From positions 5,667 to 69,666 of the forward strand of contig CAYOFQ010000002.1 of assembly GCA_964403585.1 (NCBI GenBank): a stretch of DNA of 64,000 nucleotides. The letters are read 5' to 3'. The translations under genes and the position numbers were made by a program. Positions within the stretch are counted from its first letter, which is position 1, and each line of letters begins with the position of its first letter. The notes below the pieces were generated by a model, which worked only from the letters and a program-made list of their open reading frames with translations, made no database searches and was not told where the DNA came from. This DNA comes from an uncultured Gammaproteobacteria bacterium (GTDB lineage Bacteria > Patescibacteriota > Microgenomatia > JALYQM01). Positions 1-64,000 of this stretch are shown one piece after another.

Positions 1-2155
1 CAATACATTGTTTATATAATTCCGCACGCTCCAACTCAGGAATATATCTCCACTCTCTGTATTCAACACCCTCAAAATACTTATCAACTTCGTTATATCG
101 CTGCATCATTTTTTCAATAAGAAGCTCAATCGGCTGCATAGGTTGCTGATGTACTTCAGATGTGTATTCAGAAATTGCCTTCTTCAAAGCCAAGGCAACT
201 CCAATATAATCAACTACTATGCCAGCTTCTTTATCTTTATATCTTCTATTAACTCGGGTAATTGCCTGCATCAAGGTATAACCTTTAATCGGCTTATCTA
301 TGTAAATTGTATGCAAATGAGGAACATCAAATCCCGTTAACCACATGTCACAGACAATAACTATTTTGAGTTTATCATCAGGATTTTTAAATCTCTTTTC
401 CAATTCTTTGTTACTCAATTCGTCTTGAATTTTTCCTTTATAATCGCTATTACTAGAAATAACAATTGCCATCTCAGGAGCTAAAGGTAAATCCTTCATA
501 ATATTATAAAGATCAACGGCTATCTTTCGAGTCATCGTTACAACCATTGCCTTACCTTCAAGTTTTCTATGTACAAAATGGTATATAATATCCTTTGCAA
601 CTCGTCTCAACCTATCATCCGCACCCACTAAACGCTCTAATTCGCTAAATTTCTTTTTTAATGTTTCCTTCACTTCTTCGGGATGTTCCGAAAAATAATC
701 ATCAAAATCTTCATTGATAAATTCATTCGCGAAATGAAGTGGAATTAACCGGCTATCATAAAAAATTGGAACCGTAGTCTGGTCACGCTCTGAACGATCA
801 ATAGTATATCTGCTAACAACCTTCCCAAACACGAGCTGAGTATTTCTATCGCTAAAAGCTATCGGAGTACCTGTTATACCTAAGAAAGAGGCATTCGGAG
901 CAGCAGTACGGATATTACCTGCGTAATCAGCATATTGAGAACGATGAGCTTCATCTGCTATTACAATTAGATTAGCTCGATCCGTAATCTTATGGTCAAA
1001 ATCAAACTTCTGGATAGTCGTAAAAAGTATTTCGGAACCAGGATAGGACAATTTCTCTTTTAAATCCTCAACGGTAACAGCAATTTTCGAACCTATAAAA
1101 CCTGAACGTAAAAAAGTCTTATACAATTGCTGATCTAAATCATTTCGATCAGTCAAAAATAACAGCATGGGACCAGAAAGTTCATCAAGTTGTCGCACCT
1201 TATTGGTATAAAAAACCATTGACAAGGATTTTCCACTACCTTGAGTATGCCAATAAACACCAATCTTTTTGTTACCTTTCACCGAATCAAGAGTTTGCTT
1301 AATCGTCCTATTAACTCCAAAGTACTGATGATACATGCACATTTTTTTTGTGTATTTTGTAGCATCTTTTTCTGCATCAGCTTCGAATACAATGAAGTAA
1401 TGAATAATATCAAGCAAATGATCTTTATTAAATATACCCTTAGTCAATACCTCCAGCTGATATTTATCTTCATTATTCTCTTCTTCACTTTCGATCCCGT
1501 CCCAAGGCACAAAGAAATCCCATGAGGAAGAAACCGTTCCATGTTTCGCCTTAAAAGAGTCACTAGCTACTAAAACTTGGTTAAAATAGAAGATTTTAGG
1601 AATATCCTGCTTATACTTCTCATGCAGTTGAGTAAAGGCATCAACAATTGTAGCATTAGGATCTGTAGGATTTTTCAATTCATAAATAGCGATAGGTAGA
1701 CCATTAATAAACACAACAACATCTGGCCGTCTTGTTTTCTCAACACCTTGCACAGAAAATTGATTTACAACTAAGAACTCATTATTAAACAAGTTTTTAA
1801 AATCAATCAATTTAACATATTCATTTTTAGTATCTCCAGCTTTATTCCTAAAATGAACTTCGATTCCTTTAATTATCCACTCGTAGGCTTCTTTATTTCC
1901 AAGCTCAATATCTACGTGATGAAATCTCATAAGCAGTTGCACAACTTCGTAAATTTTTTCTTCTGGAATTGACGGATTAATCCGTATAAGCGACCGAGTC
2001 AATCGTGATTTTAGAATTACATCACGATAATCCTCCCGCTCAGGTGCAACCCCTCCAGGAGCAATATCAGGCCCATATGCATACTCATACCCAAGCTGCT
2101 TAAACCAACCTAATAATGGCTGTTCAGACAATGTATCTTCATTCAACTTACTCAT
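1..2155 (-). CDS. hsdR: Type I restriction enzyme R subunit HsdR (partial; C-terminus lies beyond window start)
   Basis: Minus-strand frame is open from ATG at 2155 to the window edge. There is no stop, so it is absent from the ORF track. My own translation gives N-terminus MSKLNEDTLSEQPLLGWFKQLGYEY (HsdR N-terminal domain), Walker A HTQGSGKSLSMVFY near 1200-1260 and a DEAH box IVIADEAHRS near 930-960. The ATG sits 2 nt after the hsdS stop. Confidence 0.85.
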   Translation of the reverse strand, partial: MSKLNEDTLSEQPLLGWFKQLGYEYAYGPDIAPGGVAPEREDYRDVILKSRLTRSLIRINPSIPEEKIYEVVQLLMRFHHVDIELGNKEAYEWIIKGIEVHFRNKAGDTKNEYVKLIDFKNLFNNEFLVVNQFSVQGVEKTRRPDVVVFINGLPIAIYELKNPTDPNATIVDAFTQLHEKYKQDIPKIFYFNQVLVASDSFKAKHGTVSSSWDFFVPWDGIESEEENNEDKYQLEVLTKGIFNKDHLLDIIHYFIVFEADAEKDATKYTKKMCMYHQYFGVNRTIKQTLDSVKGNKKIGVYWHTQGSGKSLSMVFYTNKVRQLDELSGPMLLFLTDRNDLDQQLYKTFLRSGFIGSKIAVTVEDLKEKLSYPGSEILFTTIQKFDFDHKITDRANLIVIADEAHRSQYADYAGNIRTAAPNASFLGITGTPIAFSDRNTQLVFGKVVSRYTIDRSERDQTTVPIFYDSRLIPLHFANEFINEDFDDYFSEHPEEVKETLKKKFSELERLVGADDRLRRVAKDIIYHFVHRKLEGKAMVVTMTRKIAVDLYNIMKDLPLAPEMAIVISSNSDYKGKIQDELSNKELEKRFKNPDDKLKIVIVCDMWLTGFDVPHLHTIYIDKPIKGYTLMQAITRVNRRYKDKEAGIVVDYIGVALALKKAISEYTSEVHQQPMQPIELLIEKMMQRYNEVDKYFEGVEYREWRYIPELERAELYKQCI

Positions 2156-2156
2156 A

Positions 2157-3326
2157 CTAAACATCTAGTTCCCCTCTTAACAACTTAGGCAGCAAGATGT
2201 CTTTCAATGAAATTAATTCATTATTTTCAACTTCTAACAGTTGAATCTTATGTTCTATACCTCCTGCAATTATTTCAAACTTTGAGATTAACTCTTCTGG
2301 AGGTAATATAACCTTTATATTTTCTAATTCACTTTTAGTAACAGCAGCAAAGATAGAACCAGATCCAAAACTATCTTCTTTTTTAAATACATTTCTTAGT
2401 TGGTAAAACAGAAAACTCTGGCTACCATTTTTATTTCGAACAGATGCTAGGCCTCGACCTAAGGACAACTCTCTATCAGCAATGTTCAGTCTTCCAACAG
2501 GGGCACGCACACTCAATAAAATATCTCCTTTTGCAGCTTTTCTCGGATTATTTGTACAGAAAATTTTATGAGTAGGATAACGCCGTCCAAAATAAGTAAC
2601 TCCCTGATGAAAAGGAAGACCCTTACCTTCTATGTTATAGTCTTCAGATGGTGGAGATTGACCCATTATAATATCTGCTACTTCAGCAAGAGTAGTTAAC
2701 CTCCACGTAGACTCAGACAAGACCTTATTACCTTGAATCATAAACCATTCTTTATAAACTAATTGGGCAACAAGTTCCAGCTTTTCTACAATTTTATTAT
2801 TTAGTACGATTTTTTCATCTAGTCTTGAAATTATCGAAGATATTTTAGACTGTATTCTCAAATTTTCAGGATACTTAATCAATATTTGCCTCAACTCAGC
2901 TTGCCTTATTCCTTCTGCAGCAGTTCCGCTCAATCTCTTAAGTAATTCATGTCTCCCCTCAGCTCCCTGAAGGTAATAGTATAAGTACTTAGGATCCAAT
3001 TTAGTTTTATCAGTCCTTAGTCCAAATAGCCTTTGGCTTAAAACAAGATCTTTTTTTTCAGCTAAATAATATATCTCACCTAAAGGCGCTTCTGATGTTA
3101 ACAAAATATCCCCTGCTTCAAGCTTTTCAGGCATCCACTTCTCATATAAATCCGAACTAACATACCTTATATCATCATGATTGACTATTCTACCTGTCTT
3201 AATATTTTTAGCAGATATCGCTGGAATGCCTTTACTCGACCAATCACCTCCTAATTTTTTAGGAGTTAAACCTCTATGATCAATTATCAATTCCATTAGA
3301 TTATCAAGTCTATCTTGTTTCCACAT
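2157..3326 (-). CDS. hsdS: Type I restriction-modification specificity subunit HsdS
   Basis: 389 aa with two target-recognition-domain halves. C-terminal conserved helix ISLKDILLPKLLRGELDV is typical of HsdS. It is positioned between hsdM and hsdR on the same strand. Confidence 0.85.
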   Translation of the reverse strand: MWKQDRLDNLMELIIDHRGLTPKKLGGDWSSKGIPAISAKNIKTGRIVNHDDIRYVSSDLYEKWMPEKLEAGDILLTSEAPLGEIYYLAEKKDLVLSQRLFGLRTDKTKLDPKYLYYYLQGAEGRHELLKRLSGTAAEGIRQAELRQILIKYPENLRIQSKISSIISRLDEKIVLNNKIVEKLELVAQLVYKEWFMIQGNKVLSESTWRLTTLAEVADIIMGQSPPSEDYNIEGKGLPFHQGVTYFGRRYPTHKIFCTNNPRKAAKGDILLSVRAPVGRLNIADRELSLGRGLASVRNKNGSQSFLFYQLRNVFKKEDSFGSGSIFAAVTKSELENIKVILPPEELISKFEIIAGGIEHKIQLLEVENNELISLKDILLPKLLRGELDV

Positions 3327-3401
3327 ATACTAAACCCTTATTAAATTTGACTTATATCCACATTTTGCATATAATTAACATATAACGATGACTGGATAAG
3401 C

Positions 3402-3914
3402 CTAAGGTTTCGACCGACCGCTGATGCCAGTCGTTTTTTTGACATATTTTAAGCTCATTTTGAGCTTATCCAACGTTACTATATATTGAGCATACTTTCT
3501 CAATAAACTGGAATAATGCCTATTAGGCGTAATTACCTTCAAAAGCTTATTCTTACCAACTAAATGCTCAACTAAACAGTGAAAATCTCCATCATTAGAT
3601 ACAATTATCGCCTTTTCATAGTTTTCAAGCTCAATCATAGTATGTAAAACAAGCTCAGCATCAACATTCCCCTTCACAACTCCAGTTTTCAAAGTTAAGG
3701 TAGGCTTCAAAATGACTATATACCCCATCTCTTGTAAATGTGTATAAAGCTTTTCATTATCAGCTTTAAATCCGATAAAAACAAATGCTTTTTCGATCTT
3801 ATATTTATTTTTTAGATACTGACGAAACTTTCGCCAATCCAATTCCCAACCTTCAGATCGAACTCCTAAATTGAGATTTTGGCTATCTATAAATGCATAA
3901 TTCTCTTTACTCAT
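3402..3914 (-). CDS. NYN/LabA-like (PIN-fold) predicted nuclease inserted in the R-M operon
   Basis: 170 aa. Motifs AFIDSQNL (N-terminal Asp) and DAELVLHTM...IIVSNDGDFHCLVEHL match the NYN-domain acidic core. Its start overlaps the hsdM stop (3911-3914). Confidence 0.65.
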   Translation of the reverse strand: MSKENYAFIDSQNLNLGVRSEGWELDWRKFRQYLKNKYKIEKAFVFIGFKADNEKLYTHLQEMGYIVILKPTLTLKTGVVKGNVDAELVLHTMIELENYEKAIIVSNDGDFHCLVEHLVGKNKLLKVITPNRHYSSLLRKYAQYIVTLDKLKMSLKYVKKTTGISGRSKP

Positions 3915-5704
3915 AACTCAAATCCTAAAGTTTTCAAATTCTTTCGTATCTCTTCTTCTAGTTGTCTCGATTTAGCAAAGTCAGCAGATAAACTCTTCGT
4001 CAACTCCGACATTTTTTCTTCATATGAAATACCGTCATCTTCTTCCTCCGCAATCTCAACATATCTCCCTGGAGTCAACACATAACCATTTTCAGCAATC
4101 TCAGAAAGAGTTACTGATTTACAGAACCCAGCTACGTTCTCATAAGTACCCACTTCACCTCTCCAAGCTCTCACAGTATCAGCAATCTTCTTAATTTGCT
4201 CATCATTAAATATCACTTGCTTCCTCGAAATTTGCTCGAATAGATCCTTGGCATCAATAAACAACGTTTCTCCAGCTCTATTTCGAAACCTTCCAGAAAC
4301 TTTATTCTTAGTCATAAACCACAAAGAAACAGGGAGTGAAACATTATAAAATAGTTTAGGAGGGCAAGCGATAATAATATCAATAAGGTCATCATCGATC
4401 ATCTTCTTACGGATTTCCCCTTCTTTACCACCTACAGCTAATGCCCCGTTAGCCATAACAAAACCAGCCATACCATTGGGAGTTAAATGATGCAAAAAAT
4501 GTTGAATCCACATAAAGTTAGCATTACCGGATGGAGGCGTTCCATATTGAATTCTCGGATCTTTTTCATCTAGTCGATCAGGGTTCCACTCAGCATTAAA
4601 AGGAGGGTTACAAATTTCGAGATCTACCTTTAAGTCGGAAAATTTGTCATCATAATAAGTATTTCCAAGTTCAATCTTTCCATAAATGCCTCTAATCGCT
4701 AAGTTCATTTTACATAACTTAAGAGTAGTTTGATTACTTTCTTGACCATAAATCGCAATCTTTGTAGGGTCTTTATGATGTTCTCGTAAAAATTTACTCG
4801 ACTGAACAAACATACCACCCGATCCACACGCAAAATCCGCAACTCTACTATTTTCAAAAGGTTCAAGCACTTCGACCAAAACCTTAACTATTGAGCGAGC
4901 AGTAAAAAATTCACCTCCACGCTTACCTTCTTCTGAAGCAAACTGACCTAAGAAATATTCGTAAACCCTACCCAATAAATCTTTTTCTTTTTCAATGTCG
5001 TGATCAAAGTTAATTCTAGAAAATATATTTACCAATTCTCCGAGGATGTGACTGTCAAGGCCCACACGAACGTAACTTTTGGGAAGTACCCCAGTAAGCT
5101 GTTCAGGATTATCTTTTTCTATAGCATCCATAGCTTCATCAATGTATTTCGCGATATCACTTGAAGTAGCCTTTGAACGCAAGTATTCCCATCGAGCAAT
5201 TTCTGGTATAAAGAAAATTCCTTTACTTTTATACAAGTCTTTTTCCTCTAGCATTTTCTCTCTTATTTGAGGATCCGGAACATACTCAGGTCTACTAGAA
5301 TCAGCCATAAATTCGACTAATTCATCCCGCCTTTGATAATAAGTGTCGGTAATGTATTTAAGGAATATAAGGCCCAAAACAATATGCTTATAATCGGAGG
5401 CATCAATTGAGCCACGCAGCTTATCTGCAGCGGACCAAAGATCATTCTCAAAATTTATATCTTTGTCCTTATTGATCTCTTGAGTAAGTCTTTTTGCCAT
5501 TTTGGCTGTTTCTAACTGAGCAACACTCACTCTAGATTGAAGTTCACTTGGCAAAGTATCCACTCGAATAAGGTATTTCTTACCTACCTCTTTGATTAGC
5601 ACCTCTCCAGCCTGTATTTTACCTTGTAACTGTTTTTGTATAGCTTGTCGCGACACACCAAGTATCCGTGCAAGGTCATTAATGGTGATATATTTTTCTT
5701 CCAT
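3911..5704 (-). CDS. hsdM: Type I R-M N6-adenine DNA methyltransferase HsdM with extra N-terminal HTH domain
   Basis: 597 aa. HsdM_N-like region NDLWSAADKLRGSIDASDYKHIVLGLIFLKYI, motif I FACGSGGMF and motif IV NPPF (EICNPPFNAEW). The first ~85 aa, ITINDLARILGVSRQAIQKQLQ, form a MerR/excisionase-type helix-turn-helix that canonical HsdM lacks. Confidence 0.9.
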   Translation of the reverse strand: MEEKYITINDLARILGVSRQAIQKQLQGKIQAGEVLIKEVGKKYLIRVDTLPSELQSRVSVAQLETAKMAKRLTQEINKDKDINFENDLWSAADKLRGSIDASDYKHIVLGLIFLKYITDTYYQRRDELVEFMADSSRPEYVPDPQIREKMLEEKDLYKSKGIFFIPEIARWEYLRSKATSSDIAKYIDEAMDAIEKDNPEQLTGVLPKSYVRVGLDSHILGELVNIFSRINFDHDIEKEKDLLGRVYEYFLGQFASEEGKRGGEFFTARSIVKVLVEVLEPFENSRVADFACGSGGMFVQSSKFLREHHKDPTKIAIYGQESNQTTLKLCKMNLAIRGIYGKIELGNTYYDDKFSDLKVDLEICNPPFNAEWNPDRLDEKDPRIQYGTPPSGNANFMWIQHFLHHLTPNGMAGFVMANGALAVGGKEGEIRKKMIDDDLIDIIIACPPKLFYNVSLPVSLWFMTKNKVSGRFRNRAGETLFIDAKDLFEQISRKQVIFNDEQIKKIADTVRAWRGEVGTYENVAGFCKSVTLSEIAENGYVLTPGRYVEIAEEEDDGISYEEKMSELTKSLSADFAKSRQLEEEIRKNLKTLGFEL

Positions 5705-5744
5705 GACAATATCGTAACATATTAAAATAGAAAGTCAAGTTGCA

Positions 5745-5768
5745 ATATGACAACAAAAGTTGTCATAT
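5745..5768. promoter_or_regulatory. Perfect palindrome ATATGACAAC-aaaa-GTTGTCATAT immediately upstream of the hsdM promoter (candidate operator)
   Basis: 10-bp inverted arms ~40 bp upstream of the hsdM ATG. Minus-strand -35/-10-like TTGACT...TAATAT/TACGAT lie between the palindrome and the ATG. It is a plausible binding site for the HsdM N-terminal HTH. Confidence 0.4.
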
Positions 5769-5776
5769 GAATATCA

Positions 5777-6469
5777 CTATTCGTCCACTCTCACCTCGTT
5801 CACCACATCATAATATGCATGCAAATACGAATTCTCCAACACCTCGCACTTCACCAACCGCAACGGTCGCACCTTCAACAAATCCACCTGCGTATGAAGC
5901 GACTCTCCATCCACCAACGTCGACGTATCCTTACCACCCACCAACACCGCCGCAATCACCACCGAAACATGATCAATCAGTCCTCGCCGCACCCATTCCG
6001 CATTCAACGTTCCTCCCGACTGAATCGTAATCCGATCCACCCTATACTCACGCTTAAGTTTCTCCATTAACCCAGCCAAATCCACTTCACCGTCATAAAA
6101 TAGAATCTCAATATTCGAATATTCCTGCTTCACCTTAAAAGCCGGATGATTTTTATTCGTCGTCACCAAATACAACGTCTTCACCCACTGCGCCAAATAC
6201 GCCACACCCTTTTCATTTAAATGAGGCTTATTATCCAGGATAATAAAACTACAATCAATTTTCTTCGGCGGAGTCGTTCGCTCATTCACCCCAATCTTCG
6301 CCATCACCCGCCCTGTATTTAACGAAAACAAATCCGTCTGCTTCTCCAAGTCATAGTACTGCTGTAACCCTTCCTTAACCCCCACAATCCGCTTAAAATC
6401 CTTATCTACATCCAACTCGTCTACATCCCCGGTGGAAATCTTTCCATCCATGTGATACACAATAATCAT
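5777..6469 (-). CDS. Dihydrofolate reductase-like / RibD C-terminal domain family protein
   Basis: 230 aa. C-terminal ITIQSGGTLNAEWVRRGLIDHVSVVIAAVLVGG resembles the RibD_C NADPH-binding core. Confidence 0.55.
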   Translation of the reverse strand: MIIVYHMDGKISTGDVDELDVDKDFKRIVGVKEGLQQYYDLEKQTDLFSLNTGRVMAKIGVNERTTPPKKIDCSFIILDNKPHLNEKGVAYLAQWVKTLYLVTTNKNHPAFKVKQEYSNIEILFYDGEVDLAGLMEKLKREYRVDRITIQSGGTLNAEWVRRGLIDHVSVVIAAVLVGGKDTSTLVDGESLHTQVDLLKVRPLRLVKCEVLENSYLHAYYDVVNEVRVDE

Positions 6470-6493
6470 TACTACACGTAAGAAAGGTCATAT

Positions 6494-6997
6494 ATGGAAG
6501 AAACATCCCCTATCGGTGAAATAAAAGGTACCCCAAAAGACGAACGAGGCGAACTACAGACCAATGGAGTATGGAAATTAACCGAAACGTCATCATTCGT
6601 AGAACCGGCAACCCCGGATAATCCGGATCATCGAACCCACAATGTAACAAAAACAACCTTCACCGTCGAAGGCCCAAATGATGAAGTATATAAAGTAACC
6701 AACACCAACGATCGTATCGATGTAGAAGGACCGGGGTACAACAGAACCGACGAAGTTATTACCAATACCGGTATCACTCGCAATAGCGAAGACTGGTTAC
6801 CATTCCAGATTGCCAACCAGCTCATTGATCGTGGTGACGCATTTAATCGAAGCAATCGGAATCAACTGGTAAGAACATTAGATACAATTGGCTCAAACTA
6901 CCAACAAGCAGTCGCAAAAGCAACTGAGAGCGGTGACCGCCTTGCTGCTATTCAAACCGCTGTTGATCAAGCTAAGGATTTTACCGACCAGCTATAA
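6494..6997 (+). CDS. Hypothetical protein
   Basis: 167-aa ORF, no recognised domain, followed by an intrinsic terminator. Confidence 0.5.
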   Translation: MEETSPIGEIKGTPKDERGELQTNGVWKLTETSSFVEPATPDNPDHRTHNVTKTTFTVEGPNDEVYKVTNTNDRIDVEGPGYNRTDEVITNTGITRNSEDWLPFQIANQLIDRGDAFNRSNRNQLVRTLDTIGSNYQQAVAKATESGDRLAAIQTAVDQAKDFTDQL

Positions 6998-7023
6998 AAA
7001 ATAAAATTCAAAGTGTAATAATA

Positions 7024-7054
7024 AAAAAGAGCCGTAATGGCTCTTTTTTATTTT
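7024..7054. terminator. Rho-independent terminator (bidirectional position between convergent genes)
   Basis: aaaaAGAGCCgtaatGGCTCTtttttatttt: a GC hairpin flanked by A-run and T-run. Confidence 0.65.
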
Positions 7055-7066
7055 ACGATAATTAGG

Positions 7067-7861
7067 TTAAAAAATCTTTAAGTAACAATATACCACAATC
7101 ACACTGGCTACCACCAGCAATCCCACCATCGCCAACGGAACCACCGCTTCAGCATTCCCTGTACGCAAATCTAAAAACAACGTCGCCACAATACTACTCC
7201 CCATCAATACCGAAAATACCAGCCACGGCGCGGCAAACACATACCCTAAGGTTTTCTTTCGCCATAACAAAACGCCTATTAGTATCATCGCCGACAACAC
7301 TAACGACAAATCTATAACCTGAATAGGATTCACCCATAACCCGGCCGTTGCAATACTTTTTGGTAGATCTCCAGAGATCAGCGCCGGAATAATCTCAGAC
7401 AACCACAGCAAGGCAAATAACCCTCCCGTAAGCATCAGCAAAACACTCGCTCCGCGGAATCTCTTACCCACAACACTTTTGGCCAAGATAGCCAGATCCT
7501 GACCCAATAACCCAACTATCACGCTGTACGCAGATAAACCCAAAATAGCTACATACACTAAGAATAAATAATTGAAATGCACAAAAAAGGCATAGATCAA
7601 AAACGCGTAAATAAAATACAGCAGCGTACCCAACCACACCAGCCAAGCCGCAACAGATTTCTTAGTGAGAAAATACGTACTAACAAGCAACACCGGCACC
7701 GCCAACAAATTCCCAATATCCTGCCCCACCGCCTGCATCGCCCAGTTCGCCGATTCCTGCGCATACGTAACCGGATCAAAAATACCCAGTAAACTCGACA
7801 GCAAAACTAACGCGCCAATAAGCACCGAACAAAAAATCCAAACTTTAGATACCGAATGCAT
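7067..7861 (-). CDS. Polytopic membrane protein (about 8 TM), unknown function
   Basis: 264 aa, highly hydrophobic with multiple predicted TM helices. Confidence 0.55.
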   Translation of the reverse strand: MHSVSKVWIFCSVLIGALVLLSSLLGIFDPVTYAQESANWAMQAVGQDIGNLLAVPVLLVSTYFLTKKSVAAWLVWLGTLLYFIYAFLIYAFFVHFNYLFLVYVAILGLSAYSVIVGLLGQDLAILAKSVVGKRFRGASVLLMLTGGLFALLWLSEIIPALISGDLPKSIATAGLWVNPIQVIDLSLVLSAMILIGVLLWRKKTLGYVFAAPWLVFSVLMGSSIVATLFLDLRTGNAEAVVPLAMVGLLVVASVIVVYCYLKIF

Positions 7862-7913
7862 ACCAACATGATAGCGTATTCTAAATTAAATACTGTGATC
7901 TGGATAAAATGAT

Positions 7914-8021
7914 TCATTGGGGAAACAGAGAGATAACCGAACCTATAAACATAAAAATGCCAAAAAACAACAGCGACAAGCCGCCAAGCTTTAACTTCTT
8001 ACTCCATACGTTCTTTTTCAT
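7914..8021 (-). CDS. Small membrane peptide (35 aa) MKKNVWSKKLKLGGLSLLFFGIFMFIGSVISLFPQ
   Basis: Not in ORF track (too short). Perfect SD AGGAGGTGA 5 nt before the ATG at 8021, one TM helix, stop TGA at 7914-7916. Confidence 0.35.
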   Translation of the reverse strand: MKKNVWSKKLKLGGLSLLFFGIFMFIGSVISLFPQ

Positions 8022-8035
8022 GATTTCACCTCCTG

Positions 8036-8072
8036 GTAGAGCGCAGATTGCGCTGCATAGCTACGCTCTACC
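8036..8072. terminator. Stem-loop (9-bp stem GGTAGAGCG/CGCTCTACC with a nested inner hairpin) downstream of lipoprotein gene
   Basis: Inverted repeat read directly. It lies 3' of the minus-strand gene 8098-8403. Confidence 0.4.
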
Positions 8073-8097
8073 ATAGTTCATTTGAATCCAGTTTAGG

Positions 8098-8403
8098 CTA
8101 GGGTGATGCTGCCGGGGGCGGCGCTGGCCGGTGAATGGTGCAATAGTCTTCCCCTTTCAGATTGTAGGTTGTCATGATCGGAACTGAAAAGTCACCTACT
8201 TTAATCGAACTAGTTTTCACTAACCACGTCGCCGGACAATCCTCCTCGCCTTCTCCCAAAATCCCTGAAAAGGTTTGTTCGTCTTGAGCGCACCCGTTCG
8301 GGTGGCAGTAGACTCCCTTCCAGGTCAGGGATGATCCATCACATGCGGCCAAAGCCAACGCAGCAAGAAGGCCCAAAAGTACCAGGGATAGACCCCGAAA
8401 CAT
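8098..8403 (-). CDS. Small Cys-rich lipoprotein (GC-rich, compositionally atypical)
   Basis: 101 aa. Signal peptide with lipobox LAAC and 6 Cys. Local GC is clearly higher than the flanks. Confidence 0.6.
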   Translation of the reverse strand: MFRGLSLVLLGLLAALALAACDGSSLTWKGVYCHPNGCAQDEQTFSGILGEGEEDCPATWLVKTSSIKVGDFSVPIMTTYNLKGEDYCTIHRPAPPPAASP

Positions 8404-8606
8404 CGCACGCTCCTGTGCTAAAAGGATCCAAAGTCTGCCCAGAAAATGAGCTAAAATGTTAACTCGCTTACTGAGCAGACCTTGAGTAATTATGAAGTGA
8501 ATTCCTGTGTTATCTCTCTGTTAAAGAACTTGCCGAATGGTGAATTCAGCCCGGTAATTATACTACAAAATTAACAAAAGTAAAATACTATAGGATATCA
8601 AAGAAG
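8404..8606 (-). promoter_or_regulatory. Promoter-leader module copy L4 (CCTATAGTA box, TATAAT, leader with TTTAACAGAGAG and AGCTCATTTT motifs)
   Basis: Minus strand reads atatCCTATAGTAttTTACTT-N-gtagTATAAT, then a ~140-nt leader containing cTTTAACAgAGAg. It is homologous to the leaders at 23905, 25181, 29160 and 18404. Confidence 0.45.
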
Positions 8607-8609
8607 AGG

Positions 8610-9038
8610 TTATGCCACATGCTTCTTCATATACTCATATGCCGACCTGATTATCGATTCCAAAACCGCCAAATCCACATCCGAAAGCTTATTAATATAC
8701 AAACATCCACCCATTCCGCTACCGCTCGTTTTATGTTTGCCTAATTTCTCCAAAGCCGGATTATCGTGATTCCCTTGCAACACATACAACGTTAAGTTCT
8801 GCTTCCGCGGCGAAAACCCCACCAACATCCAATCCCCTTCCTGAGCACTTCGTTCGGATTTATAATGATACTTTCCAAACCCTACAATACTCGTTCCCCA
8901 CATCACCGCTTTTTCTCCGGTAACTTTTTTGAACATTTCCAACAGCGCCAACGCATCTTCACGCTTCTGCTGCGGCTCAACGGAATTCAAAAACTCTTTT
9001 GGATCTTGATCGGTAATTTTCGTTTTAGGTTCGGCCAT
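8610..9038 (-). CDS. DUF1801 (YdhG-like) family protein
   Basis: 142 aa with DUF1801 core GKYHYKSERS...LGKHKTSGSGMGGCLYINKLSDVD. A paralog lies at 14774-15205. Confidence 0.6.
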   Translation of the reverse strand: MAEPKTKITDQDPKEFLNSVEPQQKREDALALLEMFKKVTGEKAVMWGTSIVGFGKYHYKSERSAQEGDWMLVGFSPRKQNLTLYVLQGNHDNPALEKLGKHKTSGSGMGGCLYINKLSDVDLAVLESIIRSAYEYMKKHVA

Positions 9039-9057
9039 AGGTTGATTATATCAAACC

Positions 9058-10053
9058 TTACGGAAACAAGGTTTCAAACGAAGGACTATGCTCGAGGATT
9101 TCTCGCAGAAAAATATTCTTGGCAAAACGGTCAACTATTCCGGCAGCCGTATCCGTCAGTTCATCAGGCAATCGTCGCATCGTTATGCGTTGGTACATCG
9201 GATGAATCAGCGCGAAACCGTATTCAACAGTTCTCACCGCCAAATTACTAAAACCCATTTCCCGGCATTTCGAACGCAACTGTGCTTTATGTTCACGTAC
9301 AAGCCACTTTGGATCCTCTGTCGGATGTATCGATTGCAGCGCGTTATAGTAGTTTGGTATAGCCAACCGACCATCCAATTCCGCCCCGTTAATATCATCA
9401 TCAATCTGAGCCAACATCGTTGTGTAATGCAACCCCACCAGCGCCCGGCGAGTCCGTGTCACATCGCTACCTGCATCGAAGAAAACTGAATATTTAGCCA
9501 CCATCTCTTCAAAATTTCGCGGCATCTGAGCAAAGTTAAAACCAACTTCTTCTAATACCTGCGGACTCAGTAAAGACAAACAAAACGCCTCATACATAGC
9601 CACATCACAATGGACATGTTGCAGCTGTTGCTCCGGTGTCAGTTCACCTTGGTAGGTTGACAGAAACAAACTATCCCGGGAAAAATGACCAAAAGCAACA
9701 TCAGCTTCTCCACACGGCACTGCCGCAAATTTTTCAAAATACCGTTTGTGCAAACGTTGAGACATCTCTACTAATGCATCTCGATGATCTGTAGCACCGA
9801 CAGCTTTACGCTCAGCCGGTCGGCCAACATCAATATAGTCATTCAAGGCCGTCAGAGCCACCAAATACGCATCCAAGCCGCGCACCCTCTCGGCGATAGT
9901 ACCCTGCAAATAATCGGGGAATAAACATTCCACTGCCGAAACAATCGTCGCCGTCGTTACGGGCAAAGTTAACCCAGGTTCTTTTCGCTTCTCAGCGGCC
10001 ACAACCCGTCCAACTTCAATAAAAGAACTCACACCTTCAGAGAAACTTGCCAT
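9058..10053 (-). CDS. Isoprenoid-synthase-fold protein (terpene synthase / prenyl-diphosphate synthase-like, degenerate Asp-rich motifs)
   Basis: The track ORF extends to 10149, but that would overlap the divergent P450 start. The internal ATG at 10053 (MASFSEGVSS) is preceded by TATAAT 9 nt upstream (leaderless). Asp-rich motifs LNDYIDVGRPAERK (~aa 70) and AQIDDDINGAELD (~aa 220) sit at FARM/SARM-like or DDxxD/NSE-like spacing. Confidence 0.35.
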   Translation of the reverse strand: MASFSEGVSSFIEVGRVVAAEKRKEPGLTLPVTTATIVSAVECLFPDYLQGTIAERVRGLDAYLVALTALNDYIDVGRPAERKAVGATDHRDALVEMSQRLHKRYFEKFAAVPCGEADVAFGHFSRDSLFLSTYQGELTPEQQLQHVHCDVAMYEAFCLSLLSPQVLEEVGFNFAQMPRNFEEMVAKYSVFFDAGSDVTRTRRALVGLHYTTMLAQIDDDINGAELDGRLAIPNYYNALQSIHPTEDPKWLVREHKAQLRSKCREMGFSNLAVRTVEYGFALIHPMYQRITMRRLPDELTDTAAGIVDRFAKNIFLREILEHSPSFETLFP

Positions 10054-10115
10054 ATCGCGAATTATACCATTACTAAGCAAAAAAGCATAAATATGATACA
10101 ATCCGTTCTTAATAT

Positions 10116-11567
10116 ATGAACGAATTAGTTCGGGAAATTGGATATGCACTCCACAGCAGGATAGCGGTGGAAACCCGCCGCGCCCTGGCGCCTAATCAAA
10201 CTCCGGGGCCTCGGAAACTTAATCCGCTACTCGGATGTTTACCGGAAGTCAGCACAGGACTTCTTGAATATATAGATACCGTCGCGCATCAGTTTCCTGA
10301 AATAGCGTTCTATCATGCCGGCGCTGCTATCTGTCAGGTTACCGATCCTGGGTTGGTGCGGCAAGTGTTGGCAGTGCAGCACGAAAAAACCCAGGCCATA
10401 GTTTTCCCGCGCACGGCCATGCGTTCCACCTTAGGCGAAGGAGTATTATTTAGCCAGGGCACCAAATGGCGCAACTCCCGCGAAGCAATGCAACCACAAT
10501 TTCATCACGGGAAACTGGAAAATTTCGCCGATATTGTCCACTCGGTATTGGATGAAACAGTCGACCAACTCAAATCATACCAAGAAACCGGCGCTACCTT
10601 TGACCTTAACAACGCCATGTCCGAAATGACTTTAAAAATCGTTCTGCGATCACTCTTTTGTCAGGACCTACCGCTGCAGGATTACCGTTCCATCATCGAC
10701 TTCACTATTAGATACAACGAGCTTTTTGTAGATACCCTCACTAAATCTCCTCTCTCACTTGTCAATCTGTTACTGGACAACAAATGGGACAAAAACGTCC
10801 GCAAGCTTCACGATATCGTCGAACAGGCAGATATCATTTTCGACCGGCTTATCGATCACCACCTCGAATATCCGCCCGGAACCTTTGACGACCTCTTATC
10901 ACTATTTATGAATATTCAATTTGAAGGACAACCAAACACACGAGAACAAGTCAAAAACGAAATCCGCACCTTCATACTCGCCGGGCACGACACCTCTGCG
11001 CGAGGTTTAACCTGGCTCTGGTACAACCTTTCTCAAAAACCGGAATGTATCGCCAAACTAACAGGTGAATTACAAGCCACCGGTAAAAACGCGCGCGAAT
11101 TAGGTCCGCATGATCTCAGAGAACTTCCGTACCACCGTGCCACCATTGAAGAAAGCCTGCGACTACACCCGCCTTCTTGGGTAAATTTACGCATGGCCAA
11201 AGAAAACCTGGCCCTAAAAAGTTCGAGCGGTAAGGATTATTTCGTCCCGCGGGGTACATACATTATTGTCAGTCCGTATGGCACCCACCGCAGCCCTGCG
11301 TATTGGGAAAATGCCGAACAATTCAATCCGGAAAGATTTCTTCTGCCGAATAGAAAAACAATCCACCCCGGCGCCTTCTTTCCGTTTGGCGGCGGTCCTC
11401 GTCATTGCATTGGCCAGGGCTTTGCTATGACGGAAATGCAGTTAGCAGTAGCACGACTTAATTCCGAATTTGCTATTCAAATAATTACCGGAGAAGTTGA
11501 ACCAATGGCCTCACTTGTGCTTCGAGCTAAAAACCCCATTATGGCTAAAGTAACACAAAAAGAATAA
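10116..11567 (+). CDS. Cytochrome P450 monooxygenase
   Basis: 483 aa. Heme-binding loop FPFGGGPRHCIGQGFA, I-helix AGHDTSA, ExxR motif ESLRLHPP and an N-terminal PGPRKLNPLLG. Confidence 0.9.
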   Translation: MNELVREIGYALHSRIAVETRRALAPNQTPGPRKLNPLLGCLPEVSTGLLEYIDTVAHQFPEIAFYHAGAAICQVTDPGLVRQVLAVQHEKTQAIVFPRTAMRSTLGEGVLFSQGTKWRNSREAMQPQFHHGKLENFADIVHSVLDETVDQLKSYQETGATFDLNNAMSEMTLKIVLRSLFCQDLPLQDYRSIIDFTIRYNELFVDTLTKSPLSLVNLLLDNKWDKNVRKLHDIVEQADIIFDRLIDHHLEYPPGTFDDLLSLFMNIQFEGQPNTREQVKNEIRTFILAGHDTSARGLTWLWYNLSQKPECIAKLTGELQATGKNARELGPHDLRELPYHRATIEESLRLHPPSWVNLRMAKENLALKSSSGKDYFVPRGTYIIVSPYGTHRSPAYWENAEQFNPERFLLPNRKTIHPGAFFPFGGGPRHCIGQGFAMTEMQLAVARLNSEFAIQIITGEVEPMASLVLRAKNPIMAKVTQKE

Positions 11568-11611
11568 CTCACCACTACTTAACTGGATTCTTCTTTGTTA
11601 TTATTAAATCG

Positions 11612-14203
11612 ATGCTTAAGCGACTGCTCACTTTTCTACTGCTTCTATCACTCTCGATATTTATTTTTCCGGGCAAAGTCCACGCGGCGTATTCCCTTGC
11701 TGGAAGCAACTCCTTCACCGGAACCAGCAGCGTCGCCATGCCAATTACAGATTTACAAATTAGTGGCACCGGTACCGAACCAATCAATGTAAAACTATTA
11801 GTTACCAGTGGAACACTTTCCATGTCTACCACCACCGGACTTACCTTCGATGGCAGCTCCAGCGGTTCTACAATCTATTTCAGCGGAACACTTACCAATA
11901 TCAATAACGCCTTAGCAACACTCACCTACACCAGAGCTTCAACCGGAACTGATACACTCGAAGTGTCACTGGTCCCGCGCGGTGAAGTTTTTTTTACAGA
12001 CAATAACCACTTATATAAATTTATCTCCGGAACCATCACCGCCAACAGTGCCCGTACCTCAGCCGCAGCACAAACCGCATACGGGGCCACCGGCTATCTT
12101 GCCACTATCACCTCCCAAGCCGAAAACGATTTCGTTGCAAACCGTCTCCAGGGTGATGGGTGGATCGGTGGCAGCGACGCCACTTCTGAAGGCACTTGGA
12201 AATGGATCACTGGACCTGAAACCGACACAACCTTCTGGTCTGGCGCATCAGGTGGAAGCACCGTAGGTGGCAATTACGCCAACTGGGCCTCCGGCGAACC
12301 AAATGACTGGGGTGGCAACGAAGACTGTATCCAGTTTTATATCACCAGCCGCAACTGGAACGATCTACCTTGCACTGGAAACACCCTTTCCGGGTATGTT
12401 GTCGAGTTTGGAGCACCGGGAGATCTACCCAGTGTCGTCGCCAAAAATATTTCTATCACTACCAGTAACGCACCAACCGTGAACACCTTCAGCCCTCTGG
12501 ATAACGCTACTAATATTTCCACCACCTCCAACCTTACATTGACGTTTAATCAAACTATCACTAAAGGTACGGGGAATATTCTCATTAAAAAAACTTCCGA
12601 CAACTCCACCGTTGAAACCATCGATGTCACCAGCTCGCAGGTTACCGGCCAAAGCACCAGCACTATTACTATCGACCCAAACACTACACTCGATGAAAAC
12701 ACCTCCTATTACATCACTATCCCAAATACCGCTTTTAAAAATGGCAGCAACGCGTTTTATACCGGCATCTCCACAACTACTGGCTGGAATTTTACCACCG
12801 GAGATTTCACTAACCCCGGCTTAAGCAGCATAACTGCCACATCAATTTCTAATTCCGGAGCAACTATCACCTGGGCGTCTACCGAGAGTTCGTCATCCCG
12901 GGTAACCTACGGACTCACGACATCATACGGCACTCAAACCTCCGAAACAGATACCTCTCCACGCGTCACATCTCATTCAGTTGCATTAACCGGTTTACTC
13001 GCCTGCACGACCTATCATTACACTGTCACATCACGCGATGCTTCCTCAAATAGCAGCACTTCCTCAGATAATTCATTTACTACCACCGGCTGTGAGGCTA
13101 GCCAAACTCCAGTCGACACCAACACCGAAACCATAACTACAACAACCGGCGGAACAACTACTCTTGAGGAAAACAACAACGAACTGACCGTCCAGGCACC
13201 GGGCAATTTCACTACTGCCGCATCGTCGGTTGTAATCCAAATCAAAGCAGTCGAAAGTTCACCGGTATTAAGTGCAACCGGTAAACCAACCGAAGTCCCC
13301 TTACCGGTCGGCAATATCGTCTTCGATGTTAAAGCCATTATTAATGGAACAACCGTGTTAGATTCATTTGATCAACCGGTCACGATCACCTACCACTATA
13401 CCGATGCAGATATCGTTGGCATCAAAGAAGAAACGCTCAGACTGTATCATTACCACAATAACACCTGGGAAGAACTCGACTCCTGTTATGTTAACCAGAC
13501 TACCAACACCATTTCCTGCACCACCGACAGTTTCTCAATTTTCGCGCTGTTTGGGAAATCCATCAACAGCCCAACCGCTCAAGTTGCTACAACCAACAAC
13601 GGTCCGGCCACATGCGGCTCATCCGTTCCGTCTACGCCCACACTATTTCAAATTGACGCAGCTCAAACCCAAGCCAAGGTATACCTCTCACCCGTTAGTA
13701 ATCCGGTTACCAACTACTTTATTTCCTACGGATACTCACCAAACGAAGAACGCTTTGGCACCTTCACCAACCTAAACCAGTCTACGGGAGTTCTTTCATA
13801 CACCGTCAACTTTTTAAGTGCCAACACCACCTACTATTTCAAACTACGCGCCTACAACGACTGCATGCCGGGCAATTGGAGTAACGAGATGAAGATCACC
13901 ACCCATAAACGCTTATCCGGCAGCACCGTGTACTATAAAAACTCACCCACACACACGCTCTCGGTTTTCCCCAGCCCGCTCAAAAACATTCCCTCCGTTC
14001 TCATATCGCAAAACAACACCTCCCGCATTCTCGGAGCTACAACCGGCACTACCTGTGAATATACTGTCCAATCGGGTGATTCACTCTGGACCATTGCATC
14101 CCAAAAACTCGGTGCCGGCTGGAAATACCAATCGATCATGGAGCAAAACAATTTAAATTCTACTTTCTTGAAGACAGGCTCCGTCTTAAGAATTGGCTGT
14201 TAA
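11612..14203 (+). CDS. Large secreted surface protein with C-type lectin, Ig-like/FN3 and C-terminal LysM domains
   Basis: 863 aa with signal peptide MLKRLLTFLLLLSLSIFIFPGKVHA. CTLD core is WIGGSD...EGTWKW...GEPND...EDC. The FN3-like segment is ATITWASTESSSSRVTYG...YHYTVTSRD. LysM is YTVQSGDSLWTIASQKLG...GSVLRI. Confidence 0.75.
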   Translation: MLKRLLTFLLLLSLSIFIFPGKVHAAYSLAGSNSFTGTSSVAMPITDLQISGTGTEPINVKLLVTSGTLSMSTTTGLTFDGSSSGSTIYFSGTLTNINNALATLTYTRASTGTDTLEVSLVPRGEVFFTDNNHLYKFISGTITANSARTSAAAQTAYGATGYLATITSQAENDFVANRLQGDGWIGGSDATSEGTWKWITGPETDTTFWSGASGGSTVGGNYANWASGEPNDWGGNEDCIQFYITSRNWNDLPCTGNTLSGYVVEFGAPGDLPSVVAKNISITTSNAPTVNTFSPLDNATNISTTSNLTLTFNQTITKGTGNILIKKTSDNSTVETIDVTSSQVTGQSTSTITIDPNTTLDENTSYYITIPNTAFKNGSNAFYTGISTTTGWNFTTGDFTNPGLSSITATSISNSGATITWASTESSSSRVTYGLTTSYGTQTSETDTSPRVTSHSVALTGLLACTTYHYTVTSRDASSNSSTSSDNSFTTTGCEASQTPVDTNTETITTTTGGTTTLEENNNELTVQAPGNFTTAASSVVIQIKAVESSPVLSATGKPTEVPLPVGNIVFDVKAIINGTTVLDSFDQPVTITYHYTDADIVGIKEETLRLYHYHNNTWEELDSCYVNQTTNTISCTTDSFSIFALFGKSINSPTAQVATTNNGPATCGSSVPSTPTLFQIDAAQTQAKVYLSPVSNPVTNYFISYGYSPNEERFGTFTNLNQSTGVLSYTVNFLSANTTYYFKLRAYNDCMPGNWSNEMKITTHKRLSGSTVYYKNSPTHTLSVFPSPLKNIPSVLISQNNTSRILGATTGTTCEYTVQSGDSLWTIASQKLGAGWKYQSIMEQNNLNSTFLKTGSVLRIGC

Positions 14204-14755
14204 TACTTTAAAAGTAATGCTTGTTCTCATCGCAGTAGTTTGTTCTACCTTAATTCTCTCGAGCCGTATCTTATCCGCATCGAGGTTATCTAACAATCGA
14301 AGTCCTTTGCCAATCAAAACCGGCATAATATCTACCGACAATTCATCACATAATCCCGCATTGAGACATTGTCGGATCGTATCCGGCCCACCGATTACCT
14401 GAACCATTTTTTCTCCGGCAGCTTTCCTTGCTTTTGCCACAGCACTTTCAATACCATCCGAAACAAACGTTACGCTCAGTCGACCATTTCCTTGAGGATA
14501 CTTTTCAGGAGGAGTATGCGTTAAAATAAACAGCGGAACCTGAAATTCATAATCATCATTAATCCATTCAAACGGATCGGCCATTTCATATACATGCCTG
14601 CCCATTACCACTGCACCGGTGTTTGCAATCATCTCTTGGAATGAATGAACAGTATGCAACTCTTCAAAGTCAGTATACAGTCTATCTACACTGCCGTTAC
14701 TGTCCTGAACAAATCCGTCCAGTGACATCGTCATACCTGCAACTACTTTACTCAT
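14186..14755 (-). CDS. Dihydrofolate reductase family protein (RibD_C domain)
   Basis: 189 aa. MSLDGFV...VMGRHVYE...PLFILTHT...VIGGPDTIRQCLNAGLCDEL..VLIGKGLRL. Confidence 0.7.
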   Translation of the reverse strand: MSKVVAGMTMSLDGFVQDSNGSVDRLYTDFEELHTVHSFQEMIANTGAVVMGRHVYEMADPFEWINDDYEFQVPLFILTHTPPEKYPQGNGRLSVTFVSDGIESAVAKARKAAGEKMVQVIGGPDTIRQCLNAGLCDELSVDIMPVLIGKGLRLLDNLDADKIRLERIKVEQTTAMRTSITFKVLTANS

Positions 14756-14773
14756 AGAGGAATTATACCAAAG

Positions 14774-15205
14774 TTAGGATTTCCACAATATGCGGTCAAT
14801 CGGACCTTTTTGGGACTGTAACTTTATATTCTCATACGACTGCCGCACAATTTGTTCAAGTACTGTCATATCAACATCGCTAAGTCGTTTAATATAAATA
14901 CAATATCCGGTAAGAGTGTGCTTCCCCAACTTCGCCAGTAACACCGAATAACGTGCAGTCCCATCCATCAGGTAAATAGTAATCTTCCCTTTGCGTGGAT
15001 AAAAACCAATCACCAGAGCATCACCTTCCCGGCCACTGTCATATTTGTAATGATACGTATCGAAACCGAGAGTTCCTTCATTCCATTTTTGCGGGATATG
15101 TCCACTTATTCGCTGCATCATCGCCAGTAATTTATGACTGTCTTCAATAGTTTGCGCATCGGTAAGTGAATCAATATAATCTGCAACTGAGCTGTCAGAT
15201 TTCAT
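14774..15205 (-). CDS. DUF1801 family protein (paralog of 8610-9038)
   Basis: 143 aa. GFDTYHYKYDSGREGDALVIGFYPRK...LGKHTLTGYCIYIKRLSDVD. Confidence 0.6.
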   Translation of the reverse strand: MKSDSSVADYIDSLTDAQTIEDSHKLLAMMQRISGHIPQKWNEGTLGFDTYHYKYDSGREGDALVIGFYPRKGKITIYLMDGTARYSVLLAKLGKHTLTGYCIYIKRLSDVDMTVLEQIVRQSYENIKLQSQKGPIDRILWKS

Positions 15206-15395
15206 GTATTAGTTTTCCTTTCGTGTCATACTTCATCCACGGTTTCGCCAATTTTCCCGCCACAAAATATCCCGTCTTTAGTTTAGTTGCATCCCTGCGA
15301 TACCATTTCCAATACCCTTCACGTTTTCCATCTTTAAGCTTTCCTATTGCATGAATTGATCCATCTGAATAATACGTAACACTGGAAATCTTCAT
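15195..15395 (-). CDS. MORN-repeat (YwqK-like) small protein
   Basis: 66 aa. YYSDGSIHAIGKLKDGKREGYWKWY is a MORN repeat variant. Start and stop overlap the neighbours, so it is part of the operon. Confidence 0.5.
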   Translation of the reverse strand: MKISSVTYYSDGSIHAIGKLKDGKREGYWKWYRRDATKLKTGYFVAGKLAKPWMKYDTKGKLIHEI

Positions 15396-16000
15396 AAGAC
15401 ATTGTATCTGATATGTGTCACAAAGCTGGTTCCACTCACTTCAATTGGTTCAAGTTTAAGATTAGGCACTCCTTCGAAAAGTCGTGACCCTGTTCCGATC
15501 GTTACCGGCACAATATGTAACCACAGTTCATCAATAAATCCGCCGGCCAAATATTGATTTATCGTGCTCGCGCCTCCCATAATCTTAACATTCCTATTCC
15601 CGACAGCCTCTTTAGCCTGTGTGAGAGCCGACTCAATACCATCAGTTACAAAGAAAAATGTCGTTCCACCTTCCATATTAATCGGTGCACGCGCTTTATG
15701 AGAAAGCACAAACACCGGAGCATGGTACGGAGGATCGTCACCCCACCACCCCTTCCATTCAGGATTATCACGTCTGTCACGAGGCCCAAACATGTTACTC
15801 CCCATAATAAACGCACCCGCATCAAGAATAGCGTCAATTTCTTTGGTATGTTTATGCTTTTCGGGTTCGGCAAACATCCAGCGATCAAGTAAATCGGCGT
15901 CAAAATTATCTCCAAACGGGTGTTCAAAACTCTGGTTCACACCGGCGCCAAACCCGTCCAAAAAAATAGTCAACCCTGCAGTAACTTTTGTTTTATTCAT
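15392..16000 (-). CDS. Dihydrofolate reductase family protein (RibD_C domain), second paralog
   Basis: The track ORF runs to 16051. The likely start is MNKTKV at 16000, which overlaps the upstream stop by ATGA. Motifs FLDGFGAG..., VFVLSHK..., IMGGASTINQYLAGGFIDELWLHIVPVTIGTGSRLF. Confidence 0.7.
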   Translation of the reverse strand: MNKTKVTAGLTIFLDGFGAGVNQSFEHPFGDNFDADLLDRWMFAEPEKHKHTKEIDAILDAGAFIMGSNMFGPRDRRDNPEWKGWWGDDPPYHAPVFVLSHKARAPINMEGGTTFFFVTDGIESALTQAKEAVGNRNVKIMGGASTINQYLAGGFIDELWLHIVPVTIGTGSRLFEGVPNLKLEPIEVSGTSFVTHIRYNVL

Positions 16001-16440
16001 AATTCTTGAGCTAGCCCAATGAGAATTCCTTCGGGTCCACGGATATAACAAAGCCGATACGAATGCTCATATTGGACCACTTCACCAACTAGCTGTGCAC
16101 CTTTCTTCTGAAGTCTTGTTAAAGTATCGTCGATATCCTGTACAGTAAACATAACCCGCAAGTAACCAAGCGCATTTACTGGAGCATTCCGATGATCGGC
16201 AATAACAGACGGAGCAATAAAACGCGAAAGCTCCAGGCGACTATGCCCGTCCGGGGTAACCATCATCGCAATCTCTACTCGCTGATTACCCAAACCCGTC
16301 ACTCTTCCGGCCCATTCACCTTCTACCATACCGCGTCCTTCCAGTGTCAGACCGAGTTCGGTAAAAAAGGCAATCGCCTCATCGAGAGACTCCACAACAA
16401 TACCGACGTTATCCATCCGTTTCAAGTTAGATGCGCTCAT
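15997..16440 (-). CDS. VOC/glyoxalase family protein
   Basis: 147 aa. MDNVGIVVESLDEAIAFFTELG...GPEGILIGLAQ is glyoxalase/bleomycin-resistance-like. Confidence 0.65.
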   Translation of the reverse strand: MSASNLKRMDNVGIVVESLDEAIAFFTELGLTLEGRGMVEGEWAGRVTGLGNQRVEIAMMVTPDGHSRLELSRFIAPSVIADHRNAPVNALGYLRVMFTVQDIDDTLTRLQKKGAQLVGEVVQYEHSYRLCYIRGPEGILIGLAQEL

Positions 16441-16811
16441 CCTTCTACCTCTACCTGAAATCCGCCATACGCCATTCGCTTCATATCTACAGGCATCTCA
16501 AAATCTTTAAAATCCATCTGTCCCATTTCCTCCATAACCTTAGCATTCACTTCATCACGATGTTCTTTTGAGTTAAAAACAATAAACGAAAACCAGACGT
16601 TCTCATCACCACTGGCACCCATAACTTCCGGAAAAGCACGTGACTTCTCATCACCCATTTCCTGAGGAGCAAGTTCACTGCCACGGCATTCATAGTACTC
16701 CAGCGCACCATGCTTCATCCACGACTCCTTACCCATTTCAGCCATTTTCTTGTAGTCCTCCTCTTTACCCTTAGGAACAACCAGTACAAATCCGTCTACA
16801 TATTTTGCCAT
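16437..16811 (-). CDS. DUF1428 family protein
   Basis: 124 aa. MAKYVDGFVLVVPKGK...LEYYECRGSEL. Confidence 0.55.
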   Translation of the reverse strand: MAKYVDGFVLVVPKGKEEDYKKMAEMGKESWMKHGALEYYECRGSELAPQEMGDEKSRAFPEVMGASGDENVWFSFIVFNSKEHRDEVNAKVMEEMGQMDFKDFEMPVDMKRMAYGGFQVEVEG

Positions 16812-16845
16812 ATAAAATTCCTTCCTTTTACTAATAAAATATATT

Positions 16846-17331
16846 TTATTCTGAAACCGGACTCCAATTTTTAATATTCTTCATCAATTCCCTACACTCA
16901 TCTCGCAACACTCCGCCAGCAACCGAAATACTTCTGCCATCAAAGGTAACTAATCGCTTACCATGCTCCTCGGCATGATAATCTCTCAACTCATACGGAT
17001 TCGGCTGAACATCTTCTTTGTAAGCACCAAAAACAATCCGGGACACCCCGGACCATCCTGCACAACCAAGACACATCGAACATGATTCTAACGTTGAATA
17101 GAGAGTACACCCGGATAAGTCTAAACTACCAAGTTTTTGGCATGCATTGCGTAAACACTCAGTCTCACCATGAGCAGAGGGATCTTTCTTAGGCCAAACT
17201 AAACTCCATCCGGTAGAAATAACGTCGTCACCCTTTACAAGAATAGCTCCAATCGGCGCACCTCCCGCAGCCTGTGACTTCTTCGCTTCCTCAATAGCTA
17301 ATCTAACATAGTATTCATACTTGTCATTCAT
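16846..17331 (-). CDS. Cytidine/deoxycytidylate-type nucleoside deaminase (zinc-binding)
   Basis: 161 aa. HGETECL and ESCSMC zinc ligands (HxE...PCxxC). TATAAT 7 nt before the ATG (leaderless). Confidence 0.75.
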   Translation of the reverse strand: MNDKYEYYVRLAIEEAKKSQAAGGAPIGAILVKGDDVISTGWSLVWPKKDPSAHGETECLRNACQKLGSLDLSGCTLYSTLESCSMCLGCAGWSGVSRIVFGAYKEDVQPNPYELRDYHAEEHGKRLVTFDGRSISVAGGVLRDECRELMKNIKNWSPVSE

Positions 17332-17372
17332 AATGTAATTATATCGTAGTTGGAAGATTTGAGATAATACTA

Positions 17373-17400
17373 AAAAAGGGCTTCATAAAGCCCTTAAAAA
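17373..17400. terminator. Bidirectional intrinsic terminator aaaaAAGGGCTTcataAAGCCCTTaaaaa
   Basis: 8-bp GC-containing stem with A-run and T-run on both sides. It abuts the direct repeat at 17403. Confidence 0.6.
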
Positions 17401-17402
17401 TC

Positions 17403-17418
17403 TGCTCCCCGACTGGGA
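17403..17418. repeat. Direct repeat of the tRNA-Asn 3' end (TGCTCCCCGACTGGGA vs TGCTCCCCGACTAGGA at 18403-18418), att-like
   Basis: 15 of 16 positions are identical and in the same orientation, 1 kb downstream of the tRNA 3' end. Confidence 0.55.
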
Positions 17419-17455
17419 CGTTATTCGGACTGAGATGTACTTGAGAAATTATTTT

Positions 17456-17519
17456 TTATAGTTTGTTTCGGCTTCTATTTGCCTCATCAGATAGAGATAA
17501 CTCTATGACAAACTACAAC
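17456..17519 (-). ncRNA. Hammerhead ribozyme, type III (helices I and II closed, III open)
   Basis: Minus-strand RNA GUAGUUUG-UC|AUAGAG-UUAU-CUCUAU-CUGAUGA-GGC-AAAUAGAA-GCC-GAAAC-AAACUAU. All invariant core nucleotides are present (CUGAUGA, GAAA, GUC cleavage triplet). Helix I is 6 bp with a UUAU loop, helix II 3 bp, helix III at least 8 bp. Predicted cleavage is after the C complementary to plus 17507. Confidence 0.75.
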
Positions 17520-17713
17520 ACGAGGAAATTATGAAACTATACTTAAAGCAAAAAACTAATTCTTCGACTTTCGTCAAAGCAAGTCTTATGCAATGAGCAT
17601 ATGTTCATCGCTTCCTCGTACTGTAGTTTGTATAAAACCCTTCGATTGTTTCGCGCAATGCGCAAGTACAATTCTTTAGTCGGGAGGGCCAAAGACAAAA
17701 CTTTCAGATGCGA

Positions 17714-18094
17714 CTACTCCGCCCAGGGATCGAAATCAGTTTCGGTAAGTTCTACCACTCGCGGATGCTTCTGCAGCTCGGCAAGTTCGACCTCCGAAAC
17801 GTTTTCGAAGAAACATCCTGCATAAGAGACAACCATTTGGTCATCCCTCATCTGGTTGAGCTCAACAATCGCGTCGGGATAGAGCGGCTGCTCCATTCCA
17901 CCGTGATTTATGAACCACTGCTTCTTACCTTCGGCTACAGCCTCGGCGGGAGTTAACGATCGCGGCACGATGATCCAGCCGTGGCCACAAATCAAGGCTC
18001 CAGCATTGAGCGGGAACTCGTCTTCGAATCGCGAGATCACACAACCCCAATAATTTTTGCCGGCGGTCTGATTGGCGATGTTCGATGCGTTCAT
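17714..18094 (-). CDS. Hypothetical protein (GC-rich, compositionally atypical), cargo of the tRNA-associated mini-island
   Basis: 126 aa, no signal peptide, GC about 50% versus about 35% for the flanks. It is preceded by promoter-leader module L5. Confidence 0.5.
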   Translation of the reverse strand: MNASNIANQTAGKNYWGCVISRFEDEFPLNAGALICGHGWIIVPRSLTPAEAVAEGKKQWFINHGGMEQPLYPDAIVELNQMRDDQMVVSYAGCFFENVSEVELAELQKHPRVVELTETDFDPWAE

Positions 18095-18404
18095 TATTTT
18101 TCCCTTTCTTAGCTAAGACTGCTTGCAGCGAAAGTGCTACCGCTTTGTCTTAAAAGACCCTTAATACATTCGAATTTAATCAAATGCATAAAGGGTCTTT
18201 CATTACTAAGAAAGAAGATAAACTACATATTTTGAGGAAGATATAAGCTAAAAAGCTAATCCTCGTGTTGTAAAAGAACACTTATGAGCTCAATTGAGCT
18301 CAATCTTAATTACATTCATAAGTTCAATTTGAGCTTAGAGTATAACTAAGATATGTTTATTATATCACAAAATAGGGAAAAAGTAAATTACTATAGGTTA
18401 TTTG
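18095..18404 (-). promoter_or_regulatory. Promoter-leader module copy L5 (CCTATAGTA box, TATAAT, perfect GAGCTCAATTGAGCTC palindrome, TTTTACAACACGAGG box, structured 3' leader)
   Basis: Minus strand reads aaCCTATAGTAatTTACTT...gaTATAAT, then a leader with the 16-bp perfect palindrome at 18286-18301 and two strong hairpins before the RBS. It begins 1 nt after the tRNA 3' end. Confidence 0.45.
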
Positions 18405-18681
18405 CTCCCCGACTAGGATTCGAACCTAGAACCTTCTCGTTACATGAACCCCACAAGTTTCCTAGTGGCATGGACTATCTCATCACCATACTTAAAAAGC
18501 ACAGGTGTCAGGCGTATAGTCTCTGAACCTTCAATACGCAAGAAGCGTAAAGCTTGGCTGCGGATTACCATAATCTTTCGATCGTAGGCTTCCCGACAGT
18601 TAACCCAATTTTCACTTCAGGATTTCTCCAGAAGGCTGCATCAATCTACAGCGAGCCGCTCTACCGTTGAGCTATCAGGGA
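18405..18681 (-). tRNA. tRNA-Asn(GUU) interrupted by a group I intron (exons 18648-18681 and 18405-18442)
   Basis: 5' half UCCCUGA-UA-GCUCAACGGUAGAGC-G-GCUCG-CUGU. 3' half UAACGAGA-AGGUU-CUAGGUUCGAAUCCUAG-UCGGGGA-G. The acceptor stems pair (UCCCUGA/UCGGGGA). Spliced anticodon loop is CUGUUAA, class I variable loop, discriminator G73, no encoded CCA. Confidence 0.65.
18443..18647 (-). ncRNA. Group I intron (IC3-like, Azoarcus/cyanobacterial tRNA-intron type), 205 nt, no ORF
   Basis: 5' exon ends in U. IGS GCAG pairs with the exon CUGU. P2 is CUUC-U-GGA-GAAA-UCC-U-GAAG. The core shows extended identity to the Azoarcus pre-tRNA-Ile intron as recalled from memory (UAUGGUAAUCCGCAGCCAAGCUU...UUGAAGGUUCAGAGACUAUACGCC...CACCU). 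The intron ends with omega-G (CAUG|UAACGAG). Confidence 0.65.
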
Positions 18682-18684
18682 ATA

Positions 18685-19401
18685 TTAACTTTTACCGTGC
18701 TTTAAGCACGATGCATCCTGAATTCTATCACCAAAAACAGCAGAAATCCACCCCATAATTTGACGCTGTATATCTGAGCAACTGAACCTAATAGAAAACA
18801 CTCCATAAGAGTGTATATTTTTTCTAATTTTCTGTGAATCAATCTTATTTTTTACTATATAAGTTTTATGGAATTTAGCCTTAGAAATACCCGTTAGTTG
18901 AGACCAAAATTCCCTTGCAGCTTCTATATCTAAACCTTCATGAATCCAAAGTGCACCTCTAAATCTATCTTCAGGGACCTTCGCAAATTGCCGTAACCAG
19001 CCCATCATAAACTCGATTATCCGAGGATCAGAATTTGCGATACCTCCCTTCCCATCGGCTTTATCACCTTCACCCAAATAAATAGCGATACCTGCCAACA
19101 ACCTGTCCCTTTCAGAAATCGCACCTAGTTCATTTTTTGCATGTAAAAATATTTGCTGAGTTTTATTAATTCTGTAGGAACGTTTATTTTCAGCTGCAGC
19201 AAGAGAACCCTTTTTTTGACCGTTAATTTTTGTAGTAATAAGCCGGTTTCTCTGTTCATCAGTTAATACTATATCCCTACACCAACGACTTAATGTGTCT
19301 TTAGAAACTTTAACCTGTAATAAAATCTCATTATAAGAAAGACCTTTACTTCTTAATTTCTGAGCAATAATTCGTTCTTCCAATTTCCCTGAATAACCCA
19401 T
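18685..19401 (-). CDS. HTH-domain protein, possible LAGLIDADG-like endonuclease fold (uncertain)
   Basis: 238 aa. N-terminal HTH (RSKGLSYNEILLQVKVSKDTLSRWCRDI). Segment ERDRLLAGIAIYLGEGDKADGKG loosely resembles a LAGLIDADG motif. It ends 4 nt before the intron-containing tRNA. Confidence 0.3.
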   Translation of the reverse strand: MGYSGKLEERIIAQKLRSKGLSYNEILLQVKVSKDTLSRWCRDIVLTDEQRNRLITTKINGQKKGSLAAAENKRSYRINKTQQIFLHAKNELGAISERDRLLAGIAIYLGEGDKADGKGGIANSDPRIIEFMMGWLRQFAKVPEDRFRGALWIHEGLDIEAAREFWSQLTGISKAKFHKTYIVKNKIDSQKIRKNIHSYGVFSIRFSCSDIQRQIMGWISAVFGDRIQDASCLKHGKS

Positions 19402-19504
19402 GTCTATTTTATAAGATACGAAACAAGGATATACAAGTATATATTTCTAGATCCACTATTTGATAATTGCATCTAAATCCTAATTATTGCTAAAGTAAAA
19501 GAAG

Positions 19505-20206
19505 ATGAAAAACTCTTTTAATGTCAAATTTGCGCTAACCGCCATCGCAGTGGCTTTAATCCTCACCGGATTGGTTTTCACCGAAGTACTCCAGAGCAAT
19601 GCTAAAAAAGAATACCTCCGTAAAGCCGAAATTCAGCGCAAACTCGAAGACACCGCCCCCGCTCTTCTCCAGAAAGGCATCGATAAAATCCTCGGCGCTC
19701 AAGAGTTGAGCTTTTCAATGACCGAAACCTTCAGTGCTTTTGGCTGCGAATATACCACCATTTATGAAGGCCGGATTAAGGATGGCGAACAATACGCCAA
19801 AAATAACGTCAAATACGATAATAACGCCGTATTAAAAGATATCTGTCCCACTCAGTATAACGAAGTTATGTCCAATCTGTCAGGCGAACACTATTGGAAC
19901 ACCGCCAGTGATTCATACGAATATTCACCCGTCGACCAGCCAACCGAGTACCGCCAGCAGTTCTTCCGGGAAAATGTCGTCAACGCCAGTATTCAGGAAG
20001 TCTATGAAAACCCCACCAATATCCTGATGCGTACCAAATATACCAAAGACGACCAGGTCACCACGTACACCATAACTATAAACAAGCAAACCGAATCAAT
20101 TCAGAAAATTACCTTTACCCGCTCGGGCGATTCATCGCTCACCTCGGATACCGGTGACATCATCTTCATCTACGATGTCGACGAAGTTGCCCCGGCCCGG
20201 GGATAA
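19505..20206 (+). CDS. Hypothetical membrane-anchored protein
   Basis: 233 aa with an N-terminal TM anchor (ALTAIAVALILTGLVF). No recognised domain. Confidence 0.5.
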   Translation: MKNSFNVKFALTAIAVALILTGLVFTEVLQSNAKKEYLRKAEIQRKLEDTAPALLQKGIDKILGAQELSFSMTETFSAFGCEYTTIYEGRIKDGEQYAKNNVKYDNNAVLKDICPTQYNEVMSNLSGEHYWNTASDSYEYSPVDQPTEYRQQFFRENVVNASIQEVYENPTNILMRTKYTKDDQVTTYTITINKQTESIQKITFTRSGDSSLTSDTGDIIFIYDVDEVAPARG

Positions 20207-20524
20207 TTAACTGTTCTTAATTTTTTCTTCAATGTGATCCATTGTTTGTAAAAAAGCTTTTTCGATATCAATGTTGTAGCGCTTTGAAAGCACCAACACA
20301 CACCACAAACAATCTGCCAGCTCATGGGCCAATCGCTCATCTATATTTTCAAGTTTACGCACACCCTCTTTCGCCATGATTACTTCCATTAATTCACCAA
20401 TATCCGCCACAAACCCTTCCATAATATTGAGGTTAGTCCACGGAGTCCCCGACCGTTTTAACTCCAACTCCGAATACTTCTCCCGAATCTCAATCGCCCG
20501 CGCAGCTAAATCTTTAATGTCCAT
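20207..20524 (-). CDS. MazG-like nucleotide pyrophosphohydrolase
   Basis: 105 aa. EGFVADIGELMEV and ELADCLWCVLVLS match the MazG/YpjD EExxE/D motifs. SD AGGAGG 4 nt before the ATG. Confidence 0.65.
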   Translation of the reverse strand: MDIKDLAARAIEIREKYSELELKRSGTPWTNLNIMEGFVADIGELMEVIMAKEGVRKLENIDERLAHELADCLWCVLVLSKRYNIDIEKAFLQTMDHIEEKIKNS

Positions 20525-20625
20525 ATGCCTCCTATAAAAAATGAGAGCTATCTGCTAGATAACTCTCATTGTACTACGCTATAGAATGTTCAGTCTCCTG
20601 GAAATATTTTCCTGAGCTTAGGTTA

Positions 20626-20711
20626 TTCAGCGACATTCTTTGCCATACCTTAGCGGCAAAGCATAGGTTTAAAGGCTGAGACAAAGTCGAAGCGTTAACC
20701 GTGTCGCTGAA
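20626..20711. repeat. Conserved structured intergenic element, copy X1 (10-bp outer inverted repeat TTCAGCGACA/TGTCGCTGAA, inner hairpin CTTTGCCataccttagcGGCAAAG)
   Basis: Homologous to 63721-63833, sharing TTCTyTGCCATACCTT...GGCArAGCA.AG.TTTAAA.GC...cGTGTCG. It lies between the rpoD stop and the mazG-like start. Confidence 0.5.
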
Positions 20712-20732
20712 TACCCAAGCGAAGGGAAGAAC

Positions 20733-21872
20733 TTAATCTATATAATCTTTCAATTTTTTAGATCGGCTCGGATGACGCAACTTCCGCAGCGCCTTCGCCT
20801 CAATCTGACGAATACGTTCTCGAGTCACACCAAATTCCTTTCCAACCTCTTCCAGCGTTCGGGATTTACCGTCAATCAACCCAAACCGCATCTCAATAAT
20901 CTTGCGCTCACGATCAGTTAACGTAGATAAGACTTCCCAAATATGTTCACGCAATAAACCATGTGCAGCTTCGTCTTCCGGCAACGGCTCGTTGGCTTGC
21001 ACGAAATCTCCCAGGAAGCTGTCCTCATCCTCTCCAACCGGTTTTTCCAGAGAAGCCGGCTCTTGAGACACCTTAATAATCTCACGGGCCTTCTCGGGCT
21101 CTATACCCATTACTTTGGCCACTTCCTCTGGCGTTGGCTCACGACCCAGGTCCTGCATCATCTTACGTGATGTACGAACAAACCGGTTGATCGTTTCCAC
21201 CATATGCACCGGAATACGAATAACACGAGCCTGGTCAGCAATCGCACGGGTAATCGCCTGACGAATCCACCACGTCGCATACGTAGAGAATTTGTATCCG
21301 CGTCGCCAGTCATATTTTTCAACCGCACGAGCCAAACCAATATTTCCCTCCTGAACCAAATCCATCAAACTCATACCACGACCAACATATTTTTTGGCAA
21401 TTGAAACTACCAAGCGTAAGTTAGCTTCAACCAGTCGGTCATATGCTCGCTTATCTCCCTTTTCCACTTTCTTCGCCAAATCAATTTCCTGTTCAAAAGA
21501 CAACAGCGGAATGCGTCCGATCTCACGCAGGTACATACGTACCGGATCGGTTACAAAACCCTCATCAACCGTTGAAAGCACTTCCAGTTCTTTCTCAAGT
21601 TCCGAAGTACTCTTAACCGTATCTCCAGCCACTTCACTGGAAGTCTCAAACACATCAATCGACTCGGTGAGTAACTTGAGATACAAATTATCTAAGTCTT
21701 CTATGAAATATTCAGGCTGAGTATAGATTTCGAGAATATCATCCTGAGTAACAAAACCTTGCTTTTTACCTTTTTCAAGTAACTTCTTAATCATTCCGTT
21801 AACCACTTTAGGGTTAAGCACGGGAACGTCTTTGGTAACCTCGGCAGCAGGTGCTGCAGCAGTACTAGACAT
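20733..21872 (-). CDS. rpoD: RNA polymerase sigma factor RpoD/SigA
   Basis: Regions 2-4 are present ([61 protein letters not shown]). The track ORF is extended to 21938. The likely start is MSSTAAAP at 21872, with AAGGAG 7 nt upstream. Confidence 0.9.
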
Positions 21873-21946
21873 GCAATACTCCTTCTTTCGGTATCCCCAG
21901 AGAAAAAAGACAAAAAAATGAATTCTCCAGGAATCCAATCACTAAA

Positions 21947-23866
21947 TTACAGCTTTTGCAATTTGCTCAAGCGTACAACAAGCATATCAACTTGCTGTTG
22001 TAAATGCGATATCTCGTCAGCCGTTCCTGAAAGCTCATTTTGCTTGATCTCAAGCGAAAGTACGCGCATTTGCTCGCGGATCATCATTTCTTTCAGGTTT
22101 TTAATAGTCAGGAACAATTCGCTACGCAACGCTTCGTCGCCTTCGGGCTCAATATCAATCAGGAAAATTTCATCAATGATTGGAATAATATCGCTCGTAG
22201 CACCTGCTATAAAATCCTGTACAAAACTCTCGGGATTAGCTATAAAGAAATCGACAAAATGAGTATACACCTCTTTGACCTTTTTGTCATCTATATCCTC
22301 TATCTTCAGCTTTTTCTCAATCCCCTGGACCGGCAGATGCAGGCGCATCAAAAGGGAGATAAAGTACCACTCCATCCGACCTTTTTTTGCCTGGTAGTCC
22401 ACTGCATACCGGTCAACCTCTTTCTGCTTCGCCCGGTTGGACAATTCTTCCAAACTGACAGTTTTAGGAAGCACCGGCCTGGTGGCCTTCGACTGTAGAA
22501 CCACCTTAGCAGAGTCCTTAACTTTCCCTGAATCACCAACTGATACACTTTGTCCTAGTTTAATCAACTCTACCTCTGAAATACCTAAATGAGTACTCAA
22601 TTTCTGGAGATAATGCGACCGTATAATCATATCCTTAATTCGCGAAAGCTGAGGCATTACCTCCCGTATGAAGTCACGCTTACCCACCGCATCCTTCACA
22701 TCGTACCGCTTCATGCCGCTTTGAATTATATAGTCGTAATACGGAACAGCCTGCTCCACTGCATCAATCCAGTTTTGAACTCCCTTACGGATGCATTCAT
22801 CCGGATCCTTACCGTTTTTTATTTGTATAACTTTTATCTCCATTCCCTTCTCTTCAGCCAAATAGATAGCCTTTCTCATTGCCATGTCCCCAGCCTTGTC
22901 CGCATCAAAACACAACAGCAAACGATTACATAATTTCCCCAGCATGGTAATCTGCTCTTCCGTTAAAGCTGACCCTTTTACTGCACACACATTCTTTACA
23001 CCGACACGGAAAGAAGACAGCATATCCATTTCACCTTCCACCAAAATAGCCTCACCTTTACGTCGGATAAACTCCTTCGCCTGGTAAAAGCCAAATAGAA
23101 ACTCCCGCTTATGGAAAATAGCTGTCTCCGCCGAGTTAATATATTTGGCAGTCTTATCCGTACCCAACACACGCCCGGCAAAACCTACTACCTGACCTGC
23201 TTTATCAAACAAAGGGAACATCACCCGTCCACGAAACATATCATAAAATCCGATACCTTTATCACTCTTAACACCCAATCCACCGGCAATAATTTCTTCT
23301 ATTGTAAAACCCTTCTTAAGTAAAAAATTTCCCAAACCATCCCAGCTCTTTGCCGAATACCCCAGCTGAAACAGCTCCGCCACATCATTCTTATCGGCCT
23401 TACCAGCCACAGGAATACTCTCACCAACCACCACACCCCGCTTCTCCAAATAATCCCGGGCTTCCTGCCCAACTTCATGCTTCACCAGCAAAAAATGATA
23501 GTACGCTACTGCCGCATCATGCATTTCATACAAACGTTCCCGTAAATCATTCTCCTGCCGGGACTGTTTACTCTCGATCTTCTGTATCTCTACTCCGGCT
23601 TCATCTGCCAATACTTTTACCGCTTCCGGAAACGTTAGTCCATCATGTTGCATCACAAAAGTGAACAAATCTCCGGATACTCCGCATCCGAAACATTTAA
23701 ATATCTGTCTATCAGGTGAAACATTGAATGAAGGAGAATTCTCTCCATGAAAGGGACACAAACCGGTAAAGTTTCGCCCTGCTTTTTTAAGTTGTATACT
23801 GCGCCCAATATAGTCAACAATATCTATCTTGTCTTTTATCTGTCGGATCTCGGTCTCGCTTGCCAT
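21947..23866 (-). CDS. dnaG: DNA primase DnaG
   Basis: 639 aa. Zinc-binding CPFHGENSPSFNVSPDRQIFKCFGCGVSGD, Toprim EGEMDMLS...DAD, and dnaG-rpoD operon order. TATAAT-like TAATAT 6 nt before the ATG. Confidence 0.9.
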   Translation of the reverse strand: MASETEIRQIKDKIDIVDYIGRSIQLKKAGRNFTGLCPFHGENSPSFNVSPDRQIFKCFGCGVSGDLFTFVMQHDGLTFPEAVKVLADEAGVEIQKIESKQSRQENDLRERLYEMHDAAVAYYHFLLVKHEVGQEARDYLEKRGVVVGESIPVAGKADKNDVAELFQLGYSAKSWDGLGNFLLKKGFTIEEIIAGGLGVKSDKGIGFYDMFRGRVMFPLFDKAGQVVGFAGRVLGTDKTAKYINSAETAIFHKREFLFGFYQAKEFIRRKGEAILVEGEMDMLSSFRVGVKNVCAVKGSALTEEQITMLGKLCNRLLLCFDADKAGDMAMRKAIYLAEEKGMEIKVIQIKNGKDPDECIRKGVQNWIDAVEQAVPYYDYIIQSGMKRYDVKDAVGKRDFIREVMPQLSRIKDMIIRSHYLQKLSTHLGISEVELIKLGQSVSVGDSGKVKDSAKVVLQSKATRPVLPKTVSLEELSNRAKQKEVDRYAVDYQAKKGRMEWYFISLLMRLHLPVQGIEKKLKIEDIDDKKVKEVYTHFVDFFIANPESFVQDFIAGATSDIIPIIDEIFLIDIEPEGDEALRSELFLTIKNLKEMMIREQMRVLSLEIKQNELSGTADEISHLQQQVDMLVVRLSKLQKL

Positions 23867-23904
23867 ACCCCAATATTACCAGAAAACAGTTAACACAAAA
23901 ATAT

Positions 23905-24268
23905 CCTATAGTATTTGACTATTGGATATTTAGGAGTATAATAGATAGTGCCTCCAAAAGGCTATTTACCTCAACTGAGGTAGACAAGCTCAAAAGAGGC
24001 GCGAGCTCAAGCTCAACTTGAGTTCACAGTACTTTAACAAGAGAACATGCAAAATAAGCTAAAACACTTCCCCAACCCGGTAACCTACAGGATTTTGAGC
24101 TCAATTGAGCTAGATTGAACTCAGTATCCTGTAGTTTGCTCGGGTAATCAAGGAGGTGTAAACACCTACCCGAAAGTGACAAATCGTCACCGCAAATTGC
24201 AATCGAGGTCGTATGCCTCAGGATGACTTATTCAGTAGTAGCCGTTTTAAAACAACAAGGACAACACA
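23905..24268 (+). promoter_or_regulatory. Promoter-leader module copy L1 (CCTATAGTA-TTGACT-N16-TATAAT, about 320-nt leader)
   Basis: Box 23905-23913, -35 at 23915-23920, -10 at 23937-23942. The leader has hairpin GCCTccaaaAGGC, stem CUCAAGcucaaCUUGAG, the TTTAACAAGAGAAC box (~24013-24026) and GAGCTCAATTGAGCTa (24097-24112). RBS AAGGA before the ATG. Confidence 0.5.
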
Positions 24269-24958
24269 ATGCCAACCCAACTCCGCTACCTGCTCGCCGC
24301 CATCTTGCTCGCGCTCGTCGTCGTTCTGCCCGCGGCTGCACAACCCTCAACACCCCCCGCAAACCCAGAGCCGACCACGATCGAGCTGAAACCGGCCTCG
24401 AAGACCATCACCGTAACCGTTCCCGCCAACGCAACGTTCGAGCAACGCCATGCCCTTATTAAGGCTGCCGCGCCTCAGAACGAGCTCGTTCGGATCCACC
24501 TCGTGATCGACAAGACGCTGGCTCCCAAGCCCGCCATCACGACCGCCGAGGCCAACCCGATCGCTGCATCCCACGCTGTCAGCTACACTATGCAGTGGAA
24601 CCGGCCGGTGTTCAACAACTACAGCAGTGCTACGCCTGAAGACTTGTCGCCCACGCTCACGTTCAATGTGTACACCGATACCGTAGGGCTCTCGCTCTAC
24701 AGCTGGATCAACTACAAGAACATCGAGCGCGGGGAGAGTGAATTTTACGTCGATTTCGACTTCGTTAACGTCACTGTCACCGGATCCGGCTCAATCCAGC
24801 TACATCTACCCACATATACCCCCAAGGCAGGATATGAGCAGGACGCTCAGTTCAATGCGTATCTCGGCGAGTACACCACTAACGGCTGGCTGAAGCAATC
24901 AACCATCCACTTCTACTCGCACGTCAAGCACATTTACTCGCCCGTCGCCCTTAGTTAG
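24269..24958 (+). CDS. Secreted hypothetical protein (GC-rich, about 60% GC)
   Basis: 229 aa. Signal peptide MPTQLRYLLAAILLALVVVLPAAA. Its composition is strongly atypical for this genome. Confidence 0.6.
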   Translation: MPTQLRYLLAAILLALVVVLPAAAQPSTPPANPEPTTIELKPASKTITVTVPANATFEQRHALIKAAAPQNELVRIHLVIDKTLAPKPAITTAEANPIAASHAVSYTMQWNRPVFNNYSSATPEDLSPTLTFNVYTDTVGLSLYSWINYKNIERGESEFYVDFDFVNVTVTGSGSIQLHLPTYTPKAGYEQDAQFNAYLGEYTTNGWLKQSTIHFYSHVKHIYSPVALS

Positions 24959-24977
24959 CAGCTTATCCGAGGCAGTT

Positions 24978-25006
24978 GAGCCACGCACACACGCTTACGC
25001 GTGGCT
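24978..25006 (+). terminator. GC-rich hairpin GAGCCACGC-N11-GCGTGGCTC (terminator-like, no T-run)
   Basis: Perfect 9-bp stem 20 nt after the stop of 24269-24958. Confidence 0.4.
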
Positions 25007-25180
25007 CAGCTCCTCGCAGGAGAAACCAAATGGAGTTTACTAAGCCCTTGAGTCTTGAACTCATTCGTAGCGTATTTCCCTATTTAGCCTCAACCTGTAC
25101 ATGTTCTCTTGTCCCATTTTAACCTCAAATAAGCTCAAATCTTATCCAAGCTCAATTTTAGCCTAAATATAACGAAATAA

Positions 25181-25671
25181 TAACCTATAGTATTGACATA
25201 TAGGACAAAATATGGTAATATACAAGATGCCTCACCGAGGCTACCAGTTCAAATAGAACCGTCTAGACTCAGTTGAGGCTAGGAAGAGAGCGCAAGCTCA
25301 ACTTCCGCACCTTAACAAGAGTGCTTAGCAACAAGTCAGAGTTACACGCTCGGCTAGCACAAATGAGCTCACGCTCATCCGCTATCCAATGGGCAACTAC
25401 CTCTGAAATAGCAACATTTTTTGAAACCAAATCCTCTTTCTCCCATTACAGCGGAATTCTGGACCTCATAATTGAGATTCGGTATTCCGCTGCAATGAAG
25501 ATTGAGTAAACTCCTTAGTTTGGAGAGCTCCTTGAACGCAAGTTCAAGAACTTCGTTATAGATCCAGCGGCCCGAGACCCTTCTCAACGACGCAAGTCGA
25601 AAAGATATAGGTCATATTTCCGCGCGGACTTTTCGACAAGTTTACAAGCAACCGAACAAGGAGCAAACACA
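25181..25671 (+). promoter_or_regulatory. Promoter-leader module copy L2 (CCTATAGTA-TTGACA-N17-TGgTAATAT, about 445-nt leader)
   Basis: -35 at 25193-25198 and extended -10 at 25213-25221. The leader has hairpin GCCTCaccGAGGC, GAGCGCAAGCTCAACTT and the CCTTAACAAGAGTGC box (~25300-25314). Confidence 0.5.
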
Positions 25672-26514
25672 ATGGAAACCCTCAACCGCAACCGCACCAA
25701 GCTCATCATCGCCGCCATCGCCATCATTTTCGCCATCTCTGCGCTTCCGCTGGCTGACTATTACTTCGGTACCAAGGTCACACCAATGACCAGCTACCAG
25801 CAGCCGACCGCCGCCCCGACCGCGGCCGCCCAGCCGACTAACGATCCCGTTGGTACCCCCAGCGAGAACGACCACAGCCTGCTGAAGGTGGCCTTCGACG
25901 ACGAGCCGATCACCGTGATCACCCCGACCGAGACCATCTCCTACGAGTTGGATCTCCTCCGGCTCTTCAACTACCAGCACGGTGACGTGTTCACAGGCAA
26001 TGATGACATCAGCGTTTCAATGGAAACTTTGGACGGCGACCCTGCCACAACAATCGTGTTCGACACCAGCTCAGACCAGCTCGGCGCCACCGACCTCGAC
26101 AAGCACACCACCACCTTCGGCAAAGGCCTCGCCATCAACAAGAGCGACCACTCGATCCACGCTGACGGCGGTGCTGTGATCACCTTCACCCTGACGACCT
26201 CGACCTTCGTGTCTGACGTTCAGGTTGTCGACCTGGATCGCGGCGCTATGCGAGTTGTTGGCCTAGATGAGAAAGGCAATGAAGTTTTCCGGCAGAGCAT
26301 GAGCCCCGACGCTCAGTTGATCAAGACGATGGCTGTCAACACGACGGTCAAAACGCTGATCATCCGGGTCAAGGACAGCTTTGTGTTGTTGCCACACTTC
26401 CGTGCCTTCTCCTCCGGCGAGCTGCGCGCCTTCTGGCTGCCGAAAACCCTCGGTGAGTGCACCAGCACCGCCGAAGAGGCCGCGCAATACCCCGATAAGC
26501 CGAGCTGCAACTAG
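25672..26514 (+). CDS. Membrane-anchored hypothetical protein (GC-rich)
   Basis: 280 aa. N-terminal TM LIIAAIAIIFAISALPLA, then a Pro/Ala/Thr linker and a beta-rich domain. About 60% GC. Confidence 0.55.
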   Translation: METLNRNRTKLIIAAIAIIFAISALPLADYYFGTKVTPMTSYQQPTAAPTAAAQPTNDPVGTPSENDHSLLKVAFDDEPITVITPTETISYELDLLRLFNYQHGDVFTGNDDISVSMETLDGDPATTIVFDTSSDQLGATDLDKHTTTFGKGLAINKSDHSIHADGGAVITFTLTTSTFVSDVQVVDLDRGAMRVVGLDEKGNEVFRQSMSPDAQLIKTMAVNTTVKTLIIRVKDSFVLLPHFRAFSSGELRAFWLPKTLGECTSTAEEAAQYPDKPSCN

Positions 26515-26751
26515 CAGTTCACTCGCCCTTCGGACTAACCGCCGCCAAGATGGAGCACGCGCTCACCACCACGCCGAGTGCGTGTTCCATCTACAATTGA
26601 TTTCAAAATGTTACGAAAAAATAGAAAGGAAGAAAGACAATGAAGAATCTAAAGCGTTTTAGCTTTACCATTTTTCCCCCGTCCGCCCGAATTTTCTAGC
26701 TATCTGCACTCTTGTTACCGATTTTACTTATCCCCAATTAACGTATATTTA

Positions 26752-28896
26752 TTACCTACCAAATTTAGCATTCTTTAGTGCTAACGGAACATATTGTTTA
26801 TACTCGTCATTCTGAGGTTGGCCACCGCTGCTTGGAGTAGTAACCATATCCATCAATTGCGCCAATATTCCCAAGGTATAATCAACAACCTCCGCTTGAT
26901 CATAGACTCCCTGATCACCTTTTAACGGCGCATTAGGATTACGTGCATTCGAAAAATCTGGTGCTCGAACCGAACCATTCTCAGGGTACGTCATCGCATC
27001 ACCTTGCCCATTCTTAATTCGACCTCGCCCCCATAGACGAAGCAACACTTCATCCATAACACTTTTATTAATTGCCTGATGATCTAATGCCAATAAATGC
27101 CCCAATTCGTGCATTAAGGAGTGAAAAGTTTCCATACAACTCCGAGTTACAACCAAAATACCGTATGGACGCATCGCATCTGCCGAGTCAAACCCCTTAG
27201 CCATAATATAACTATTTCCGCACGATGCGTTATCCTCAACCACAATAACAATAATATCTGCACCCAACTCTTTTCGTTTACGCTGCACATTTTCATCTTG
27301 TTGTACTTTATCGCGAATTTGCTGCAATGATTCCTTTGTTTCATCAAAACTAAGCGTACCTGGACGATCTACTGCGCCGAGTGAATGAACACGACCATTA
27401 ATTCCGTCACGGGCAAAGCCCTCGTTAATTTCAGCAGTAGCAATATTAAAACCACCCAAAAAACCCGGATGCGTTGCTGATACCTTAGCACTTGGAATAA
27501 CAGCCCACTGAATTATACGATCATTAGTTACACCAAACTCAGGATTAAAGGAAGTATCCACTCCCTGAGGAACAGATTGAACCTGCGGAGATCCGGAAGC
27601 TGGAGGAATATCTGCATCAATTTCAGGTTCCAGTTGTCGTGGTGGACGCTCTTCAACAGCAACAACATCTGTTTGGCCGGGGACACCTTCCAAAATGTAG
27701 GTAGTGCCATCTGCAGCCACAACTTTTCCTGCATTAATCGAACCGTCGGGATTAGTATCAATGTAGGCCGCCGTGCCTTCAACACCATTGACAGTACCCG
27801 TTAATATACCGGTACCTGTTAATGCAGCAGTTGAGGTTAAAGGTTCCGAGATTCGGGTACGCAACTCTTCCCCAAATGGATTTATTGCTACAGTACCATC
27901 CTTAAGAGCATTTTCATCGACTTGCACAATAGCTCTCCGTGTTGCTGCAGAACTAAGTGGAGGCAAAGCTCGACTCACAGTATTTAATACATCACCCGAA
28001 ACATCTTGGAACAGCGGCGGATATACATAATCCAACTGCTTATTAACCGCAAAAACTCCTGCAACTATAGACAGTACTAAGGTTGCAGAAATGATAGGTA
28101 TTGTCCACGATCGAATCTTCTCTCTAATTCTATTGGACTCATCAGATTCAAAAACAGCATGCTCAAATGCATAACGCAAATAGACACGCTCCTTAAAGTC
28201 CTCCTCTGATTCACCCGGCATGCGCTGTATGTACTCTGGCTCAGTTAAGTTCCCTCGTCCTTTTTTATTTTTTGACGCATTAGACCAAGACTCTTTAACT
28301 AAAGCAGCAACTATATCTCGAGAATCCTTTGGCTCAAGCAATCTCCCTTCTTTTACAGCTTTAATTTCATTCTTAGAATACTTAAGTCGAGTCTTTCCAT
28401 CTAATTTAATTCGCTCTTCATCCTGTTCAAGGAAATCTTCTTCAACAAAAGAAAACAGTTCTAATGCCATACGTTTTCTTATCTCTTGTAACATGAAACG
28501 CTCTTCATCTTTTAAAGTCTGGGTACTGTGTCCATCGACCAATTCGGACCGAACTTCGGGATCCAGTGCTACTGCTGGTCGAGAAACATTATCGATCCAA
28601 CCCGCCAGCGCGACATAAGATTCAACTACTTCCTTAAAGCTAGATAGCTTCTCCTCAGCGAATAAATCTATTTCAAATCTACCGAAGTTATTAAGTACAA
28701 AACCGGAGTCAGTTACCTGTACAAACATACCAACTCGATCTAATATTTGAGAAATACTTTCTTGATTATCTATGTGTGAATTCCGTTCAACATAGTTACG
28801 ACCTACCCGGTCCACATACTCAAGTGTACGCGTCCCAAGATGCTTCGCTGATTCGGCTATACGGTGAGGTACTCCTCCACTATTTTCGACAGACAT
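26752..28896 (-). CDS. Membrane-anchored zinc metalloprotease, metzincin-like (HELGHLLALDH)
   Basis: The track ORF runs to 28995. The likely start is MSVENSGG at 28896, with TATAAT 9 nt upstream. About 300-aa cytoplasmic N-domain, TM IPIISATLVLSIVAGVFAV, and an extracellular domain with HExxHxxAxxH plus a downstream SVMD Met-turn candidate. Confidence 0.7.
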   Translation of the reverse strand: MSVENSGGVPHRIAESAKHLGTRTLEYVDRVGRNYVERNSHIDNQESISQILDRVGMFVQVTDSGFVLNNFGRFEIDLFAEEKLSSFKEVVESYVALAGWIDNVSRPAVALDPEVRSELVDGHSTQTLKDEERFMLQEIRKRMALELFSFVEEDFLEQDEERIKLDGKTRLKYSKNEIKAVKEGRLLEPKDSRDIVAALVKESWSNASKNKKGRGNLTEPEYIQRMPGESEEDFKERVYLRYAFEHAVFESDESNRIREKIRSWTIPIISATLVLSIVAGVFAVNKQLDYVYPPLFQDVSGDVLNTVSRALPPLSSAATRRAIVQVDENALKDGTVAINPFGEELRTRISEPLTSTAALTGTGILTGTVNGVEGTAAYIDTNPDGSINAGKVVAADGTTYILEGVPGQTDVVAVEERPPRQLEPEIDADIPPASGSPQVQSVPQGVDTSFNPEFGVTNDRIIQWAVIPSAKVSATHPGFLGGFNIATAEINEGFARDGINGRVHSLGAVDRPGTLSFDETKESLQQIRDKVQQDENVQRKRKELGADIIVIVVEDNASCGNSYIMAKGFDSADAMRPYGILVVTRSCMETFHSLMHELGHLLALDHQAINKSVMDEVLLRLWGRGRIKNGQGDAMTYPENGSVRAPDFSNARNPNAPLKGDQGVYDQAEVVDYTLGILAQLMDMVTTPSSGGQPQNDEYKQYVPLALKNAKFGR

Positions 28897-29159
28897 AGGC
28901 CGGTGAATTATAACATTTACTATAAGATAAGTAAATGATCTACATATAACCTGACGAAAAAGAGATATTAATCGGACAAAGGGTTGACAATTCACTAAAT
29001 GTATAGTAGAGTTTATAGGTCATAATACCCTAACTCAAGGGCCGCTTCACTACTGCTGCTCCAGCCTTAACAAGGCGAATCAGCAATTTTGGTAATACCC
29101 GAATAAAATACGAAACTAATAAATCCGAAGTGAAGACAGGAAAACGCCTTTTGATAAGA

Positions 29160-29676
29160 CCTATAGTGTTGACTATTATGACAAAATGTGGTATTATGAT
29201 GCTACCTTAAATGAGCTTAGGCTCAAAATGAGTTAAAAAGCGCTTTTAAGGTAAGTACATTTACAAGAGAGCAATAGCAAAAGTCTACAGTAGTCTGGAT
29301 GCCTACGGTACCGGTTTACCCGCCCCGTTAAGCAATATCCTCCCGCCTGTAGCATTCCGATACTAAACAATTCCCTTCACTACCTACGAACAGTGGAATT
29401 CTGCGAATAAGTAATCTTGTTCCCGGGATTCCACTGCTCAGTAGGAAAAATAGTGAAAGGAGGATGTTCCTACAACGACCACGTACGTCGTGAGCAGTTT
29501 ACATAGCAGGCTGGTCAAGTCCTATCGACATGGGAATGTCCAATCCGACAAGGTAGAGTGTGGCAAGTATCCACATCTATCAGCGTTGGTGCGGAATATA
29601 CCATGAAAGCAGGAGGAGATCTTCTGTCCGCCCGTCGTATCTCATATCGGCCGATAGAACTGAAGGATGTGCAACC
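29160..29676 (+). promoter_or_regulatory. Promoter-leader module copy L3 (CCTATAGTG-TTGACT-N17-TGgTATTAT, about 470-nt leader)
   Basis: -35 at 29169-29174 and extended -10 at 29189-29197. The leader has AAAAGCGCUUUU, the CATTTACAAGAGAGC box (~29245-29260), a 9-bp inverted repeat CAGTGGAAT/ATTCCACTG (29392-29440) and RBS GAAGGA. Confidence 0.5.
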
Positions 29677-30939
29677 ATGCGTAACAAACGCAACAACCGT
29701 AACCCTTTGCGGAACCCGTGGTTCCGCCGGACGAGCATCGCGATTCTCGTCGCGTTGGCGCTCGCCAACACCTTTCAGTGGGTGACTCTGGCGTCAGCTG
29801 CCGGGCACTTTAACTTTGAGGTGATCCGCAGGGATGAGAAGGGCTGGGAAGTTCGCGTCACCAACCCCGGGTGCCCCGAGGGTTGGAACTACAAGACGAA
29901 GAACTTGAGCGGCTCGTGGGAAGACGGGGATAACGGGGAAACAGCGCGCGCCTGGTGCGAGCGTGAAGTTCCCGATCCCAAGGATCCGACCAAGACCATC
30001 AAGGAGAAGTGCTGGGAGAGTTCGAAGTGGGTGGATAACCCCAACACGAAATCGCCCACGCGCGACCCCAACGTGCCCACCCGGACGCCGCGCCCCACGG
30101 TCGACTGCCCGCTCTGCACCGAAACGCCGACGGAGGAGGAGAAGACCGCCACGCCGACCGAGGAGGAGAAGACCGCCACGCCGACCGAGGTGGAAAAAAC
30201 CACCACGGCCACACCTCCCGGCGGCGGCGACACGGCTACCCCCCAGCGTACGGCGACCAGCACTTCCACAAGCACAAGCAACACGGCCACGCCGACCCGC
30301 CGCCCGCCCGGTGGTGGTGACAACCCGACCGCAACGACCATCGTGACGACCTACCTAGACGCCCGCGTCCTCGCGGCTTGCCGCGCGGATACCGGCCTGG
30401 GGGCTGACGTCGACCTCTATGTGTCGCCCAACCTGGCGAAAGCCTATAACCTCGGCGACAGCGTCAGCATCTACGCCCAGTACAGCGGCGGCACCGAGAT
30501 CGTGGTCGTGACGAAAGTTGGCTCAACGGACGACGGCTCGATCCACTACCGCGGTACGCTGCAGAGCGCGCGCAACGAGGTTCACTTCCTCAGCGTGGAG
30601 TTCGACAAGGTGTACAGCGTCAATGTCATCCCGTTCTGCATCACCGCCAGCACCGCCACCGTCGGCACCAGCGCCACCAAGACCCGCACGCCGGTCATTC
30701 CCCGCCAGGAAGGCTCAATCACACCCAACGCCGGCTTCGCAGCCGACGTTGACATGGCAGCGCTCCTGGCCGAAAACCCCACGATCGGGATGGTCGCCGT
30801 GAACGTGTTCGATCCCGAACACGCCTACGACCTGGCCTACCTGGCCGGAGCATTGATCAGCGCGCTGCTGGCAATCCTCCTCACCTGGTACGACCGCCAG
30901 CTCGCCGCCGCCAAGCCCCGCCGCCGCGTGACCGCCTAG
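29677..30939 (+). CDS. Secreted Thr/Pro-rich repeat protein with C-terminal hydrophobic anchor (GC-rich, about 62% GC)
   Basis: The track ORF starts at 29560. The likely start is MRNKRNNRNPLRNPWFRRTSIAILVALALA (signal/anchor). It contains TPTEEEKTA repeats. The C-terminus is a TM segment plus KPRRRVTA. Confidence 0.6.
   Translation: MRNKRNNRNPLRNPWFRRTSIAILVALALANTFQWVTLASAAGHFNFEVIRRDEKGWEVRVTNPGCPEGWNYKTKNLSGSWEDGDNGETARAWCEREVPDPKDPTKTIKEKCWESSKWVDNPNTKSPTRDPNVPTRTPRPTVDCPLCTETPTEEEKTATPTEEEKTATPTEVEKTTTATPPGGGDTATPQRTATSTSTSTSNTATPTRRPPGGGDNPTATTIVTTYLDARVLAACRADTGLGADVDLYVSPNLAKAYNLGDSVSIYAQYSGGTEIVVVTKVGSTDDGSIHYRGTLQSARNEVHFLSVEFDKVYSVNVIPFCITASTATVGTSATKTRTPVIPRQEGSITPNAGFAADVDMAALLAENPTIGMVAVNVFDPEHAYDLAYLAGALISALLAILLTWYDRQLAAAKPRRRVTA
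30124..30205 (+). repeat. Tandem 27-bp coding repeat x3 (ACGCCGACCGAGGAGGAGAAGACCGCC) encoding TPTEEEKTA
   Basis: Direct tandem copies read in the sequence; the third copy is diverged. Confidence 0.7.
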
Positions 30940-31243
30940 TATCGGAAACCACTCACATCGGACGTCGTAAGATTTCCATAGCCGCAAGGTGATGTGAGTG
31001 TTATCCTGGCTTCCAGCCGAGTAAAACTGATGCCGTCTTCGAGACGTCATAAAGATACTCGGCTGGGACCAGGCGCTAGAAGCAATAGTAGAGAGGAATT
31101 CCTCAAGTCGATTGGGGTAATCCCAAACTTCTTGACCTTCTCGCACCGCTATTGCTCTCTGTTTCCGCTTGATTTTAAGTTCAAGAATTTGAAGTCAGAC
31201 AGAAACAAATTAAAAGTAAATGTGTTAAAATAAAGTTACTATA

Positions 31244-33103
31244 ATGAATATAGAAACAATGGATATAAATCACCATAACGACATCTATTTCAATAATAAC
31301 CTCAATATCCCCGGCGAATCACTGCAAGGCCGTGGAGTTATCGTGCCTGACCGAAAAGCCGACCCACTACCTAAGGATGAAAAAACACGCGCCATCGAAG
31401 AAGAAAGCCGTACCCGTATTGACAGCATCTTAGACAGAGCTGACGATTTAACTGCAGCCAAGGACTATTACCAATTCGGTAAACGCAAAGGCCAGGTTCG
31501 TTCAGCTCGCTTGAATATGCAAGGAAGACAAGCAATCTCAGGTAAAGATGGGTATACCGAAAAACTAAAAGGCACCTCAATTGATGCAATCTTTCAAGAT
31601 TACAGATACTTGAACGAACGTTTAACTGGCGAACTTAATGACGAAAATTCAGAAATTGAGATCGAATACACTGTTGAAGAAAGAGCCATCATGCGCTCAA
31701 TGCGTGAAGCTGCTTATCTCCAATTGCAGTATCGGGTGCAGGACATCTTGAAAAAGCAATCACCTGAAATGCATGACGCGTGGCTGCAAAATATGTACAG
31801 CCTCTCACACGACGCCCAGGGCAACAAAGTTGATCACATTTCAATGAGAGAAATTTATCTCGATGAAGCACGAGCATTTATTAAAGCGGGAATCGACGTT
31901 AATACCGTTAAACCAATCGAGATCGCACCACGAGAAGAAAAAACTAAATGGCAAAAAGCAGCAAATTTCTTAATGCAAAAAGCTAATGGTTTTATGCGTA
32001 TAGCAGGATTGTTATCACCGGCAACAGCTATTATCCCTCCTGCAGAATACACTCCCCCAATAACCAGTTCAATAGTTGTTGATCGACCAACTCCACCAAG
32101 TCCAATCACCAAGGATAATCCAACTCGCGGTTTGAATTACTTCAATGCCCAACCACAAGCCACCGAAGCTCCTGCAGCACCGGAAAATTTCACGACCAGC
32201 AGTATTGGTAAAAATAGAGCCGAACCGTCTCCAACACCTGAGGTCGTACCAACAACCCTTGCCACCCCCGAGCCGGTTATTACAAGAACCGAACCGACAG
32301 CCAAAACAGAAACACTACCTCCTCAGGAACCATTCACTATTGGCAGAGGCACAGATAAATTAAGATTAATGGAGGTTGGAAATGAGCAAACCGCACCACA
32401 AATACGCTGCGAAATTCCTGCACTTGACGTCCGTTTCGGATTTAAGCCACGACTCTGGGATCCAGAAGAAATACCAAACCCGCTGAATCAGGAGTATAAC
32501 GCCGTAGCTCAACTATCAGTCAATGGAGATATGCTAACAGATTTCCATGACCAATTCTATCCGATGAAGGCCGATCCGGCAGATACAAAACATAATCCTC
32601 CGTGGCCGAAAGACGTAGCTACGTTCCAGAAATTTCAACAGGAACATGACGAAAAAGATATAATCTGGTGGGAAGCCGAACAAACCTGGTTAATAGCCAA
32701 TAACGGTGAATGGCTACGAAGAGTATTCGACGGAGAAACATCCAAGAAACCGTTAAAAACGGTACAAGAAATTGAAGATACCATTGCACAAACCAACGGC
32801 ACACGCTTCACATGCGAACAAACCATAGACGGCAAGAAAGTAGTAAGAACAGGTACCATAAAAACATTCCACTTGGATGAAGATGCCACAACCGATTATT
32901 ATGCCGATAAGTCGCGCCTTCTTGAACTAATTAAAGCTAAATATGGGAATGGCGCAGTACCTGAAAGCAGCTGGAATAATTTATATGCCACCTATTGTGG
33001 CTTACGACCTAAAGACGCACCTGAAGCCACTAAGGCTAATGAAAGATTACCTTGGTCAGCCTGGATGTACGCAACCGTCTTTATGTTTGACGATCAAGCA
33101 TAA
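31244..33103 (+). CDS. Hypothetical protein (619 aa) with central Pro/Thr-rich linker
   Basis: Long ORF with normal (AT-rich) composition and no recognised domain. Confidence 0.5.
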   Translation: MNIETMDINHHNDIYFNNNLNIPGESLQGRGVIVPDRKADPLPKDEKTRAIEEESRTRIDSILDRADDLTAAKDYYQFGKRKGQVRSARLNMQGRQAISGKDGYTEKLKGTSIDAIFQDYRYLNERLTGELNDENSEIEIEYTVEERAIMRSMREAAYLQLQYRVQDILKKQSPEMHDAWLQNMYSLSHDAQGNKVDHISMREIYLDEARAFIKAGIDVNTVKPIEIAPREEKTKWQKAANFLMQKANGFMRIAGLLSPATAIIPPAEYTPPITSSIVVDRPTPPSPITKDNPTRGLNYFNAQPQATEAPAAPENFTTSSIGKNRAEPSPTPEVVPTTLATPEPVITRTEPTAKTETLPPQEPFTIGRGTDKLRLMEVGNEQTAPQIRCEIPALDVRFGFKPRLWDPEEIPNPLNQEYNAVAQLSVNGDMLTDFHDQFYPMKADPADTKHNPPWPKDVATFQKFQQEHDEKDIIWWEAEQTWLIANNGEWLRRVFDGETSKKPLKTVQEIEDTIAQTNGTRFTCEQTIDGKKVVRTGTIKTFHLDEDATTDYYADKSRLLELIKAKYGNGAVPESSWNNLYATYCGLRPKDAPEATKANERLPWSAWMYATVFMFDDQA

Positions 33104-33121
33104 TTCCTTATTCTATTTGAG

Positions 33122-33208
33122 CGGAGAGGGAGGGATTCGAACCCTCGATACCCTTGCGAGTATATTGTCTTTCCAGGACAACGCACTAGTCCACTATGCG
33201 ACCTCTCC
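33122..33208 (-). tRNA. tRNA-Ser(GGA)
   Basis: GGAGAGG acceptor, anticodon arm UUGUC-CUGGAAA-GACAA, long variable arm UAUAC...GUAUC, T-arm GAGGGUUCGAAUCCCUC, discriminator G. Confidence 0.85.
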
Positions 33209-33342
33209 TTAAAATAACTGGGTTGTATCAATAACTATCTGCTTTGATACAAGCCAGGTATTTTAACTGTGGGGTCGTCCTGTAAGGGCGACCTCTCCAA
33301 ACATGCTCCTTATTCTAACACAGATTCAACTGAAAATCTCAC

Positions 33343-33825
33343 CTAGTACAACTTTCGCTCATAAGTAATAACCGGCGTTGTGGAAATAAAAACTTCCGGT
33401 ACACCCTCTTGCCCTAAATTCTCCCCCACCCGCCGTACTCCGTCTATCGTGTGGTCTACAATCCGTCGAGCGACATATTTACTTGTCTGCCACGGATGAG
33501 CATCAAAACAACATGCTAACTCGTAAGCTCTATGTACCAATCGCCCGGTCTTACTCTCGGCGTTTTTACCATAGAAAGCAGTCATACCCCAGGTAAACGC
33601 TGCGCCACCAACATTAATTGCCATTGCCCCTATAGTCGCTGTCCTGGCATCAACCAGATTAAGTGCTGCAGCACCCGCCCAAACCGCATTTTGACCATAT
33701 CCGACTAAACGGACAGGGACATGTGCTGCAAAAAGTATTTTACGCTCATGGCGTTGAAGAAATCCTGCAACCCGTTCTTTTACAGGAGTAAGGAGGTCTA
33801 AATTGTCACGATACTGCTCTAACAT
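33343..33825 (-). CDS. Hypothetical protein
   Basis: 160-aa ORF, no recognised domain. Confidence 0.4.
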   Translation of the reverse strand: MLEQYRDNLDLLTPVKERVAGFLQRHERKILFAAHVPVRLVGYGQNAVWAGAAALNLVDARTATIGAMAINVGGAAFTWGMTAFYGKNAESKTGRLVHRAYELACCFDAHPWQTSKYVARRIVDHTIDGVRRVGENLGQEGVPEVFISTTPVITYERKLY

Positions 33826-33925
33826 AAGGGTAAATTATACCATCCCGGAAAACAAATACGAAGTTCGACAATCCTGACAAAATTGTCATGGACTCCGTTC
33901 CGCATACACATAACAATAGCAGCAT

Positions 33926-36397
33926 ATGCACCAACTCTTCAAACCCCGCATTATAATCTATTGTGTTCTTTTTGCTTCAATGTTGACCATGCCAACACTG
34001 ATTCACCAACCACCGACCGCTGATGCCCACGTCATCAAGTACCCGATTATCCTAATCCCCGGCTTTGCCGGGACTACCCTGAGTACCTCCGACCTGGGTA
34101 CGGTATACGAAGGTGACGACGGGCACGGCGGTATATTTGAACACCACTACCTCGCCAATGAGCAAGTTTGGATTAATACATCCGAAGCAGCCAACCCGGG
34201 TGAAGACGATTATTTTGACGCGCTAAAGATGAAGCCTGACGGCCAAACGCCAGAATCTAATCTATATCCCCGGTTTCCCGTACCAGAAGTCTACCAACCC
34301 ACACTCGAATACTTCCGAACCAAAGGCTATCGTGACGGGAGAGACCTTTTTACTTTTGCCTACGATTGGCGCAGAGATATACGTATAAACAATGACCAGC
34401 TCGACGACCTCATCACCTATGCCAAACAAAGAACCGGACTACCGAAAGTTAATATAATAGCTCATTCCATGGGAGGACTGTTAATTAGACACTATATTAC
34501 CGACGCAACCAAAGCACAAAACATCTTCCGCGCAGTGACACTTGGCACACCGTATCTTGGTTCTCCCGAATTTCTCAAGTGGATGGGCTATGGAGGGTGC
34601 CTGACCAATCTCAACACAGGAGCTCCGTGTATTGGCATACCCGCTTCGGAAACCAAAGATATCGTCCAAAATTTCATTTCCGGCTACCAACTACTTCCTT
34701 CTCAAAAATATTATGATTTTTACGACGGGCACGACGCACAACATCCACGACCGTTTAAAGACACACGAGATATAGATACAAATGGAATCACTGGCGAACT
34801 AAGCTATCTCCAAGTAAAGGAATTATTAACAAACACTGGATATAATACCGCTCTTTTTACACCTGCCGAAGAACTGCATCAGCAAATAGATACAACTCTC
34901 CCAGTAATACTTGGTGGACAATTAACACTCATCGTAGGATCAGGTCAGGCAACTATTGGGCAAATTGAAGAACGTAATGTAGTGAACGTAGGGAATATTG
35001 CAATCAATAAACGCGACATTCACATGATCAACGGCGACGGCTCGGTACCACTTTTTAGCGCATCATTAGACGACAGCACCAACGGTCACCTGCTAACCGG
35101 GAATGCCCAAGTATTTTACACTAAACAAAACCACAATCAACTCCCTCAGGACAGTAATACCTTGGGATTGATTAATCATATATTTACGGGCAATCCCGGA
35201 GACACATACACCAATCCCGCTATTACGACACAACCGTTCCCACTCAATGGATGGTTAGTCTCAGTACATTCTCCGGTAACGCTGGACTTATATGATGAAA
35301 ATGGACTACTCACCGGAACCTCAAGCACAAACATAGAAACTGCTATTCCAAACACGTATTACGACACGGTAGACGACACTAAATATATTTGGGTAGATAA
35401 CATTTCCAACTACTACCTAAAATTCAAAGCCACAAGCGCAGGATCATTTGACCTAAAAATTCGTGAATACAACAACAATCAAATAGTCCAAGCCATCTTA
35501 TATAAAGATATTCCACTAACACAAAACACCATTGTTCAAAGTAGACTTAATACAGATAATTTCATGATACCCATACTGCAGATAGATGCCGACGGCGACG
35601 GAACATGGGAGAGTCTCGTTGATCCGACCGAAACCACTCATGAACACATTGACAACCTCCCACCCACCACTCAGATCACCGTTTCCGGCGAGCAAGGGAA
35701 TCAAGGTTGGTATAAAGACACTGCAACCATCCAATTAGCCGCTGAAGACAACCAAGGAGGCTCAGGAGGGGTAAAAATACACTACTCGGTGAATCAGGAA
35801 CCGATGAAGCAGTACAGCACTCCTTTTCAAATTTCCTCAGAGGGAGTCTCTACTTTAACCTACTATTCCGAAGATCAGGTCGGCAATACAGAAACGCTGA
35901 AAGAGCAACAAATAAAAATCGATCGTACCGCACCTGAAGTACAGGTGATGTTTATCAGCAATCAACTGGTCACGGAAATTGTAGGTAAAGACAATCTAAC
36001 CCCTGTGTCTACAGTGAAAAATACTGACCAAGTAGTAGTAACCGACGAGGCAGGTAATACCACCTCCATAAAACATCAAGCTAAAATAAACAAAGATCAA
36101 ACTAAAATCGAATTAACCACCATCTCATATAATGGCCAAGTATTCTCCCTGACTCCTAATCGATACGAATCCACGTATGAGACACAAAGCGGTACCGATC
36201 CCCTCAAGGAACTAGAACAAAAAATCAGTATTAAAGGTGAAGAAAAACTAACCGCACACTACTCTCAAAAGAAATACAAGACAGTTATTAAAGATAAAAA
36301 CCGCCAAGACAAAAAACAAAGCTATGAGGTGGAAGGCCTACAAACTATTATTCTCGGCACCAATAAAGGAGTAGTTTATACTAGTCTAAACATATGA
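33926..36397 (+). CDS. Secreted alpha/beta-hydrolase lipase/acyltransferase (LCAT/PGAP1-like) with C-terminal Ig-like (chitobiase C-terminal-like) domains
   Basis: 823 aa. Signal peptide, PIILIPGFAGT oxyanion region, nucleophile elbow AHSMGG (GxSxG), and C-terminal repeats TTQITVSGEQGNQGWYKD...VKIHYSVNQEP. Confidence 0.7.
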   Translation: MHQLFKPRIIIYCVLFASMLTMPTLIHQPPTADAHVIKYPIILIPGFAGTTLSTSDLGTVYEGDDGHGGIFEHHYLANEQVWINTSEAANPGEDDYFDALKMKPDGQTPESNLYPRFPVPEVYQPTLEYFRTKGYRDGRDLFTFAYDWRRDIRINNDQLDDLITYAKQRTGLPKVNIIAHSMGGLLIRHYITDATKAQNIFRAVTLGTPYLGSPEFLKWMGYGGCLTNLNTGAPCIGIPASETKDIVQNFISGYQLLPSQKYYDFYDGHDAQHPRPFKDTRDIDTNGITGELSYLQVKELLTNTGYNTALFTPAEELHQQIDTTLPVILGGQLTLIVGSGQATIGQIEERNVVNVGNIAINKRDIHMINGDGSVPLFSASLDDSTNGHLLTGNAQVFYTKQNHNQLPQDSNTLGLINHIFTGNPGDTYTNPAITTQPFPLNGWLVSVHSPVTLDLYDENGLLTGTSSTNIETAIPNTYYDTVDDTKYIWVDNISNYYLKFKATSAGSFDLKIREYNNNQIVQAILYKDIPLTQNTIVQSRLNTDNFMIPILQIDADGDGTWESLVDPTETTHEHIDNLPPTTQITVSGEQGNQGWYKDTATIQLAAEDNQGGSGGVKIHYSVNQEPMKQYSTPFQISSEGVSTLTYYSEDQVGNTETLKEQQIKIDRTAPEVQVMFISNQLVTEIVGKDNLTPVSTVKNTDQVVVTDEAGNTTSIKHQAKINKDQTKIELTTISYNGQVFSLTPNRYESTYETQSGTDPLKELEQKISIKGEEKLTAHYSQKKYKTVIKDKNRQDKKQSYEVEGLQTIILGTNKGVVYTSLNI

Positions 36398-36651
36398 AAG
36401 TTACCAAGCATCTTCCAATTGTATTCGCAAGTATTGTAATCTGGCTCTTTTCACTTGTAACTCAAGCATACATAGATATGGCGGTATTTAAACACGCACC
36501 GGTCTTCCCTGCTCCCACATGTTCAGGAACCGGCTACCCTATTGCCTTGTGCAGCAGCAACGGCACCATAACCATTATCGTATGCCTTTTAAATATTACT
36601 CTTATTTTTGGAATACTTTCCCTTATTCGGTGGATCTATAATACGAAATAA
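36394..36651 (+). CDS. Small membrane protein (85 aa)
   Basis: ATGA overlap with the upstream gene. Two hydrophobic helices. Confidence 0.4.
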   Translation: MKVTKHLPIVFASIVIWLFSLVTQAYIDMAVFKHAPVFPAPTCSGTGYPIALCSSNGTITIIVCLLNITLIFGILSLIRWIYNTK

Positions 36652-36654
36652 CAG

Positions 36655-36738
36655 CGGAGAGGGTGGGATTCGAACCCACGAGGCTCATCACCTAGACGTG
36701 TTCGAGACGTCCGCACTCGGCCACTATGCGACCTCTCC
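36655..36738 (-). tRNA. tRNA-Ser(CGA)
   Basis: GGAGAGG acceptor, anticodon arm GACGU-CUCGAAC-ACGUC, long variable arm, T-arm GUGGGUUCGAAUCCCAC. The 3' half is identical to tRNA-Ser(UGA) at 41983. Confidence 0.85.
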
Positions 36739-36837
36739 TTAATATATCTTGTTCATACCTACTGGAGCCTGATAGGCATGAACAAGATATATTATCGTGA
36801 GCGTCGTCCTGTAGGGACGACCTCTAGCCCATTCTAG

Positions 36838-36910
36838 TGCACTCGACAGGAGTCGAACCTGTAACCGTCAGCTCCGCAAGCTGATGCTCTATCCATTAAG
36901 CTACGAGTGC
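36838..36910 (-). tRNA. tRNA-Arg (anticodon read as GCG)
   Basis: GCACUCG acceptor, D-arm GCUUAAUGGAUAGAGC, anticodon arm UCAGC-UUGCGGA-GCUGA, T-arm ACAGGUUCGACUCCUGU, discriminator A. The GCG anticodon assignment is tentative. Confidence 0.65.
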
Positions 36911-36981
36911 CCATCTTTCATGCCTAAGCACAAAACTACCGTCATATTATAACGCACAAAGCCATTTCGCACAATTGAAGA

Positions 36982-37530
36982 TTATTGAGCGGTTTTCTCA
37001 AGAGGAAACTTCTTCGACACCCATTCTGCAGCCCGATCCACCGCTGAAGTATCCTTGCTGTCTTTCAGGATCAACCGTGTTCCAATTACCTGCTCGATTT
37101 GCTCCCGGGTAGCCGGCTCTCGCAACAATAAGTATATTGACCCGGGGAGACTGGCTTTAGTTCGCGCCACCATAATATCATTACCCCAGCGTTTCTCGAA
37201 CCAGTAGTACAGAAGATCCGGCCAGGCATAAAAGTGATTCCCGTTCTTAATTCCTGTCGTAAAAATTTCATTATCAATATCGTCAGGCGGAACGGTATAC
37301 AATACGTACACCAGAAAAACAAACGCAATCACTACGGCAATGACCAGGAACTCCCGCATAAAAAACAGGATCACAATAGATAAAATTGCCATAATAGTCA
37401 CTGTAGTGAAAAAATCTTTATCACGCTTTTTAAATGGGCGTGAAGGAGATCGCCATTGTAAAAGTAACTTTTTTTCTTCCTCAGGAACAATAGCTACCGT
37501 TGGTTGAGAGGAAACAGAAGAAGTGTCCAT
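36982..37530 (-). CDS. Membrane protein, unknown function
   Basis: 182 aa with two adjacent TM helices (AILSIVILFFMREFLVIAVVIAFVFLVYVLY). Confidence 0.45.
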   Translation of the reverse strand: MDTSSVSSQPTVAIVPEEEKKLLLQWRSPSRPFKKRDKDFFTTVTIMAILSIVILFFMREFLVIAVVIAFVFLVYVLYTVPPDDIDNEIFTTGIKNGNHFYAWPDLLYYWFEKRWGNDIMVARTKASLPGSIYLLLREPATREQIEQVIGTRLILKDSKDTSAVDRAAEWVSKKFPLEKTAQ

Positions 37531-37595
37531 AAGCGAATAAAAAGGATTATACTGAACACAGAATATCAGATGTGCGTAATAATGCGCAAGAGCTA

Positions 37596-39419
37596 TTATC
37601 CAAAAGTAAATGCAAAAACCTGAACACGATCATCTAAAAACTCTAATTCAATAGTCGCATCCGTCCATTCGGCAAAGGTAGCCAAATTGTATAACTTGGC
37701 AGCTTTCACCAGAAGTGAATTATCCCGAACGTCTTTACTGACATTTTTCTTATTAGTCCCCGTAACAGTGATCTTCACTCGCTTCCCATTTACCAATACT
37801 GTCTTAGGTTGTCCGTTCCCCTGACAATATTCACCTGTACAAACAAGCGAATCATCACCGGACGCAATAGGTACACTCACCCCGTCCGACATTACTAAAT
37901 TAATCTCTTTACCAATAAAATGGTAACGGAGTGTACTCCCCTTCTCTGCTTCAGCGTATTCAGGAGTTATTTTCCATCTCCCTCCTAAACTATACTGACT
38001 TGCCGACAAATCGTATCGCAATGAATAAGTGGAAAATGAATCCCGAACAACGCTTTCTTTTGACCTAAATTGCTCTTCATCTAATCGTGCGTAACCAACA
38101 TATGTCTCTGGACTAATATCCCGATCTACCACAACACCCGCTTCCTTAGTAAGTTCATAATCTGCCTGCACACCCCGCTCTGCCAATAATAACTGGATCG
38201 CCCGTTCCATATTCTCATAATCACCTTCTCCAAAATGATAGCGCCGGATTCTTCCCTGTGCATCAATCAGGTAATGTGCCGGCCAGTAATGGTTTTCATA
38301 CGCCCGCCAGGTACCAAAGTCATTATCCATCACCACCGGATACGTCAAACCAAAATCAGCAATTGCTTTCTCTACATTTTCCTGAACCTTTTCAAACGCA
38401 AATTCAGGCGAATGCACACCAATAACGGTGAAACCTTTATCTTTATATTTCTTATGCCAATCCTCAATATACGGCAATGTACGAATACAGTTAATACAGC
38501 TGTAGGTCCAAAAATCCACTAAAACAACGTTTCCCTGTAATGCTTTAAGTGTAAAAGGTTCCGGAGTATTCAACCATTTGGTTGGCTTTACAAACTCGGG
38601 AGCCGGACCGACATCTCTCAACAGAGTAGCGCTATCAAAACGGATATCACGTTGTGGAGTTCCCGGATTCTCACGAAGCTGCTGTAATTGACCCACAACC
38701 TCGCTACTCGATTCATACGAAGCTAAGGGGGTTAATACCCAACTCGGTAAACGCTGTACAATAAAAGTCTGAAAACGGCGGTCAATATTGAACACCAAAG
38801 CTAAAGCTGCCAGGATCATTACCACGCCAAAGAATTGTTGGATTCGCCCGGAATATTTATTAAGCAAACGGAAGCGACTTAATATCTCTTTACCACCATA
38901 CGCAATCATCAACAGCACCGAAGCGGATCCGCAAACATATGCAAAGGTTATCAAAACTGCCTCAATAGTTACTGACTGAGTCGCCACCAAAGTAATAACC
39001 GCCGCCAGTATTGGCCCTGCGCAGGGAACCCACAATAAACCGACTGTCAATCCAATCACTACCCCACCCCAAAATCCCGTCCGCTGTCCGACACTTCCCA
39101 CCTGCCCGCTCAACCGGGAAAAAACCCGCTCCGTGAACTGTGAAAAATACGGTACCACCATGGATAAACCAAACATAAATATTAGAACAATGGAAAGATT
39201 CCGCAGCAAATCCGGCGGCAAATTAAAACGATCTACTAATGCGGTTAAACCCAATGTAAAAAACGTAAAGCTGAAAATAAGTCCGAGGATAACCCCCAAC
39301 GGACGACGCGAACCACCAACAACAGTTGAAGATAGAACAATCGGTAAAATTGGCAATACACACGGTGTTAAAGCAGTAACAAATCCGGAAACAAAGGCAA
39401 AAATGAGAAGAAGTGCCAT
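37596..39419 (-). CDS. CcdA/DsbD-family cytochrome-c-biogenesis/disulfide-reductase membrane domain fused to TlpA-like thioredoxin domain
   Basis: 607 aa. N-terminal TM core ALTPCVLPILPIVLSS (DsbD/CcdA Cys). Thioredoxin fold VVLVDFWTYSCINCIRTLPYI (CxxC). C-terminal about 200-aa beta-rich domain. Confidence 0.7.
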   Translation of the reverse strand: MALLLIFAFVSGFVTALTPCVLPILPIVLSSTVVGGSRRPLGVILGLIFSFTFFTLGLTALVDRFNLPPDLLRNLSIVLIFMFGLSMVVPYFSQFTERVFSRLSGQVGSVGQRTGFWGGVVIGLTVGLLWVPCAGPILAAVITLVATQSVTIEAVLITFAYVCGSASVLLMIAYGGKEILSRFRLLNKYSGRIQQFFGVVMILAALALVFNIDRRFQTFIVQRLPSWVLTPLASYESSSEVVGQLQQLRENPGTPQRDIRFDSATLLRDVGPAPEFVKPTKWLNTPEPFTLKALQGNVVLVDFWTYSCINCIRTLPYIEDWHKKYKDKGFTVIGVHSPEFAFEKVQENVEKAIADFGLTYPVVMDNDFGTWRAYENHYWPAHYLIDAQGRIRRYHFGEGDYENMERAIQLLLAERGVQADYELTKEAGVVVDRDISPETYVGYARLDEEQFRSKESVVRDSFSTYSLRYDLSASQYSLGGRWKITPEYAEAEKGSTLRYHFIGKEINLVMSDGVSVPIASGDDSLVCTGEYCQGNGQPKTVLVNGKRVKITVTGTNKKNVSKDVRDNSLLVKAAKLYNLATFAEWTDATIELEFLDDRVQVFAFTFG

Positions 39420-39518
39420 ACTTCAGTATAGCATAGTGCGGAGAGGATTGGGCGATATTTGAACTTTTCTAAGTCAATCCTCTTGTGCATAAAACAGAAA
39501 AATTCGTAAGATATTATT

Positions 39519-40343
39519 ATGGCTAAGAAAAAGGGTGTCCAAAAATATTTTATACACCTAATTATAGCAGTTATATTAATAACCGGACTATATATAACTA
39601 TCTTCCTAAACCTCATCACTCCTCGTCATTCTAATAATATTAGACCTCAAAAAAATATAATAAATACGCCTACTTCTTCGTTCAAGGCAACTATTCTACC
39701 TATACCGACTCATACACCATATCCAATCAAATATAAAACTTATATAAACAATAAATCTGGGTTTTCTATAAAATATCCAGAAGTTACAGAAGCACTTTGG
39801 ACAGGTTGTGACGTTAATTCACAATCTTCAGGGATGACTAGCGGAATAATTCCAACAAAGTTAATCGAAGATCCGTCTAATGACACTATTTACCTCACCG
39901 TCACAAAATACGCCCATGTAGATATGATAAAAACCGCAAACAGTATGGTTAATGATCCTACATCGTGTAAAGTTGAGGAGGTAAATTTAAACCTAGTAAA
40001 AAATGGATATACTCAAAAACCATACGGACCAAATTATCCTAAACATACAAAGTTCATCTATAAGCAGATCAATAACGATAAAGACTTATCAGCTTTCGCT
40101 CAAGAGGTATATGGGGACAAATGTAATAACATAACAAAAATTCCATCTAACGAACTTAAGGGTATTTACAATATAGAATTTAATAATAGAAACCCAGATA
40201 CCGGATGCTGGATAGGAGCTGTTATCCGCTTTATATATTCACCTAAAAACAGGTTAGCAGTTACTTGGATCTTAGGACATGAACCACCATATCAAATATA
40301 CGGGCAAGTCCACGAGCTAGAAGTTAACTTTTTACAACATTAA
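39519..40343 (+). CDS. Hypothetical secreted/membrane-anchored protein
   Basis: 274 aa with an N-terminal TM anchor. No recognised domain. Confidence 0.45.
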   Translation: MAKKKGVQKYFIHLIIAVILITGLYITIFLNLITPRHSNNIRPQKNIINTPTSSFKATILPIPTHTPYPIKYKTYINNKSGFSIKYPEVTEALWTGCDVNSQSSGMTSGIIPTKLIEDPSNDTIYLTVTKYAHVDMIKTANSMVNDPTSCKVEEVNLNLVKNGYTQKPYGPNYPKHTKFIYKQINNDKDLSAFAQEVYGDKCNNITKIPSNELKGIYNIEFNNRNPDTGCWIGAVIRFIYSPKNRLAVTWILGHEPPYQIYGQVHELEVNFLQH

Positions 40344-40400
40344 CCCTACATTTACAGATTCTGTAAAGACCTCTTCTGTTATAAACTTGAAGACTACTGG

Positions 40401-40491
40401 CGGAGAGGGAGGGATTCGAACCCTCGATACGGGTTTAGGCCCATATAATTTCTTAGCAGGAAATCGCTTTCGTCCACTCAGCCACCTCTCC
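40401..40491 (-). tRNA. tRNA-Ser(GCU)
   Basis: GGAGAGG acceptor, anticodon arm AUUUC-CUGCUAA-GAAAU, long variable arm, T-arm GAGGGUUCGAAUCCCUC. Confidence 0.85.
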
Positions 40492-40552
40492 AAAGGTAAC
40501 CTGGAAACTTGAGGAAGTATATCACAAAACAGGCAGAAAATTCTCCCCCATC

Positions 40553-41380
40553 TTACGCAACCCGGTGACGAAGCCGTTTGAACTTGAACAAAAACCAGAT
40601 AAAAGCCACATAATAGACCATAATTGCCAGTTTCATCACACTGAATTCACGGTCAATCCCTACCAAACCCTTAAGCAAGTGTCCCACCATCGTTTCATCA
40701 TCAGGCAGGAAATTCAGTGGTATCGGCACAATACTGGACAAGTGAATATCACCATAAACCTCAAACAACTCCCCCAGTCCCCGCTGCACCAGAGCAGCAC
40801 CCGTTACCACAATTAAAGCCTCTGTGGCCTTAAAAATTTTACGGATCGGGAATTTGGTATACAGGAAGAATATAGCCAACCCAATCACGCTTGCACCGGC
40901 AAATCCCAAAAGCAATCCGACAAAATTCTGGAAAAAGACCGAAAAAAGCGCCGTACTGGCAGTAAATAAAGCTATCTCCGCCCCTTCACGAATCACCATA
41001 AAAAAGACCGTAAAAAAGAGCGAAAAATCAAACGCGTCCGGTCGAACACGTCCGGTTACCGTCGAAATCTGGTCACTATCCTTCTTTTTGAGGCGACCAT
41101 GTAAAGACAAAACTAAATAAACAATAAAGAACCCGGAGAAGGTCATTAAGTATCCCTCAAGCATATCCGCATTGCGTTCAGTCAACACCCCTCTGGCGAG
41201 ATCTCCAAACACATAGGTAAGACTGGAAAGAACTAATGAAAAGATCATTCCCACCCCGGCTGCCCAATAAATCTCACGCTCTTTTTTTAATTCAAGTTTC
41301 CGCGAAATCCCAAGGAAAACACCGGTAATCAGAAAGGCTTCTAAAAATTCACGAAAAGCAACAAGTGCAATAATTAACAT
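40553..41380 (-). CDS. FTR1-family high-affinity iron permease
   Basis: 275 aa with 7 TM and two RExxE motifs (FREFLEAFL and IREGAEIAL). Confidence 0.75.
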   Translation of the reverse strand: MLIIALVAFREFLEAFLITGVFLGISRKLELKKEREIYWAAGVGMIFSLVLSSLTYVFGDLARGVLTERNADMLEGYLMTFSGFFIVYLVLSLHGRLKKKDSDQISTVTGRVRPDAFDFSLFFTVFFMVIREGAEIALFTASTALFSVFFQNFVGLLLGFAGASVIGLAIFFLYTKFPIRKIFKATEALIVVTGAALVQRGLGELFEVYGDIHLSSIVPIPLNFLPDDETMVGHLLKGLVGIDREFSVMKLAIMVYYVAFIWFLFKFKRLRHRVA

Positions 41381-41452
41381 AGATCAACACTATACTAAAA
41401 ATAATATTTTGTGTATTTACAAATAAAACCCGAAGTAGTATAGTAACCTTGC

Positions 41453-42019
41453 ATGAGAAATACTCGTAAAACGCCCAACACTACTTGTGCTTACTGCCAA
41501 ATTCCTTTCTATAAAAAACCTTCAGAAATAAAAAAATATAAGCACACCTTTTGTTCGACTAAATGCTATGGAAAGTTTAGTAGCCACCCCTTAACTTGCA
41601 TTATCTGCGGAAAAGAATACCCAAGAAAATTTCACAAAAAAACCTGTAGCCGCAGCTGCGCTAATAAGCACCGAAGTGGAATAAAATATAAAGTAAATCG
41701 ACCAAGAGACAAAGTCGCTTACTCAACAGGGCTTAAAATACGCTTATTATCTGAAAGAGGCTCATCATGCCAAAGATGTAATTTCCCAAAAACAGAAATT
41801 TTAATTGTTCACCATAAAGACAGGGATAGGACCAACAACAACCTGAAAAATTTGGAGCTTATTTGCCCAAACTGTCATGCTGAAGAACACTATCTAGAAA
41901 AAAACTGGCTAAAAAGATATAATGTTCAGGAATTTAAAGAAAAGCTCCTTTTGAAAGAATCTGCTTACTTTATCTATCGTACGGAGAGGTCGCCTAGTGG
42001 TTTATGGCAGAAGTCTTGA
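41453..42019 (+). CDS. HNH endonuclease with N-terminal Cys-rich zinc ribbon
   Basis: HNH core ILIVHHKDRDRTNNNLKNLELICPNCHAEEH, plus multiple CxxC pairs N-terminally. The ORF's last ~12 codons run into the tRNA-Ser(UGA) gene, so the true C-terminus may be slightly shorter. Confidence 0.65.
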   Translation: MRNTRKTPNTTCAYCQIPFYKKPSEIKKYKHTFCSTKCYGKFSSHPLTCIICGKEYPRKFHKKTCSRSCANKHRSGIKYKVNRPRDKVAYSTGLKIRLLSERGSSCQRCNFPKTEILIVHHKDRDRTNNNLKNLELICPNCHAEEHYLEKNWLKRYNVQEFKEKLLLKESAYFIYRTERSPSGLWQKS

Positions 42020-42069
42020 AAACTTCCAGGTGATGAGCCTCGTGGGTTCGAATCCCACCCTCTCCGCCA
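41983..42069 (+). tRNA. tRNA-Ser(UGA), CCA encoded
   Basis: GGAGAGG acceptor, anticodon arm GAAGU-CUUGAAA-ACUUC, long variable arm, T-arm GUGGGUUCGAAUCCCAC, 3' CCA present. Confidence 0.85.
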
Positions 42070-42089
42070 TAATTTGATACAATACTTCC

Positions 42090-42875
42090 ATGTCTCATGA
42101 ACTAGAAATCATACTCCGGGCAATCCAAGAAGCTTCAAAAATCCACCGCAAGTATTTTCAGGACCCTAATCTTACACATACGCCAAAAGGATTATCAGAC
42201 TCAGTTTCTCAGGCAGATCTCGAATCAGAAAAGATAATTCTAGACATACTTACTAAAGAATTCCCTGATTATTCCTTTTTCTCTGAAGAATCCGGACTCT
42301 CGGAAAATAAATCGAACAATCAGTGGATCATCGATCCAATGGACGGATCAAGTAACTTCAAGCTTGGTTTAACAGAAATCGGTATAACTATAGCCTTGCT
42401 ATCAGAAGGCCAAATAATAGCCGGAGCAGTTGCCGCGCCTTTACTAAACATTCTTGCTTATGCCGAAACAGGCGGGGGAACGTATCTTAATGGCACTAAA
42501 ATTACTCCTGACTCAACACCTCAAAGTAACATCATCTCCTTAATTGCCGGATACGCGGCTGTAGAAAGCCAAACCAAGGTTTGGACTGGATTACAAGGCA
42601 AAGTCAAACGGATTCTAATGCAATGGGCACCAACCATAGATTCCTTACTATTGCTTTCCGGTAAAACCGATGCCTTAATATCGTTGGACAACGAAATAGA
42701 AGATCAAGCCGCAGCGCTACTACTCTTCAAAGAGGCCGGATTCACTACCCGCACACTGGATAATAAAGACTATGATCTGAACGAATTTTCACTCCTATTA
42801 CCCAAAATGGTCATCTCCCGTAATGAGGATATAAGTAACAGATTAATAGCTGAAGTTAATCAAAGCCTGCAATGA
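42090..42875 (+). CDS. Inositol monophosphatase family protein
   Basis: 261 aa. IMPase motif WIIDPMDGSSNF and FFSEESG. Confidence 0.8.
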   Translation: MSHELEIILRAIQEASKIHRKYFQDPNLTHTPKGLSDSVSQADLESEKIILDILTKEFPDYSFFSEESGLSENKSNNQWIIDPMDGSSNFKLGLTEIGITIALLSEGQIIAGAVAAPLLNILAYAETGGGTYLNGTKITPDSTPQSNIISLIAGYAAVESQTKVWTGLQGKVKRILMQWAPTIDSLLLLSGKTDALISLDNEIEDQAAALLLFKEAGFTTRTLDNKDYDLNEFSLLLPKMVISRNEDISNRLIAEVNQSLQ

Positions 42876-43666
42876 AACTCCTTAATATCAACATCGGCAT
42901 CAAAATAGACAACACCCCAGAAATTGCTGAGTTCATCAAGCAAACGAATGCCGACATTGTCGCCGTTCAGGAAATAGTTCGCCACCTTGAACCTTCCGTA
43001 TATGACCAATATAAAACAAAAGAAGGCATTGAAAAGATCGTTAACAACGTCTATCCATATAAGTTCTTCGGTCCGCTCTGGGTAACGGAAGCATTTAGAA
43101 AAAACGGCAAAATTCACCGTGATTTTAACGGTATAATTGAGCAAGGAAATGAAATTCTATCCAAATTTCCCATCACCGAAGCAACCAATGAGCATTACTA
43201 CAAATCCTATTCCTACGCACTTGATTGGACCAATTGGGAAGCAGAAGACCATGGGCGCGCCGTTCAAATTGTTGAAATTACCGTCAACAACAAACCATTA
43301 CAAATACTCAACTTACACGGAATATGGACAAAAGATAAGCTTGGAGATCAGCGAACCGACGCCGAATGCGAATATATTATTTCAGCTGCTCAACGGAAAA
43401 AAATACCAACTATTATTACCGGCGACTTTAACTTACTCCCCCACTCTAACTCAATAAAAATCATAAACAGTGAGTACAATAACTTAATCAAAAAATTCAA
43501 CATCACCAGCACCCGTCCGGAATTTAAAGACAACATCGATATAGGAAACAACGTGGTAGACTATATTTTTATAAGCAAAGATATCATAGTAAACAGCTTT
43601 GAAGTCATCCAGACTAATATTTCCGATCATTTACCACTTCTTCTTGATTTCGAGATTGAACAATAG
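42872..43666 (+). CDS. Endonuclease/exonuclease/phosphatase (EEP) family protein
   Basis: 264 aa. DIVAVQEI, ITGDFNL and SDHLPL catalytic motifs. Start overlaps the upstream stop. Confidence 0.75.
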   Translation: MKLLNINIGIKIDNTPEIAEFIKQTNADIVAVQEIVRHLEPSVYDQYKTKEGIEKIVNNVYPYKFFGPLWVTEAFRKNGKIHRDFNGIIEQGNEILSKFPITEATNEHYYKSYSYALDWTNWEAEDHGRAVQIVEITVNNKPLQILNLHGIWTKDKLGDQRTDAECEYIISAAQRKKIPTIITGDFNLLPHSNSIKIINSEYNNLIKKFNITSTRPEFKDNIDIGNNVVDYIFISKDIIVNSFEVIQTNISDHLPLLLDFEIEQ

Positions 43667-43671
43667 CAAGG

Positions 43672-44103
43672 CTACTGAGCACCACCCCACGCCACCGCTT
43701 GCACCTGTTTATATTCCGCCTCTTTACGGTCTATCATGCCATCACCCAAACGGGCTAATGCCAACGCCCGATGTGGAGCTTTTTGCAAAGTCATATCCAT
43801 CGCATATACTTGCATCTCTCTATATGCAGCTCCCACCGCGGCTACCCGACACAGCGATTCAACCGAATGAGGATTTTCCGGAGTCACACTCGCCCGCAAA
43901 GCCATCGCCGCTTCCATTCGTGCTTTAGTAGTTTCCTCAGTCCGTCCGTCTACAGCTTCATCTTTTACAACCGCCACTAAATACGTTGCTTCCAAAGGAG
44001 TCGGATTAATAAACGTAATCGCATCGCGAACAAGCGGCGGTAATTCTTCGACAGGATTTGGTTGTTGAGCTTCTTCTTCACCCATAACAGAATTATAATC
44101 CAC
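43672..44103 (-). CDS. Hypothetical protein (GC-rich, leaderless, TATAGTA box at -35)
   Basis: 143 aa, about 58% GC. Upstream minus strand reads gcgTATAGTAtttcgtggatTATAATtctgttATG. Confidence 0.45.
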   Translation of the reverse strand: MDYNSVMGEEEAQQPNPVEELPPLVRDAITFINPTPLEATYLVAVVKDEAVDGRTEETTKARMEAAMALRASVTPENPHSVESLCRVAAVGAAYREMQVYAMDMTLQKAPHRALALARLGDGMIDRKEAEYKQVQAVAWGGAQ

Positions 44104-44145
44104 GAAATACTATACGCAATAGCTGCCGGTTGGTATTATTAAACC

Positions 44146-44898
44146 ATGAACCTCAAACGACTACTCTTTTTAACAGTAATCACCTCTCTTAGTTTTAGTG
44201 CCTTTCTTGGAATCGTAGTTTTTCTCTTTGGAACCTTAAGTGAAACCGAAGGTCGCATAATCGGAACAACTTTTTTTGTAGGAATTTATTCTCTATCCGG
44301 ACTTGCGAGTTTCTCTCTCTACGAAAAAAAGAAATATCAAATACTCGCTACAGCAAACATTACCTTCGCAGCGGCAAGCTTCTTTATGACCGAACTGGTT
44401 TTATGGGATATACTGGACTTTGAGGACATCTGGCGGGCGGTTGCTGCAGCCGGCGTAATCGCCTATGCACTGGCACATATTTCGCTAGTAATGTTGGTCA
44501 ATCCCAAAAGCAACGTCGTAAAAACAATTCAAGTAGTAACTGCTGCTGCGATTGCACTGGTTGCAGGAATACTGAATATCCTGCTTTTTGAGATGATCAG
44601 CACATATAATAATGATGGCATCATCAGATTACTTGGTGTGTGTGCAATTCTCTCCGCTACCGGCACTATTCTGGGACCACTCATCAACAAAACTATCAAA
44701 AATCCCCATGAACAATTTACGTTAAACACTACTCCATCAACAATTCACCGCAGTGTAGCAAGTACTACCATCACTGAAACCGATCTGGGAATTACTACGG
44801 TCAAACATGCCATTACCGGAGAAAAGTTTCACCTGTTCAAAGAAGTAGATCAGACCACCAACAAAACCGAATTATTTATTGAACCCATCAACCAATAG
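44146..44898 (+). CDS. Polytopic membrane protein, unknown function
   Basis: 250 aa with about 6 TM helices. Confidence 0.5.
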   Translation: MNLKRLLFLTVITSLSFSAFLGIVVFLFGTLSETEGRIIGTTFFVGIYSLSGLASFSLYEKKKYQILATANITFAAASFFMTELVLWDILDFEDIWRAVAAAGVIAYALAHISLVMLVNPKSNVVKTIQVVTAAAIALVAGILNILLFEMISTYNNDGIIRLLGVCAILSATGTILGPLINKTIKNPHEQFTLNTTPSTIHRSVASTTITETDLGITTVKHAITGEKFHLFKEVDQTTNKTELFIEPINQ

Positions 44899-44916
44899 CA
44901 CCTCAGAGACAAAACC

Positions 44917-45534
44917 TTGCCCACTTGGTATACTACCCGCATGAATGACTTACTCAAAAAACCGGAAATTAAATATGGATTAATCATTGGCCTCGCAGTT
45001 GCGGCCTACGTATATGCAGAATATTTGTTGGGATTCCATGGAAAGTACGCAGATTTCGGCCGCTATACAGGCTATGCCTCTACCTTAATACCCGTAATTG
45101 GATTATATTATGCCATGAAGAAAAAGAAGGCTGAATTAAATAATACGATATCCTTTAAAGAGGCCTTTATGACAGGGTTAATTGCTAGCGCTATTGCCGC
45201 CGCTATCATCTCCGGATTTTTCTACCTGTATAACACCAAAATAAACCCTACCTGGATAGATAAAGCGGTCGATTCCGCCCGCAAGGAAATGGTTAAGGAA
45301 AAAGTCGATCCAAAGAAAATTGAAGAAAATATTAAGGACTTAAAACAAATATACAGCCCCCAGACACAGCTTACTGCGGTATTTGTCGGTACCTTCATTA
45401 ATGGAATGATTCTCAGTCTCATTTTAGCCGCTGTTATGGCCAGAAAACGCAAAAAAACAGACGCAGCTACTCAAACCGAAGAAGTAAAAGAAATAGAAAC
45501 AACCAAAGAAATAAAAACTGAAGATAAATCATGA
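44917..45534 (+). CDS. Membrane protein (DUF4199-like), C-terminal Lys/Glu-rich tail
   Basis: 205 aa with 4 TM helices. Assignment is by topology only. Confidence 0.4.
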   Translation: MPTWYTTRMNDLLKKPEIKYGLIIGLAVAAYVYAEYLLGFHGKYADFGRYTGYASTLIPVIGLYYAMKKKKAELNNTISFKEAFMTGLIASAIAAAIISGFFYLYNTKINPTWIDKAVDSARKEMVKEKVDPKKIEENIKDLKQIYSPQTQLTAVFVGTFINGMILSLILAAVMARKRKKTDAATQTEEVKEIETTKEIKTEDKS

Positions 45535-46310
45535 ACAAAACAGTCCTGATCACAGGAGCTTCCGGTGGACTCGGCTATGCGTTCGCCAAGCTGTATGCTC
45601 AAAAGAACTACACACTTATTCTCACTGCTCGCAATCACCAACGATTAAATGACATTGCTGCAGAACTGCTGGCCCAACACCATGTTACAGTTATCACCAT
45701 TCCCAAAGATCTGTCACAGACCAACGCACCTCAAGAGATACATCAGGAGATCCAAAAAACTAACCACCAGGTTGACATACTTATTAATAACGCCGGATTC
45801 GGCAACTATGGAGAATTTGCCGATGTTGAGTGGTCGCGGCAGAGCAACCTGTTACAAGTGAACATCGTCGCGTTAACACACCTCACACACCTTATTAGTA
45901 GTGATATGAAGAAAAGAAACTCCGGTCAAATTCTAAATATTGCCTCAACAGCCGGATTCCTGCCTGGTCCACTGATGGCTACATATTATGCCAGTAAAGC
46001 CTATGTCGTATCGTTTTCCGAAGCCATCCATGAAGAATTAAAAAAATACGGCATTACGGTAACTTGCCTATGCCCGGGCGTCGTTAATACCGGTTTTGGC
46101 AAAAACGCCGGGGCGCAAAGTACCCGTTTATTTAATACCTTTCACCTTGAGCCGGACACAGTTGCCGAAATGGGATATACCGGACTGCAACAAAGAAAAA
46201 ATGTCGTAATTGTGAATTGGGTGAATAAATTCCTGATCACAGCCAGCAAATTCGTACCAATAACTCTTACGCTAAAGGCAGTACGCTATATCCAGGAAAG
46301 CAAAAATTAG
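45531..46310 (+). CDS. SDR-family short-chain dehydrogenase/reductase
   Basis: 259 aa. TGASGGLG NAD(P)-binding motif, NNAG, catalytic YxxxK (YYASKAY). Confidence 0.85.
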   Translation: MNKTVLITGASGGLGYAFAKLYAQKNYTLILTARNHQRLNDIAAELLAQHHVTVITIPKDLSQTNAPQEIHQEIQKTNHQVDILINNAGFGNYGEFADVEWSRQSNLLQVNIVALTHLTHLISSDMKKRNSGQILNIASTAGFLPGPLMATYYASKAYVVSFSEAIHEELKKYGITVTCLCPGVVNTGFGKNAGAQSTRLFNTFHLEPDTVAEMGYTGLQQRKNVVIVNWVNKFLITASKFVPITLTLKAVRYIQESKN

Positions 46311-47407
46311 CCAGTAGCCTGAAGAATAATTCCCTGTCCTTTTTTAGTAGTTAATACGAACGGAGCGTGGGAAATTTTTATCTTTTCCCGTAAACGATGT
46401 ATAAGTTGATCAAGTGCATCATCTGAATATTTGTCTTTCCACCCGTCTCCCCACACTACCCCGGCTAAAGCAGATCTGCTGATAAGCTCTCCTGCATGCA
46501 AAGTTAGATACCTGAAAATATCACCCTCTTGTCCCGTTAGCTCTTGAACTATTTTATTTTCCGCAACACTATATCCCTTAAGAACTAAATACCGGGATAG
46601 TAGCGGATTAAAAATCACTCCATCACAGGTAAAACCAAACTTTTCCAAGAATAACCTGTCTAAATAGGATCCACTTCCGGAGGCTAAAACTGCAACCTTG
46701 TCTTCGGGCAAATCAGTTAGGATGGATTCCAATCGTAACAATAGGGAATCCTGCTCAAGCAGATATGAAAGACTCCAGTCAGCCTGAGGATAATCTTTTC
46801 GTAAAAGATACAGTGATTTAATTAATCCGTCATGGCCACGACTCCACTCATAAATCTCCTTACTTTGCTCCAGTGTAAGCGAAAATGCATATCGCTCACT
46901 AAAGTTAGCAATCAGGCGAAGGGTATCATCAAAATCTAAATGGGTAAGCACAAACATCGACCGGGTCAAGCTCTTGTTACGCTTTTCTAATGCGGCATAG
47001 ACTGATTTAAGGTACGCGAGTGTTATGCATATAAATTTCATCTGTAAGGTCTCACGAACAGCATCAATTTCTGCGAATAAATCAGACACATCCTCACTGA
47101 GAGCCAAATCTACAACATAAACCGAGGGAGCTGAAGTTTCACACATTAACCGGACAAGTGATTCCATTTCTTCCCTGCTTTTTATCTTTACGGTAGTTAC
47201 ACGATAACTTCCACTCTCAGCGCGTAAAGCCTCACCAAGGGCATCGAAAACCACATTCTTACCCTCATCGGTCATGCTAATTATTGAACAGGGTTCCGCC
47301 TGCCGAATACGACTCAAAGCAAAATCCACGGCCTTCTGATGATGGTCGGTACACAGTTTTGGACCCGGTATTGCTTTTGGTATAGTCATAGCTCGTAATT
47401 GTATCAT
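46307..47407 (-). CDS. Transcriptional regulator with C-terminal OmpR/PhoB-type winged-helix DNA-binding domain and uncharacterised N-terminal domain
   Basis: 366 aa. The C-terminus LTGQEGDIFRYLTLHAGELISRSALAGVVWGDGWKDKYSDDALDQLIHRLREKI...FVLTTKKGQGIIL matches trans_reg_C. Confidence 0.6.
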   Translation of the reverse strand: MIQLRAMTIPKAIPGPKLCTDHHQKAVDFALSRIRQAEPCSIISMTDEGKNVVFDALGEALRAESGSYRVTTVKIKSREEMESLVRLMCETSAPSVYVVDLALSEDVSDLFAEIDAVRETLQMKFICITLAYLKSVYAALEKRNKSLTRSMFVLTHLDFDDTLRLIANFSERYAFSLTLEQSKEIYEWSRGHDGLIKSLYLLRKDYPQADWSLSYLLEQDSLLLRLESILTDLPEDKVAVLASGSGSYLDRLFLEKFGFTCDGVIFNPLLSRYLVLKGYSVAENKIVQELTGQEGDIFRYLTLHAGELISRSALAGVVWGDGWKDKYSDDALDQLIHRLREKIKISHAPFVLTTKKGQGIILQATG

Positions 47408-47409
47408 AG

Positions 47410-49164
47410 TTACCTGATCCCTACCCTTTCACGCACAAATAACTTTCTAAAACTATGATGTTCTTTAATATCCGGCAGCACGACAATAATCTCTGCATTG
47501 ACATCAAGATAGTCACCATTCGAAAAACCGTATTCACCTGATCGCGAGGGAGGCAAAGCTATCGGAGCAAGCAGTTGAATCCCTGCAAATGTTCGCTCAT
47601 GAAGAAATTGACTCCGGAACCAGGCACATGGATTCCGCTCTATACTGGAAAGCTGATCGGATTGACGTAAGTTTGACAACACAACCCCTGCGCCCGGTTT
47701 ATAAAGGAGCAAATTAGCCGTTACCCGGTACCGGTCTAAGTCAGTGTTAACCAGCCTATGGACAAGTACCGAAAAGTCTTTTTCCTCTTTAATCTGTGAA
47801 CGATACCGGATTCCATCTTTTGTAGCGCGTAAATAGTCAGGCAGTGAGTACAAAGCTGCCGGATCAAATAAAGACTTAAATGCCATCAAATAATGAGTAG
47901 CATTCGCATCAATCATCCCCTCACCTTGTACTAAACGATCAAGATTAATATCAAAGTCCGTTAAGTGCGCCTGCACACGCAGAGCGGCCTCTGGACCAAG
48001 AAGATCATGTAAATATGCATAGCGGGGATTCTCAGGATCGGCAAGAAAACCCGCCGCTAATTGGGCATAGTATTCAACCTGTTGCCGATACGGTTCTCGC
48101 CGTAAAAAAACTCGCGTTCCTGACTTTACTGAAGCATCAATCTGCCCTTTGCTCACCATATCCAACCCTGCATCAACCAATAGCAGTCTAAGGGAACTTT
48201 CCTTCCGCGCCGGATGAAGCATTTTCATTATCCGGATCTTGCGCTCCGTATCATAAACTACCCGATCTTCTTTTGTGCTGGCAACACGACTGCGCAATAC
48301 TTCCAGACTATACCTGTCATTAAGCACCGCCAGTAACGAAGAGAACCGGGTTAAATCATTCTTGTTGTCCCCCGGACCAAACCATCCGCCTTCTTCCAGC
48401 ACTGCGTCCTCTGAAAGTTCGAGCGACTGAATTATCTTTCCTAAACCGTGAAAGTTAGAATACACCAGCTGATGATACTCATGTGAGAATCTCTGTGTGT
48501 TCAATTCAGGATTACATACAATTGCCAGGTTAAGCATTAACGACTGCACTAATGCCGGATTATATTCAAAATCCCGCTGCACATACTCCTCGTCTCCACT
48601 AAGTAAGGCAAAATGTAATCGAGCTAAGCTAAAGAGATTATGGCAGGTATCAAAGAATATATACCGGTCCTGATCGGTTTTGAAGTTAAGACTGCTTAAA
48701 AAAGCTTCGGTAACCGGAGAGGTATACAGCATTCCCCGCAAAAACCGTTGAAAATGGTAATCCTCAGTCTCCACCAGCGGAAGTACTCCCGGCTTAATGG
48801 CCAATTCACGGGTAGCCAACAGACACGTCGCTTCGATCTCCCGTGAATGATAATATACCGGCTGAGCATCAGAAGTTTGCCGAGCGATCCGCTCAGCCAT
48901 TTGAAAGATATGTAGCCCTACCCCAGAATAATGATACAAACGGGCCAGCTGTGCCCGATCCTCAGGAAGCCCGATTAAATCTGCTAGATGTTCACAAAAT
49001 TCACTCCAGCGCGGGTCGGCATCCCTGCGCAATAGCACATCAAGCTGAGCCGGAGATTCTGTATGAATACGTTTTAACCGTACATGTGGAGCCAGTATCC
49101 CGGCTGCTATCTCTCGAGCATGAGCTTCAATATTCGAATAAGTGAGATCTTCCCCTGAACACAT
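47410..49164 (-). CDS. Large hypothetical protein (584 aa)
   Basis: Long ORF separated from the regulator gene by 3 nt. No recognised domain. Confidence 0.5.
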   Translation of the reverse strand: MCSGEDLTYSNIEAHAREIAAGILAPHVRLKRIHTESPAQLDVLLRRDADPRWSEFCEHLADLIGLPEDRAQLARLYHYSGVGLHIFQMAERIARQTSDAQPVYYHSREIEATCLLATRELAIKPGVLPLVETEDYHFQRFLRGMLYTSPVTEAFLSSLNFKTDQDRYIFFDTCHNLFSLARLHFALLSGDEEYVQRDFEYNPALVQSLMLNLAIVCNPELNTQRFSHEYHQLVYSNFHGLGKIIQSLELSEDAVLEEGGWFGPGDNKNDLTRFSSLLAVLNDRYSLEVLRSRVASTKEDRVVYDTERKIRIMKMLHPARKESSLRLLLVDAGLDMVSKGQIDASVKSGTRVFLRREPYRQQVEYYAQLAAGFLADPENPRYAYLHDLLGPEAALRVQAHLTDFDINLDRLVQGEGMIDANATHYLMAFKSLFDPAALYSLPDYLRATKDGIRYRSQIKEEKDFSVLVHRLVNTDLDRYRVTANLLLYKPGAGVVLSNLRQSDQLSSIERNPCAWFRSQFLHERTFAGIQLLAPIALPPSRSGEYGFSNGDYLDVNAEIIVVLPDIKEHHSFRKLFVRERVGIR

Positions 49165-49212
49165 AAGGCCTACAATAAAAATTATAGGCCATTATACCAC
49201 AAAAAGGTATTA

Positions 49213-50391
49213 TTAGGCTTGGAACTGTCCACCACGAACTGCAGTTATGCTGCCATTCTGGTGCTCTGTTACAGCGACAACCGGAATTATCCCATCAGGA
49301 AGAGTTCCATTCTTCTGCAAAGTTTTTGCTAACGCAGGCATTGTCAGTCCGGCTTGCTTTCCTGCTTTAGCAGTCGCAGCCAAAACAAATTCTGACTCTG
49401 TTAAGGCAGAAGAATCCGCCTGGACACCGGCAAGAACAGCCCGCAACCCTTCCAATCCGCTTGCATAACGCATCTCGGCAACTTGCGGATATAAGGGGAA
49501 CAGTGGCTGACCATCCTGATCAGGCACAACAACTTTTACAGTATCGTCAGAAGTTAATCCTTCTTTAGTATATTGTGCTACCAGCAATTCACCATGATCA
49601 CCCGGGAGAAATTCAATATCAACATTTTTACCTGCCCACTTAGCACGGACAATAGCTTTAACAACATCTCCTACTAATCCCTGCCGGGCATCATATTCTC
49701 CGCTGCGGGAGTTCATTTGAGCCAGATGACCACACCCTAAGTATTTAACCATTAAGTCAAGCACGGCATCCTGTGTTGCTCGTGTATCGCTAACACCCAT
49801 CTCATCCAAAACACGCGCAGGATCGTTAATAAGTTCAACTATCCATTGATCTGCATCAACCTGTGCAGCGCGGGCAACCACCGCTTCCGGTAAATCTTCT
49901 ACCGCAGCTAAATTATGCGCCATTTTCTGCGCAGCATGCATATCTGAATGGAGATACACACCGCCATTCTGCTCTATATCACCATCCACTACTTTCTGGA
50001 CCATCTCGGGAGTGAACACAGTACCGGTTAGATCTTCAGCAGTGCTGATCTTTACTGCAATAATACCTGCATCGCCGGCAGGAACATTAACACTCTCTTT
50101 TTTACGACGCCCGTCAATACAGCAAATTTCTGCAATCTCAGCTACTTTCTGTTCCGCAGCAGCTCTAAATCTATCCTCTGCAATTGCTTCGGGATTAGTC
50201 TCTATCTCACGTTGTGTAGATTGTTCTTGCATGACACCTCCTTGTCCTCCAATAGACTCACTACGGCCATCAGTTAATCCGACAACCCGCCGAGGCGGAA
50301 TTGGCCCTTGGTGCCCTCGCTGATCGTTTCCGGAATCGGGAGCAAATAAGCGCTGGTCCATCTCAATAGGCAAATAAATTTCTCTCGGCAT
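49213..50391 (-). CDS. Hypothetical protein (392 aa, moderately GC-rich)
   Basis: SD AAGGAG 8 nt before the ATG. Motifs CCIDGR, HSDMHAAQKMAH and GCGHLAQM are noted, but no family could be assigned. Confidence 0.5.
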   Translation of the reverse strand: MPREIYLPIEMDQRLFAPDSGNDQRGHQGPIPPRRVVGLTDGRSESIGGQGGVMQEQSTQREIETNPEAIAEDRFRAAAEQKVAEIAEICCIDGRRKKESVNVPAGDAGIIAVKISTAEDLTGTVFTPEMVQKVVDGDIEQNGGVYLHSDMHAAQKMAHNLAAVEDLPEAVVARAAQVDADQWIVELINDPARVLDEMGVSDTRATQDAVLDLMVKYLGCGHLAQMNSRSGEYDARQGLVGDVVKAIVRAKWAGKNVDIEFLPGDHGELLVAQYTKEGLTSDDTVKVVVPDQDGQPLFPLYPQVAEMRYASGLEGLRAVLAGVQADSSALTESEFVLAATAKAGKQAGLTMPALAKTLQKNGTLPDGIIPVVAVTEHQNGSITAVRGGQFQA

Positions 50392-50490
50392 AAGTATACT
50401 CCTTAAAAAACAAAAATATCAGAATCTGACAAAATCCTGATAATCTTGACCGAATATACTCCTTAAGCCTGATATTTACAAGCGACCGTT

Positions 50491-51198
50491 TTGAACACCT
50501 CCCCTTTTGCTATAATCAAACCAATGCTACTCGACCTACTCTTCCCCAAGCAGTGCCTCTCCTGTAATAAATACGGTTCCTACATCTGTGATAACTGTGC
50601 GGCCAAAATAACCCGTCATAATCAAACCTGCATTGTCTGTTATCACTACTCACCATTCGGTAAAACCCACCCTGAATGCCAAAAACACACGCCACTTAAT
50701 GGCGCCATCCTGACAACCGAATATAAGGAACTGACACGCCATGCCCTCCACCAGATAAAATACAAACTAAACTACGATATCCTGAGAGAGCTCTTACAAA
50801 AAACACTCGACTCAAAAAAGATAGCGCAATGCCTAATTCAGGAAGAAATAGAGCTCTGCACCGAAGTACCTATGCATCCTTATAAACAGAATCAGCGGGG
50901 ATTCAATCAGGCATTGCTCATGGCAAAATGGCTCGCCGGACATTACTCCATTTCCTACCGGTCGCTGCTAATCAAGAAACACAACACCCTGCCACAAATG
51001 AAACTATCCCGTGAAGAACGGATCTTCAACATCAAAAATGCATTTTTAGTAAAAGATCCTTCCCTGATAAACGGCAGAAACATACTATTTGTCGATGATG
51101 TCACAACGACCGCCTCAACACTCGAAGAGTGTGCTTCCATCGCAAAAAAAGCAGGAGCAGGAAAAGTTTGGGCCATCGTCATAGCCGCTCGGCGATAA
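50491..51198 (+). CDS. comF: ComF-family protein (zinc ribbon plus phosphoribosyltransferase domain)
   Basis: 235 aa. N-terminal CLSCNKYGSYICDNC. C-terminal PRTase signature ILFVDDVTTTASTLEECA. Confidence 0.7.
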   Translation: MNTSPFAIIKPMLLDLLFPKQCLSCNKYGSYICDNCAAKITRHNQTCIVCYHYSPFGKTHPECQKHTPLNGAILTTEYKELTRHALHQIKYKLNYDILRELLQKTLDSKKIAQCLIQEEIELCTEVPMHPYKQNQRGFNQALLMAKWLAGHYSISYRSLLIKKHNTLPQMKLSREERIFNIKNAFLVKDPSLINGRNILFVDDVTTTASTLEECASIAKKAGAGKVWAIVIAARR

Positions 51199-51231
51199 AT
51201 ATACATTTGACATTCAATCAAAAAGTGATCT

Positions 51232-52956
51232 ATGCTAATTACATCTATGAAATCTGCCCACCTCAAAGTAATTACCATAGCATTTTTAGTAACCGTCGGA
51301 ACCTGGGTAGCATTAATGGGCGCACGCGGTGCCAACCAGGTAGCCTTGCATGAAGTAAATAAACCTTCCATTATTGGAGCAGAACCCCAGATTAACGTAG
51401 CTGCAAAAATGGGTCCGCTCGTACCGAATCCCCGCCAGGAAACAGACGACCCGGCTATCTGGATCCACCCTACTAATCCCAGCAAAAGCTTCATGATTCT
51501 TTCAGATAAATATAAAGGAATGTTTGTCTTTGATTTTAATGGAAATCAAATTCAACAATTACAAGCTACAGATTGGAATTTATCCGGCAGAGTAAATAAC
51601 ATCGATCTGCGCAAAGGCTTTAAACTCGGCAATGAAACTGTTGATGTAGTCGCCGGAAATTTCCGCGATGCCGGTAAATTGGGTATGGCTAAAGTAAATC
51701 CGAATTGGGGCGGAACGGTAAAACCATTAGAAGTAATCCCGGGCACTCCAACCATTTCCAGTGCAAGTTATGGATTTACTCTATATAAGCGCAAATCCGA
51801 CGGCCAACTGTTTATGTTTGATCAACCTAAATCAAGCGCACCTATAAAGCAATGGAAAATTGACGGAAGCTCTGGAACAATTACAACGACCTTTGTGAGA
51901 GATGTAGCAACAATGGGAGTTGCCGAAGGATACGTCGCCGACGATGATGCCGGATTAGTATATTTCACTGAAGAAGGCACCGGCATTCATAAATATAATG
52001 CCGATCCGGATAATCCGGTTAAAACTCGCTTGAATCTTTTCGCTAACGGTTCAGATACCAAACCGGATCGCGAAGGGTTAACACTCTATGCCTGTAACGA
52101 CGGAACCGGTTACTTAATCCTCTCCAACCAGGGATACAGCAACTTTAAAGTATACAACCGTCAGGGCAATAATGAGCTGGTTAAAACTTTTACTGCAGAT
52201 AAATCCAAAGGCACCGATGGCTTGGATGTTACTGCCTATGCAGCACCCGGTTTCCCGAACGGATTTGCCATAATCCAAAACGATGCCTCTACAGCCGGCG
52301 GAGCGACCACAATGAGTTATTATGTCTATGATTGGGCATCAATCGCACAGTCGGATATGAAAATCTGCCCGAACGGTGGCGGTGGTGGACCAACTATTAA
52401 CCCGACACCGACTAACAACCCTACCCCAACCATCCATCCTACTCTTACAGCTAATCCAACCCCAACAGAAGACCCGTTTACACTCTGCGACAAAAACGCC
52501 TATTCCATCAACAATCCGGCCGGATGGAATTTCACCGAAGAGTGCTTACAAAGAGATAGTGTTATCTATCAAAACGATAACCGCTTTACCTTCTTCGGAG
52601 TACCAACAGACTACAATGAAATATCATATATAAAAACACCTAACAATGTCATCAAAGACAGCACAACCCTTAGCTGGTCAATTAATCTAACCAAAACTGC
52701 CGACGTCTACGTGTTCTACCGAAAAATCCCCGGCCAAACAGTACCGTCCTGGCTATCAACATACACCAAAGTAACCCCTGCTGGATACGCAGATCTACCG
52801 CAGCATATCTTAAGAAAAAATGAGTTAGGCTTAATTGGCGTATATGATATTTACAGGAAACGCTCAACACCCGGTAACGTCAGCTTCGGAGCAGCGTCAA
52901 CGTCCTCGGTAAACGCTTACTCCATGTACATCACAGCGATAAAAACCAATATCTAA
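51232..52956 (+). CDS. Beta-propeller phytase (3-phytase) with C-terminal extra domain
   Basis: 574 aa. Signal peptide. BPP motifs DDPAIWIHP, EGYVADDDAGLVYFTEE, GIHKY and REGLTLY. Pro/Thr linker, then an about 140-aa C-terminal domain. Confidence 0.75.
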   Translation: MLITSMKSAHLKVITIAFLVTVGTWVALMGARGANQVALHEVNKPSIIGAEPQINVAAKMGPLVPNPRQETDDPAIWIHPTNPSKSFMILSDKYKGMFVFDFNGNQIQQLQATDWNLSGRVNNIDLRKGFKLGNETVDVVAGNFRDAGKLGMAKVNPNWGGTVKPLEVIPGTPTISSASYGFTLYKRKSDGQLFMFDQPKSSAPIKQWKIDGSSGTITTTFVRDVATMGVAEGYVADDDAGLVYFTEEGTGIHKYNADPDNPVKTRLNLFANGSDTKPDREGLTLYACNDGTGYLILSNQGYSNFKVYNRQGNNELVKTFTADKSKGTDGLDVTAYAAPGFPNGFAIIQNDASTAGGATTMSYYVYDWASIAQSDMKICPNGGGGGPTINPTPTNNPTPTIHPTLTANPTPTEDPFTLCDKNAYSINNPAGWNFTEECLQRDSVIYQNDNRFTFFGVPTDYNEISYIKTPNNVIKDSTTLSWSINLTKTADVYVFYRKIPGQTVPSWLSTYTKVTPAGYADLPQHILRKNELGLIGVYDIYRKRSTPGNVSFGAASTSSVNAYSMYITAIKTNI

Positions 52957-52959
52957 AAA

Positions 52960-52986
52960 AGTCCCAACAACTGTTGGGACTTAATT
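52960..52986 (+). terminator. Intrinsic terminator aGTCCCAACaactGTTGGGACttaatt
   Basis: 8-bp GC-rich stem followed by a T-rich tract, 4 nt after the phytase stop. Confidence 0.5.
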
Positions 52987-53111
52987 GTGGACATCCATGA
53001 CGAAAGTAGCCGACAATGACGAAGTGGAGAATGAATTAGAGAATATAAATCAACTCAATAATAATTCCAACAAAAGATGAATAAACGATAGTAGTGTAGT
53101 AAAATCAAGCA

Positions 53112-54005
53112 ATGTCACACATAACAAAAACCTTAAGAACAGGAGAATGGATTCATATTGAAAATCCAGACGCAAAAGACATAACCTTTCTACATACACA
53201 ATTCCCTTTTATTCATTCAGTAAACTTAGAAGATATACAAGAATCTGTTATTCGTTCCAAACTTGATACCTATCATGACCATATATTCGTATCTTTAGCA
53301 GTTCCCATAGACTATACACCAGGCACAAGATTAGAATACCTTGAGTTAACAATAATTTTTAATAAAGATATAATCATTACAGTAACCAACTCAAAAAAAA
53401 ACACCTCCAGACTATTCGAAGATATCTATAAACCCCAAGAAAATCCAGCAATAAGTGCATATGAGTTAAGTAGAAGACTTTACGCAAAATCAAGTAACGT
53501 TATCGCTCACATGGGCAAAGCTGTAGCCGATATTGATTCTGATATTCTTAACACACGCTCAACTACTGTCATTAGAAAAATATCAATATTACAAAGAAAT
53601 CTTATATATTTTGCAACCACTTTAGATGCAGCCTTACCTATATTCGAAAAACTTGAAAACACAACACATTCATTTCTCCAAGAACAAATAAGCGATTATT
53701 GGGGAGACATTATTGATACACTCTACGAACAAAGAGATCTTCTAGACGATTATTACAATATTTTGAAGGAATTATCTAATTCCCATCAAATTATTCTAGA
53801 CTACCATACTAATCACGTTATTCATATTCTAACGATTATCTCAGTTATATTTTTACCCTTGAATTTAATTGCAGGTATTTACGGTATGAATTTTGATTTT
53901 TTGCCTGGTACACACTATCCATATGGGTTCACTTTCACTATTCTAAGCATGGTTTTAATTACAGTTATTACTTTTATTGTAATCAAATACAAGAAATGGT
54001 TATAA
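53112..54005 (+). CDS. corA: CorA-family Mg2+/Co2+ transporter
   Basis: 297 aa. Two C-terminal TM helices with YGMNF (GMN motif). Confidence 0.8.
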   Translation: MSHITKTLRTGEWIHIENPDAKDITFLHTQFPFIHSVNLEDIQESVIRSKLDTYHDHIFVSLAVPIDYTPGTRLEYLELTIIFNKDIIITVTNSKKNTSRLFEDIYKPQENPAISAYELSRRLYAKSSNVIAHMGKAVADIDSDILNTRSTTVIRKISILQRNLIYFATTLDAALPIFEKLENTTHSFLQEQISDYWGDIIDTLYEQRDLLDDYYNILKELSNSHQIILDYHTNHVIHILTIISVIFLPLNLIAGIYGMNFDFLPGTHYPYGFTFTILSMVLITVITFIVIKYKKWL

Positions 54006-54133
54006 CTGAAAGGTCGGTGGAGCAAGTGCGTAACCTGCATAATGTGATAAAGGCAGCCGCAACGCTCACACAATGCACATCAAACAACATAGCGTTCTGT
54101 GTGAGTATACTGCTTTCCCCTCAATTTTGTAGG

Positions 54134-54733
54134 CTATGGTTGTATGAAAGATGATGTCGAGAGAAGCAACATTATCCCTATGGTATTAAGTAAAAACGAT
54201 AAGACTATAAATTTGTACGTTCCCATTTTAGATATACCCATCAAACTAATCCCGATCTCATCAGGCAAAGGTGAAGCAATAATGAAAGCTCCAAGTACAG
54301 GTAATGTCCACATAAAATATTTTGTGTGCAGCACTCGATTACAGTAGGCACCTCCTAGTTTGTAATAAAAAAATTTAAGCTCATCAATGATGCTGTATTT
54401 GATGAAATGAAATATTGTAAGATCGCCAACAACCGCACCCACTCCAGCAATGATTGCAAGGATATAAAAAGGTAACTTTTCAGCAAGTACGAACAGAATT
54501 ACTGCACCAGTAGCAACGGTGAACGTAGATACAAATAATATACCCGCAATAAATGCTCCAATATAACCAAGCTCACCTAAACTAAGCAAAAACATGTGAA
54601 ATATTTCCAGGCGAGAGATAACAACAGCAACGATAACGCTGAGTGCAAAAATTGCCAAGTTCCGATAGTTAATACTCGTTTTTTTCAACTTTATTTTACG
54701 CATCCATATGATTAGTATATGACTAAGTTGCAC
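54134..54733 (-). CDS. Polytopic membrane protein, unknown function
   Basis: 199 aa with about 5 TM helices. Confidence 0.45.
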   Translation of the reverse strand: MQLSHILIIWMRKIKLKKTSINYRNLAIFALSVIVAVVISRLEIFHMFLLSLGELGYIGAFIAGILFVSTFTVATGAVILFVLAEKLPFYILAIIAGVGAVVGDLTIFHFIKYSIIDELKFFYYKLGGAYCNRVLHTKYFMWTLPVLGAFIIASPLPDEIGISLMGISKMGTYKFIVLSFLLNTIGIMLLLSTSSFIQP

Positions 54734-54998
54734 ATAAATTCACTAGTCAACCTAAAATTCAAACAGATCACGCACCTCAACACCCAATCGCACAGCAAGC
54801 TTTATCAAATACCACACCGTTGTATTCACATATCCATTTTCAATTTTAGCCGGGACCGAAGTGAAAAGTATTATCTTCTCTCAATAATCATTTACAGATG
54901 TGGAAAAGTTACCGGTCTACAAGACAAACCATTTATGACAAAAAATCAGGGGTTGGAACCAGTACTTTATCCAGTCCTATTAAGGTTTTTGATGCTTT

Positions 54999-55021
54999 AA
55001 AAACATCAAAAGAAAATGATG
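54999..55021 (-). terminator. Intrinsic terminator immediately 3' of ssrA (CAUCA-uuuucuuu-UGAUG-UUUUU)
   Basis: 5-bp stem plus a U5 run on the minus strand. A second overlapping hairpin gives it bidirectional character. Confidence 0.5.
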
Positions 55022-55455
55022 TGGAGATGCCGATCTATGAAATCGGGTCTGGAATCTGTAATTAAAAACATCTACATAGCATAGTCGGTACTTATATCTC
55101 GTACCACAACGATCCTACCGACAGGAGAAGTGATACAAAGGTCAAAGTCTTAAAGGATTACAGCGACCACCCCGAATCCTCGCATACAATCTTTGTTTAC
55201 GCCCTACTCCGCTCGATTGTAAAATCAGAATAGAACGTCCATTGTTTAGCTAAAGAAAAGTTTAGCCAAATGCAGGATAGCTAACGCCTGCTACAGCGTT
55301 ACCCAAGCCGAAGTTTGGGAACTTTGCAGCGATTTTGTCAGCTATTGATGTAGAAGAATCTGCATCTATATTTTAGTCCCGTTTTTACGACTCTTGAGAC
55401 CATCGTCGGCTATGCAGTTTTTAAAGAGCACATCCCATCGAAACAACACATCCCC
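55022..55455 (-). ncRNA. ssrA: tmRNA (SsrA)
   Basis: 5' end GGGGAUGUGUUGUUUCGAUGGGAUG matches the canonical GGGGcUGauucuggaUUCGAcGGGAu. 3' end ...CCGAU-UUCAUAG-AUCGG-CAUCUCC-A forms a T-arm and an acceptor strand pairing with the 5' GGGGAUG. A candidate tag ORF begins after the UAG at ...AAUAGCUGAC... and ends at the UAA inside hairpin GCUAAAcuuuucUUUAGC. It is divergent from smpB. Confidence 0.6.
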
Positions 55456-55910
55456 ATGAGATTTTATGTTAAGACTAGTGCTTAACAAGACTGAATTATA
55501 ACACATTTTAAGCCATTTTTCCAGTAAAATAAACCTGCCAAACCGCTAATAGCAGAGCAAAGCTTTAAACGCAAGCAGAGCGAAGCCTTAATCGTATCAC
55601 TGGCAAGCTCGACAAGAAGGGTATAATTACCCTGTTGACATACATACACTAATGATATAACATATAAATATACTTACAGTATAACAGTCATCACTCGCTG
55701 TAAGTGTTCCTTAAAAATTCCTTTTCTGATTTCGTCGCAGACCCCGGGATCATATAAAAAGGGCACAATACATGTCCTGTCAGTATCTCATTATAGGTGC
55801 CGCTAAATTGGATAAGGAATTTATGAATAAACCCGTCTTTGAAACATAAGGCGGGTTTATTTTTATGCAAAGCCTTTCTCCCTTTACCCCTACACTGGTA
55901 TAATACGCTC

Positions 55911-56354
55911 ATGAAATCACTCGTCTACAACAAACGAGCCAAATTCGACTATTTTCTGGAAGACAAATACGAGGCAGGTATGGTACTTACCGGAGGAGAA
56001 GTCAAATCGATCCGGGAAGGCCGTGCAAGCCTCCAGGATAGCTTTGTGCGGGTTAAAAATGGTGAGGCTTACCTATTGAATGCCTTTATTAATCCCTACA
56101 GCTTCGCCGATAACAGAAACCTCGATCCACGCCGGGAACGCAAACTGTTACTCCATAAAAAACAAATCAACGAACTGATGGCTAAAAGTAATGGCAAAAA
56201 TACCACCATAGTTCCCGTTTCTTTCTACAACAAGAACAACACCATTAAAGTAGAGATCGCCATTGGTAAAGGTAAGAAACAATACGATAAACGCGCCGCT
56301 ATCAAGAAACGCGACTTAGATAAAAAAATCCAGCAGGAAATGAGGATTAGATAG
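55911..56354 (+). CDS. smpB: SsrA-binding protein SmpB
   Basis: The track ORF starts at 55839. The likely start is MKSLVYNKRAKFDYFLEDKYEAGMVLTGGEVKS at 55911, with TATAAT 8 nt upstream (leaderless). C-terminal basic tail KKQYDKRAAIKKRDLDKK. Confidence 0.9.
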   Translation: MKSLVYNKRAKFDYFLEDKYEAGMVLTGGEVKSIREGRASLQDSFVRVKNGEAYLLNAFINPYSFADNRNLDPRRERKLLLHKKQINELMAKSNGKNTTIVPVSFYNKNNTIKVEIAIGKGKKQYDKRAAIKKRDLDKKIQQEMRIR

Positions 56355-56515
56355 CCACGCGAAGCTTACCATTTCATTTTATGAAGCCGAACTTCCGCCC
56401 TGGGGAACGTTTATGGCTAAAGAAAAGATCGTGGTGCGAAGGGCATTGAGAAAGAGCAACTGGAGCATGTGAGGCCATTAAAACGAAATGGTAAGCGAAG
56501 TGACAAAGAAGTTTA

Positions 56516-58576
56516 TTACTCTTTCTTCGTCACATTTTCCTTCAACTCCACCTTAAAAATCTTCTGCTTTGTCAAAACATATAATTGCTTTTGCGCAACA
56601 TCAATTAGAATATCACTCGCATCTTTAAACTCTGGTGAAGTATATGTCGACACATAACTGCCATCCTTTTTAGAAACCACTACCACCCGGGCATTCATCT
56701 CATCCAGAATATATAAAAAATCAATCTCAGCATCAGTCGCAACCGCCCGTACATTTGTCAAATCCCCCTCCACTCCTGATACACTAAAGGTATCCTCTTT
56801 TCCTGAGAACAATTTAATAATATCCCCACTCTTTTTTCCGATCCACACATTTCCGTCGATCGCAAAACTAACTGCATCAGACAAATCCACCGTCACATCT
56901 GATGAAATATAATTACGAACCGGACCGAAACCATTCCCTTCAGGAATGTATTTCCAGATCTGAGCTTTTCCCTGATCTAAAAGGTATAAATTCCCGCCAA
57001 ATAGCTGAACATCAGTCAAGGTGCCCCAAACATCCGCGGGCTCAAGTAATCGCACCACTTCTGAACTTTGCTCTTGAGTACGCACAATACCTTTTCTTGC
57101 ACTCACACCGTAAGTAACAGTCTTATCACCTTCTGCACCGATCAATCCATCTAAATCATTAGGGCCAATCACCGCTGAGGCTGACCGTGTTTCCGTTCCT
57201 ACCTGGTATACGGAATTATGCGCAACATCTGCGACCAGCAACGCTGTTCCGGTAAGCGCAAATCGTTCCCCCACCGCCTGAGCATTTACCGTCGACAAAT
57301 CAAAGTAAGGTGAAAGATCAGTTAATGCGTATGTTTTAGTAACAACTCCATACGCCGACTCAATATCCCGGGATAACTTTTGAACTTCCGGATCTTTAAG
57401 AGTAGCCTCATCGAATTGCGATATAACCCGTCGGGCTTCCTGGAGATAATTCTTAGCTCGCTCGGGATTCAACTCAGCATAGTAAAGCCCTTGTTTATAC
57501 GCTTCTTCAGCTTGCGGCAATATTTCACTTTTAAGAACTGCGGTTTGCTTCTGGTTCTTAAACCTGTTCTCGTAATCATGTCCAATAAAAATAAACCCTG
57601 CAAATAAAAGCAGGATCATACATCCTAAAATAAAAACTCGTCGTCGGGTAAAAAAACTGGTAATTTTCTTACCGGCAGCAGCAATCTTACCCCGCGCCGC
57701 AGAAGGAATAATTTTTGCACTAAACCCTCGAATCGAAGCTTCTGATGAAAACAATCGCTCCCGCTCGGGGACCGGACTAGACAACGCAGCATCAACAGCA
57801 AGCTCTTTCTCAACAAACTCCGGATCCTCAGTCAGGGGAAGAGGTGAAGTAACATCTTCCTCCCGGCTTTCAGCAAAAACGATACTCTCTTCCTCTATAG
57901 AAGGCACGGCATCCGAACCGACATAACATCCAACAATACAGCAACTCGGATGAGTTTGTATTGGTTCATTAAAATACTGGGCTAATTTGGAATACGCTAA
58001 TGCCGAATCTAATTCTTTTAAACTTCCTAAGGTCAAAGGAAAATGACTTGTATCAACAGAACGATTAAATAAGCACAAAGTATCATTGGGTTGAATATAT
58101 CCGGAGAGACTTACAGCCAGGCTGGATCCTGAAGAGTCATCCGTCTCAAACAAATTTCCAAAAGTAGCCTCACGGTATAACCTCATTCCTGTCATTCCCC
58201 CACACCGAACCGTATACAAAACACTGCCCCAAACCACACCTATACAAAGCGAAAAATCAATATTCTCAACATTACCATACTCAAGGATCTTCTTCTCAAT
58301 GAAAGCCTGAGTTTGACGAACACAGTCCAGTAAATGTCCATGAACAGATACACACTCTCCCTGATAATATAATCCTTCAAAAAAAGGAAACACTTCCCTC
58401 CCCATTTGATCTATCGGGAAAACTTCCGGATACGTTATACAAAACAAACCAAAGATTCTCCCATGTGAAGCCAAAACAGAACCGACAGGACTGGTCAGAG
58501 GTAATCCTTCTACATATGATCCGGGAGCCGAAGCCGAGCTAAAAACAAATGGCTGGAAATTGAGCAGAGTATCCAT
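56516..58576 (-). CDS. Large membrane-spanning hypothetical protein (cytoplasmic N-domain, 1 TM, extracellular beta-propeller-like C-domain)
   Basis: 686 aa. TM VFILGCMILLLFAGFIFIG near aa 300. No confident domain call. Confidence 0.5.
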   Translation of the reverse strand: MDTLLNFQPFVFSSASAPGSYVEGLPLTSPVGSVLASHGRIFGLFCITYPEVFPIDQMGREVFPFFEGLYYQGECVSVHGHLLDCVRQTQAFIEKKILEYGNVENIDFSLCIGVVWGSVLYTVRCGGMTGMRLYREATFGNLFETDDSSGSSLAVSLSGYIQPNDTLCLFNRSVDTSHFPLTLGSLKELDSALAYSKLAQYFNEPIQTHPSCCIVGCYVGSDAVPSIEEESIVFAESREEDVTSPLPLTEDPEFVEKELAVDAALSSPVPERERLFSSEASIRGFSAKIIPSAARGKIAAAGKKITSFFTRRRVFILGCMILLLFAGFIFIGHDYENRFKNQKQTAVLKSEILPQAEEAYKQGLYYAELNPERAKNYLQEARRVISQFDEATLKDPEVQKLSRDIESAYGVVTKTYALTDLSPYFDLSTVNAQAVGERFALTGTALLVADVAHNSVYQVGTETRSASAVIGPNDLDGLIGAEGDKTVTYGVSARKGIVRTQEQSSEVVRLLEPADVWGTLTDVQLFGGNLYLLDQGKAQIWKYIPEGNGFGPVRNYISSDVTVDLSDAVSFAIDGNVWIGKKSGDIIKLFSGKEDTFSVSGVEGDLTNVRAVATDAEIDFLYILDEMNARVVVVSKKDGSYVSTYTSPEFKDASDILIDVAQKQLYVLTKQKIFKVELKENVTKKE

Positions 58577-58619
58577 TACATAGAATATATCAGAAAAATG
58601 GAAGAAAGCGAAAGATCGA

Positions 58620-58856
58620 CTAGGACAAGAAAGACAACAGTGTCAAACCAAACAAACCAATCGCGCCTAATAGCAGAAACAAACTGATCACCACAAAAAC
58701 CGGCGCCAGCTGCGTCCTCAATACCCGATTCATCATTTGTACTTGGCGCATAATCAAAAACGTAAACCCTAAAACACCAAAAGAAACAACAGCAAAGATA
58801 ACCTTAATTAAAAGTATAAAAGCGGAATCAAAAGAAAAATCGGTAAAATTATCCAT
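58620..58856 (-). CDS. Small membrane protein (78 aa)
   Basis: Two TM helices. Separated from the upstream gene by 1 nt. Confidence 0.4.
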   Translation of the reverse strand: MDNFTDFSFDSAFILLIKVIFAVVSFGVLGFTFLIMRQVQMMNRVLRTQLAPVFVVISLFLLLGAIGLFGLTLLSFLS

Positions 58857-58857
58857 A

Positions 58858-59457
58858 TTAGTGCTCTTTCCTGCTAATTACTCCCCCATGCTCGGCAACA
58901 AGTTCACCAACCAGTCGGCTCACTTGATCAGGATACGGAATGTCATCAAACTCGATGTTGGTCATTTCCGCTGCGGTCTGTACAAAAACATCACCGTAAT
59001 TAAATGCCAGCTGAAACGCACCGGCTACTTCCGAACGGACATCCTGTATTTTAGTAAATTGGGCTTCTGCAAAGTTCTTGTTAAACAACCCCACAAAATC
59101 GACATCAATAATACGGTCATTAGTAATAATATTTACTGTAAAGAACCAAATCAGGAGACGCTCAAAACCATAAGCAAATACTAATAAATACCAGAAGATA
59201 AACATCGCGAAGCGCAACATGAGTGGAAGACTTTCATACATATTAGGTGCCAGATACAGTACCGCTCCTTGAGCAAAAAGTGGCACCAGCAGCATAGCAA
59301 AGACTCCCACGATCCAGGGTACATTAGTAATCTGATGCTTGCGAATCAGGAGATATAACTGCTCCCCTTCCTGTTGCTCGTTGAAGATCACTGAACGAGG
59401 CTGGACCAGGAACGCGGAGGTCAGAGTATTGTTATTGCGTGCTGCAGGTAAATGCAT
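58858..59457 (-). CDS. Bacterial PH-domain (bPH_2/YdbS-like) membrane protein
   Basis: 199 aa. Two N-terminal TM helices, then a beta-rich domain typical of bPH_2. Confidence 0.5.
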   Translation of the reverse strand: MHLPAARNNNTLTSAFLVQPRSVIFNEQQEGEQLYLLIRKHQITNVPWIVGVFAMLLVPLFAQGAVLYLAPNMYESLPLMLRFAMFIFWYLLVFAYGFERLLIWFFTVNIITNDRIIDVDFVGLFNKNFAEAQFTKIQDVRSEVAGAFQLAFNYGDVFVQTAAEMTNIEFDDIPYPDQVSRLVGELVAEHGGVISRKEH

Positions 59458-59510
59458 AGATATGAGTATATCAGTAACTATTATCTATTGTCTATGAGCT
59501 TTTTCCACGG

Positions 59511-61343
59511 TTATTTCTTCTCAATATTAAACAAGGCGCTCTGGATAAATAACTCACCCGGAGCACGCAGGTTAAACACTTGCTTAAATAAATCACCACT
59601 AATGGTTACTGTACCTTTATCAGTCTGGAAACTAACCTGATTAGTATATCCGCCATTAGCATATTGAGTAGAACCGATACCGGTAACGGAATTCACCGCA
59701 TCACCCCCAAGCTCCTGTTTTACCCGTTCAACCGACCAGGTATCACCGTTTGCTTTATCAGTCTGGGATACATGGGTAATGTTATTTCCGTCTTTCTTTA
59801 CCACCAGCACGGCATTCACAATATCGGCCATTTCTGATGAATTTAACCATGGATGCTTACGGGAACCACCACCACCGCGCGGCTTATACCAACCTTTATA
59901 AAACCAGGGGGAACCCGCAATCTTTTCATAGGCATCACCGGTCCAGCAACTCTGCGACCCGCACTTAGTATCCCACAACATCGGAGTGCTATGCCCTCGA
60001 CCTGAGTATGAATAAATCGCACCACCGGCAGTTGAAGCATAATAAGTCGTGATCATATCGTTAGAGGAGTTCGAAACAACGACCATACCTTTCGTTTCTT
60101 CCACTGCCTTATGCCATATGCTCGCTACCCCGCTGGTAGCCTTACTTGAGTTGTATACTTGACATGATTCAGTAATACAGATTGGTTTTGAAGCCACCAT
60201 TGCATAAGTACGGGCCGCAATAGCCTGAGCCTTCTGAGCTTCTAAATCCCACGATGAAGGCATCTCGGCAATACCCTTTAAGTAATTACCTTCAAAATCC
60301 AACGCTCCGGAACTGGTTTGAATTGTCGACGGAAAATCTCGCTTCTCAACACGGATATTCCCATAATACGCTTTAAGAATAGTTTCGTAATTTTGCCCGC
60401 TCTTAGCACGTCCTAAAGCGCCATACTGGCTCATTCCTTTGCGGTGTGGAGCTCCGAAAGAAAATGCTGCAAATGCCGGCGAGAAACCCGGATTATAGGT
60501 AGGGCTCGATGCTGCATCATCAGTCAAAGGGACATCCCCCACTGAAGACGTAAATGATCCGGTCTTCTCTGCTAATAATTGCTGTTGCCTGGCCGACAAA
60601 GCAGCAATCTGCGTCGATAAATCTGCCTGATACTTCTTTGCTTTAGCAATCTCTGCCTCATAAAAAGTTGCTTCTTTTGCAGTCTTCTCTTTTATTGAAG
60701 CCAGTCTGGAATTTTCTTTTTGTAAATCATTTTTAAGTTTCTCTGCGGTAGCCTTATCATCGTTGAGCGAACGCAACTCTGCACCAATACCTTTAATAAA
60801 TCGCTGATCTTCCTCAAGCGCCGCTTCTCTATAAGCAAGCCTTCTCGTTGCATCTCCTAATTCCGAACTTGAGAACAAAATCATTAACGGTGATGTACTT
60901 TTTGAGGTTATATAATAGGAATTTACCTTAGACTCAAACATATCCTGCTGTTCTTGCAGGCGTCCATCAGATTCTGCAATTGAGGTCTGCAGCCGTTTAA
61001 GTTCTTTTTGCTTCTGAGCTATTTGGCCTTCAACTTTTGTAATGGAATTCTTAACGCTATTAAGAGTGGTGGTTAAGCTGGTTAACTGCCCTTCCAAAGG
61101 CTTGGTAGCTTTTACTGAAGCTTCTCGGGCTGACTGCAATTCAGACAGCTTTTTTTCAATATCATCCAACTCATCAGCAAATACCAATGATAAAGAAGTG
61201 GAAGAGTGAATGAGTAAAGATAAACTGAGGATAAAAAGCAAAAAAGCTTTCATCCAAAAAGGTACACGCGAGAACATACTTTCATAATACCATACTAAAA
61301 TAAAGAGTACGCTAAACATCCGATTTACAATTAAGAAACACAT
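59511..61343 (-). CDS. SpoIID/LytB-domain protein with N-terminal coiled-coil
   Basis: Signal peptide (likely start MKAFLLFILSLSLL at 61253), about 230-aa coiled-coil, SpoIID/LytB core HRKGMSQYGA...AQKAQAIAARTYA, C-terminal beta domain. Confidence 0.65.
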   Translation of the reverse strand: MCFLIVNRMFSVLFILVWYYESMFSRVPFWMKAFLLFILSLSLLIHSSTSLSLVFADELDDIEKKLSELQSAREASVKATKPLEGQLTSLTTTLNSVKNSITKVEGQIAQKQKELKRLQTSIAESDGRLQEQQDMFESKVNSYYITSKSTSPLMILFSSSELGDATRRLAYREAALEEDQRFIKGIGAELRSLNDDKATAEKLKNDLQKENSRLASIKEKTAKEATFYEAEIAKAKKYQADLSTQIAALSARQQQLLAEKTGSFTSSVGDVPLTDDAASSPTYNPGFSPAFAAFSFGAPHRKGMSQYGALGRAKSGQNYETILKAYYGNIRVEKRDFPSTIQTSSGALDFEGNYLKGIAEMPSSWDLEAQKAQAIAARTYAMVASKPICITESCQVYNSSKATSGVASIWHKAVEETKGMVVVSNSSNDMITTYYASTAGGAIYSYSGRGHSTPMLWDTKCGSQSCWTGDAYEKIAGSPWFYKGWYKPRGGGGSRKHPWLNSSEMADIVNAVLVVKKDGNNITHVSQTDKANGDTWSVERVKQELGGDAVNSVTGIGSTQYANGGYTNQVSFQTDKGTVTISGDLFKQVFNLRAPGELFIQSALFNIEKK

Positions 61344-61363
61344 GCTTATGATAAAATAAACGT

Positions 61364-61786
61364 ATGAAGAAATGTTTAATTCTCATCCTCTTTTGTTTCT
61401 CATTTTTTGTTGCCCAGAATAGTATAGTTTTTGCCGCACCAACAGTCGAATGCAGCGCCACAATCAAGTGTCCTGCAGGTAAGTCGTGTGTTGGCTCATT
61501 TTGTGTTCAAGCTGCTCCCAGCCTACGCCCTGAATTCCAACAGGAAGGAGCCTTAACCTTTGCCGTCTCTCGATTCTTTACCTATTTATTGCCGGTTATC
61601 GGTATTCTCGGTTTCCTGCTTTTCCTCTGGTCGGGCTTCCAATTCCTGATGAGTAAAGGCGATCCTAAAGCCCTTGCCGCAGCTCAAGCGAGATTAACCT
61701 ATACCGCTATCGGATTGCTAATAATTTTCCTGGCATATAGTATTACAGCATACACAACCGGATTATTTGGATTGGTAACACCATGA
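61364..61786 (+). CDS. TrbC/VirB2-like pilin-family small membrane protein, paralog 1 of 5
   Basis: 140 aa. Signal peptide and Cys-rich short ectodomain. Two hydrophobic helices joined by the conserved turn WSGFQFLMSKGDPKALAAAQARLTYTAIG. Confidence 0.5.
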   Translation: MKKCLILILFCFSFFVAQNSIVFAAPTVECSATIKCPAGKSCVGSFCVQAAPSLRPEFQQEGALTFAVSRFFTYLLPVIGILGFLLFLWSGFQFLMSKGDPKALAAAQARLTYTAIGLLIIFLAYSITAYTTGLFGLVTP

Positions 61787-62205
61787 AAAAAGTATTTAAG
61801 AAAAGCTTTATCATCTCAATATTTGTATGTATCGGACTCTTGGGTATCAAAAATATTCAAGCTGCCAGCTCCGTTCCGGTTGCTACCTGCCAACCGATCC
61901 CGGGACAGGGAGTCTCCATTCAGGATTGTGCGAACGCTAACTTCCCAAAGGGTGCGCCCACTACGATCGGTGGTTGGGTTTCTACCATCTTAGGCCAGGT
62001 ATATACCATAGCGCTTGTCGTCATGCTCGCCTATTTAATCTGGGGTTCATATCGTTTTATGATGGCCGCCGGAGACCCCAAAGCCATTGCCGCAGCCAGA
62101 GCCCATCTGACGTGGGCAATCGCTGGTATGATCATCGTGTTTGTGGCATATTGGATATATCGTGTCATCAACGAACTGGCATTCTATGTATTCCAGGACA
62201 TTTAA
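61783..62205 (+). CDS. TrbC/VirB2-like pilin-family small membrane protein, paralog 2
   Basis: 140 aa. WGSYRFMMAAGDPKAIAAARAHLTWAIAG. ATGA overlap with paralog 1. Confidence 0.5.
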   Translation: MKKVFKKSFIISIFVCIGLLGIKNIQAASSVPVATCQPIPGQGVSIQDCANANFPKGAPTTIGGWVSTILGQVYTIALVVMLAYLIWGSYRFMMAAGDPKAIAAARAHLTWAIAGMIIVFVAYWIYRVINELAFYVFQDI

Positions 62206-62222
62206 TGGTACTATAAAAACAT

Positions 62223-62849
62223 ATGTATATATATAAATTGTTCTTAGATGTAATCGCAGCCGTAGCACCCCCTGAACCGGGAAGCAATACCCCAAGCAAT
62301 GAAGCCGGAAGCATTGTCGGACGAATTTTCCCTCCATTTCCCGGATTTAGCGGATCAATCAGTTTAACCAGATATTTTCTTACCTTATTCAATACAGCCC
62401 TCTATGTCGGCCTCGTCGCTGCTCTTATATATATAGTCTACGGAGCAATCAAATGGATTACCTCGGGCGGAGATATCAAAGCCCTCGCCGCAGCTCGCAA
62501 TACCATTACCCACGCTATAATGGGTGTTATCCTTCTTTCACTCGGCTTAGTCATGAGTCAGGTTGTCGGAACATTTGTCTCTCCCACACTCGACGACACT
62601 AATTCAAAGGCAGTATATATCTGCGGCTATGGCAGCCGCAAAGAACAATGCGATTTAAGTGGCATTCCACCATCAGAATGTTATCAGTCTATTACCTGTC
62701 ACCAAGTCTACTCACGTATTTTAAATGAAAAGGCCGACAAACTACAAATGAGCTACCCAAGCCAATACTGCTTCAGTGCCCAGGAATGCGACAAGGGCTG
62801 TAAACAAAATGAATTAATTAACACATATAAATATTGCCAGCCAATCTAA
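62223..62849 (+). CDS. TrbC/VirB2-like pilin-family protein, paralog 3, with extra Cys-rich C-terminal domain
   Basis: 208 aa. YGAIKWITSGGDIKALAAARNTITHAIMG, plus an about 80-aa C-terminal domain with 8 Cys. Confidence 0.45.
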   Translation: MYIYKLFLDVIAAVAPPEPGSNTPSNEAGSIVGRIFPPFPGFSGSISLTRYFLTLFNTALYVGLVAALIYIVYGAIKWITSGGDIKALAAARNTITHAIMGVILLSLGLVMSQVVGTFVSPTLDDTNSKAVYICGYGSRKEQCDLSGIPPSECYQSITCHQVYSRILNEKADKLQMSYPSQYCFSAQECDKGCKQNELINTYKYCQPI

Positions 62850-62853
62850 GAAT

Positions 62854-63204
62854 ATGAATAGTAAAAAATTACTTATCTTTTTCATACTGCTCACGGGGTT
62901 AATACCTACCCGGCTGGCTGAAGCGGCCGGGCTGGGAACCTTAAGTCCACCGACTGGTACAACTCTAGATCTGAATGCCAACGTTATCCGTTTTGTTAAT
63001 TTTGCTATCGGCAGCGGTACGGTTGTTTTTCTGTACATGTTTGTCCGTGGAGCGATTGAATGGACTATTTCCGAGGGAGATAAAATGAGGCTCGAAACCG
63101 CACGAAACCGCATGACCCAAGCCGCTATCGGACTACTGCTTTTAGGTACCTGTTTCGCAATCGCATCAATTGTGAGATCCTTAACCTATTCACGGGGATT
63201 TTAA
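62854..63204 (+). CDS. TrbC/VirB2-like pilin-family small membrane protein, paralog 4
   Basis: 116 aa. VRGAIEWTISEGDKMRLETARNRMTQAAIG. Confidence 0.45.
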   Translation: MNSKKLLIFFILLTGLIPTRLAEAAGLGTLSPPTGTTLDLNANVIRFVNFAIGSGTVVFLYMFVRGAIEWTISEGDKMRLETARNRMTQAAIGLLLLGTCFAIASIVRSLTYSRGF

Positions 63205-63262
63205 ACAATTTTGGAAAAAATATGGTATAATAAGTTGTCTTGAAGGGAGGTGAATTTAAAAC

Positions 63263-63646
63263 ATGTTCAAAAAAGCATATGCAAAATTAGTTGGTGTTTC
63301 ATCAGCAGCAACAGCGGTATTATCTTTGGCAACGGCTACATACGCTCAGGTAACCTTATCGTTCCCTACTACCAGCCAATACGGTTTCAACGATTTGCCA
63401 ACAGCTCTTAGCGGAGTCTTAAACCTCGTTTTCTTCTTTGCGTTAATCTTAGTTTTGATCTACCTCGTTTGGGGTGGTATCCAGTGGATCACATCCGGTG
63501 GAGACAAAGCAGGAACTGAAGCAGCTCGAGGTAAGATCACTGGCGCTATCGTCGGTATCATTATCGTTGCAGTAGCATTCGCAATCTTCCGATTGCTCAT
63601 GACATTCGTCGGTGCTACAAACTCTATCGTTATCACCAAACAATAA
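63263..63646 (+). CDS. TrbC/VirB2-like pilin-family small membrane protein, paralog 5
   Basis: 127 aa. SD GGAGG. WGGIQWITSGGDKAGTEAARGKITGAIVG. Followed by a strong terminator. Confidence 0.5.
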   Translation: MFKKAYAKLVGVSSAATAVLSLATATYAQVTLSFPTTSQYGFNDLPTALSGVLNLVFFFALILVLIYLVWGGIQWITSGGDKAGTEAARGKITGAIVGIIIVAVAFAIFRLLMTFVGATNSIVITKQ

Positions 63647-63672
63647 AACTCAAAAACAAAATAGAGTTAAAA

Positions 63673-63702
63673 ATACCGGTCTTTATGACCGGTATTTTTT
63701 TG
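63673..63702 (+). terminator. Rho-independent terminator ATACCGGTCtttatGACCGGTATttttttt
   Basis: Perfect 9-bp stem plus a T7 run, 25 nt after the last pilin-like gene. Confidence 0.8.
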
Positions 63703-63720
63703 CATAAAGTAATATTTTTT

Positions 63721-63833
63721 ACGAGTCATAAGTGTAAGACGACCTTCTCTGCCATACCTTGAACGGCAGAGCAGAGCTTTAAATGCCAATAAGTAAAGGC
63801 ATTAAGCGTGTCGTCTTACACTTATGACGAGTA
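63721..63833. repeat. Conserved structured intergenic element, copy X2 (19-bp outer inverted repeat, inner hairpin CTCTGCCataccttgaacGGCAGAG)
   Basis: Outer arms GTCATAAGTGTAAGACGAC/GTCGTCTTACACTTATGAC. The core is homologous to X1 at 20626-20711. Confidence 0.5.
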
Positions 63834-64000
63834 GGATTAATTTAAAGCGGTATCGTCACCGGCAACCAATAGGCAAAGAAAGCAAAATAGGCAATAAAAA
63901 ACAGTGCCGTTAATTTCCAGTCACAGTATTTGAAAAGATAATAGCAAGTTAAAAGCAAAATAAAAGGAAACGCCGGAACATAATAAAAAGAATATTGAAC

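Follow-up and report, generated by a model that had tools for sequence, protein, structure and literature searches.

Gene organization of the locus

The window, a stretch of 64,000 nucleotides, opens with a type I restriction-modification operon on the minus strand, in which open reading frames and Pfam matches give the gene order hsdM, a NYN-domain ORF, hsdS and hsdR. This order, the position of the NYN gene and its overlap with the hsdM stop codon had been proposed in a first-pass annotation and are confirmed here. The hsdM gene (3911..5704, minus strand) codes for a methyltransferase subunit of 597 residues with an N-terminal helix-turn-helix domain (residues 1-50). It matches N6_Mtase (347.9 bits), HsdM_N (90 bits) and HTH_17 (24.8 bits) in Pfam, FACGSGG and NPPF motifs are seen in its translation, and it has homologues at 64-70% identity in candidate-phyla-radiation bacteria. 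The specificity subunit gene, hsdS (2157..3326, minus strand; 389 residues), codes for two target-recognition domains, with Methylase_S matched in two stretches (Pfam) and Specificity_I at 5e-73 (PADLOC). The gene for the restriction/translocase subunit, hsdR (2..2155, minus strand), is incomplete and runs past the start of the window; the 718 residues visible contain HSDR_N, SWI2_SNF2, ResIII and T1R_D3-like domains (Pfam) and match TIGR00348 (576 bits) and PADLOC REase_I (7e-195). No second copy of NYN or of an hsd gene was found within the 64-kb window. Elsewhere in the window, ARAGORN found no tRNA around the group I intron at 18451-18657.

The operon promoter and operator (5711..5771, minus strand) comprise a -35 box, TTGACT (5733-5738), and a -10 box, TACGAT (5711-5716), overlapped by the palindromic operator sequences GTTGTCATATTGCAAC and ATATGACAAC-TTTT-GTTGTCATAT at about 5739-5768. 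Eight related HTH-hsdM genes were examined, and seven of them keep the arrangement GTTGTCA-N3-5-TGACAAC abutting TTGAC on their 5' side; it was not seen in L105. No promoter signal was found 5' of NYN genes. One predicted promoter is common to all four genes of the operon, and the helix-turn-helix domain fused to HsdM probably binds the putative operator.

The NYN gene (3402..3914, minus strand) overlaps with its start the stop codon of hsdM, as ...GAGTTATGAGT... (ATGA), and its translation is predicted to be coupled to that stop. It codes for a LabA-like, PIN-fold predicted nuclease of 170 residues. The fold assigned in the first-pass annotation holds: the protein scores 58.6 bits against Pfam PF01936 (gathering cut-off 24.2), over profile positions 5-144 of 145. 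Its AlphaFold model (mean pLDDT 86.7) has a PIN-like alpha/beta fold with a conserved acidic cluster, and the best solved neighbors returned by Foldseek were 2qip (VPA0982; 1e-7) and the NYN domain of MARF1 (6fdl and 5yaa; about 5e-4). Residues D10, D85, D108 and D110 are invariant among 29 homologues. With the LabA/COG1432 group (2qip; cyanobacterial LabA), whose function is listed as unknown or regulatory (PMC5499597), the protein shares the Pfam family, the fold and the acidic active-site residues; it differs in being about 26% identical to 2qip and in its associated antisense RNA (see below), none being described for LabA/COG1432. NYN is the sole domain, and neither an ABC-ATPase nor a HEPN domain was found with Pfam, PADLOC or NCBIfam. 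Two PADLOC profiles match in part: HEC-09 (19 bits, 1.7e-4) over residues 96-154 only, and the two-domain profile PDLC01154 "NYN" (1.4e-10) over its C-terminal half only (151-306 of 310). Codon differences between the NYN genes of the window and of a sister operon, L104, are synonymous in 53 cases and non-synonymous in 6, and we take the gene to be under purifying selection while embedded. The family is about 65-73% identical across lineages whose DnaG proteins are only 36-40% identical.

An accessory-gene slot between hsdM and hsdS

Segment 1-5770 has a GC content of 0.33-0.37 as compared with 0.42-0.49 in the flank, and the right-hand end of this low-GC island lies at about 5771. The flanks of the window operon and of L104 are unrelated, with homology ending just upstream of the operon promoter/operator; hsdM and NYN are conserved between the two, whereas the first recognition domain of hsdS is unrelated. 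All ten related operons carry a differing accessory gene in the hsdM-hsdS gap: NYN, DUF3800, DUF4145, an RNase H-like gene, or RhuM with KilA-N. The gap is a genuine accessory-gene slot. It would serve in these operons as a reusable docking site for self-contained modules, so that "embedded" need not equal functionally coupled to the restriction enzyme.

Recurrent association of NYN homologues with hsd genes, which the first-pass annotation proposed as a check, was found in part. Embedded copies form at least four lineages (window/L104, L105, L073 and L058), each an independent capture, but restriction genes are neighbors at only about 3 of the 56 informative loci, and about 95% of the close homologues are not near any. 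The 117 immediate neighbors fall into 133 Pfam families with no conserved synteny; YchF, DprA, ArgRS and DnaE are among the frequent ones. Embedded NYN proteins are 67-83% identical to a stand-alone NYN as against 57-65% to another embedded one, a pattern that speaks against NYN having co-evolved as a physical partner of the restriction complex. An embedded-specific subfamily was sought in a neighbor-joining tree and in pairwise identities, and none was found.

The first-pass annotation had likened the arrangement to that of PrrC. In the prr locus PrrC lies between hsdS and hsdR, so the two genes do not occupy the same position. What survives of the comparison is the type I embedding: like PrrC and RloC, NYN is a ribonuclease-type gene within an hsd operon, co-expressed with it and a candidate second line of defense. 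PrrC, however, joins an ABC-ATPase to a HEPN domain in about 400 residues and is silenced by protein-protein contact, whereas the NYN protein of the window is a bare PIN-fold domain, of a family mostly not linked to restriction, encoded at the hsdM-hsdS position and with an antisense RNA of its own. PrrC is almost exclusively restriction-operon-embedded (Payne, 2024; bioRxiv 10.1101/2024.01.29.577857). With PrrC as precedent, NYN might be a guard, inactive while bound to HsdMSR and set free, once an anti-restriction protein of a phage has disabled the enzyme, to act as an abortive-infection RNase. Its embedding in the operon with translational coupling, the recurrence of embedding in several lineages and the use of the same slot by genes with a known link to restriction (RhuM and DUF4145, for example) would all fit a guard. 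We nevertheless consider this very unlikely: the 170-residue protein has no sensor domain, most of the family lives away from restriction genes, the embedded copies are without embedded-specific features and closer to stand-alone ones, the same cassette is placed after a BcgI-like fused enzyme in L073 and occurs in a phage, and a putative RNA regulator comes with it.

The phage copy lies between the terminase and portal genes; none of the other 75 related phage contigs having both terL and portal carries it. An intein in L031 has a NYN domain (30% identical) in the place of the homing endonuclease. Plasmid records yielded only NYN genes of about 29% identity, and phage records none. The intein, the presence/absence polymorphism at terminase-portal, the insertion between genes whose stop and start codons overlap and several DNA-related neighbors (DprA, DnaE) might point to a selfish, homing-type endonuclease that cuts DNA at empty sites and copies itself into operons and phages, the RNA only limiting its expression. 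This, too, is highly improbable, as the upstream flanks of the insertion contexts have no recognizable target sequence in common, characterized NYN domains are RNases (MARF1), and homing genes are not known to come with a conserved RNA that has a promoter to itself.

A predicted small RNA antisense to the 3' end of NYN

A predicted promoter directed toward NYN sits in the NYN-hsdS spacer (3347..3375, plus strand), with a -35 box, TTGACT (3347-3352), a 17-nt spacer and a -10 box, TATAAT (3370-3375). It matches 11 of 12 positions and is the top promoter-like site in 1-6600. The same arrangement, with at least 10 of 12 matches, was found in 51 of 73 loci (70%) as compared with 2.5% of shuffles, and in 45 of the 73 the -10 box ends 6 nt 5' of the conserved ATCACGATG. 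The predicted small RNA (3382..3440, plus strand; about 59 nt), supported by a covariance model, covariation and folding, is convergent to NYN. It has a 5' single strand, AUAACGAUGA, and a helix P1, in which 3390-3395 pair with 3427-3432 around an inner GGU-UUCG-ACC hairpin, and it ends in a U7 tail (3434-3440). Antisense to the polycistronic hsd mRNA, it overlaps the final 12 codons and the stop of NYN (3402-3440). The locus is predicted to hold a small-RNA gene with its own promoter and intrinsic terminator, the product of which is complementary along its whole length to the operon mRNA where NYN and hsdS meet.

The covariance model has one match in the window (3380-3448, plus strand; 77.2 bits, E 7e-14). 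All six P1 pairs covary in an alignment of 73 sequences, with a score reached by none of 500 shuffles, and the RNA of the window folds with an energy of -19 kcal/mol (z -3.6). Synonymous sites are frozen in the overlap, where the top-codon frequency is 0.91 as against 0.55 in the gene body. The element, of about 60 nt and on the opposite strand, was found at 76 of 82 NYN 3' ends, and matches to the model adjoin NYN only, orphan copies excepted; only L031 and L003 have a second copy in tandem. The 5' single strand and the loops are conserved in sequence even outside the coding overlap, beyond what simple cis-antisense pairing needs, a hint of protein binding or of a trans target. The small RNA had no Rfam match at gathering thresholds, permissive scans giving chance hits only (E 4-10), and the operons with DUF3800 gave no Rfam RNA motif. 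A ribozyme was considered because of the CGAAAC core; hammerhead and other ribozymes were rejected, with no CUGAUGA box on either strand and no Rfam hit. Also rejected was a peptide encoded by the RNA, the AUG in AUCACGAUGA opening frames of inconsistent length across variants.

Copies of the RNA were also found apart from NYN. An orphan RNA is kept in L106, from which NYN is gone, and in L003, where NYN is a pseudogene; nine viral contigs without NYN carry orphan copies, one of them inside a 24-tRNA array and in the orientation of the tRNAs. L101 is the opposite case, with NYN intact and the RNA element broken. That the RNA is retained without NYN while NYN without the RNA is rare suggests an asymmetry of the toxin-antitoxin kind. 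A protein antitoxin was also sought: there was no conserved small neighbor, and the window has no room for one, the RNA promoter taking up the 75-nt spacer.

Conceivably, the 3' element is not an antisense RNA at all and is instead a sense-strand 3'-UTR structure or an attC-like site of single-stranded DNA recombination at the cassette end. Covariation alone cannot separate RNA from folded single-stranded DNA, homology between loci ends at the element, and in the type-B loci the folding energy of the hairpin is alike on both strands, the sense-strand hairpin folding equally well. These alternatives are unlikely in our view, since the opposite strand has a near-consensus -35/-10 pair at a constant distance, a U-run comes after the hairpin on the small-RNA strand only, G.U cells number 12 on that strand and 3 on the other, and the copies in phages point the same way as a tRNA array. 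Moreover, neither an integrase nor an array of such sites was seen.

A possible toxin/antisense-RNA cassette

That NYN nearly always comes with its own conserved small RNA makes the pair look like a self-contained toxin/RNA-antitoxin and not a partner of the restriction enzyme. The reading that we prefer, at about even odds (a probability of roughly 0.5), is that NYN and the antisense RNA form an autonomous, mobile, type I-like toxin/antisense-RNA cassette in the cargo slot of a restriction operon. One part would be the promoterless ORF for a predicted Mg2+-dependent NYN/PIN-fold endonuclease, and the other a strongly promoted, structured RNA of about 60 nt that is convergent and overlaps the NYN message at its 3' end. 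In a Patescibacteria-like bacterium, this cassette would have landed in the variable hsdM-hsdS slot of a mobile type I island. By analogy with txpA/RatA and bsrG/SR4, the abundant antisense RNA may pair with the NYN message, or bind the NYN protein, and so keep the level of nuclease low. If transcription stopped, because a phage took over or the element was lost, the RNA would be the first to decay and NYN could then cleave RNA and arrest growth. In this way the island might be stabilized, the infection aborted, or both. The cassette would act alone, its latency not being imposed by the restriction complex. The restriction-coupled toxin module of the first-pass annotation thus fares unevenly: the conserved convergent RNA supports the toxin idea, but the embedded copies are polyphyletic, which speaks against the coupling only indirectly.

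Some observations weigh against the cassette. An overlap at the 3' end is far from the ribosome-binding site, so that translational repression is not obvious, and an enzyme of this size is unlike the classical type I toxins. The broken RNA element beside an intact NYN in L101 and the equal folding energies of the two strands in type-B loci count in the same direction, and the very high conservation of NYN could also mean a housekeeping role. Coupling of PIN-like nucleases to type I systems has been published (PMC5499597), as has the idea of "guilt by embedding" (bioRxiv 10.1101/2024.01.29.577857). The latter work included HEC-09, the one NYN protein that has been tried as an embedded defense candidate, and it protected against none of the phages used. 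HEC-09 likewise is an accessory gene product of a multi-gene defense operon with a MARF1-like NYN domain. It belongs, however, to a different NYN subfamily, is Hma-embedded, has an extra N-terminal domain, matches the window protein weakly and has no reported RNA partner. We found no paper describing the present family in a restriction-embedded role; in this the first-pass annotation was right, the broader idea being already in print.

A harmless passenger would account for part of the data. NYN might be an ordinary RNA-processing enzyme of Patescibacteria lying in a recombination-prone gap, with a regulatory or stabilizing 3' element and no function in conflict. The link of bacterial NYN genes to genes of tRNA/rRNA maturation (PMC5499597), the high sequence conservation, the frequent YchF, DprA, ArgRS and DnaE neighbors, the absence of a protein antitoxin and the failure of HEC-09 to show a defense effect all agree with a passenger. 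We find it unlikely, as synteny is nowhere conserved, NYN turns up both in restriction cargo slots and as an insert between terL and portal of a phage, and the gene here rides a low-GC mobile island. A promoterless gene facing a strong antisense promoter also speaks against a passenger, and the NYN pseudogene with its kept RNA and the phage orphan RNAs better fit conflict modules.

Relation to known RNA-controlled toxins

The pairs txpA/RatA and bsrG/SR4 are type I toxin-antitoxin systems that overlap at their 3' ends, and SymE/SymR and RalR/RalA are cases with nuclease toxins. Type I toxins are usually hydrophobic membrane peptides of fewer than 60 residues. The NYN cassette resembles such systems in combining a protein gene with a cis-encoded antisense RNA that has its own promoter and terminator and overlaps the message, and also in its mobility, its prophage and island contexts and its orphan antitoxin copies. 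The marks of a type I antisense RNA were found in silico, namely a promoter, a hairpin, a U-tail, covariation and frozen synonymous sites. The candidate toxin, in contrast, is a promoterless NYN endonuclease with a soluble fold of 170 residues and not a small hydrophobic peptide, and the loops and 5' end of the RNA are conserved beyond the need of antisense pairing. The host also differs, being a candidate-phyla-radiation bacterium; type I toxin-antitoxin systems are known, according to a 2025 paper (PMC12390103), only from Proteobacteria, Firmicutes and Tenericutes.

More tentatively, and with considerable doubt, NYN and its RNA may stand for a new toxin/RNA-antitoxin (or abortive-infection) family across candidate-phyla-radiation bacteria and phages. 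In such a family a 60-nt RNA would silence a PIN-fold nuclease, phages would counter with orphan RNAs, some of them in tRNA arrays, and sister cargo genes such as DUF3800 would have the same design of promoterless effector and convergent RNA. If so, the RNA-controlled toxin systems would gain a toxin that is an enzyme, together with a new family of RNA, in a bacterial radiation with no described system of this type and with a defense biology that is barely explored. Bacterial LabA-like NYN proteins are abundant, and obligate pairing with an antisense RNA would give them a concrete, testable role.

The cassette also resembles ToxIN, in which an endoribonuclease (here predicted) goes with a structured RNA conserved in sequence. 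ToxI consists of tandem repeats, encoded upstream of the toxin gene on the same strand, which the toxin itself processes, whereas the RNA of the NYN cassette is a single convergent unit, downstream and on the opposite strand, with its own promoter. Phage-borne RNA mimics are a known route of escape from ToxIN, and the RNA of the NYN cassette has orphan copies on viral contigs.

A NYN gene embedded in a type I restriction operon

The first-pass annotation had described a minus-strand operon with the order hsdM, NYN, hsdS and hsdR, in which NYN begins within the end of hsdM, start codon over stop codon, and both features were borne out at 1-5770. Pfam identified hsdM (3911-5704, minus strand; HsdM_N and N6_Mtase), hsdS (2157-3326, minus strand; Methylase_S) and hsdR (2-2155, minus strand, incomplete at the window edge; HSDR_N, SWI2_SNF2 and ResIII), and these assignments were likewise supported by NCBIfam and PADLOC. 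The open reading frame between hsdM and hsdS (3402-3914, minus strand) codes for 170 residues, overlaps hsdM through the sequence ATGA, and matched the Pfam NYN profile with 58.6 bits, well above the cut-off of 24.2. The structures closest to an AlphaFold model of the protein (pLDDT 86.7) were the 2qip and MARF1 NYN domains, and the acidic residues D10, D85, D108 and D110 were invariant in 29 homologues. A site scan found no terminator-like site between the operon genes, the sole site falling within hsdS, and no sense-strand promoter-like site in the NYN-hsdS spacer.

The GC content of the 1-5770 segment is about 0.35, as compared to about 0.45 outside. HsdM from a sister operon, L104, is 94% identical to that of the window, yet the flanks of the two are unrelated, which argues that the segment is a mobile island. 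The DnaG protein of the host is nearest to Patescibacteria/Microgenomates proteins (36-40% identity). Between the NYN genes of the window and L104, 53 codon differences are synonymous and 6 are non-synonymous, and the embedded gene is under purifying selection. Less probably, NYN is a housekeeping passenger.

Upstream of hsdM, a GTTGTCA-N3-5-TGACAAC palindrome lies directly against the -35 box (TTGAC) in seven of the eight related operons examined (window, 5711-5771, minus strand; L104; L106-L110), and is absent from L105. Because HsdM of the window also has an N-terminal helix-turn-helix domain, the position of the palindrome suggests autoregulation of the restriction operon by the methylase subunit itself.

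The hsdM-hsdS gap is a cargo slot

We compared the genes around nine HsdM homologues with identities of 66-94%. The operon frame was constant and the hsdM-hsdS gap was always filled, with a cargo that varied: NYN in the window, L104 and L105; DUF3800 and DUF4145 in L106; an RNase H-like RVT_3 protein in L107; DUF3800 in L108; DUF2321 and an ORF of no known family in L109; DUF4145 in both L110 and L111; and RhuM, KilA-N and DUF3800 in L112. Thus, NYN sits in a true cargo slot. Each of L106-L112, in which both hsdS and hsdR are visible, has a second insert between these genes. The inserts code for uncharacterised proteins of 145-274 residues, for Trypsin_2 or for DUF4145. In the window hsdS directly adjoins hsdR, with no insert.

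Type I systems are already known to contain embedded accessory genes, PIN-like and NYN genes included. The coupling of PIN-like genes to type I systems has been published (PMC5499597), and so has "guilt by embedding", with 17,432 genes located inside BREX, DISARM or type I systems (bioRxiv 10.1101/2024.01.29.577857).

The NYN family is mobile and rarely linked to restriction

The NYN family is very large and tightly conserved: a protein search matched more than 8000 clusters, the best 120 of which were 64-73% identical and mostly from Patescibacteria. Among 84 distinct loci, 56 had a flank of 1.5 kb or more on one side, and restriction-type neighbours were found at only three of these. In L058, NYN is followed by a DUF4145-like gene and then by HsdS; a BcgI-like fused enzyme overlaps the NYN start in L073 and lies 3.3 kb from NYN in L074. 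The immediate neighbours comprised 117 genes and 133 Pfam families, the commonest, YchF, occurring five times, and PADLOC matches nearby were few. The family is therefore not specific to restriction loci. The embedded copies are 67-83% identical to some stand-alone NYN, but only 57-65% to any other embedded copy, pointing to at least four separate captures into restriction loci.

These findings bear on the earlier PrrC-like reading, in which NYN would be a guard coupled to the restriction complex. The embedding in a type I operon stands. The guard role, however, is weakened by the rarity of restriction linkage, by the polyphyly of the embedded copies, by the lack of sensor domains in the NYN protein, and because the cassette brings its own regulator, a predicted small RNA.

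One family member occurs in a real phage, on the opposite strand between the large terminase and portal genes, and NYN is absent from this gap in the other 75 related phage contigs having both genes. The gap, which spans 10 to 4199 nt among related phage contigs, is an accessory-gene hotspot in which NYN was found once. In the lambda-portal-type phages (L113-L192), close relatives with 84-87% TerL identity carry differing inserts there.

Less probably, NYN is a homing-type DNA endonuclease, a reading favoured by the intein of L031, which carries a NYN domain at the usual site of the homing enzyme. In this locus (1-2814, plus strand), a large repeat-rich protein contains the intein (Pfam Intein_splicing, 64 bits; Hint), and the insert matched NYN with 71 bits and is 30% identical to the window protein.

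A predicted convergent small-RNA gene overlaps the NYN 3' end

Comparison of NYN 3' flanks showed a conserved non-coding element, present at 76 of 82 NYN 3' ends despite differing downstream genes. A promoter on the opposite strand, TTGACA-N17-TATAAT, matched in at least 10 of 12 positions at 51 of 73 loci, as compared to 2.5% of shuffles, and the end of the -10 box lies 6 nt before the next conserved block in 45 of the 73. Upstream of the NYN genes no promoter signal was detected (best -35/-10 score 8.3, versus 8.1 in shuffles).

Behind a near-invariant 5' stretch (AUCACGAUGA), the RNA body has a helix of 6 bp, then an inner one of two pairs and the hairpin GG(U)UUCG(A)CC; 5-8 U follow. Covariation was seen at each of the six main-helix pairs (one of them, for example, is UA 35, AU 18, CG 11 and GC 7 times), and none of 500 shuffles reached the observed covariation score. 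G.U pairs number 12 on the RNA strand, opposite NYN, as compared to 3 on the other strand. Less probably, the conserved element is a sense-strand or single-stranded DNA element and not an antisense RNA.

Read as an antisense RNA, the element in the window would be transcribed from a putative promoter at 3347-3375 (plus strand), the best promoter-like site in the 6.6-kb region scanned. The predicted RNA of about 60 nt (about 3382-3440, plus strand), with its U-run at 3434-3440, overlaps the last 12 NYN codons. A covariance model gave a single match in the window (3380-3448, plus strand, 77.2 bits), and over 640 kb of loci matched only beside NYN, on the opposite strand, orphan copies excepted. 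The RNA had no match in Rfam, and neither Rfam nor the literature searched yielded an obligate pairing of NYN with a small RNA.

Across 44 NYN genes, the frequency of the top codon rose from 0.55 at conserved body positions to 0.91 over the last 12 columns, and the Gly, Arg and Ser of the C-terminal GRSKP tail each used one codon in all sequences with the majority residue. This tail is invariant yet disordered, which is explained by the overlap of the predicted small-RNA gene with the last NYN codons. Some family members end before the hairpin. At the NYN/hsdS junction of the window, the predicted RNA is antisense to the polycistronic hsd mRNA and would be transcribed from a promoter directed against the operon, so that it may also affect expression of hsdS and hsdR.

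In the sister operons, DUF3800 genes also have a convergent element downstream, made up of a near-consensus promoter, hairpin and U-run (L106, 8559-8660; L107, about 4724-4860; L109, about 5755-5900; L112, about 10641-10785). These elements differ in sequence from the NYN-linked RNA and gave no Rfam matches. An effector plus a convergent small RNA may therefore be a general layout for these cassettes.

The RNA element persists where NYN is lost

NYN members without a normal element are rare: L080 and L072 have displaced or degenerate copies, the L101 element is broken, and three further members, without the element, belong to a distant paralogue clade. Conversely, the L106 restriction slot (DUF3800, no NYN) keeps an orphan RNA copy (82 bits), and L003 (Falkowbacteria) keeps two RNA copies beside a NYN pseudogene with in-frame stops and its catalytic middle lost. 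The exact RNA core was also found on nine viral contigs from IMG/VR (L193-L201), none with a NYN ORF; four of the nine had full-length model matches (52-71 bits). These viral orphans could be phage-borne decoys. The partial copy in L201 (8267-8307, minus strand) lies within an array of 24 tRNAs and a tmRNA, in the orientation of the tRNAs.

Some genomes have two NYN genes, in tandem or a few kb apart (L067, L080, L070 and L087). The second of these, from a distant clade that lacks the conserved RNA, has an ordinary terminator-like hairpin at its end.

A proposed autonomous mobile cassette

The comparisons establish the anatomy of the cassette, its conservation, covariation and mobility, and the asymmetric retention of its parts. 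The best-supported reading is that a NYN endonuclease gene lacking a promoter and, convergent to it, a small-RNA gene with a strong promoter form an autonomous mobile cassette, which in the window would occupy the cargo position of a type I island. Its design is closest to that of type I toxin-antitoxin pairs whose genes overlap at their 3' ends. By this model, NYN would be toxic, the small RNA would repress it, and the module would stabilise the island or abort infection. The pairing would extend the RNA-controlled toxin systems by a new form, within a bacterial radiation that has no described example of them.

Other features of the window

A group I intron (18451-18657, minus strand; Rfam RF00028, 79.7 bits) lies next to an ORF at 18685-19401, and ARAGORN detected no tRNA at the intron. 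The tmRNA gene (55019-55455, minus strand; RF00023, 91.3 bits) has 437 nt for 374 model positions. The window also carries a cytochrome P450 gene (10116-11567, plus strand; Pfam p450, 251.6 bits); the host DnaG groups with Patescibacteria, and a cytochrome P450 is unusual in such a reduced genome.

Follow-up and report, generated by a model that had tools for sequence, protein, structure and literature searches.

The 64-kb window, the whole stretch of 64,000 nucleotides that was analysed, holds a Type I restriction-modification (R-M) operon whose methyltransferase subunit, HsdM, carries an N-terminal winged helix-turn-helix (HTH) domain. Comparison of this locus with its relatives makes it likely that HsdM regulates its own hsdM-NYN-hsdS-hsdR operon, probably as a repressor, by way of a palindrome at the promoter.

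The operon and its methyltransferase subunit

The hsdM gene (3911–5704, minus strand) encodes, from an ATG start, a protein of 597 aa in which an N-terminal winged HTH, a linker helix, HsdM_N and N6_Mtase follow one another. Its stop codon is overlapped (ATGA) by the start of a gene for an NYN-domain (LabA-like nuclease) protein (3402–3914, minus strand; Pfam NYN, E = 1.3e-15; PADLOC NYN). The partner genes hsdS (2157–3326, minus strand; 389 aa, two target-recognition domains; Pfam Methylase_S in two stretches; PADLOC Specificity_I, E = 5.4e-73) and hsdR (1–2164, minus strand; the first 721 codons, continuing past the left end of the window; Pfam HSDR_N and SWI2_SNF2; PADLOC REase_I, E = 4.6e-195) lie on the same strand as hsdM, with an 8-nt overlap between hsdS and the start of hsdR, and most related loci share this gene order. 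The NYN gene is accessory cargo within the R-M operon: among 80 related loci, just 7 have an NYN gene between hsdM and hsdS, and different cargo genes occupy that position in other loci. Together these genes make up a complete Type I R-M operon, hsdM-NYN-hsdS-hsdR, on a chromosome assigned to the Patescibacteria (CPR) from the relatives of its DnaG. A RibD_C-like gene lies upstream and ends at position 5777.

Pfam places HsdM_N at residues 86–228 (E = 2.5e-25, 90 bits), in agreement with the start near residue 87 given in the original prediction, and N6_Mtase at residues 240–557 (E = 6.9e-104, 348 bits); PADLOC recognizes the protein as MTase_I (E = 5.7e-160). The AdoMet motif FACGSGGMF and the catalytic CNPPFNAEW are both present in the translation, and N366, P367, P368 and F369 are invariant in alignment A1. 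The NCBIfam equivalog model for hsdM, TIGR00497, scored 177.7 bits and did not reach its trusted cut-off of 242.75. With the domains and gene context of an HsdM, the protein is, as judged from its sequence, a representative of a divergent subfamily.

An additional N-terminal domain in HsdM

The alignment of HsdM with its nearest solved chain, 3khk_A (E = 4.8e-111), begins at query residue 84, and all 10 of the 10 solved HsdM chains align only from query residue ∼82–87, corresponding to their own residues ∼5–17. The PADLOC Type I methyltransferase models that cover the N-terminal region likewise align from query residue ∼82–87. Given that solved and modelled HsdM proteins begin to align at this point, the window protein has ∼75–80 additional residues.

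Within residues 1–85 the best Pfam match was HTH_17 (PF12728), spanning residues 5–50. This match scored 29.1 bits when residues 1–68 were searched alone, above the gathering cut-off of 27 bits, but 24.8 bits, under the cut-off, within the whole protein, so that the Pfam scan of the N terminus supports an HTH in the first setting and falls short in the second. The excisionase model TIGR01764 gave 17.3 bits against a cut-off of 28.8, and the Xre-type model HTH_3 gave 15.5–19.6 bits, under its cut-off of 23. AlphaFold2 folds the domain as strand, helix, helix and hairpin with a pLDDT of 80. Taken with the Pfam match, this model points to a winged HTH, most probably of the HTH_17/excisionase/MerR-like kind; it occupies residues 1–52 (5549–5704, minus strand), with a strand at residues 5–7, helices at 8–15 and 19–32 and a hairpin wing at 37–47, and its recognition helix reads VSRQAIQKQLQ. 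A long linker helix at residues 53–80 (5465–5548, minus strand) connects the HTH to HsdM_N; DSSP analysis of two AlphaFold2 models assigned it to residues 53–80 and 53–77. A conserved TLPxE motif marks the start of this helix, and neither L51 nor P52 varies in alignments A1 and A2. For the whole protein the AlphaFold2 model is weak (pLDDT 68, with a poor catalytic domain), and its placement of the HTH on the body of the protein is unreliable.

A sequence search of the PDB with the N-terminal domain returned no significant match. In a profile search the domain matched many CPR proteins of 84–85 aa annotated as PF12728/excisionase (E values of 1e-7 to 1e-11). A representative-library search with residues 1–85 found truncated HsdM fragments and proteins with three to four tandem HTH_17 repeats, with no full-length HsdM among its matches. 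Neither the representative nor the profile searches yielded a stand-alone orthologue of the domain adjoining hsdM.

Translation and conservation of the extension

The best 120 homologues listed cover ∼92–100% of the query, nearly all of them 98–100%, and 118 of these 120 are 588–635 aa long. The HTH was seen in the first 60 homologues read and in 70 of 70 related genome loci examined; homologues of ∼595 aa that keep the domain number in the hundreds, almost all in Patescibacteria (CPR) genomes. A precomputed PF12728 match accompanies only 3 of the 120 listed homologues. Existing annotation therefore overlooks the HTH, most such proteins being labelled only “N-6 DNA methylase.” No HTH-HsdM fusion of this kind was found in plasmid and phage collections.

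Comparison with a 94%-identical relative (locus L081) revealed 36 synonymous and 7 non-synonymous codon changes within codons 1–85, and 208 synonymous and 31 non-synonymous changes in hsdM beyond codon 85. This pattern of substitution indicates that codons 1–85 are under purifying selection, i.e. translated. It is hardly credible that the N-terminal 68–85 residues were called in error and that Met69 is the true start: the sequence from Met69, MAKRLTQEINKD..., looks like a canonical HsdM start, but this internal Met is not conserved among homologues, selection acts across the whole of codons 1–85, the −10 box lies 6 nt ahead of the first ATG and the N-terminal domain folds confidently in AlphaFold2.

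Promoter and palindrome upstream of hsdM

The promoter scan identified a −35 hexamer, TTGACT (5733–5738, minus strand), and a −10 hexamer, TACGAT (5711–5716, minus strand), with an upstream TG that makes it an extended −10; a 16-nt spacer lies between the two hexamers (TTGACT-16-TGtTACGAT). A gene for the primary sigma-70 factor is present within the window at 20733–21938, which justifies reading the promoter as one of sigma-70 type. Across related loci the −35 is 90–100% conserved in register. The −10 ends 6 nt ahead of the hsdM ATG, with no Shine-Dalgarno sequence in those 6 nt, and the −10 of 46 of 71 related loci lies 6–9 nt from the ATG. Given this spacing, transcription probably starts at the ATG itself (+1), which would leave the hsdM mRNA leaderless.

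The perfect palindrome noticed originally, ATATGACAAC-N4-GTTGTCATAT (5745–5768), is present as described: its 10-nt arms are 100% complementary across a 4-nt spacer (10+4+10), and it stops 6 nt upstream of the −35. The arm GTTGTCATAT occurs, at 0 mismatches, only here in the 64-kb window. Perfect inverted repeats with arms of at least 10 bp were found at four places in the window, compared with ∼1.1 expected from Markov-1 simulations; such repeats are not rare enough alone, and the significance of this one comes from its conservation. Over a 40-nt block containing the palindrome and the −35, 38 of 40 nt are identical between the window and L081. The arms are unchanged, and the two differing bases lie in the 4-nt spacer (TTTT versus TTAG). 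By contrast, the spacer between −35 and −10 has diverged, and further upstream only 39 of 128 nt are identical, which is random.

Co-variation of the promoter palindrome with the recognition helix

A palindrome of 18 bp lies against or across the core promoter in 71 related loci. The family form of this putative operator is GGTTGTCA-N2-3-TGACAACC, 18 bp in length, and it abuts or contains the −35. Five classes of recognition helix correspond to five palindromes, all of 8+2+8 geometry: SRQA..QK (class Q) to GGTTGTCA, SRVAxxK (class V) to GGTTATCA, SRVAVFK (class F) to GGTTAACA, SR[IV]AVHQK (class H) to ACTTAACA and TRAAINK (class N) to AGTATACA. When matches to the motif of a locus's own class were counted at ≤3/16 mismatches, they were found in 24/28, 10/11, 13/15 and 9/9 loci, against a background of 0–0.3% of 710 segments, the motifs having been derived from the same loci as those counted. 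This class-specific test is far sharper than a generic palindromicity score (≥7/8 pairs), which gave only a modest separation between upstream regions (51%) and background (15%).

When class-Q loci are lined up by their −35, identity per column is 79% over the 18 nt before it, compared with 48% far upstream and 51% in the spacer. The putative operators of the family fall into three discrete registers: some abut the −35, some include it and some lie over the spacer and −10. In several loci of classes H and N the −10/+1 region has a second site, most often a half-site. No such palindrome was found at the canonical, HTH-less HsdM genes of L072, L075, L079 and L080, or at L056, a family member without the HTH.

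As read from these alignments, the promoter palindrome co-varies with the recognition helix, just as one would expect if the two were an operator and the transcription factor that binds it. Palindromic promoter sites characterize the whole family, beyond the single locus for which one had been proposed. The helix classes are probably clades, so that helix and operator could partly be co-inherited rather than co-evolved. The class-Q palindrome is, in addition, essentially a palindromised −35 (TTGACA). When metagenome contigs were searched for exact copies of GGTTGTCANNTGACAACC, just 3 of the 122 sites sampled adjoined an HTH-HsdM gene, which means that this 18-mer alone is not diagnostic; 57 of the 122 adjoined an unrelated gene for a small Cys-rich protein in high-GC contigs. 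In this one class, promoter constraints may account for some of the conservation.

Two putative operators in the window

The family-type site of the window is a putative proximal operator of 18 bp, TGTTGTCATATTGCAACT (5738–5755, minus strand), which abuts the −35, is centred at ∼−42.5 and has as its final base the first T of the −35. Its left half is perfect and its right half degenerate, giving 4/16 mismatches to the class consensus. The register of this site (−17 relative to the start of the −35) is common to seven other class-Q loci and all class-N loci, and loci with the identical helix SRQAIQKQLQ have GTTGTCA-N3-TGACAAC at exactly this position. A distal operator-like 18-mer, GATATTCATATGACAACT (5758–5775, minus strand; centre ∼−62.5, register −37), lies 20 bp from the proximal site and is conserved in L081; here it is the right half that is perfect, the left being degenerate, with 4 mismatches. 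A similar layout of three half-sites is present in L016.

Aligned with the family operator, the perfect palindrome at 5745–5768 is made up of the good inner half-sites of the putative proximal and distal sites joined together, and the relative orientation of its half-sites is opposite to that of the family operator. The comparisons support the original prediction, with a refinement on this point: the family-type site in the window is the imperfect one at 5738–5755.

Probable autoregulation of the operon

HsdM would thus likely control its own operon, and the positions of the putative operators across related loci fit repression. In the proposed mechanism, two HTH domains of an HsdM pair would bind the 18-bp palindrome at the −35 together with the second site, which lies upstream by two helical turns. 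Most plausibly this pair would be that of the M2S1 methyltransferase, with its N-terminal domains facing each other, a geometry that the models do not fix. Bound HsdM would exclude RNA polymerase from the promoter, and transcription of the operon would drop as the methyltransferase builds up. In a naive cell entered by the cassette, with no HsdM present, the strong promoter would fire; synthesis would begin with HsdM and end with HsdR, after which the operon would shut itself down to a set level. The cassette would thereby be self-contained and portable, as would suit hosts with very few regulators, and such portability fits its spread across CPR lineages.

The HTH could instead act at the same sites as an activator, or as a concentration-dependent switch like that of C proteins, in which occupation of a single site near −42.5 would bring in RNA polymerase while occupation of both sites, or of core-promoter sites elsewhere, would repress. 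The centre of the proximal site, ∼−42.5, is near class II activator positions, and two adjacent sites 20 bp apart recall the paired operators of C proteins (PMC12707154). Such a role is nevertheless rather unlikely. The promoter is already near consensus (TTGACT, extended −10), so no activator is needed; most related loci have a site containing the −35 or over the spacer/−10, which are repressing positions; and most loci with an identical helix have a single site.

A role of the HTH other than operon control, such as tethering the methyltransferase to DNA or recognizing sites elsewhere, would leave the palindromes as promoter architecture (inverted −35-like elements) or as sites of another factor. 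The exact class-Q 18-mer does occur at many unrelated promoters and contains TTGACA, but in classes V, F, H and N the palindromes bear no relation to the −35 consensus, yet follow the helix class all the same. The palindrome is also missing from the HTH-less L056, and GTTGTCATAT is found nowhere else in the window. These observations make a role of this kind improbable.

The perfect palindrome might also encode an RNA hairpin terminating transcription of the RibD_C-like gene, since the hairpin begins 9 nt past the stop codon of that gene and is predicted in the RNA fold. Set against this are the lack of a U-tract after the hairpin, its absence from the terminator scan and a fold z-score of only −1.6. 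Related loci, moreover, have imperfect, poorly folding palindromes and different upstream genes, and within each class it is sequence that is conserved, not pairing alone, all of which makes a terminator very improbable.

Comparison with known regulatory systems

Type II C5-cytosine methyltransferases with an N-terminal HTH, namely M.SsoII, M.Ecl18kI and M.EcoRII, have been described (PMC12707154; PMC2760811; PMC3978073). As in HsdM, an HTH of ∼70–85 aa is fused N-terminally through a flexible or helical linker; an operator in the enzyme's own promoter region is matched by the putative sites described here, and the coupling of expression to the amount of methyltransferase protein by that predicted for HsdM. 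The M.SsoII type are, however, monomeric Type II m5C enzymes, whereas HTH-HsdM is an N6-adenine Type I subunit (N6_Mtase/HsdM) with an HTH_17 winged domain. In the M.SsoII type the R and M promoters are divergent or overlapping and binding also redirects polymerase to the endonuclease promoter, whereas M, S and R of the operon studied here appear to share a single promoter. Given that there is no sequence relationship to these three enzymes, the HTH-HsdM fusion is independent. Judged from its sequence, it most likely resembles the known Type II design of self-regulation, here for a Type I system. The likeness would be one of mechanism, as HTH-HsdM, with its different catalytic domain, does not belong to the M.SsoII-type family.

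The C proteins (C.PvuII, C.AhdI and C.Esp1396I) are small HTH dimers that bind palindromic boxes at the promoter of their own transcription unit. Paired operators for feedback and control built into a mobile R-M cassette would be common to both systems. By contrast, C proteins are free-standing Xre-type (HTH_3) proteins of ∼80–100 aa, co-transcribed with the endonuclease, that activate and then repress; the domain of HsdM is fused to the methyltransferase, falls in another fold class and shares no homology with them. The term “C-protein-like” in the original prediction is consequently apt for the logic, not for the domain, which is not an Xre-type C protein.

RptR is a stand-alone repressor whose gene is the first ORF in Type I R-M/DarTG islands (PMC12255303). 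As predicted for HTH-HsdM, a small module represses an hsdM-first Type I operon, and the short palindromes bound by RptR overlap the core promoter, as do the putative sites described here, with protein and site conserved across genomes in both cases. RptR is a separate four-helix protein of Enterobacteria and their relatives that recognizes palindromes of 6 bp lying over the −10 (PMC12255303), whereas the HTH of HsdM is fused and winged, has putative sites of 18 bp and occurs in CPR hosts; this description sets the two apart. On Mycoplasmopsis arginini plasmids (NZ_LR215046.1) a separate Xre-type HTH gene lies directly 5′ of hsdM in the same frame. A stop codon between the two leaves them unfused, and the HTH is Xre-type, unlike the HTH_17 domain of the window protein.

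Discussion

The control of Type I R-M systems is usually described as post-translational, by subunit assembly and ClpXP proteolysis. Patescibacteria have tiny genomes and few regulators, and HTH-HsdM appears to be the dominant form of HsdM among them. No published description of a self-regulating HTH-fused Type I methylase was found in the literature. Dedicated transcriptional control of Type I R-M has been reported only recently, in the form of the separate repressor RptR (PMC12255303); if the present reading is true, the fused HTH-HsdM and its operator would constitute a second, simpler transcriptional solution. Given that the promoters are sigma-70-like, the prediction is directly testable in E. 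coli, and the five helix/operator pairs provide a natural series for the recognition rules of HTH_17 winged helices.

A broader and distinctly more tentative proposal is that HTH-HsdM fusions might mark out a large family of Type I R-M cassettes, self-contained and spread across the CPR, each repressed by its own methyltransferase complex, with at least five co-evolved helix/operator specificities and with expression tied to the burden of sites left unmodified or hemimethylated. Several specificities would let multiple cassettes coexist without cross-talk. Given that M2S1 must choose between its chromosomal targets and the operator, promoter occupancy could report free methyltransferase, and expression would then follow the unmodified/hemimethylated load, e.g. 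after replication or DNA entry. Such a system would be a transcriptional counterpart to the ClpXP-based restriction alleviation of E. coli.

The N-terminal Extension of HsdM

The hsdM gene (5704-3911, minus strand) encodes a protein of 597 residues, in which Pfam assigns residues 86-228 to HsdM_N and 240-557 to N6_Mtase. Alignment of every solved HsdM chain starts at or beyond query residues 84-86, those covering the N terminus aligning from their own residue ∼9-17, and PADLOC Type I methyltransferase models extending into this region align from query residue 82-87. Since solved chains and PADLOC models align only from query residue ∼82-87, these comparisons indicate that ∼75-80 HsdM residues are additional, and the original prediction that the canonical part begins at about residue 87 is borne out. 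That prediction had also placed an HTH in the N terminus. Here, the best Pfam family is HTH_17 (residues 5-50), with a score of 24.8 bits in the full protein, rising to 29.1 bits (cut-off 27) when residues 1-68 were scanned alone. Residues 1-80 were modeled with AlphaFold2 from 20 homologous N termini (pLDDT 80); the model comprises a strand (5-7), two helices (8-15 and 19-32), a hairpin (37-47) and a long helix (53-77), and the full-length model has the same N-terminal topology. The Pfam assignment and the modeled topology are thus consistent with a winged HTH.

Homologue coverage, domain conservation, the absence of a conserved Met69 and an excess of synonymous changes relative to L081 (a relative with 94% identity) all show that the extension is translated. 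Among the best 120 homologues, query coverage was ∼92-100% (nearly all 98-100%) and all but two were 588-635 residues in length; the HTH domain was present in the first 60 homologues inspected and in all 70 genome loci whose 5′ end was intact. Codons 1-85 differ from those of L081 by 36 synonymous and 7 non-synonymous changes, the same pattern as in the remaining hsdM codons (208 and 31, respectively). Met69, the sole plausible internal start, was ruled out because it is not conserved in homologues. Given this and the dominance of synonymous changes, the N-terminal 85 residues are not a mis-called extension.

Searches with the N-domain also recovered proteins of 210-250 residues consisting of three to four tandem HTH_17-like domains (P0128-P0131, P0134-P0136 and others). 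In a further protein of 113 residues, P0230, the HTH N-domain is joined directly to a DUF3387 segment (Pfam PF11867). If DUF3387 is, as we presume, the C-terminal domain of HsdR, P0230 looks like what is left of a Type I operon after most of it was deleted.

Operon Organization and Host

A complete Type I restriction-modification operon lies on the minus strand at 1-5704. The hsdM stop overlaps the start of an NYN-domain gene (3914-3402) at an ATGA; a 75-nt gap separates the latter from hsdS (3326-2157), and hsdR starts at 2164 with an 8-nt overlap with hsdS and continues past the left window edge. A RibD_C-like gene (6469-5777) is the upstream neighbor and ends 72 nt from the hsdM start codon. 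A scan of one genome per species yielded 80 loci for the family. Their genomes are nearly all patescibacterial; a few are DPANN or Asgard archaeal MAGs, and some are labeled Gammaproteobacteria MAGs. In most loci, the gene order is hsdM, variable cargo, hsdS, hsdR. The NYN (LabA-like nuclease) gene (3402-3914, minus strand, in the window; also present at L082-L087) occupies the hsdM-hsdS slot in only 7 of the 80 loci, and related loci carry DUF4145, DUF2321, DUF3800, RVT_3 or unknown genes instead; accessory defense genes thus seem to insert preferentially at this junction, which resembles a hotspot. The top promoter match of the first 7 kb (TTGACT-17-TATAAT, 11/12; 3347-3375, plus strand) lies inside the NYN-hsdS gap, antisense to the operon and directed toward NYN and hsdM. 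It could be an element of antisense control or a chance match, the DNA here being AT-rich.

The closest named relatives of DnaG (21947-23866) belong to Beckwithbacteria, Microgenomates and other Patescibacteria, which identifies the host, on this gene, as a CPR bacterium. A primary sigma-70 gene adjoins dnaG, and the reading of sigma-70 promoters is therefore justified. The window also carries a full-length cytochrome P450 (10116-11567, plus strand; Pfam E=1.9e-74), unexpected in a reduced Patescibacteria-like genome; a group I intron match (RF00028; 18451-18657, minus strand; 79.7 bits versus a gathering score of 50), with no rRNA or tRNA near it and no Pfam match in the flanking ORFs (18685-19401 and 17714-18094); four tRNA-Ser genes with differing anticodons and one tRNA-Arg within 9 kb (33121-42069); and a tmRNA gene (55019-55455).

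The hsdM Promoter and Its Palindromes

The -35 element TTGACT (5738..5733, minus strand) is followed, after a 16-nt spacer, by a TG-extended -10 element, TACGAT (5716..5711), that ends 6 nt before the first ATG. No Shine-Dalgarno sequence precedes this ATG, and 46 of 71 related HTH-hsdM loci have 6-9 nt between the -10 and the ATG. Given this proximity and the missing Shine-Dalgarno sequence in the window, the hsdM mRNA is probably leaderless, beginning at the first ATG, as are probably those of other HTH-hsdM genes.

A palindrome with 10-bp arms at this promoter had been read as an HsdM autoregulation site. The inverted repeat, ATATGACAAC-N4-GTTGTCATAT (5745-5768), is indeed perfect; the coding-strand sequence of the region is tcATATGACAACttttGTTGTCATATTGCAACTTGACTttc. 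Perfection alone proves little, because the window has four perfect inverted repeats of this size, where ∼1.1 would be expected. The three others, with arms of at least 10 bp, are at 7022-7050, 52959-52982 and 63670-63698, the first lying between convergent ORFs and probably being a bidirectional terminator. The significance of the promoter palindrome comes instead from conservation. The block from TATTCATATGACAAC to GCAACTTGAC is identical to L081 at 38 of 40 positions, two spacer bases being the sole differences; the -35/-10 spacer has diverged, and DNA farther upstream is no more similar than random (39/128 identical).

In six further loci that share the exact helix of the window protein, SRQAIQKQLQ, there is only one site, GTTGTCA-N3-TGACAAC, whose last base is the first T of the -35 (the right half being TGACTAC in L084-L086). 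Its homologue in the window is the proximal site TGTTGTCATATTGCAACT (5738-5755), a putative operator with a perfect left half and one base lost from the right half. A distal 18-mer, GATATTCATATGACAACT (5758-5775), lies 20 bp upstream; in this one the right half is perfect and the left half degenerate. The 5745-5768 palindrome consists of the good inner halves of these two sites. Its proposed regulatory role is supported, with the refinement that the family-type candidate site is 5738-5755 and that the palindrome joins halves of two sites. With +1 taken as 5704, the site centers fall at ∼-42.5 and ∼-62.5, on the same helix face. The two-site layout is kept in L081, and the related locus L016 has a similar arrangement of three half-sites.

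Recognition-Helix Classes and Their Sites

Sorting of upstream regions by recognition helix gave five classes (Q, V, F, H and N), each with its own 18-bp palindrome of shared 8+2+8 geometry. The half-sites are GGTTGTCA for helix [ST]RQA..QK, GGTTATCA for SRVAxxK, GGTTAACA for SRVAVFK and similar, ACTTAACA for SR[IV]A[IV]HQK and AGTATACA for TRAAINK. Counted on the very loci that defined the motifs, own-class matches with ≤3/16 mismatches were present in 24 of 28 (Q), 10 of 11 (V), 13 of 15 (H) and 9 of 9 (N) loci. Only 0-0.3% of background segments from the same contigs (n = 710) passed this threshold, and cross-class matches were clearly worse. When class-Q loci were aligned on the -35, the preceding 18 nt were 79% identical per column, compared with 48% far upstream and 51% in the spacer. 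No class-type palindrome was found upstream of canonical HTH-less hsdM genes or of one family member that has lost the HTH. At the level of sequence comparison, it is shown that the promoter-linked palindrome tracks the predicted recognition helix of a conserved, translated HsdM winged HTH; the helix classes are likely to be clades, so part of this association may reflect common descent. Sites occupy three discrete registers: their last base is the first of the -35, they include the -35, or they cover the spacer and -10. In several class H and N loci, the -10/+1 region carries an additional site, in most cases a half-site.

The class-Q motif amounts to a palindromized -35, and its exact 18-mer often turns up at unrelated promoters: among 122 metagenomic sites sampled, only 3 were at HTH-HsdM genes and 57 belonged to an unrelated small Cys-rich protein family. 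On high-GC contigs, GGTTGTCANNTGACAACC (the exact palindrome, which contains a -35) lies upstream of a gene for a conserved ∼90-residue Cys-rich protein (pattern MARSPHPKKE...SHAWGR.YCP...CRCGEFC...NHARALRRVVDNC) at comparison loci L089, L092, L118 and L141 and ∼50 further metagenome loci; this apparently unannotated promoter/gene pair is unrelated to HTH-HsdM. In an Absconditabacteria MAG (L075, 7001-8533), conserved motifs of the canonical hsdM are interrupted by in-frame TGA codons, as would fit the alternative genetic code that this lineage is reported to use.

Relation to Known Systems and Proposed Mechanism

In the Type II m5C enzymes SsoII, Ecl18kI and EcoRII, the methyltransferase is known to be fused to an HTH repressor at its N terminus (PMC12707154; PMC2760811; PMC3978073). 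The HTH regulators of Type II systems known as C proteins are free-standing (PMC12707154), as is RptR, a repressor whose gene precedes Type I operons (PMC12255303). By analogy, HTH-HsdM would share the regulatory logic of the SsoII-type fusions; it differs in that the enzyme is a Type I HsdM and the HTH is of another fold. The fusion arose independently and is widespread in CPR. Full-text searching found no published description of an HTH-HsdM fusion, although papers beyond the searched literature could contain one, and a 2026 preprint surveying CPR hsdM-like genes makes no mention of an HTH. Plasmid and phage collections contained no such fusion, the nearest case being found in Mycoplasmopsis arginini, where an Xre-type HTH is encoded by a gene of its own immediately upstream of hsdM. 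On the plasmid concerned (NZ_LR215046.1, L088), the 68-residue HTH gene (1093-1299) ends 15 nt before, and in frame with, a Type I hsdM (1315-2793). Annotated only as a "helix-turn-helix transcriptional regulator," it may be a C-protein-like controller of the Type I system.

Repression is the favored sign of HsdM regulation because the predicted site overlaps the -35 or -10 in most loci and because the promoters are near consensus, such that an activator is not required. At the site register of the window, activation or a dual switch is a less likely alternative. Under the favored repression, two HTH domains would bind the promoter palindrome, most plausibly those of the two HsdM subunits of M2S1, a stoichiometry that is established (PMC12255303). 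The bound HTH pair would exclude RNA polymerase, placing the whole operon under negative feedback.

What the first reader, a model, noticed from the sequence alone, without database searches (positions are those of the whole stretch)
9058..11567. Divergent pair: isoprenoid-synthase-fold protein with degenerate Asp-rich motifs, plus a cytochrome P450
The P450 is unambiguous (FPFGGGPRHCIGQGFA). Its divergently transcribed partner has NDYIDVGRPAERK at about aa 70 and IDDDINGAELD at about aa 220. That spacing and composition match FARM/SARM of prenyl-diphosphate synthases or the DDxxD/NSE motifs of class I terpene synthases, but the first Asp is replaced by Asn.

A terpenoid synthase plus P450 would be a minimal natural-product cluster. 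A DUF1801 gene is co-transcribed downstream.
Basis: partly seen in the sequence, partly recalled or inferred. Interest (0 to 1): 0.5.

Follow-up and report, generated by a model that had tools for sequence, protein, structure and literature searches.

The report
Undescribed terpenoid-synthase-fold enzyme beside a P450
A gene with no recognisable relatives in any curated family library is predicted with high confidence to fold like a terpene or prenyl-diphosphate synthase; it belongs to an undescribed family so far seen only in tiny-genome "candidate phyla" bacteria, and here it sits back-to-back with a cytochrome P450.

Summary
Gene 9058-10053 (-) encodes a 331-aa protein with NDYID at residues 71-75 and DDDINGAELD at 218-227. 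It is transcribed divergently, across a 62-bp gap, from a clear cytochrome P450 (10116-11567, +), and a DUF1801 gene lies 19 nt downstream.

The protein matches nothing in Pfam, NCBIfam or PDB sequences. An exhaustive HMMER scan found about 45 distant relatives (16-27% identity). Those carrying names are hypothetical proteins from Microgenomates (CPR) bacteria. N71, D75, D219, D220 and D227, plus K187, Y188 and R317, are conserved in at least 90% of them.

The chemistry is unresolved. A P450 lies nearby in only one other locus. Other relatives sit beside a type-2 IPP isomerase, PAP2, DedA or xseAB genes, which points to housekeeping polyprenyl metabolism.

My best guess is a Mg-dependent enzyme that ionises a prenyl diphosphate, coupled here to the P450. 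It is a new sequence family of a known fold, of moderate interest.

The parts
9058..10053 (-). 331-aa soluble protein with a class I terpenoid-synthase (alpha) fold, from an undescribed family restricted to CPR/Microgenomates
9823..9843 (-). Motif 1, N71-D72-Y-I-D75-V-G77 (family consensus N-[DE]-x-x-D-[ILV]-G). Proposed counterpart of the helix-D DDxxD/FARM metal-binding motif.
   Evidence: N71 and D75 are invariant and G77 is at least 90% conserved in 41 sequences. Per-sequence motif table. Coordinates. The role in metal binding is inferred, not shown.
9490..9495 (-). K187-Y188, a conserved basic/aromatic pair 32 residues upstream of motif 2. Candidate diphosphate-binding residue.
   Evidence: K187 is at least 90% conserved and Y188 is invariant. 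The role is inferred by analogy with the KT motif of trans-prenyl synthases or the diphosphate-sensor Arg of terpene synthases (my own knowledge).
9373..9402 (-). Motif 2, D218-D219-D220-I-N-G223-A-E-L-D227 (family consensus K-[IV]-x-D-D-x-x-G-x-x-x-D). It is in register with (N/D)Dxx(S/T/G)xxxE of class I terpene synthases and overlaps the DDxxD/SARM position.
   Evidence: D220 and D227 are invariant and D219 is at least 90% conserved. Per-sequence table. A weak local hhalign match places D219-D220 on the SARM Asp pair (in ...FQVQDDILD...) of E. coli IspA (probability 6%, E 0.006). Coordinates.
9094..9108 (-). L-R317-E-I-L (family consensus L-R-H-x-L). Conserved C-terminal Arg and candidate diphosphate-capping residue.
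   Evidence: R317 is at least 90% conserved. Its position, 90 residues after motif 2, resembles the RY pair of bacterial terpene synthases (my own knowledge, not tested).
10054..10115 (.). 62-bp divergent intergenic region shared by the two genes. It holds -10-like boxes for both directions.
   Evidence: Sequence. One sigma-70-like site on the minus strand at 10120->10093. TATAAT ends 10 nt before the ATG of the minus-strand gene, and TGATACAAT ends 17 nt before the P450 ATG (read directly from the sequence). These are consensus matches only.
10116..11567 (+). Cytochrome P450, 483 aa, soluble, of the CYP97/CYP3/CYP4/CYP102-like type
   Evidence: PF00067 at 251.6 bits. Best PDB relatives are CYP97A3, CYP3A4 and CYP4B1 at E 1e-39 to 1e-33. 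No close homologue: the best are 30-36% identical. All NCBIfam hits fall far below their cut-offs.
11379..11426 (+). P450 heme-binding loop FPFGGGPRHCIGQGFA (Cys431 is the ligand)
   Evidence: ExxR lies at 11148-11162 and the I-helix AGxDT at 10977-10997.
8610..9038 (-). DUF1801 (YdhG-like) protein, 142 aa, 19 nt downstream on the same strand. Probably not a functional partner.
   Evidence: PF08818 at 36.6 bits. A paralogue lies at 14774-15205. No other family locus has a DUF1801 neighbour.

Best explanation
Gene 9058-10053 encodes a soluble, Mg2+-dependent enzyme with the class I terpenoid-synthase alpha fold. It belongs to an undescribed family so far seen only in CPR/Microgenomates bacteria.

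**Proposed mechanism.**
- N71/D72/D75 on one helix and D219/D220/(G223)/D227 on the opposing helix hold a Mg2+ cluster.
- That cluster, together with K187, Y188 and R317, clamps the diphosphate of an allylic prenyl diphosphate.
- Loss of diphosphate gives an allylic carbocation inside the helical barrel. The cation is quenched or cyclised to a terpene hydrocarbon or alcohol.
- In this genome the divergently transcribed P450 then oxygenates that product.

**Shown:** the fold, the family-wide conservation of the motifs, and the gene adjacency.

**Inferred:** metal and diphosphate binding, the substrate, terpene-synthase-type chemistry rather than chain elongation, and coupling to the P450.

**Nested confidence:** about 0.75 that it is a prenyl-diphosphate-using enzyme, and about 0.4 that it is a terpene synthase working with the P450.
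For: - **Motif conservation.** N71, D75, D220 and D227 are invariant, and D219, K187 and R317 are at least 90% conserved, across homologues of 16-27% identity.
- **Motif register.** Motif 2 matches the NSE/DTE triad at positions i, i+4 and i+8. The motif positions (71 and 219) and the C-terminal Arg (317) match the usual layout of about 330-aa bacterial class I synthases (my own knowledge).
- **P450 adjacency.** The 62-bp divergent promoter region is shared with the P450. The nearest family member, P0002, also has a P450 within 1 kb.
- **Link to isoprenoid metabolism.** A Woesebacteria homologue sits in a tight same-strand array, TarA-like GT - family gene - type-2 IPP isomerase. The isomerase scores 381.6 bits on TIGR02151 against a cut-off of 281.3, and the gaps are 7 and 31 bp.
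- **Precursor supply.** Most Microgenomates carry a mevalonate pathway (PMC6107057).
- **Precedent.** Structure-guided mining has already revealed functional non-canonical class I-like terpene synthases invisible to sequence profiles, some of them clustered with P450s (PMC11234867).
Against: - No sequence-level match to any terpene-synthase or prenyl-synthase profile.
- I had no access to model coordinates, so I could not verify that the two motifs face one cavity.
- P450 adjacency occurs in only 2 of about 18 contexts. The two P450s are only 29% identical. In L002 the P450 lies in a convergent operon, two genes away.
- Most contexts look like housekeeping: single-copy genes next to IDI-2, PAP2, DedA/UptA-like, GlmU-like and xseAB genes.
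- The window has no prenyl diphosphate synthase, MVA/MEP gene or ferredoxin partner among ORFs of 150 aa or more.
- P0001 lacks several residues conserved in the rest of the family: R32 is V and K216 is Q.
Confidence: 0.4

Rival explanations
1. The family is a highly divergent or alternative trans-prenyl diphosphate synthase. It would condense IPP with DMAPP, GPP or FPP and supply the allylic primer for the cis-prenyltransferase that makes the polyprenyl-phosphate sugar carrier in Microgenomates. On this reading the P450 next door is unrelated or only loosely related.
For: - The only sequence-level signal is a weak local hhalign match of motif 2 and the following D-x-x-L-G to the SARM + D-x-x-x-G-K region of E. 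coli IspA (E 0.006).
- K187-Y188 lies upstream of motif 2, like the KT motif. A basic residue, R32, lies 39 residues upstream of motif 1 in most members, like the GKRxR motif (the analogy is my own knowledge).
- The gene is directly followed by the type-2 IPP isomerase gene in a Woesebacteria operon.
- In four Woesebacteria it sits next to xseA-xseB, recalling the xseB-ispA-dxs arrangement of E. coli.
- Immediate neighbours include PAP2, DedA/UptA-like and TarA-like genes.
- It is a single-copy gene in housekeeping neighbourhoods.
- No canonical IspA/IspB-like gene occurs in about 400 kb of fetched loci.
Against: - Canonical trans-prenyl synthases are recognisable by PF00348 in all domains of life. 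Here neither DDx2-4D motif is intact (N-[DE]-x-x-D and DDxxG), and no member gives any PF00348 signal.
- hhalign against IspB gave only a nonsensical alignment.
- The xseAB genes are divergent from the family gene, not upstream of it in the same operon.
- P0001 itself lacks R32 and K216.
- Whether Microgenomates lack a canonical PF00348 gene was not testable here.
- Only 46 clusters at 50% identity were found. That is few for a universal housekeeping gene, although the query is a divergent member.
Confidence: 0.25
2. It is a terpenoid-synthase-fold prenyltransferase, or an enzyme that processes polyprenyl diphosphate. It might transfer a prenyl group to a non-isoprenoid acceptor, as DabA/KabA and MoeN5 do, or act on long-chain polyprenyl diphosphate in cell-envelope lipid metabolism.
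For: - Two further acidic residues inside the helical core region, D127 (at least 90% conserved) and D150 (at least 90% conserved in the 41-sequence alignment), are unusual for a purely hydrophobic cyclase pocket.
- Neighbours recurrently belong to polyprenyl-phosphate-linked glycan metabolism: TarA-like, PAP2, DedA/UptA-like, Bac_transf, GT-C and GT4.
- The N-D-x-x-D form of motif 1 is the form seen in UbiA-type prenyltransferases (my own knowledge).
Against: - No acceptor-binding feature can be identified.
- The protein is soluble, unlike UbiA.
- Glycosyltransferases are common in CPR genomes, so part of the neighbourhood signal may be background.
- There is no sequence similarity to any of these enzymes.
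Confidence: 0.15
3. The fold is reused for something unrelated to prenyl diphosphates, either a binding or regulatory protein or another metal-dependent activity. The P450 adjacency would then be coincidental.
For: - Similarity to known enzymes is at fold level only (5-13% identity, rmsd 3.4-5.2 A).
- Foldseek E-values are weak (0.014 or higher) and TM-scores are 0.3-0.4.
- Genomic contexts are heterogeneous.
- Nothing in the 64-kb window supplies a prenyl substrate.
Against: - The residues conserved family-wide are the kinds of residue (Asn/Asp, Lys, Arg) that bind Mg-diphosphate in this fold, and they lie at sequence positions typical of those sites.
- One relative lies in an operon with an IPP isomerase.
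Confidence: 0.12

Closest known systems
Bacterial class I terpene synthases/cyclases (e.g. epi-isozizaene synthase 3KB9, PhmA 8KIH, T-muurolol synthase 9HQD)
   Same: - Single-domain all-alpha fold of about 330 aa.
- One acidic motif near residue 70-100 and a second about 140-150 residues later, in the i/i+4/i+8 register of NSE/DTE.
- A conserved Arg near the C-terminus.
- A neighbouring P450, as in many terpenoid clusters.
   Different: - No hit to the terpene-synthase Pfam families (PF03936, PF19086, PF06330) for any member at E up to 1.
- The first motif is N-[DE]-x-x-D, not DDxxD.
- The second is DDxxGxxxD, with Asp in place of the final Glu and Gly in place of Ser/Thr.
- The Arg is followed by His or Glu, not Tyr.
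- No effector triad was identified.
- Only 5-13% identity.
- The family is so far seen only in Microgenomates/CPR.
trans-Isoprenyl diphosphate synthases (PF00348; E. coli IspA/IspB, C. parvum 2O1O, S. solfataricus HexPPS 2AZJ)
   Same: - A weak local profile alignment of motif 2 to the IspA SARM region.
- A K-[TY] pair upstream of motif 2.
- Genomic links to an IPP isomerase and to xseAB, as for ispA.
   Different: - No PF00348 signal.
- Neither DDx2-4D motif is intact.
- No GGKRxR, RRG or GQ motif.
- An 11-residue deletion after motif 2 relative to IspA.
- P0001 lacks two of the family's conserved basic residues.
Non-canonical class I-like terpene synthases found by structure-model mining (classes IB BalTS, IC AsR6, ID PeuTPS, IE, IF; Abe et al. 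2024, PMC11234867)
   Same: - The same situation: a class I-like 3D model, sequence unrecognisable to profiles, and new acidic motifs at the class I active-site position.
- Some are clustered with P450s, and some are not near any terpene genes.
   Different: - The published motifs differ. Class IB has DYLDNLxD and DY(F,L,W)IDxxED. Class ID has D(N/D), ND and RxxKD, with about 194 residues between the first two.
- No PDB sequence match at E up to 10.
- The published classes came from actinomycetes and relatives, not CPR.
- I could not compare sequences of classes ID-IF directly.
Terpenoid-synthase-fold prenyltransferases (DabA/KabA N-prenyltransferases, MoeN5, Ord1)
   Different: No sequence similarity. 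No identifiable acceptor site. These enzymes occur in algal or actinomycete natural-product pathways.
CYP97 / CYP3 / CYP4 / CYP102-type cytochromes P450 (for the neighbouring gene)
   Same: Full-length PF00067 match with intact Cys-loop, ExxR and I-helix motifs. Best solved relatives are CYP97A3 (carotenoid hydroxylase), CYP3A4 and CYP4B1.
   Different: Only about 30-36% identical to anything in 5.8 billion proteins. All NCBIfam equivalog hits, including the terpene oxygenases PtlI and CYP170A1, fall far below their cut-offs. No redox partner was found in the window.

Membership tests
Class I terpene synthase (canonical) | All-alpha terpenoid-synthase (alpha-domain) fold | tested here: met
   [not shown]
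Class I terpene synthase (canonical) | Match to a terpene-synthase sequence profile (Pfam Terpene_synth_C, Terpene_syn_C_2, TRI5; NCBIfam) | tested here: not met
   No such hit for P0001 or any of 41-45 relatives at E up to 1. No PDB sequence or profile hit at E up to 10.
Class I terpene synthase (canonical) | DDxxD motif on helix D | tested here: not met
   The motif is N71-D72-x-x-D75. The Asn is invariant in the family, so it is not a one-off substitution.
Class I terpene synthase (canonical) | NSE/DTE motif (N/D)Dxx(S/T/G)xxxE on helix H | tested here: inconclusive
   D219-D220-x-x-G223-x-x-x-D227 is in the same register, but it ends in Asp instead of Glu and has Gly at i+4.
Class I terpene synthase (canonical) | The two motifs face one active-site cavity and bind three Mg2+ | not testable with these tools
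Only secondary structure and fold-search scores were returned.
Class I terpene synthase (canonical) | Conversion of a prenyl diphosphate to a terpene | not testable with these tools
   This needs an enzyme assay.
trans-Isoprenyl diphosphate synthase (PF00348) | PF00348 profile match | tested here: not met
   No hit for any family member. phmmer with E. coli IspA and IspB found nothing in any locus. hhalign with IspA gave probability 6% and with IspB 0.5%.
trans-Isoprenyl diphosphate synthase (PF00348) | Two DDx2-4D motifs (FARM and SARM) | tested here: not met
   N-[DE]-x-x-D and D-D-x-x-G. The first Asp of motif 1 and the third Asp of motif 2 are absent family-wide.
trans-Isoprenyl diphosphate synthase (PF00348) | IPP-binding basic residues (GGKRxR, RRG, KT) | tested here: inconclusive
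   K187-Y188 and R317 are conserved. R32 is present in most members but is Val in P0001. A basic residue often lies 6-8 positions after D75. No true GGKRxR or RRG motif.
trans-Isoprenyl diphosphate synthase (PF00348) | Genomic association with isoprenoid precursor genes | tested here: inconclusive
   IDI-2 lies immediately downstream in one Woesebacteria species. xseAB is adjacent in four related species. Nothing of the kind is found in the window.
Non-canonical class I-like terpene synthases (IB, ID) | Published signature motifs (IB: DYLDNLxD + DY(F,L,W)IDxxED; ID: D(N/D), ND, RxxKD) | tested here: not met
   The motifs reported in PMC11234867 are not present in the family consensus. Sequences of classes IE and IF were not available for comparison.
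Cytochrome P450 (PF00067), neighbouring gene | Profile match plus Cys heme loop FxxGxRxCxG, ExxR and I-helix AGxDT | tested here: met
   251.6 bits against a cut-off of 22.8. FPFGGGPRHCIG at residues 422-433, EESLR at 345-349 and LAGHDTS at 288-294.
DUF1801 (PF08818), downstream gene | Profile match above the gathering score | tested here: met
   36.6 bits against a cut-off of 27.2.

The most novel reading that the evidence does not exclude
Microgenomates (CPR) bacteria use this non-canonical terpenoid-synthase-fold family for a core step of isoprenoid lipid metabolism, downstream of their mevalonate pathway. It could replace the canonical trans-prenyl diphosphate synthase, or it could make an as yet unknown terpenoid membrane or envelope lipid. 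In at least two lineages the product would be further oxidised by a P450. If so, O2-dependent terpenoid chemistry exists in organisms thought to have almost no biosynthetic capacity.
Probability: 0.25. Interest if true: 0.75.

Novelty: new variant of a known kind. Interest (0 to 1): 0.55.

Why it matters
- **Lineage.** CPR/Patescibacteria have tiny genomes and are thought to lack most lipid and secondary metabolism. Yet most Microgenomates keep a full mevalonate pathway whose end products, apart from the sugar-carrier lipid, are unknown.
- **What the family offers.** It is conserved and lineage-restricted, has the prenyl-diphosphate-ionising fold, and carries its own invariant motif pair (N-[DE]-x-x-D and D-D-x-x-G-x-x-x-D). 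That makes it a concrete candidate for the missing downstream chemistry. It would also add a new sequence class to the class I terpenoid synthase superfamily.
- **Testability.** The pairing with an orphan P450 gives a directly testable two-gene module.
- **If it proves ordinary.** If it is simply a very divergent FPP/GGPP synthase, it would still correct a systematic annotation gap in thousands of CPR genomes.

Tried and rejected
- **Direct sequence annotation failed.** Pfam, NCBIfam and PDB sequence searches gave nothing, with the single protein or with the family profile.
- **The word-indexed search of 5.8 billion proteins found only the protein itself.** With the alignment it found 3 proteins. 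The exhaustive phmmer search was needed to find the family.
- **AF2 without an alignment was useless,** at pLDDT 40.
- **The search for related loci with the full alignment failed** because no stretch was conserved enough. A sub-alignment gave only 4 genome loci and 12 metagenome loci.
- **Neighbouring unannotated proteins are not paralogues or a conserved partner.** I tested the roughly 320-360-aa neighbours in L002, L010, L019 and L021. hmmsearch found one family copy per locus, and all-against-all BLAST of neighbours found no recurrent partner except the P450 in window and L002.
- **Profile comparison cannot separate cyclase from elongase.** hhalign against E. coli IspA and IspB gave a 6% probability SARM-region match for IspA and nonsense for IspB.
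- **A P450-linked subclade is not resolved.** P0001 is a lone deep branch whose nearest neighbour is P0002, in a star-like tree.
- **A horizontally acquired island is not supported.** The GC of the two genes (47-48%) is only slightly above that of housekeeping genes (44-45%).
- **A spurious ORF is rejected,** given 45 full-length homologues and a confident fold.
- **The longer GTG start at 10149 is rejected** on the HMM alignment.
- **Literature searches found no description of this family.** They also found no statement on whether Microgenomates lack canonical trans-prenyl synthases.
Full report
**1. The observation**

- The ORF table and the sequence confirm a minus-strand ORF ending at 9058. 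Its ATG is at 10053, giving 331 aa.
- The frame stays open to a GTG at 10149, which would overlap the neighbouring gene. The family HMM, however, aligns from exactly the codon at 10053. An independent gene call on the same contig uses the same start.
- NDYIDVG is residues 71-77 and DDDINGAELD is residues 218-227.
- On the plus strand, 62 bp away, lies a 483-aa cytochrome P450 at 10116-11567. It scores 251.6 bits on PF00067 and has an intact Cys loop (FPFGGGPRHCIGQGFA, residues 422-437), ExxR motif and I-helix motif.
- A DUF1801 gene (8610-9038) follows the target gene after 19 nt on the same strand.

**2. The target protein is an orphan to every curated resource**

- It has no Pfam, NCBIfam or PDB-sequence match.
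- In the word-indexed collection of 5.8 billion proteins it finds only itself.
- An exhaustive phmmer scan of 1.84 billion cluster representatives found 46 proteins at E below 1e-3. Nearly all are 310-365 aa and align over most of their length, at 16-27% identity.
- None of them hits any Pfam or NCBIfam family. A profile of the family hits no PDB sequence.
- The members that carry names are 'hypothetical protein' from Candidatus Woesebacteria, Roizmanbacteria and Chisholmbacteria, which are Microgenomates of the Candidate Phyla Radiation.
- The window's organism is not identified directly. Its family membership, many unannotated ORFs and a T4SS-pilin-domain gene (which I regard as typical of CPR genomes), a tRNA gene interrupted by a group I intron, and GC of 43% suggest a CPR bacterium. 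This is an inference.

**3. The acidic motifs are a family signature**

- In 41 aligned sequences N71, D75, Y188, M213, D220 and D227 are invariant. G77, D127, D150, K187, K216, D219 and R317 are at least 90% conserved (per-sequence table).
- The consensus is N-[DE]-x-x-D-[ILV]-G for motif 1 and K-[IV]-x-D-D-x-x-G-x-x-x-D-x-x-L-G-x-P for motif 2.
- P0001 departs from the consensus at a few positions: R32 is V, K216 is Q and H318 is E. It is the most isolated branch of a star-like tree, with P0002 as its nearest neighbour.

**4. Fold**

- Without an alignment AlphaFold2 failed, at pLDDT 40. With the 45-sequence alignment it gave pLDDT 92.6 and pTM 0.92, and all five models scored 89.6-92.6. The structure is entirely helical.
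- Foldseek gave weak E-values (0.014 or higher, TM 0.3-0.4), but its list is likewise dominated by this fold. The top hit is PhmA, 'a type I diterpene synthase without NST/DTE motif'.
The fold claim stands.
- Identity to all hits is 5-13%, so this is superfamily-level similarity only.
- The protein has no predicted membrane segment.

**5. How the motifs map**

- Motif 1 lies in the long helix 53-86. Motif 2 spans the end of helix 200-222 and the short helix 224-229.
- D219, G223 and D227 are in the i, i+4, i+8 register of the (N/D)Dxx(S/T/G)xxxE metal-binding motif of class I synthases. N71 and D75 are in the i, i+4 register of the first and last Asp of DDxxD.
- The positions (about 71 and 219, with an Arg at 317) resemble the layout of about 330-aa bacterial cyclases. 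This is from my own knowledge and was not tested.
- The only sequence-level link I obtained is a weak local hhalign match (probability 6%, E 0.006). It puts D219-D220 on the SARM Asp pair (in ...FQVQDDILD...) of E. coli IspA, and D227-x-x-L-G on the IspA D-x-x-x-G-K stretch, with an 11-residue deletion. IspB gave nothing meaningful.
- I could not read model coordinates. That the motifs face one cavity is therefore inferred, not shown.

**6. Genomic context**

In the window:
- No prenyl diphosphate synthase, MVA/MEP gene or ferredoxin or ferredoxin reductase occurs among ORFs of 150 aa or more.
- The surroundings are accessory-looking. They include three or four RibD_C paralogues, two DUF1801 genes, a large secreted lectin/Big_5/fn3/LysM protein and a type I restriction-modification system.

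Across about 18 distinct contexts of family members the gene is always single-copy, and the neighbours vary:

| Locus / lineage | Neighbours of the family gene |
|---|---|
| Woesebacteria 38_10 | Tight same-strand array: TarA/WecG-like glycosyltransferase - family gene - type-2 IPP isomerase (TIGR02151 381.6 bits against cut-off 281.3; gaps 7 and 31 bp) |
| L009 | PAP2 phosphatase immediately upstream |
| L004 | DedA/UptA-like protein immediately upstream |
| L015 | GlmU-like gene upstream |
| L010, L019, L021 | Glycosyltransferases, Bac_transf, GT-C genes |
| Four related Woesebacteria, including complete genome CP055308.1 | xseA-xseB next door, divergent; recalls E. coli xseB-ispA-dxs |

- By a rough estimate of mine, four immediate neighbours directly tied to IPP or polyprenyl-phosphate metabolism out of about 34 neighbour slots is well above a background of roughly 1%.
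- A P450 occurs near the family gene only in the window and in L002, which holds P0002, the nearest relative. There it is two genes away, in a convergent operon with a PNPOx-like gene, and it is 29% identical to the window's P450.
- The literature states that most Microgenomates carry a mevalonate pathway, typically syntenic with a cis-prenyltransferase gene (PMC6107057). Prenyl diphosphates are therefore expected to be available in this lineage. I found no statement on canonical trans-prenyl synthases in it.

**7. The P450**

- Its best solved relatives are CYP97A3, CYP3A4 and CYP4B1.
- Its best NCBIfam hits are the terpene oxygenases PtlI and CYP170A1, but at 133-135 bits against cut-offs of 700-800. 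They carry no specific information.
- Nothing closer than 30-36% identity exists in the 5.8-billion-protein collection, and the best hits come from Halobacteria, Nocardia and Acidobacteria.
- No substrate inference is possible from sequence.

**8. Interpretation**

*Shown:*
- a real, conserved, soluble protein family with the class I terpenoid-synthase fold;
- invariant Asn/Asp, Lys and Arg residues at positions typical of Mg-diphosphate binding in that fold;
- a link to isoprenoid metabolism in at least one lineage (the IDI-2 operon);
- divergent adjacency to a P450 here, plus one further loose P450 adjacency.

*Inferred:* it binds an allylic prenyl diphosphate through a Mg2+ cluster and ionises it.

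Which reaction follows is open.
- **Terpene synthase with P450 oxidation, about 0.4.** I rank this first for three reasons. The catalytic motifs of true trans-prenyl synthases are conserved and profile-detectable across all life, whereas this family has a different motif pair in NSE/DTE register. P450s do not act on diphosphates. Structure-guided mining has already produced functional non-canonical class I-like synthases, some next to P450s (PMC11234867).
- **Alternative trans-prenyl diphosphate synthase for carrier-lipid synthesis, about 0.25.** The housekeeping contexts, the IDI-2 operon, the xseAB synteny and the weak IspA match support this.
- **TS-fold prenyltransferase or polyprenyl-diphosphate-processing enzyme, about 0.15.**
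- **Non-isoprenoid reuse of the fold, about 0.12.**

**9. Comparison with known families and novelty**

- The protein fails the sequence-profile and motif tests for both canonical class I terpene synthases and PF00348 prenyl synthases, while meeting the fold test. I therefore do not file it as a member of either.
- It also does not carry the published motifs of the non-canonical classes IB or ID.
- It is best described as a new sequence family, a new variant, within the terpenoid-synthase fold superfamily, so far restricted to Microgenomates.
- The P450 and DUF1801 genes are ordinary members of their families.

**10. Verdict**

- The 'minimal natural-product cluster' reading is possible but only weakly supported by comparative context.
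- Interest is moderate (0.55). An undescribed, conserved, apparently catalytic isoprenoid-fold family in a lineage with famously sparse metabolism, next to an orphan P450, is directly testable by expression and in vitro assay.
- Interest would rise if the family proves to be the lineage's replacement for a core isoprenoid enzyme, or the source of a CPR-specific terpenoid lipid.

Noticed in passing
window 18395-18690 (-), intron core 18451-18657: A tRNA gene is interrupted by a group I intron (RF00028, 79.7 bits). The flanks form a 7-bp acceptor stem, a D-arm and a GGTTCGAATCC T-arm. ARAGORN does not call the gene, and trying all splice points did not fix the anticodon, so its identity is unresolved.
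   Followed up: partly
window 5777-6469, 14186-14755, 15392-16051 (RibD_C); 8610-9038 and 14774-15205 (DUF1801): Three RibD_C-domain paralogues and two DUF1801 paralogues are scattered around the target pair. On the source contig a glyoxalase and a fourth RibD_C gene follow (L001). This looks like a patch of duplicated accessory genes of unknown role. None of them recurs next to the family gene elsewhere.
   Followed up: partly
window 10054-10115 and 9039-9057: TATAAT-like boxes lie only 8-10 nt upstream of the ATGs of the target gene (GGTATAATTCGCGATATG) and of the DUF1801 gene (GATATAATCAACCTATG). No Shine-Dalgarno sequence is obvious. This hints at leaderless or near-leaderless transcripts, and at a separate promoter for DUF1801.
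   Followed up: no
window 24269-24958, 25672-26514, 29560-30939: Three ORFs without Pfam hits have GC of 58-64% in a 43% GC window. They encode signal-peptide-bearing proteins rich in Pro, Thr and Ala, probably surface proteins. The composition, rather than foreign origin, may explain the GC.
   Followed up: partly
window 11612-14203 (+): An 863-aa secreted protein lies immediately downstream of the P450. It combines C-type lectin, Big_5, purple-acid-phosphatase-N/fn3 and LysM domains, an unusual architecture for a bacterium.
   Followed up: no
L014 5088-6592 (-) with 6884-7927 (+); also L028, L029, L032: In four related Woesebacteria the family gene lies next to xseA-xseB (exonuclease VII), transcribed divergently. 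In E. coli, xseB is immediately upstream of ispA-dxs. This may be a remnant of positional equivalence to ispA, or a coincidence.
   Followed up: partly
L002 8960-9919 (+) and 11296-11754 (-): In the only other P450-linked locus, a 319-aa protein with no Pfam or NCBIfam hit lies between the family gene and the P450. It is not a family paralogue. A PNPOx/F420-type oxidoreductase sits upstream of the P450 in the same operon.
   Followed up: partly
L004 9504-12113 and 16507-16779; L009 3490-3825: Family loci in other CPR genomes lie beside what look like rRNA regions carrying 23S-rRNA-intervening-sequence proteins and a LAGLIDADG endonuclease, as I recall CPR rRNA operons often do. This fits the taxonomic assignment of the family.
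   Followed up: no
window 55019-55455 (-) and 55839-56354 (+): A tmRNA gene (91.3 bits) and an smpB gene lie close together. Four of the five tRNA genes ARAGORN calls in the window are tRNA-Ser.
   Followed up: no
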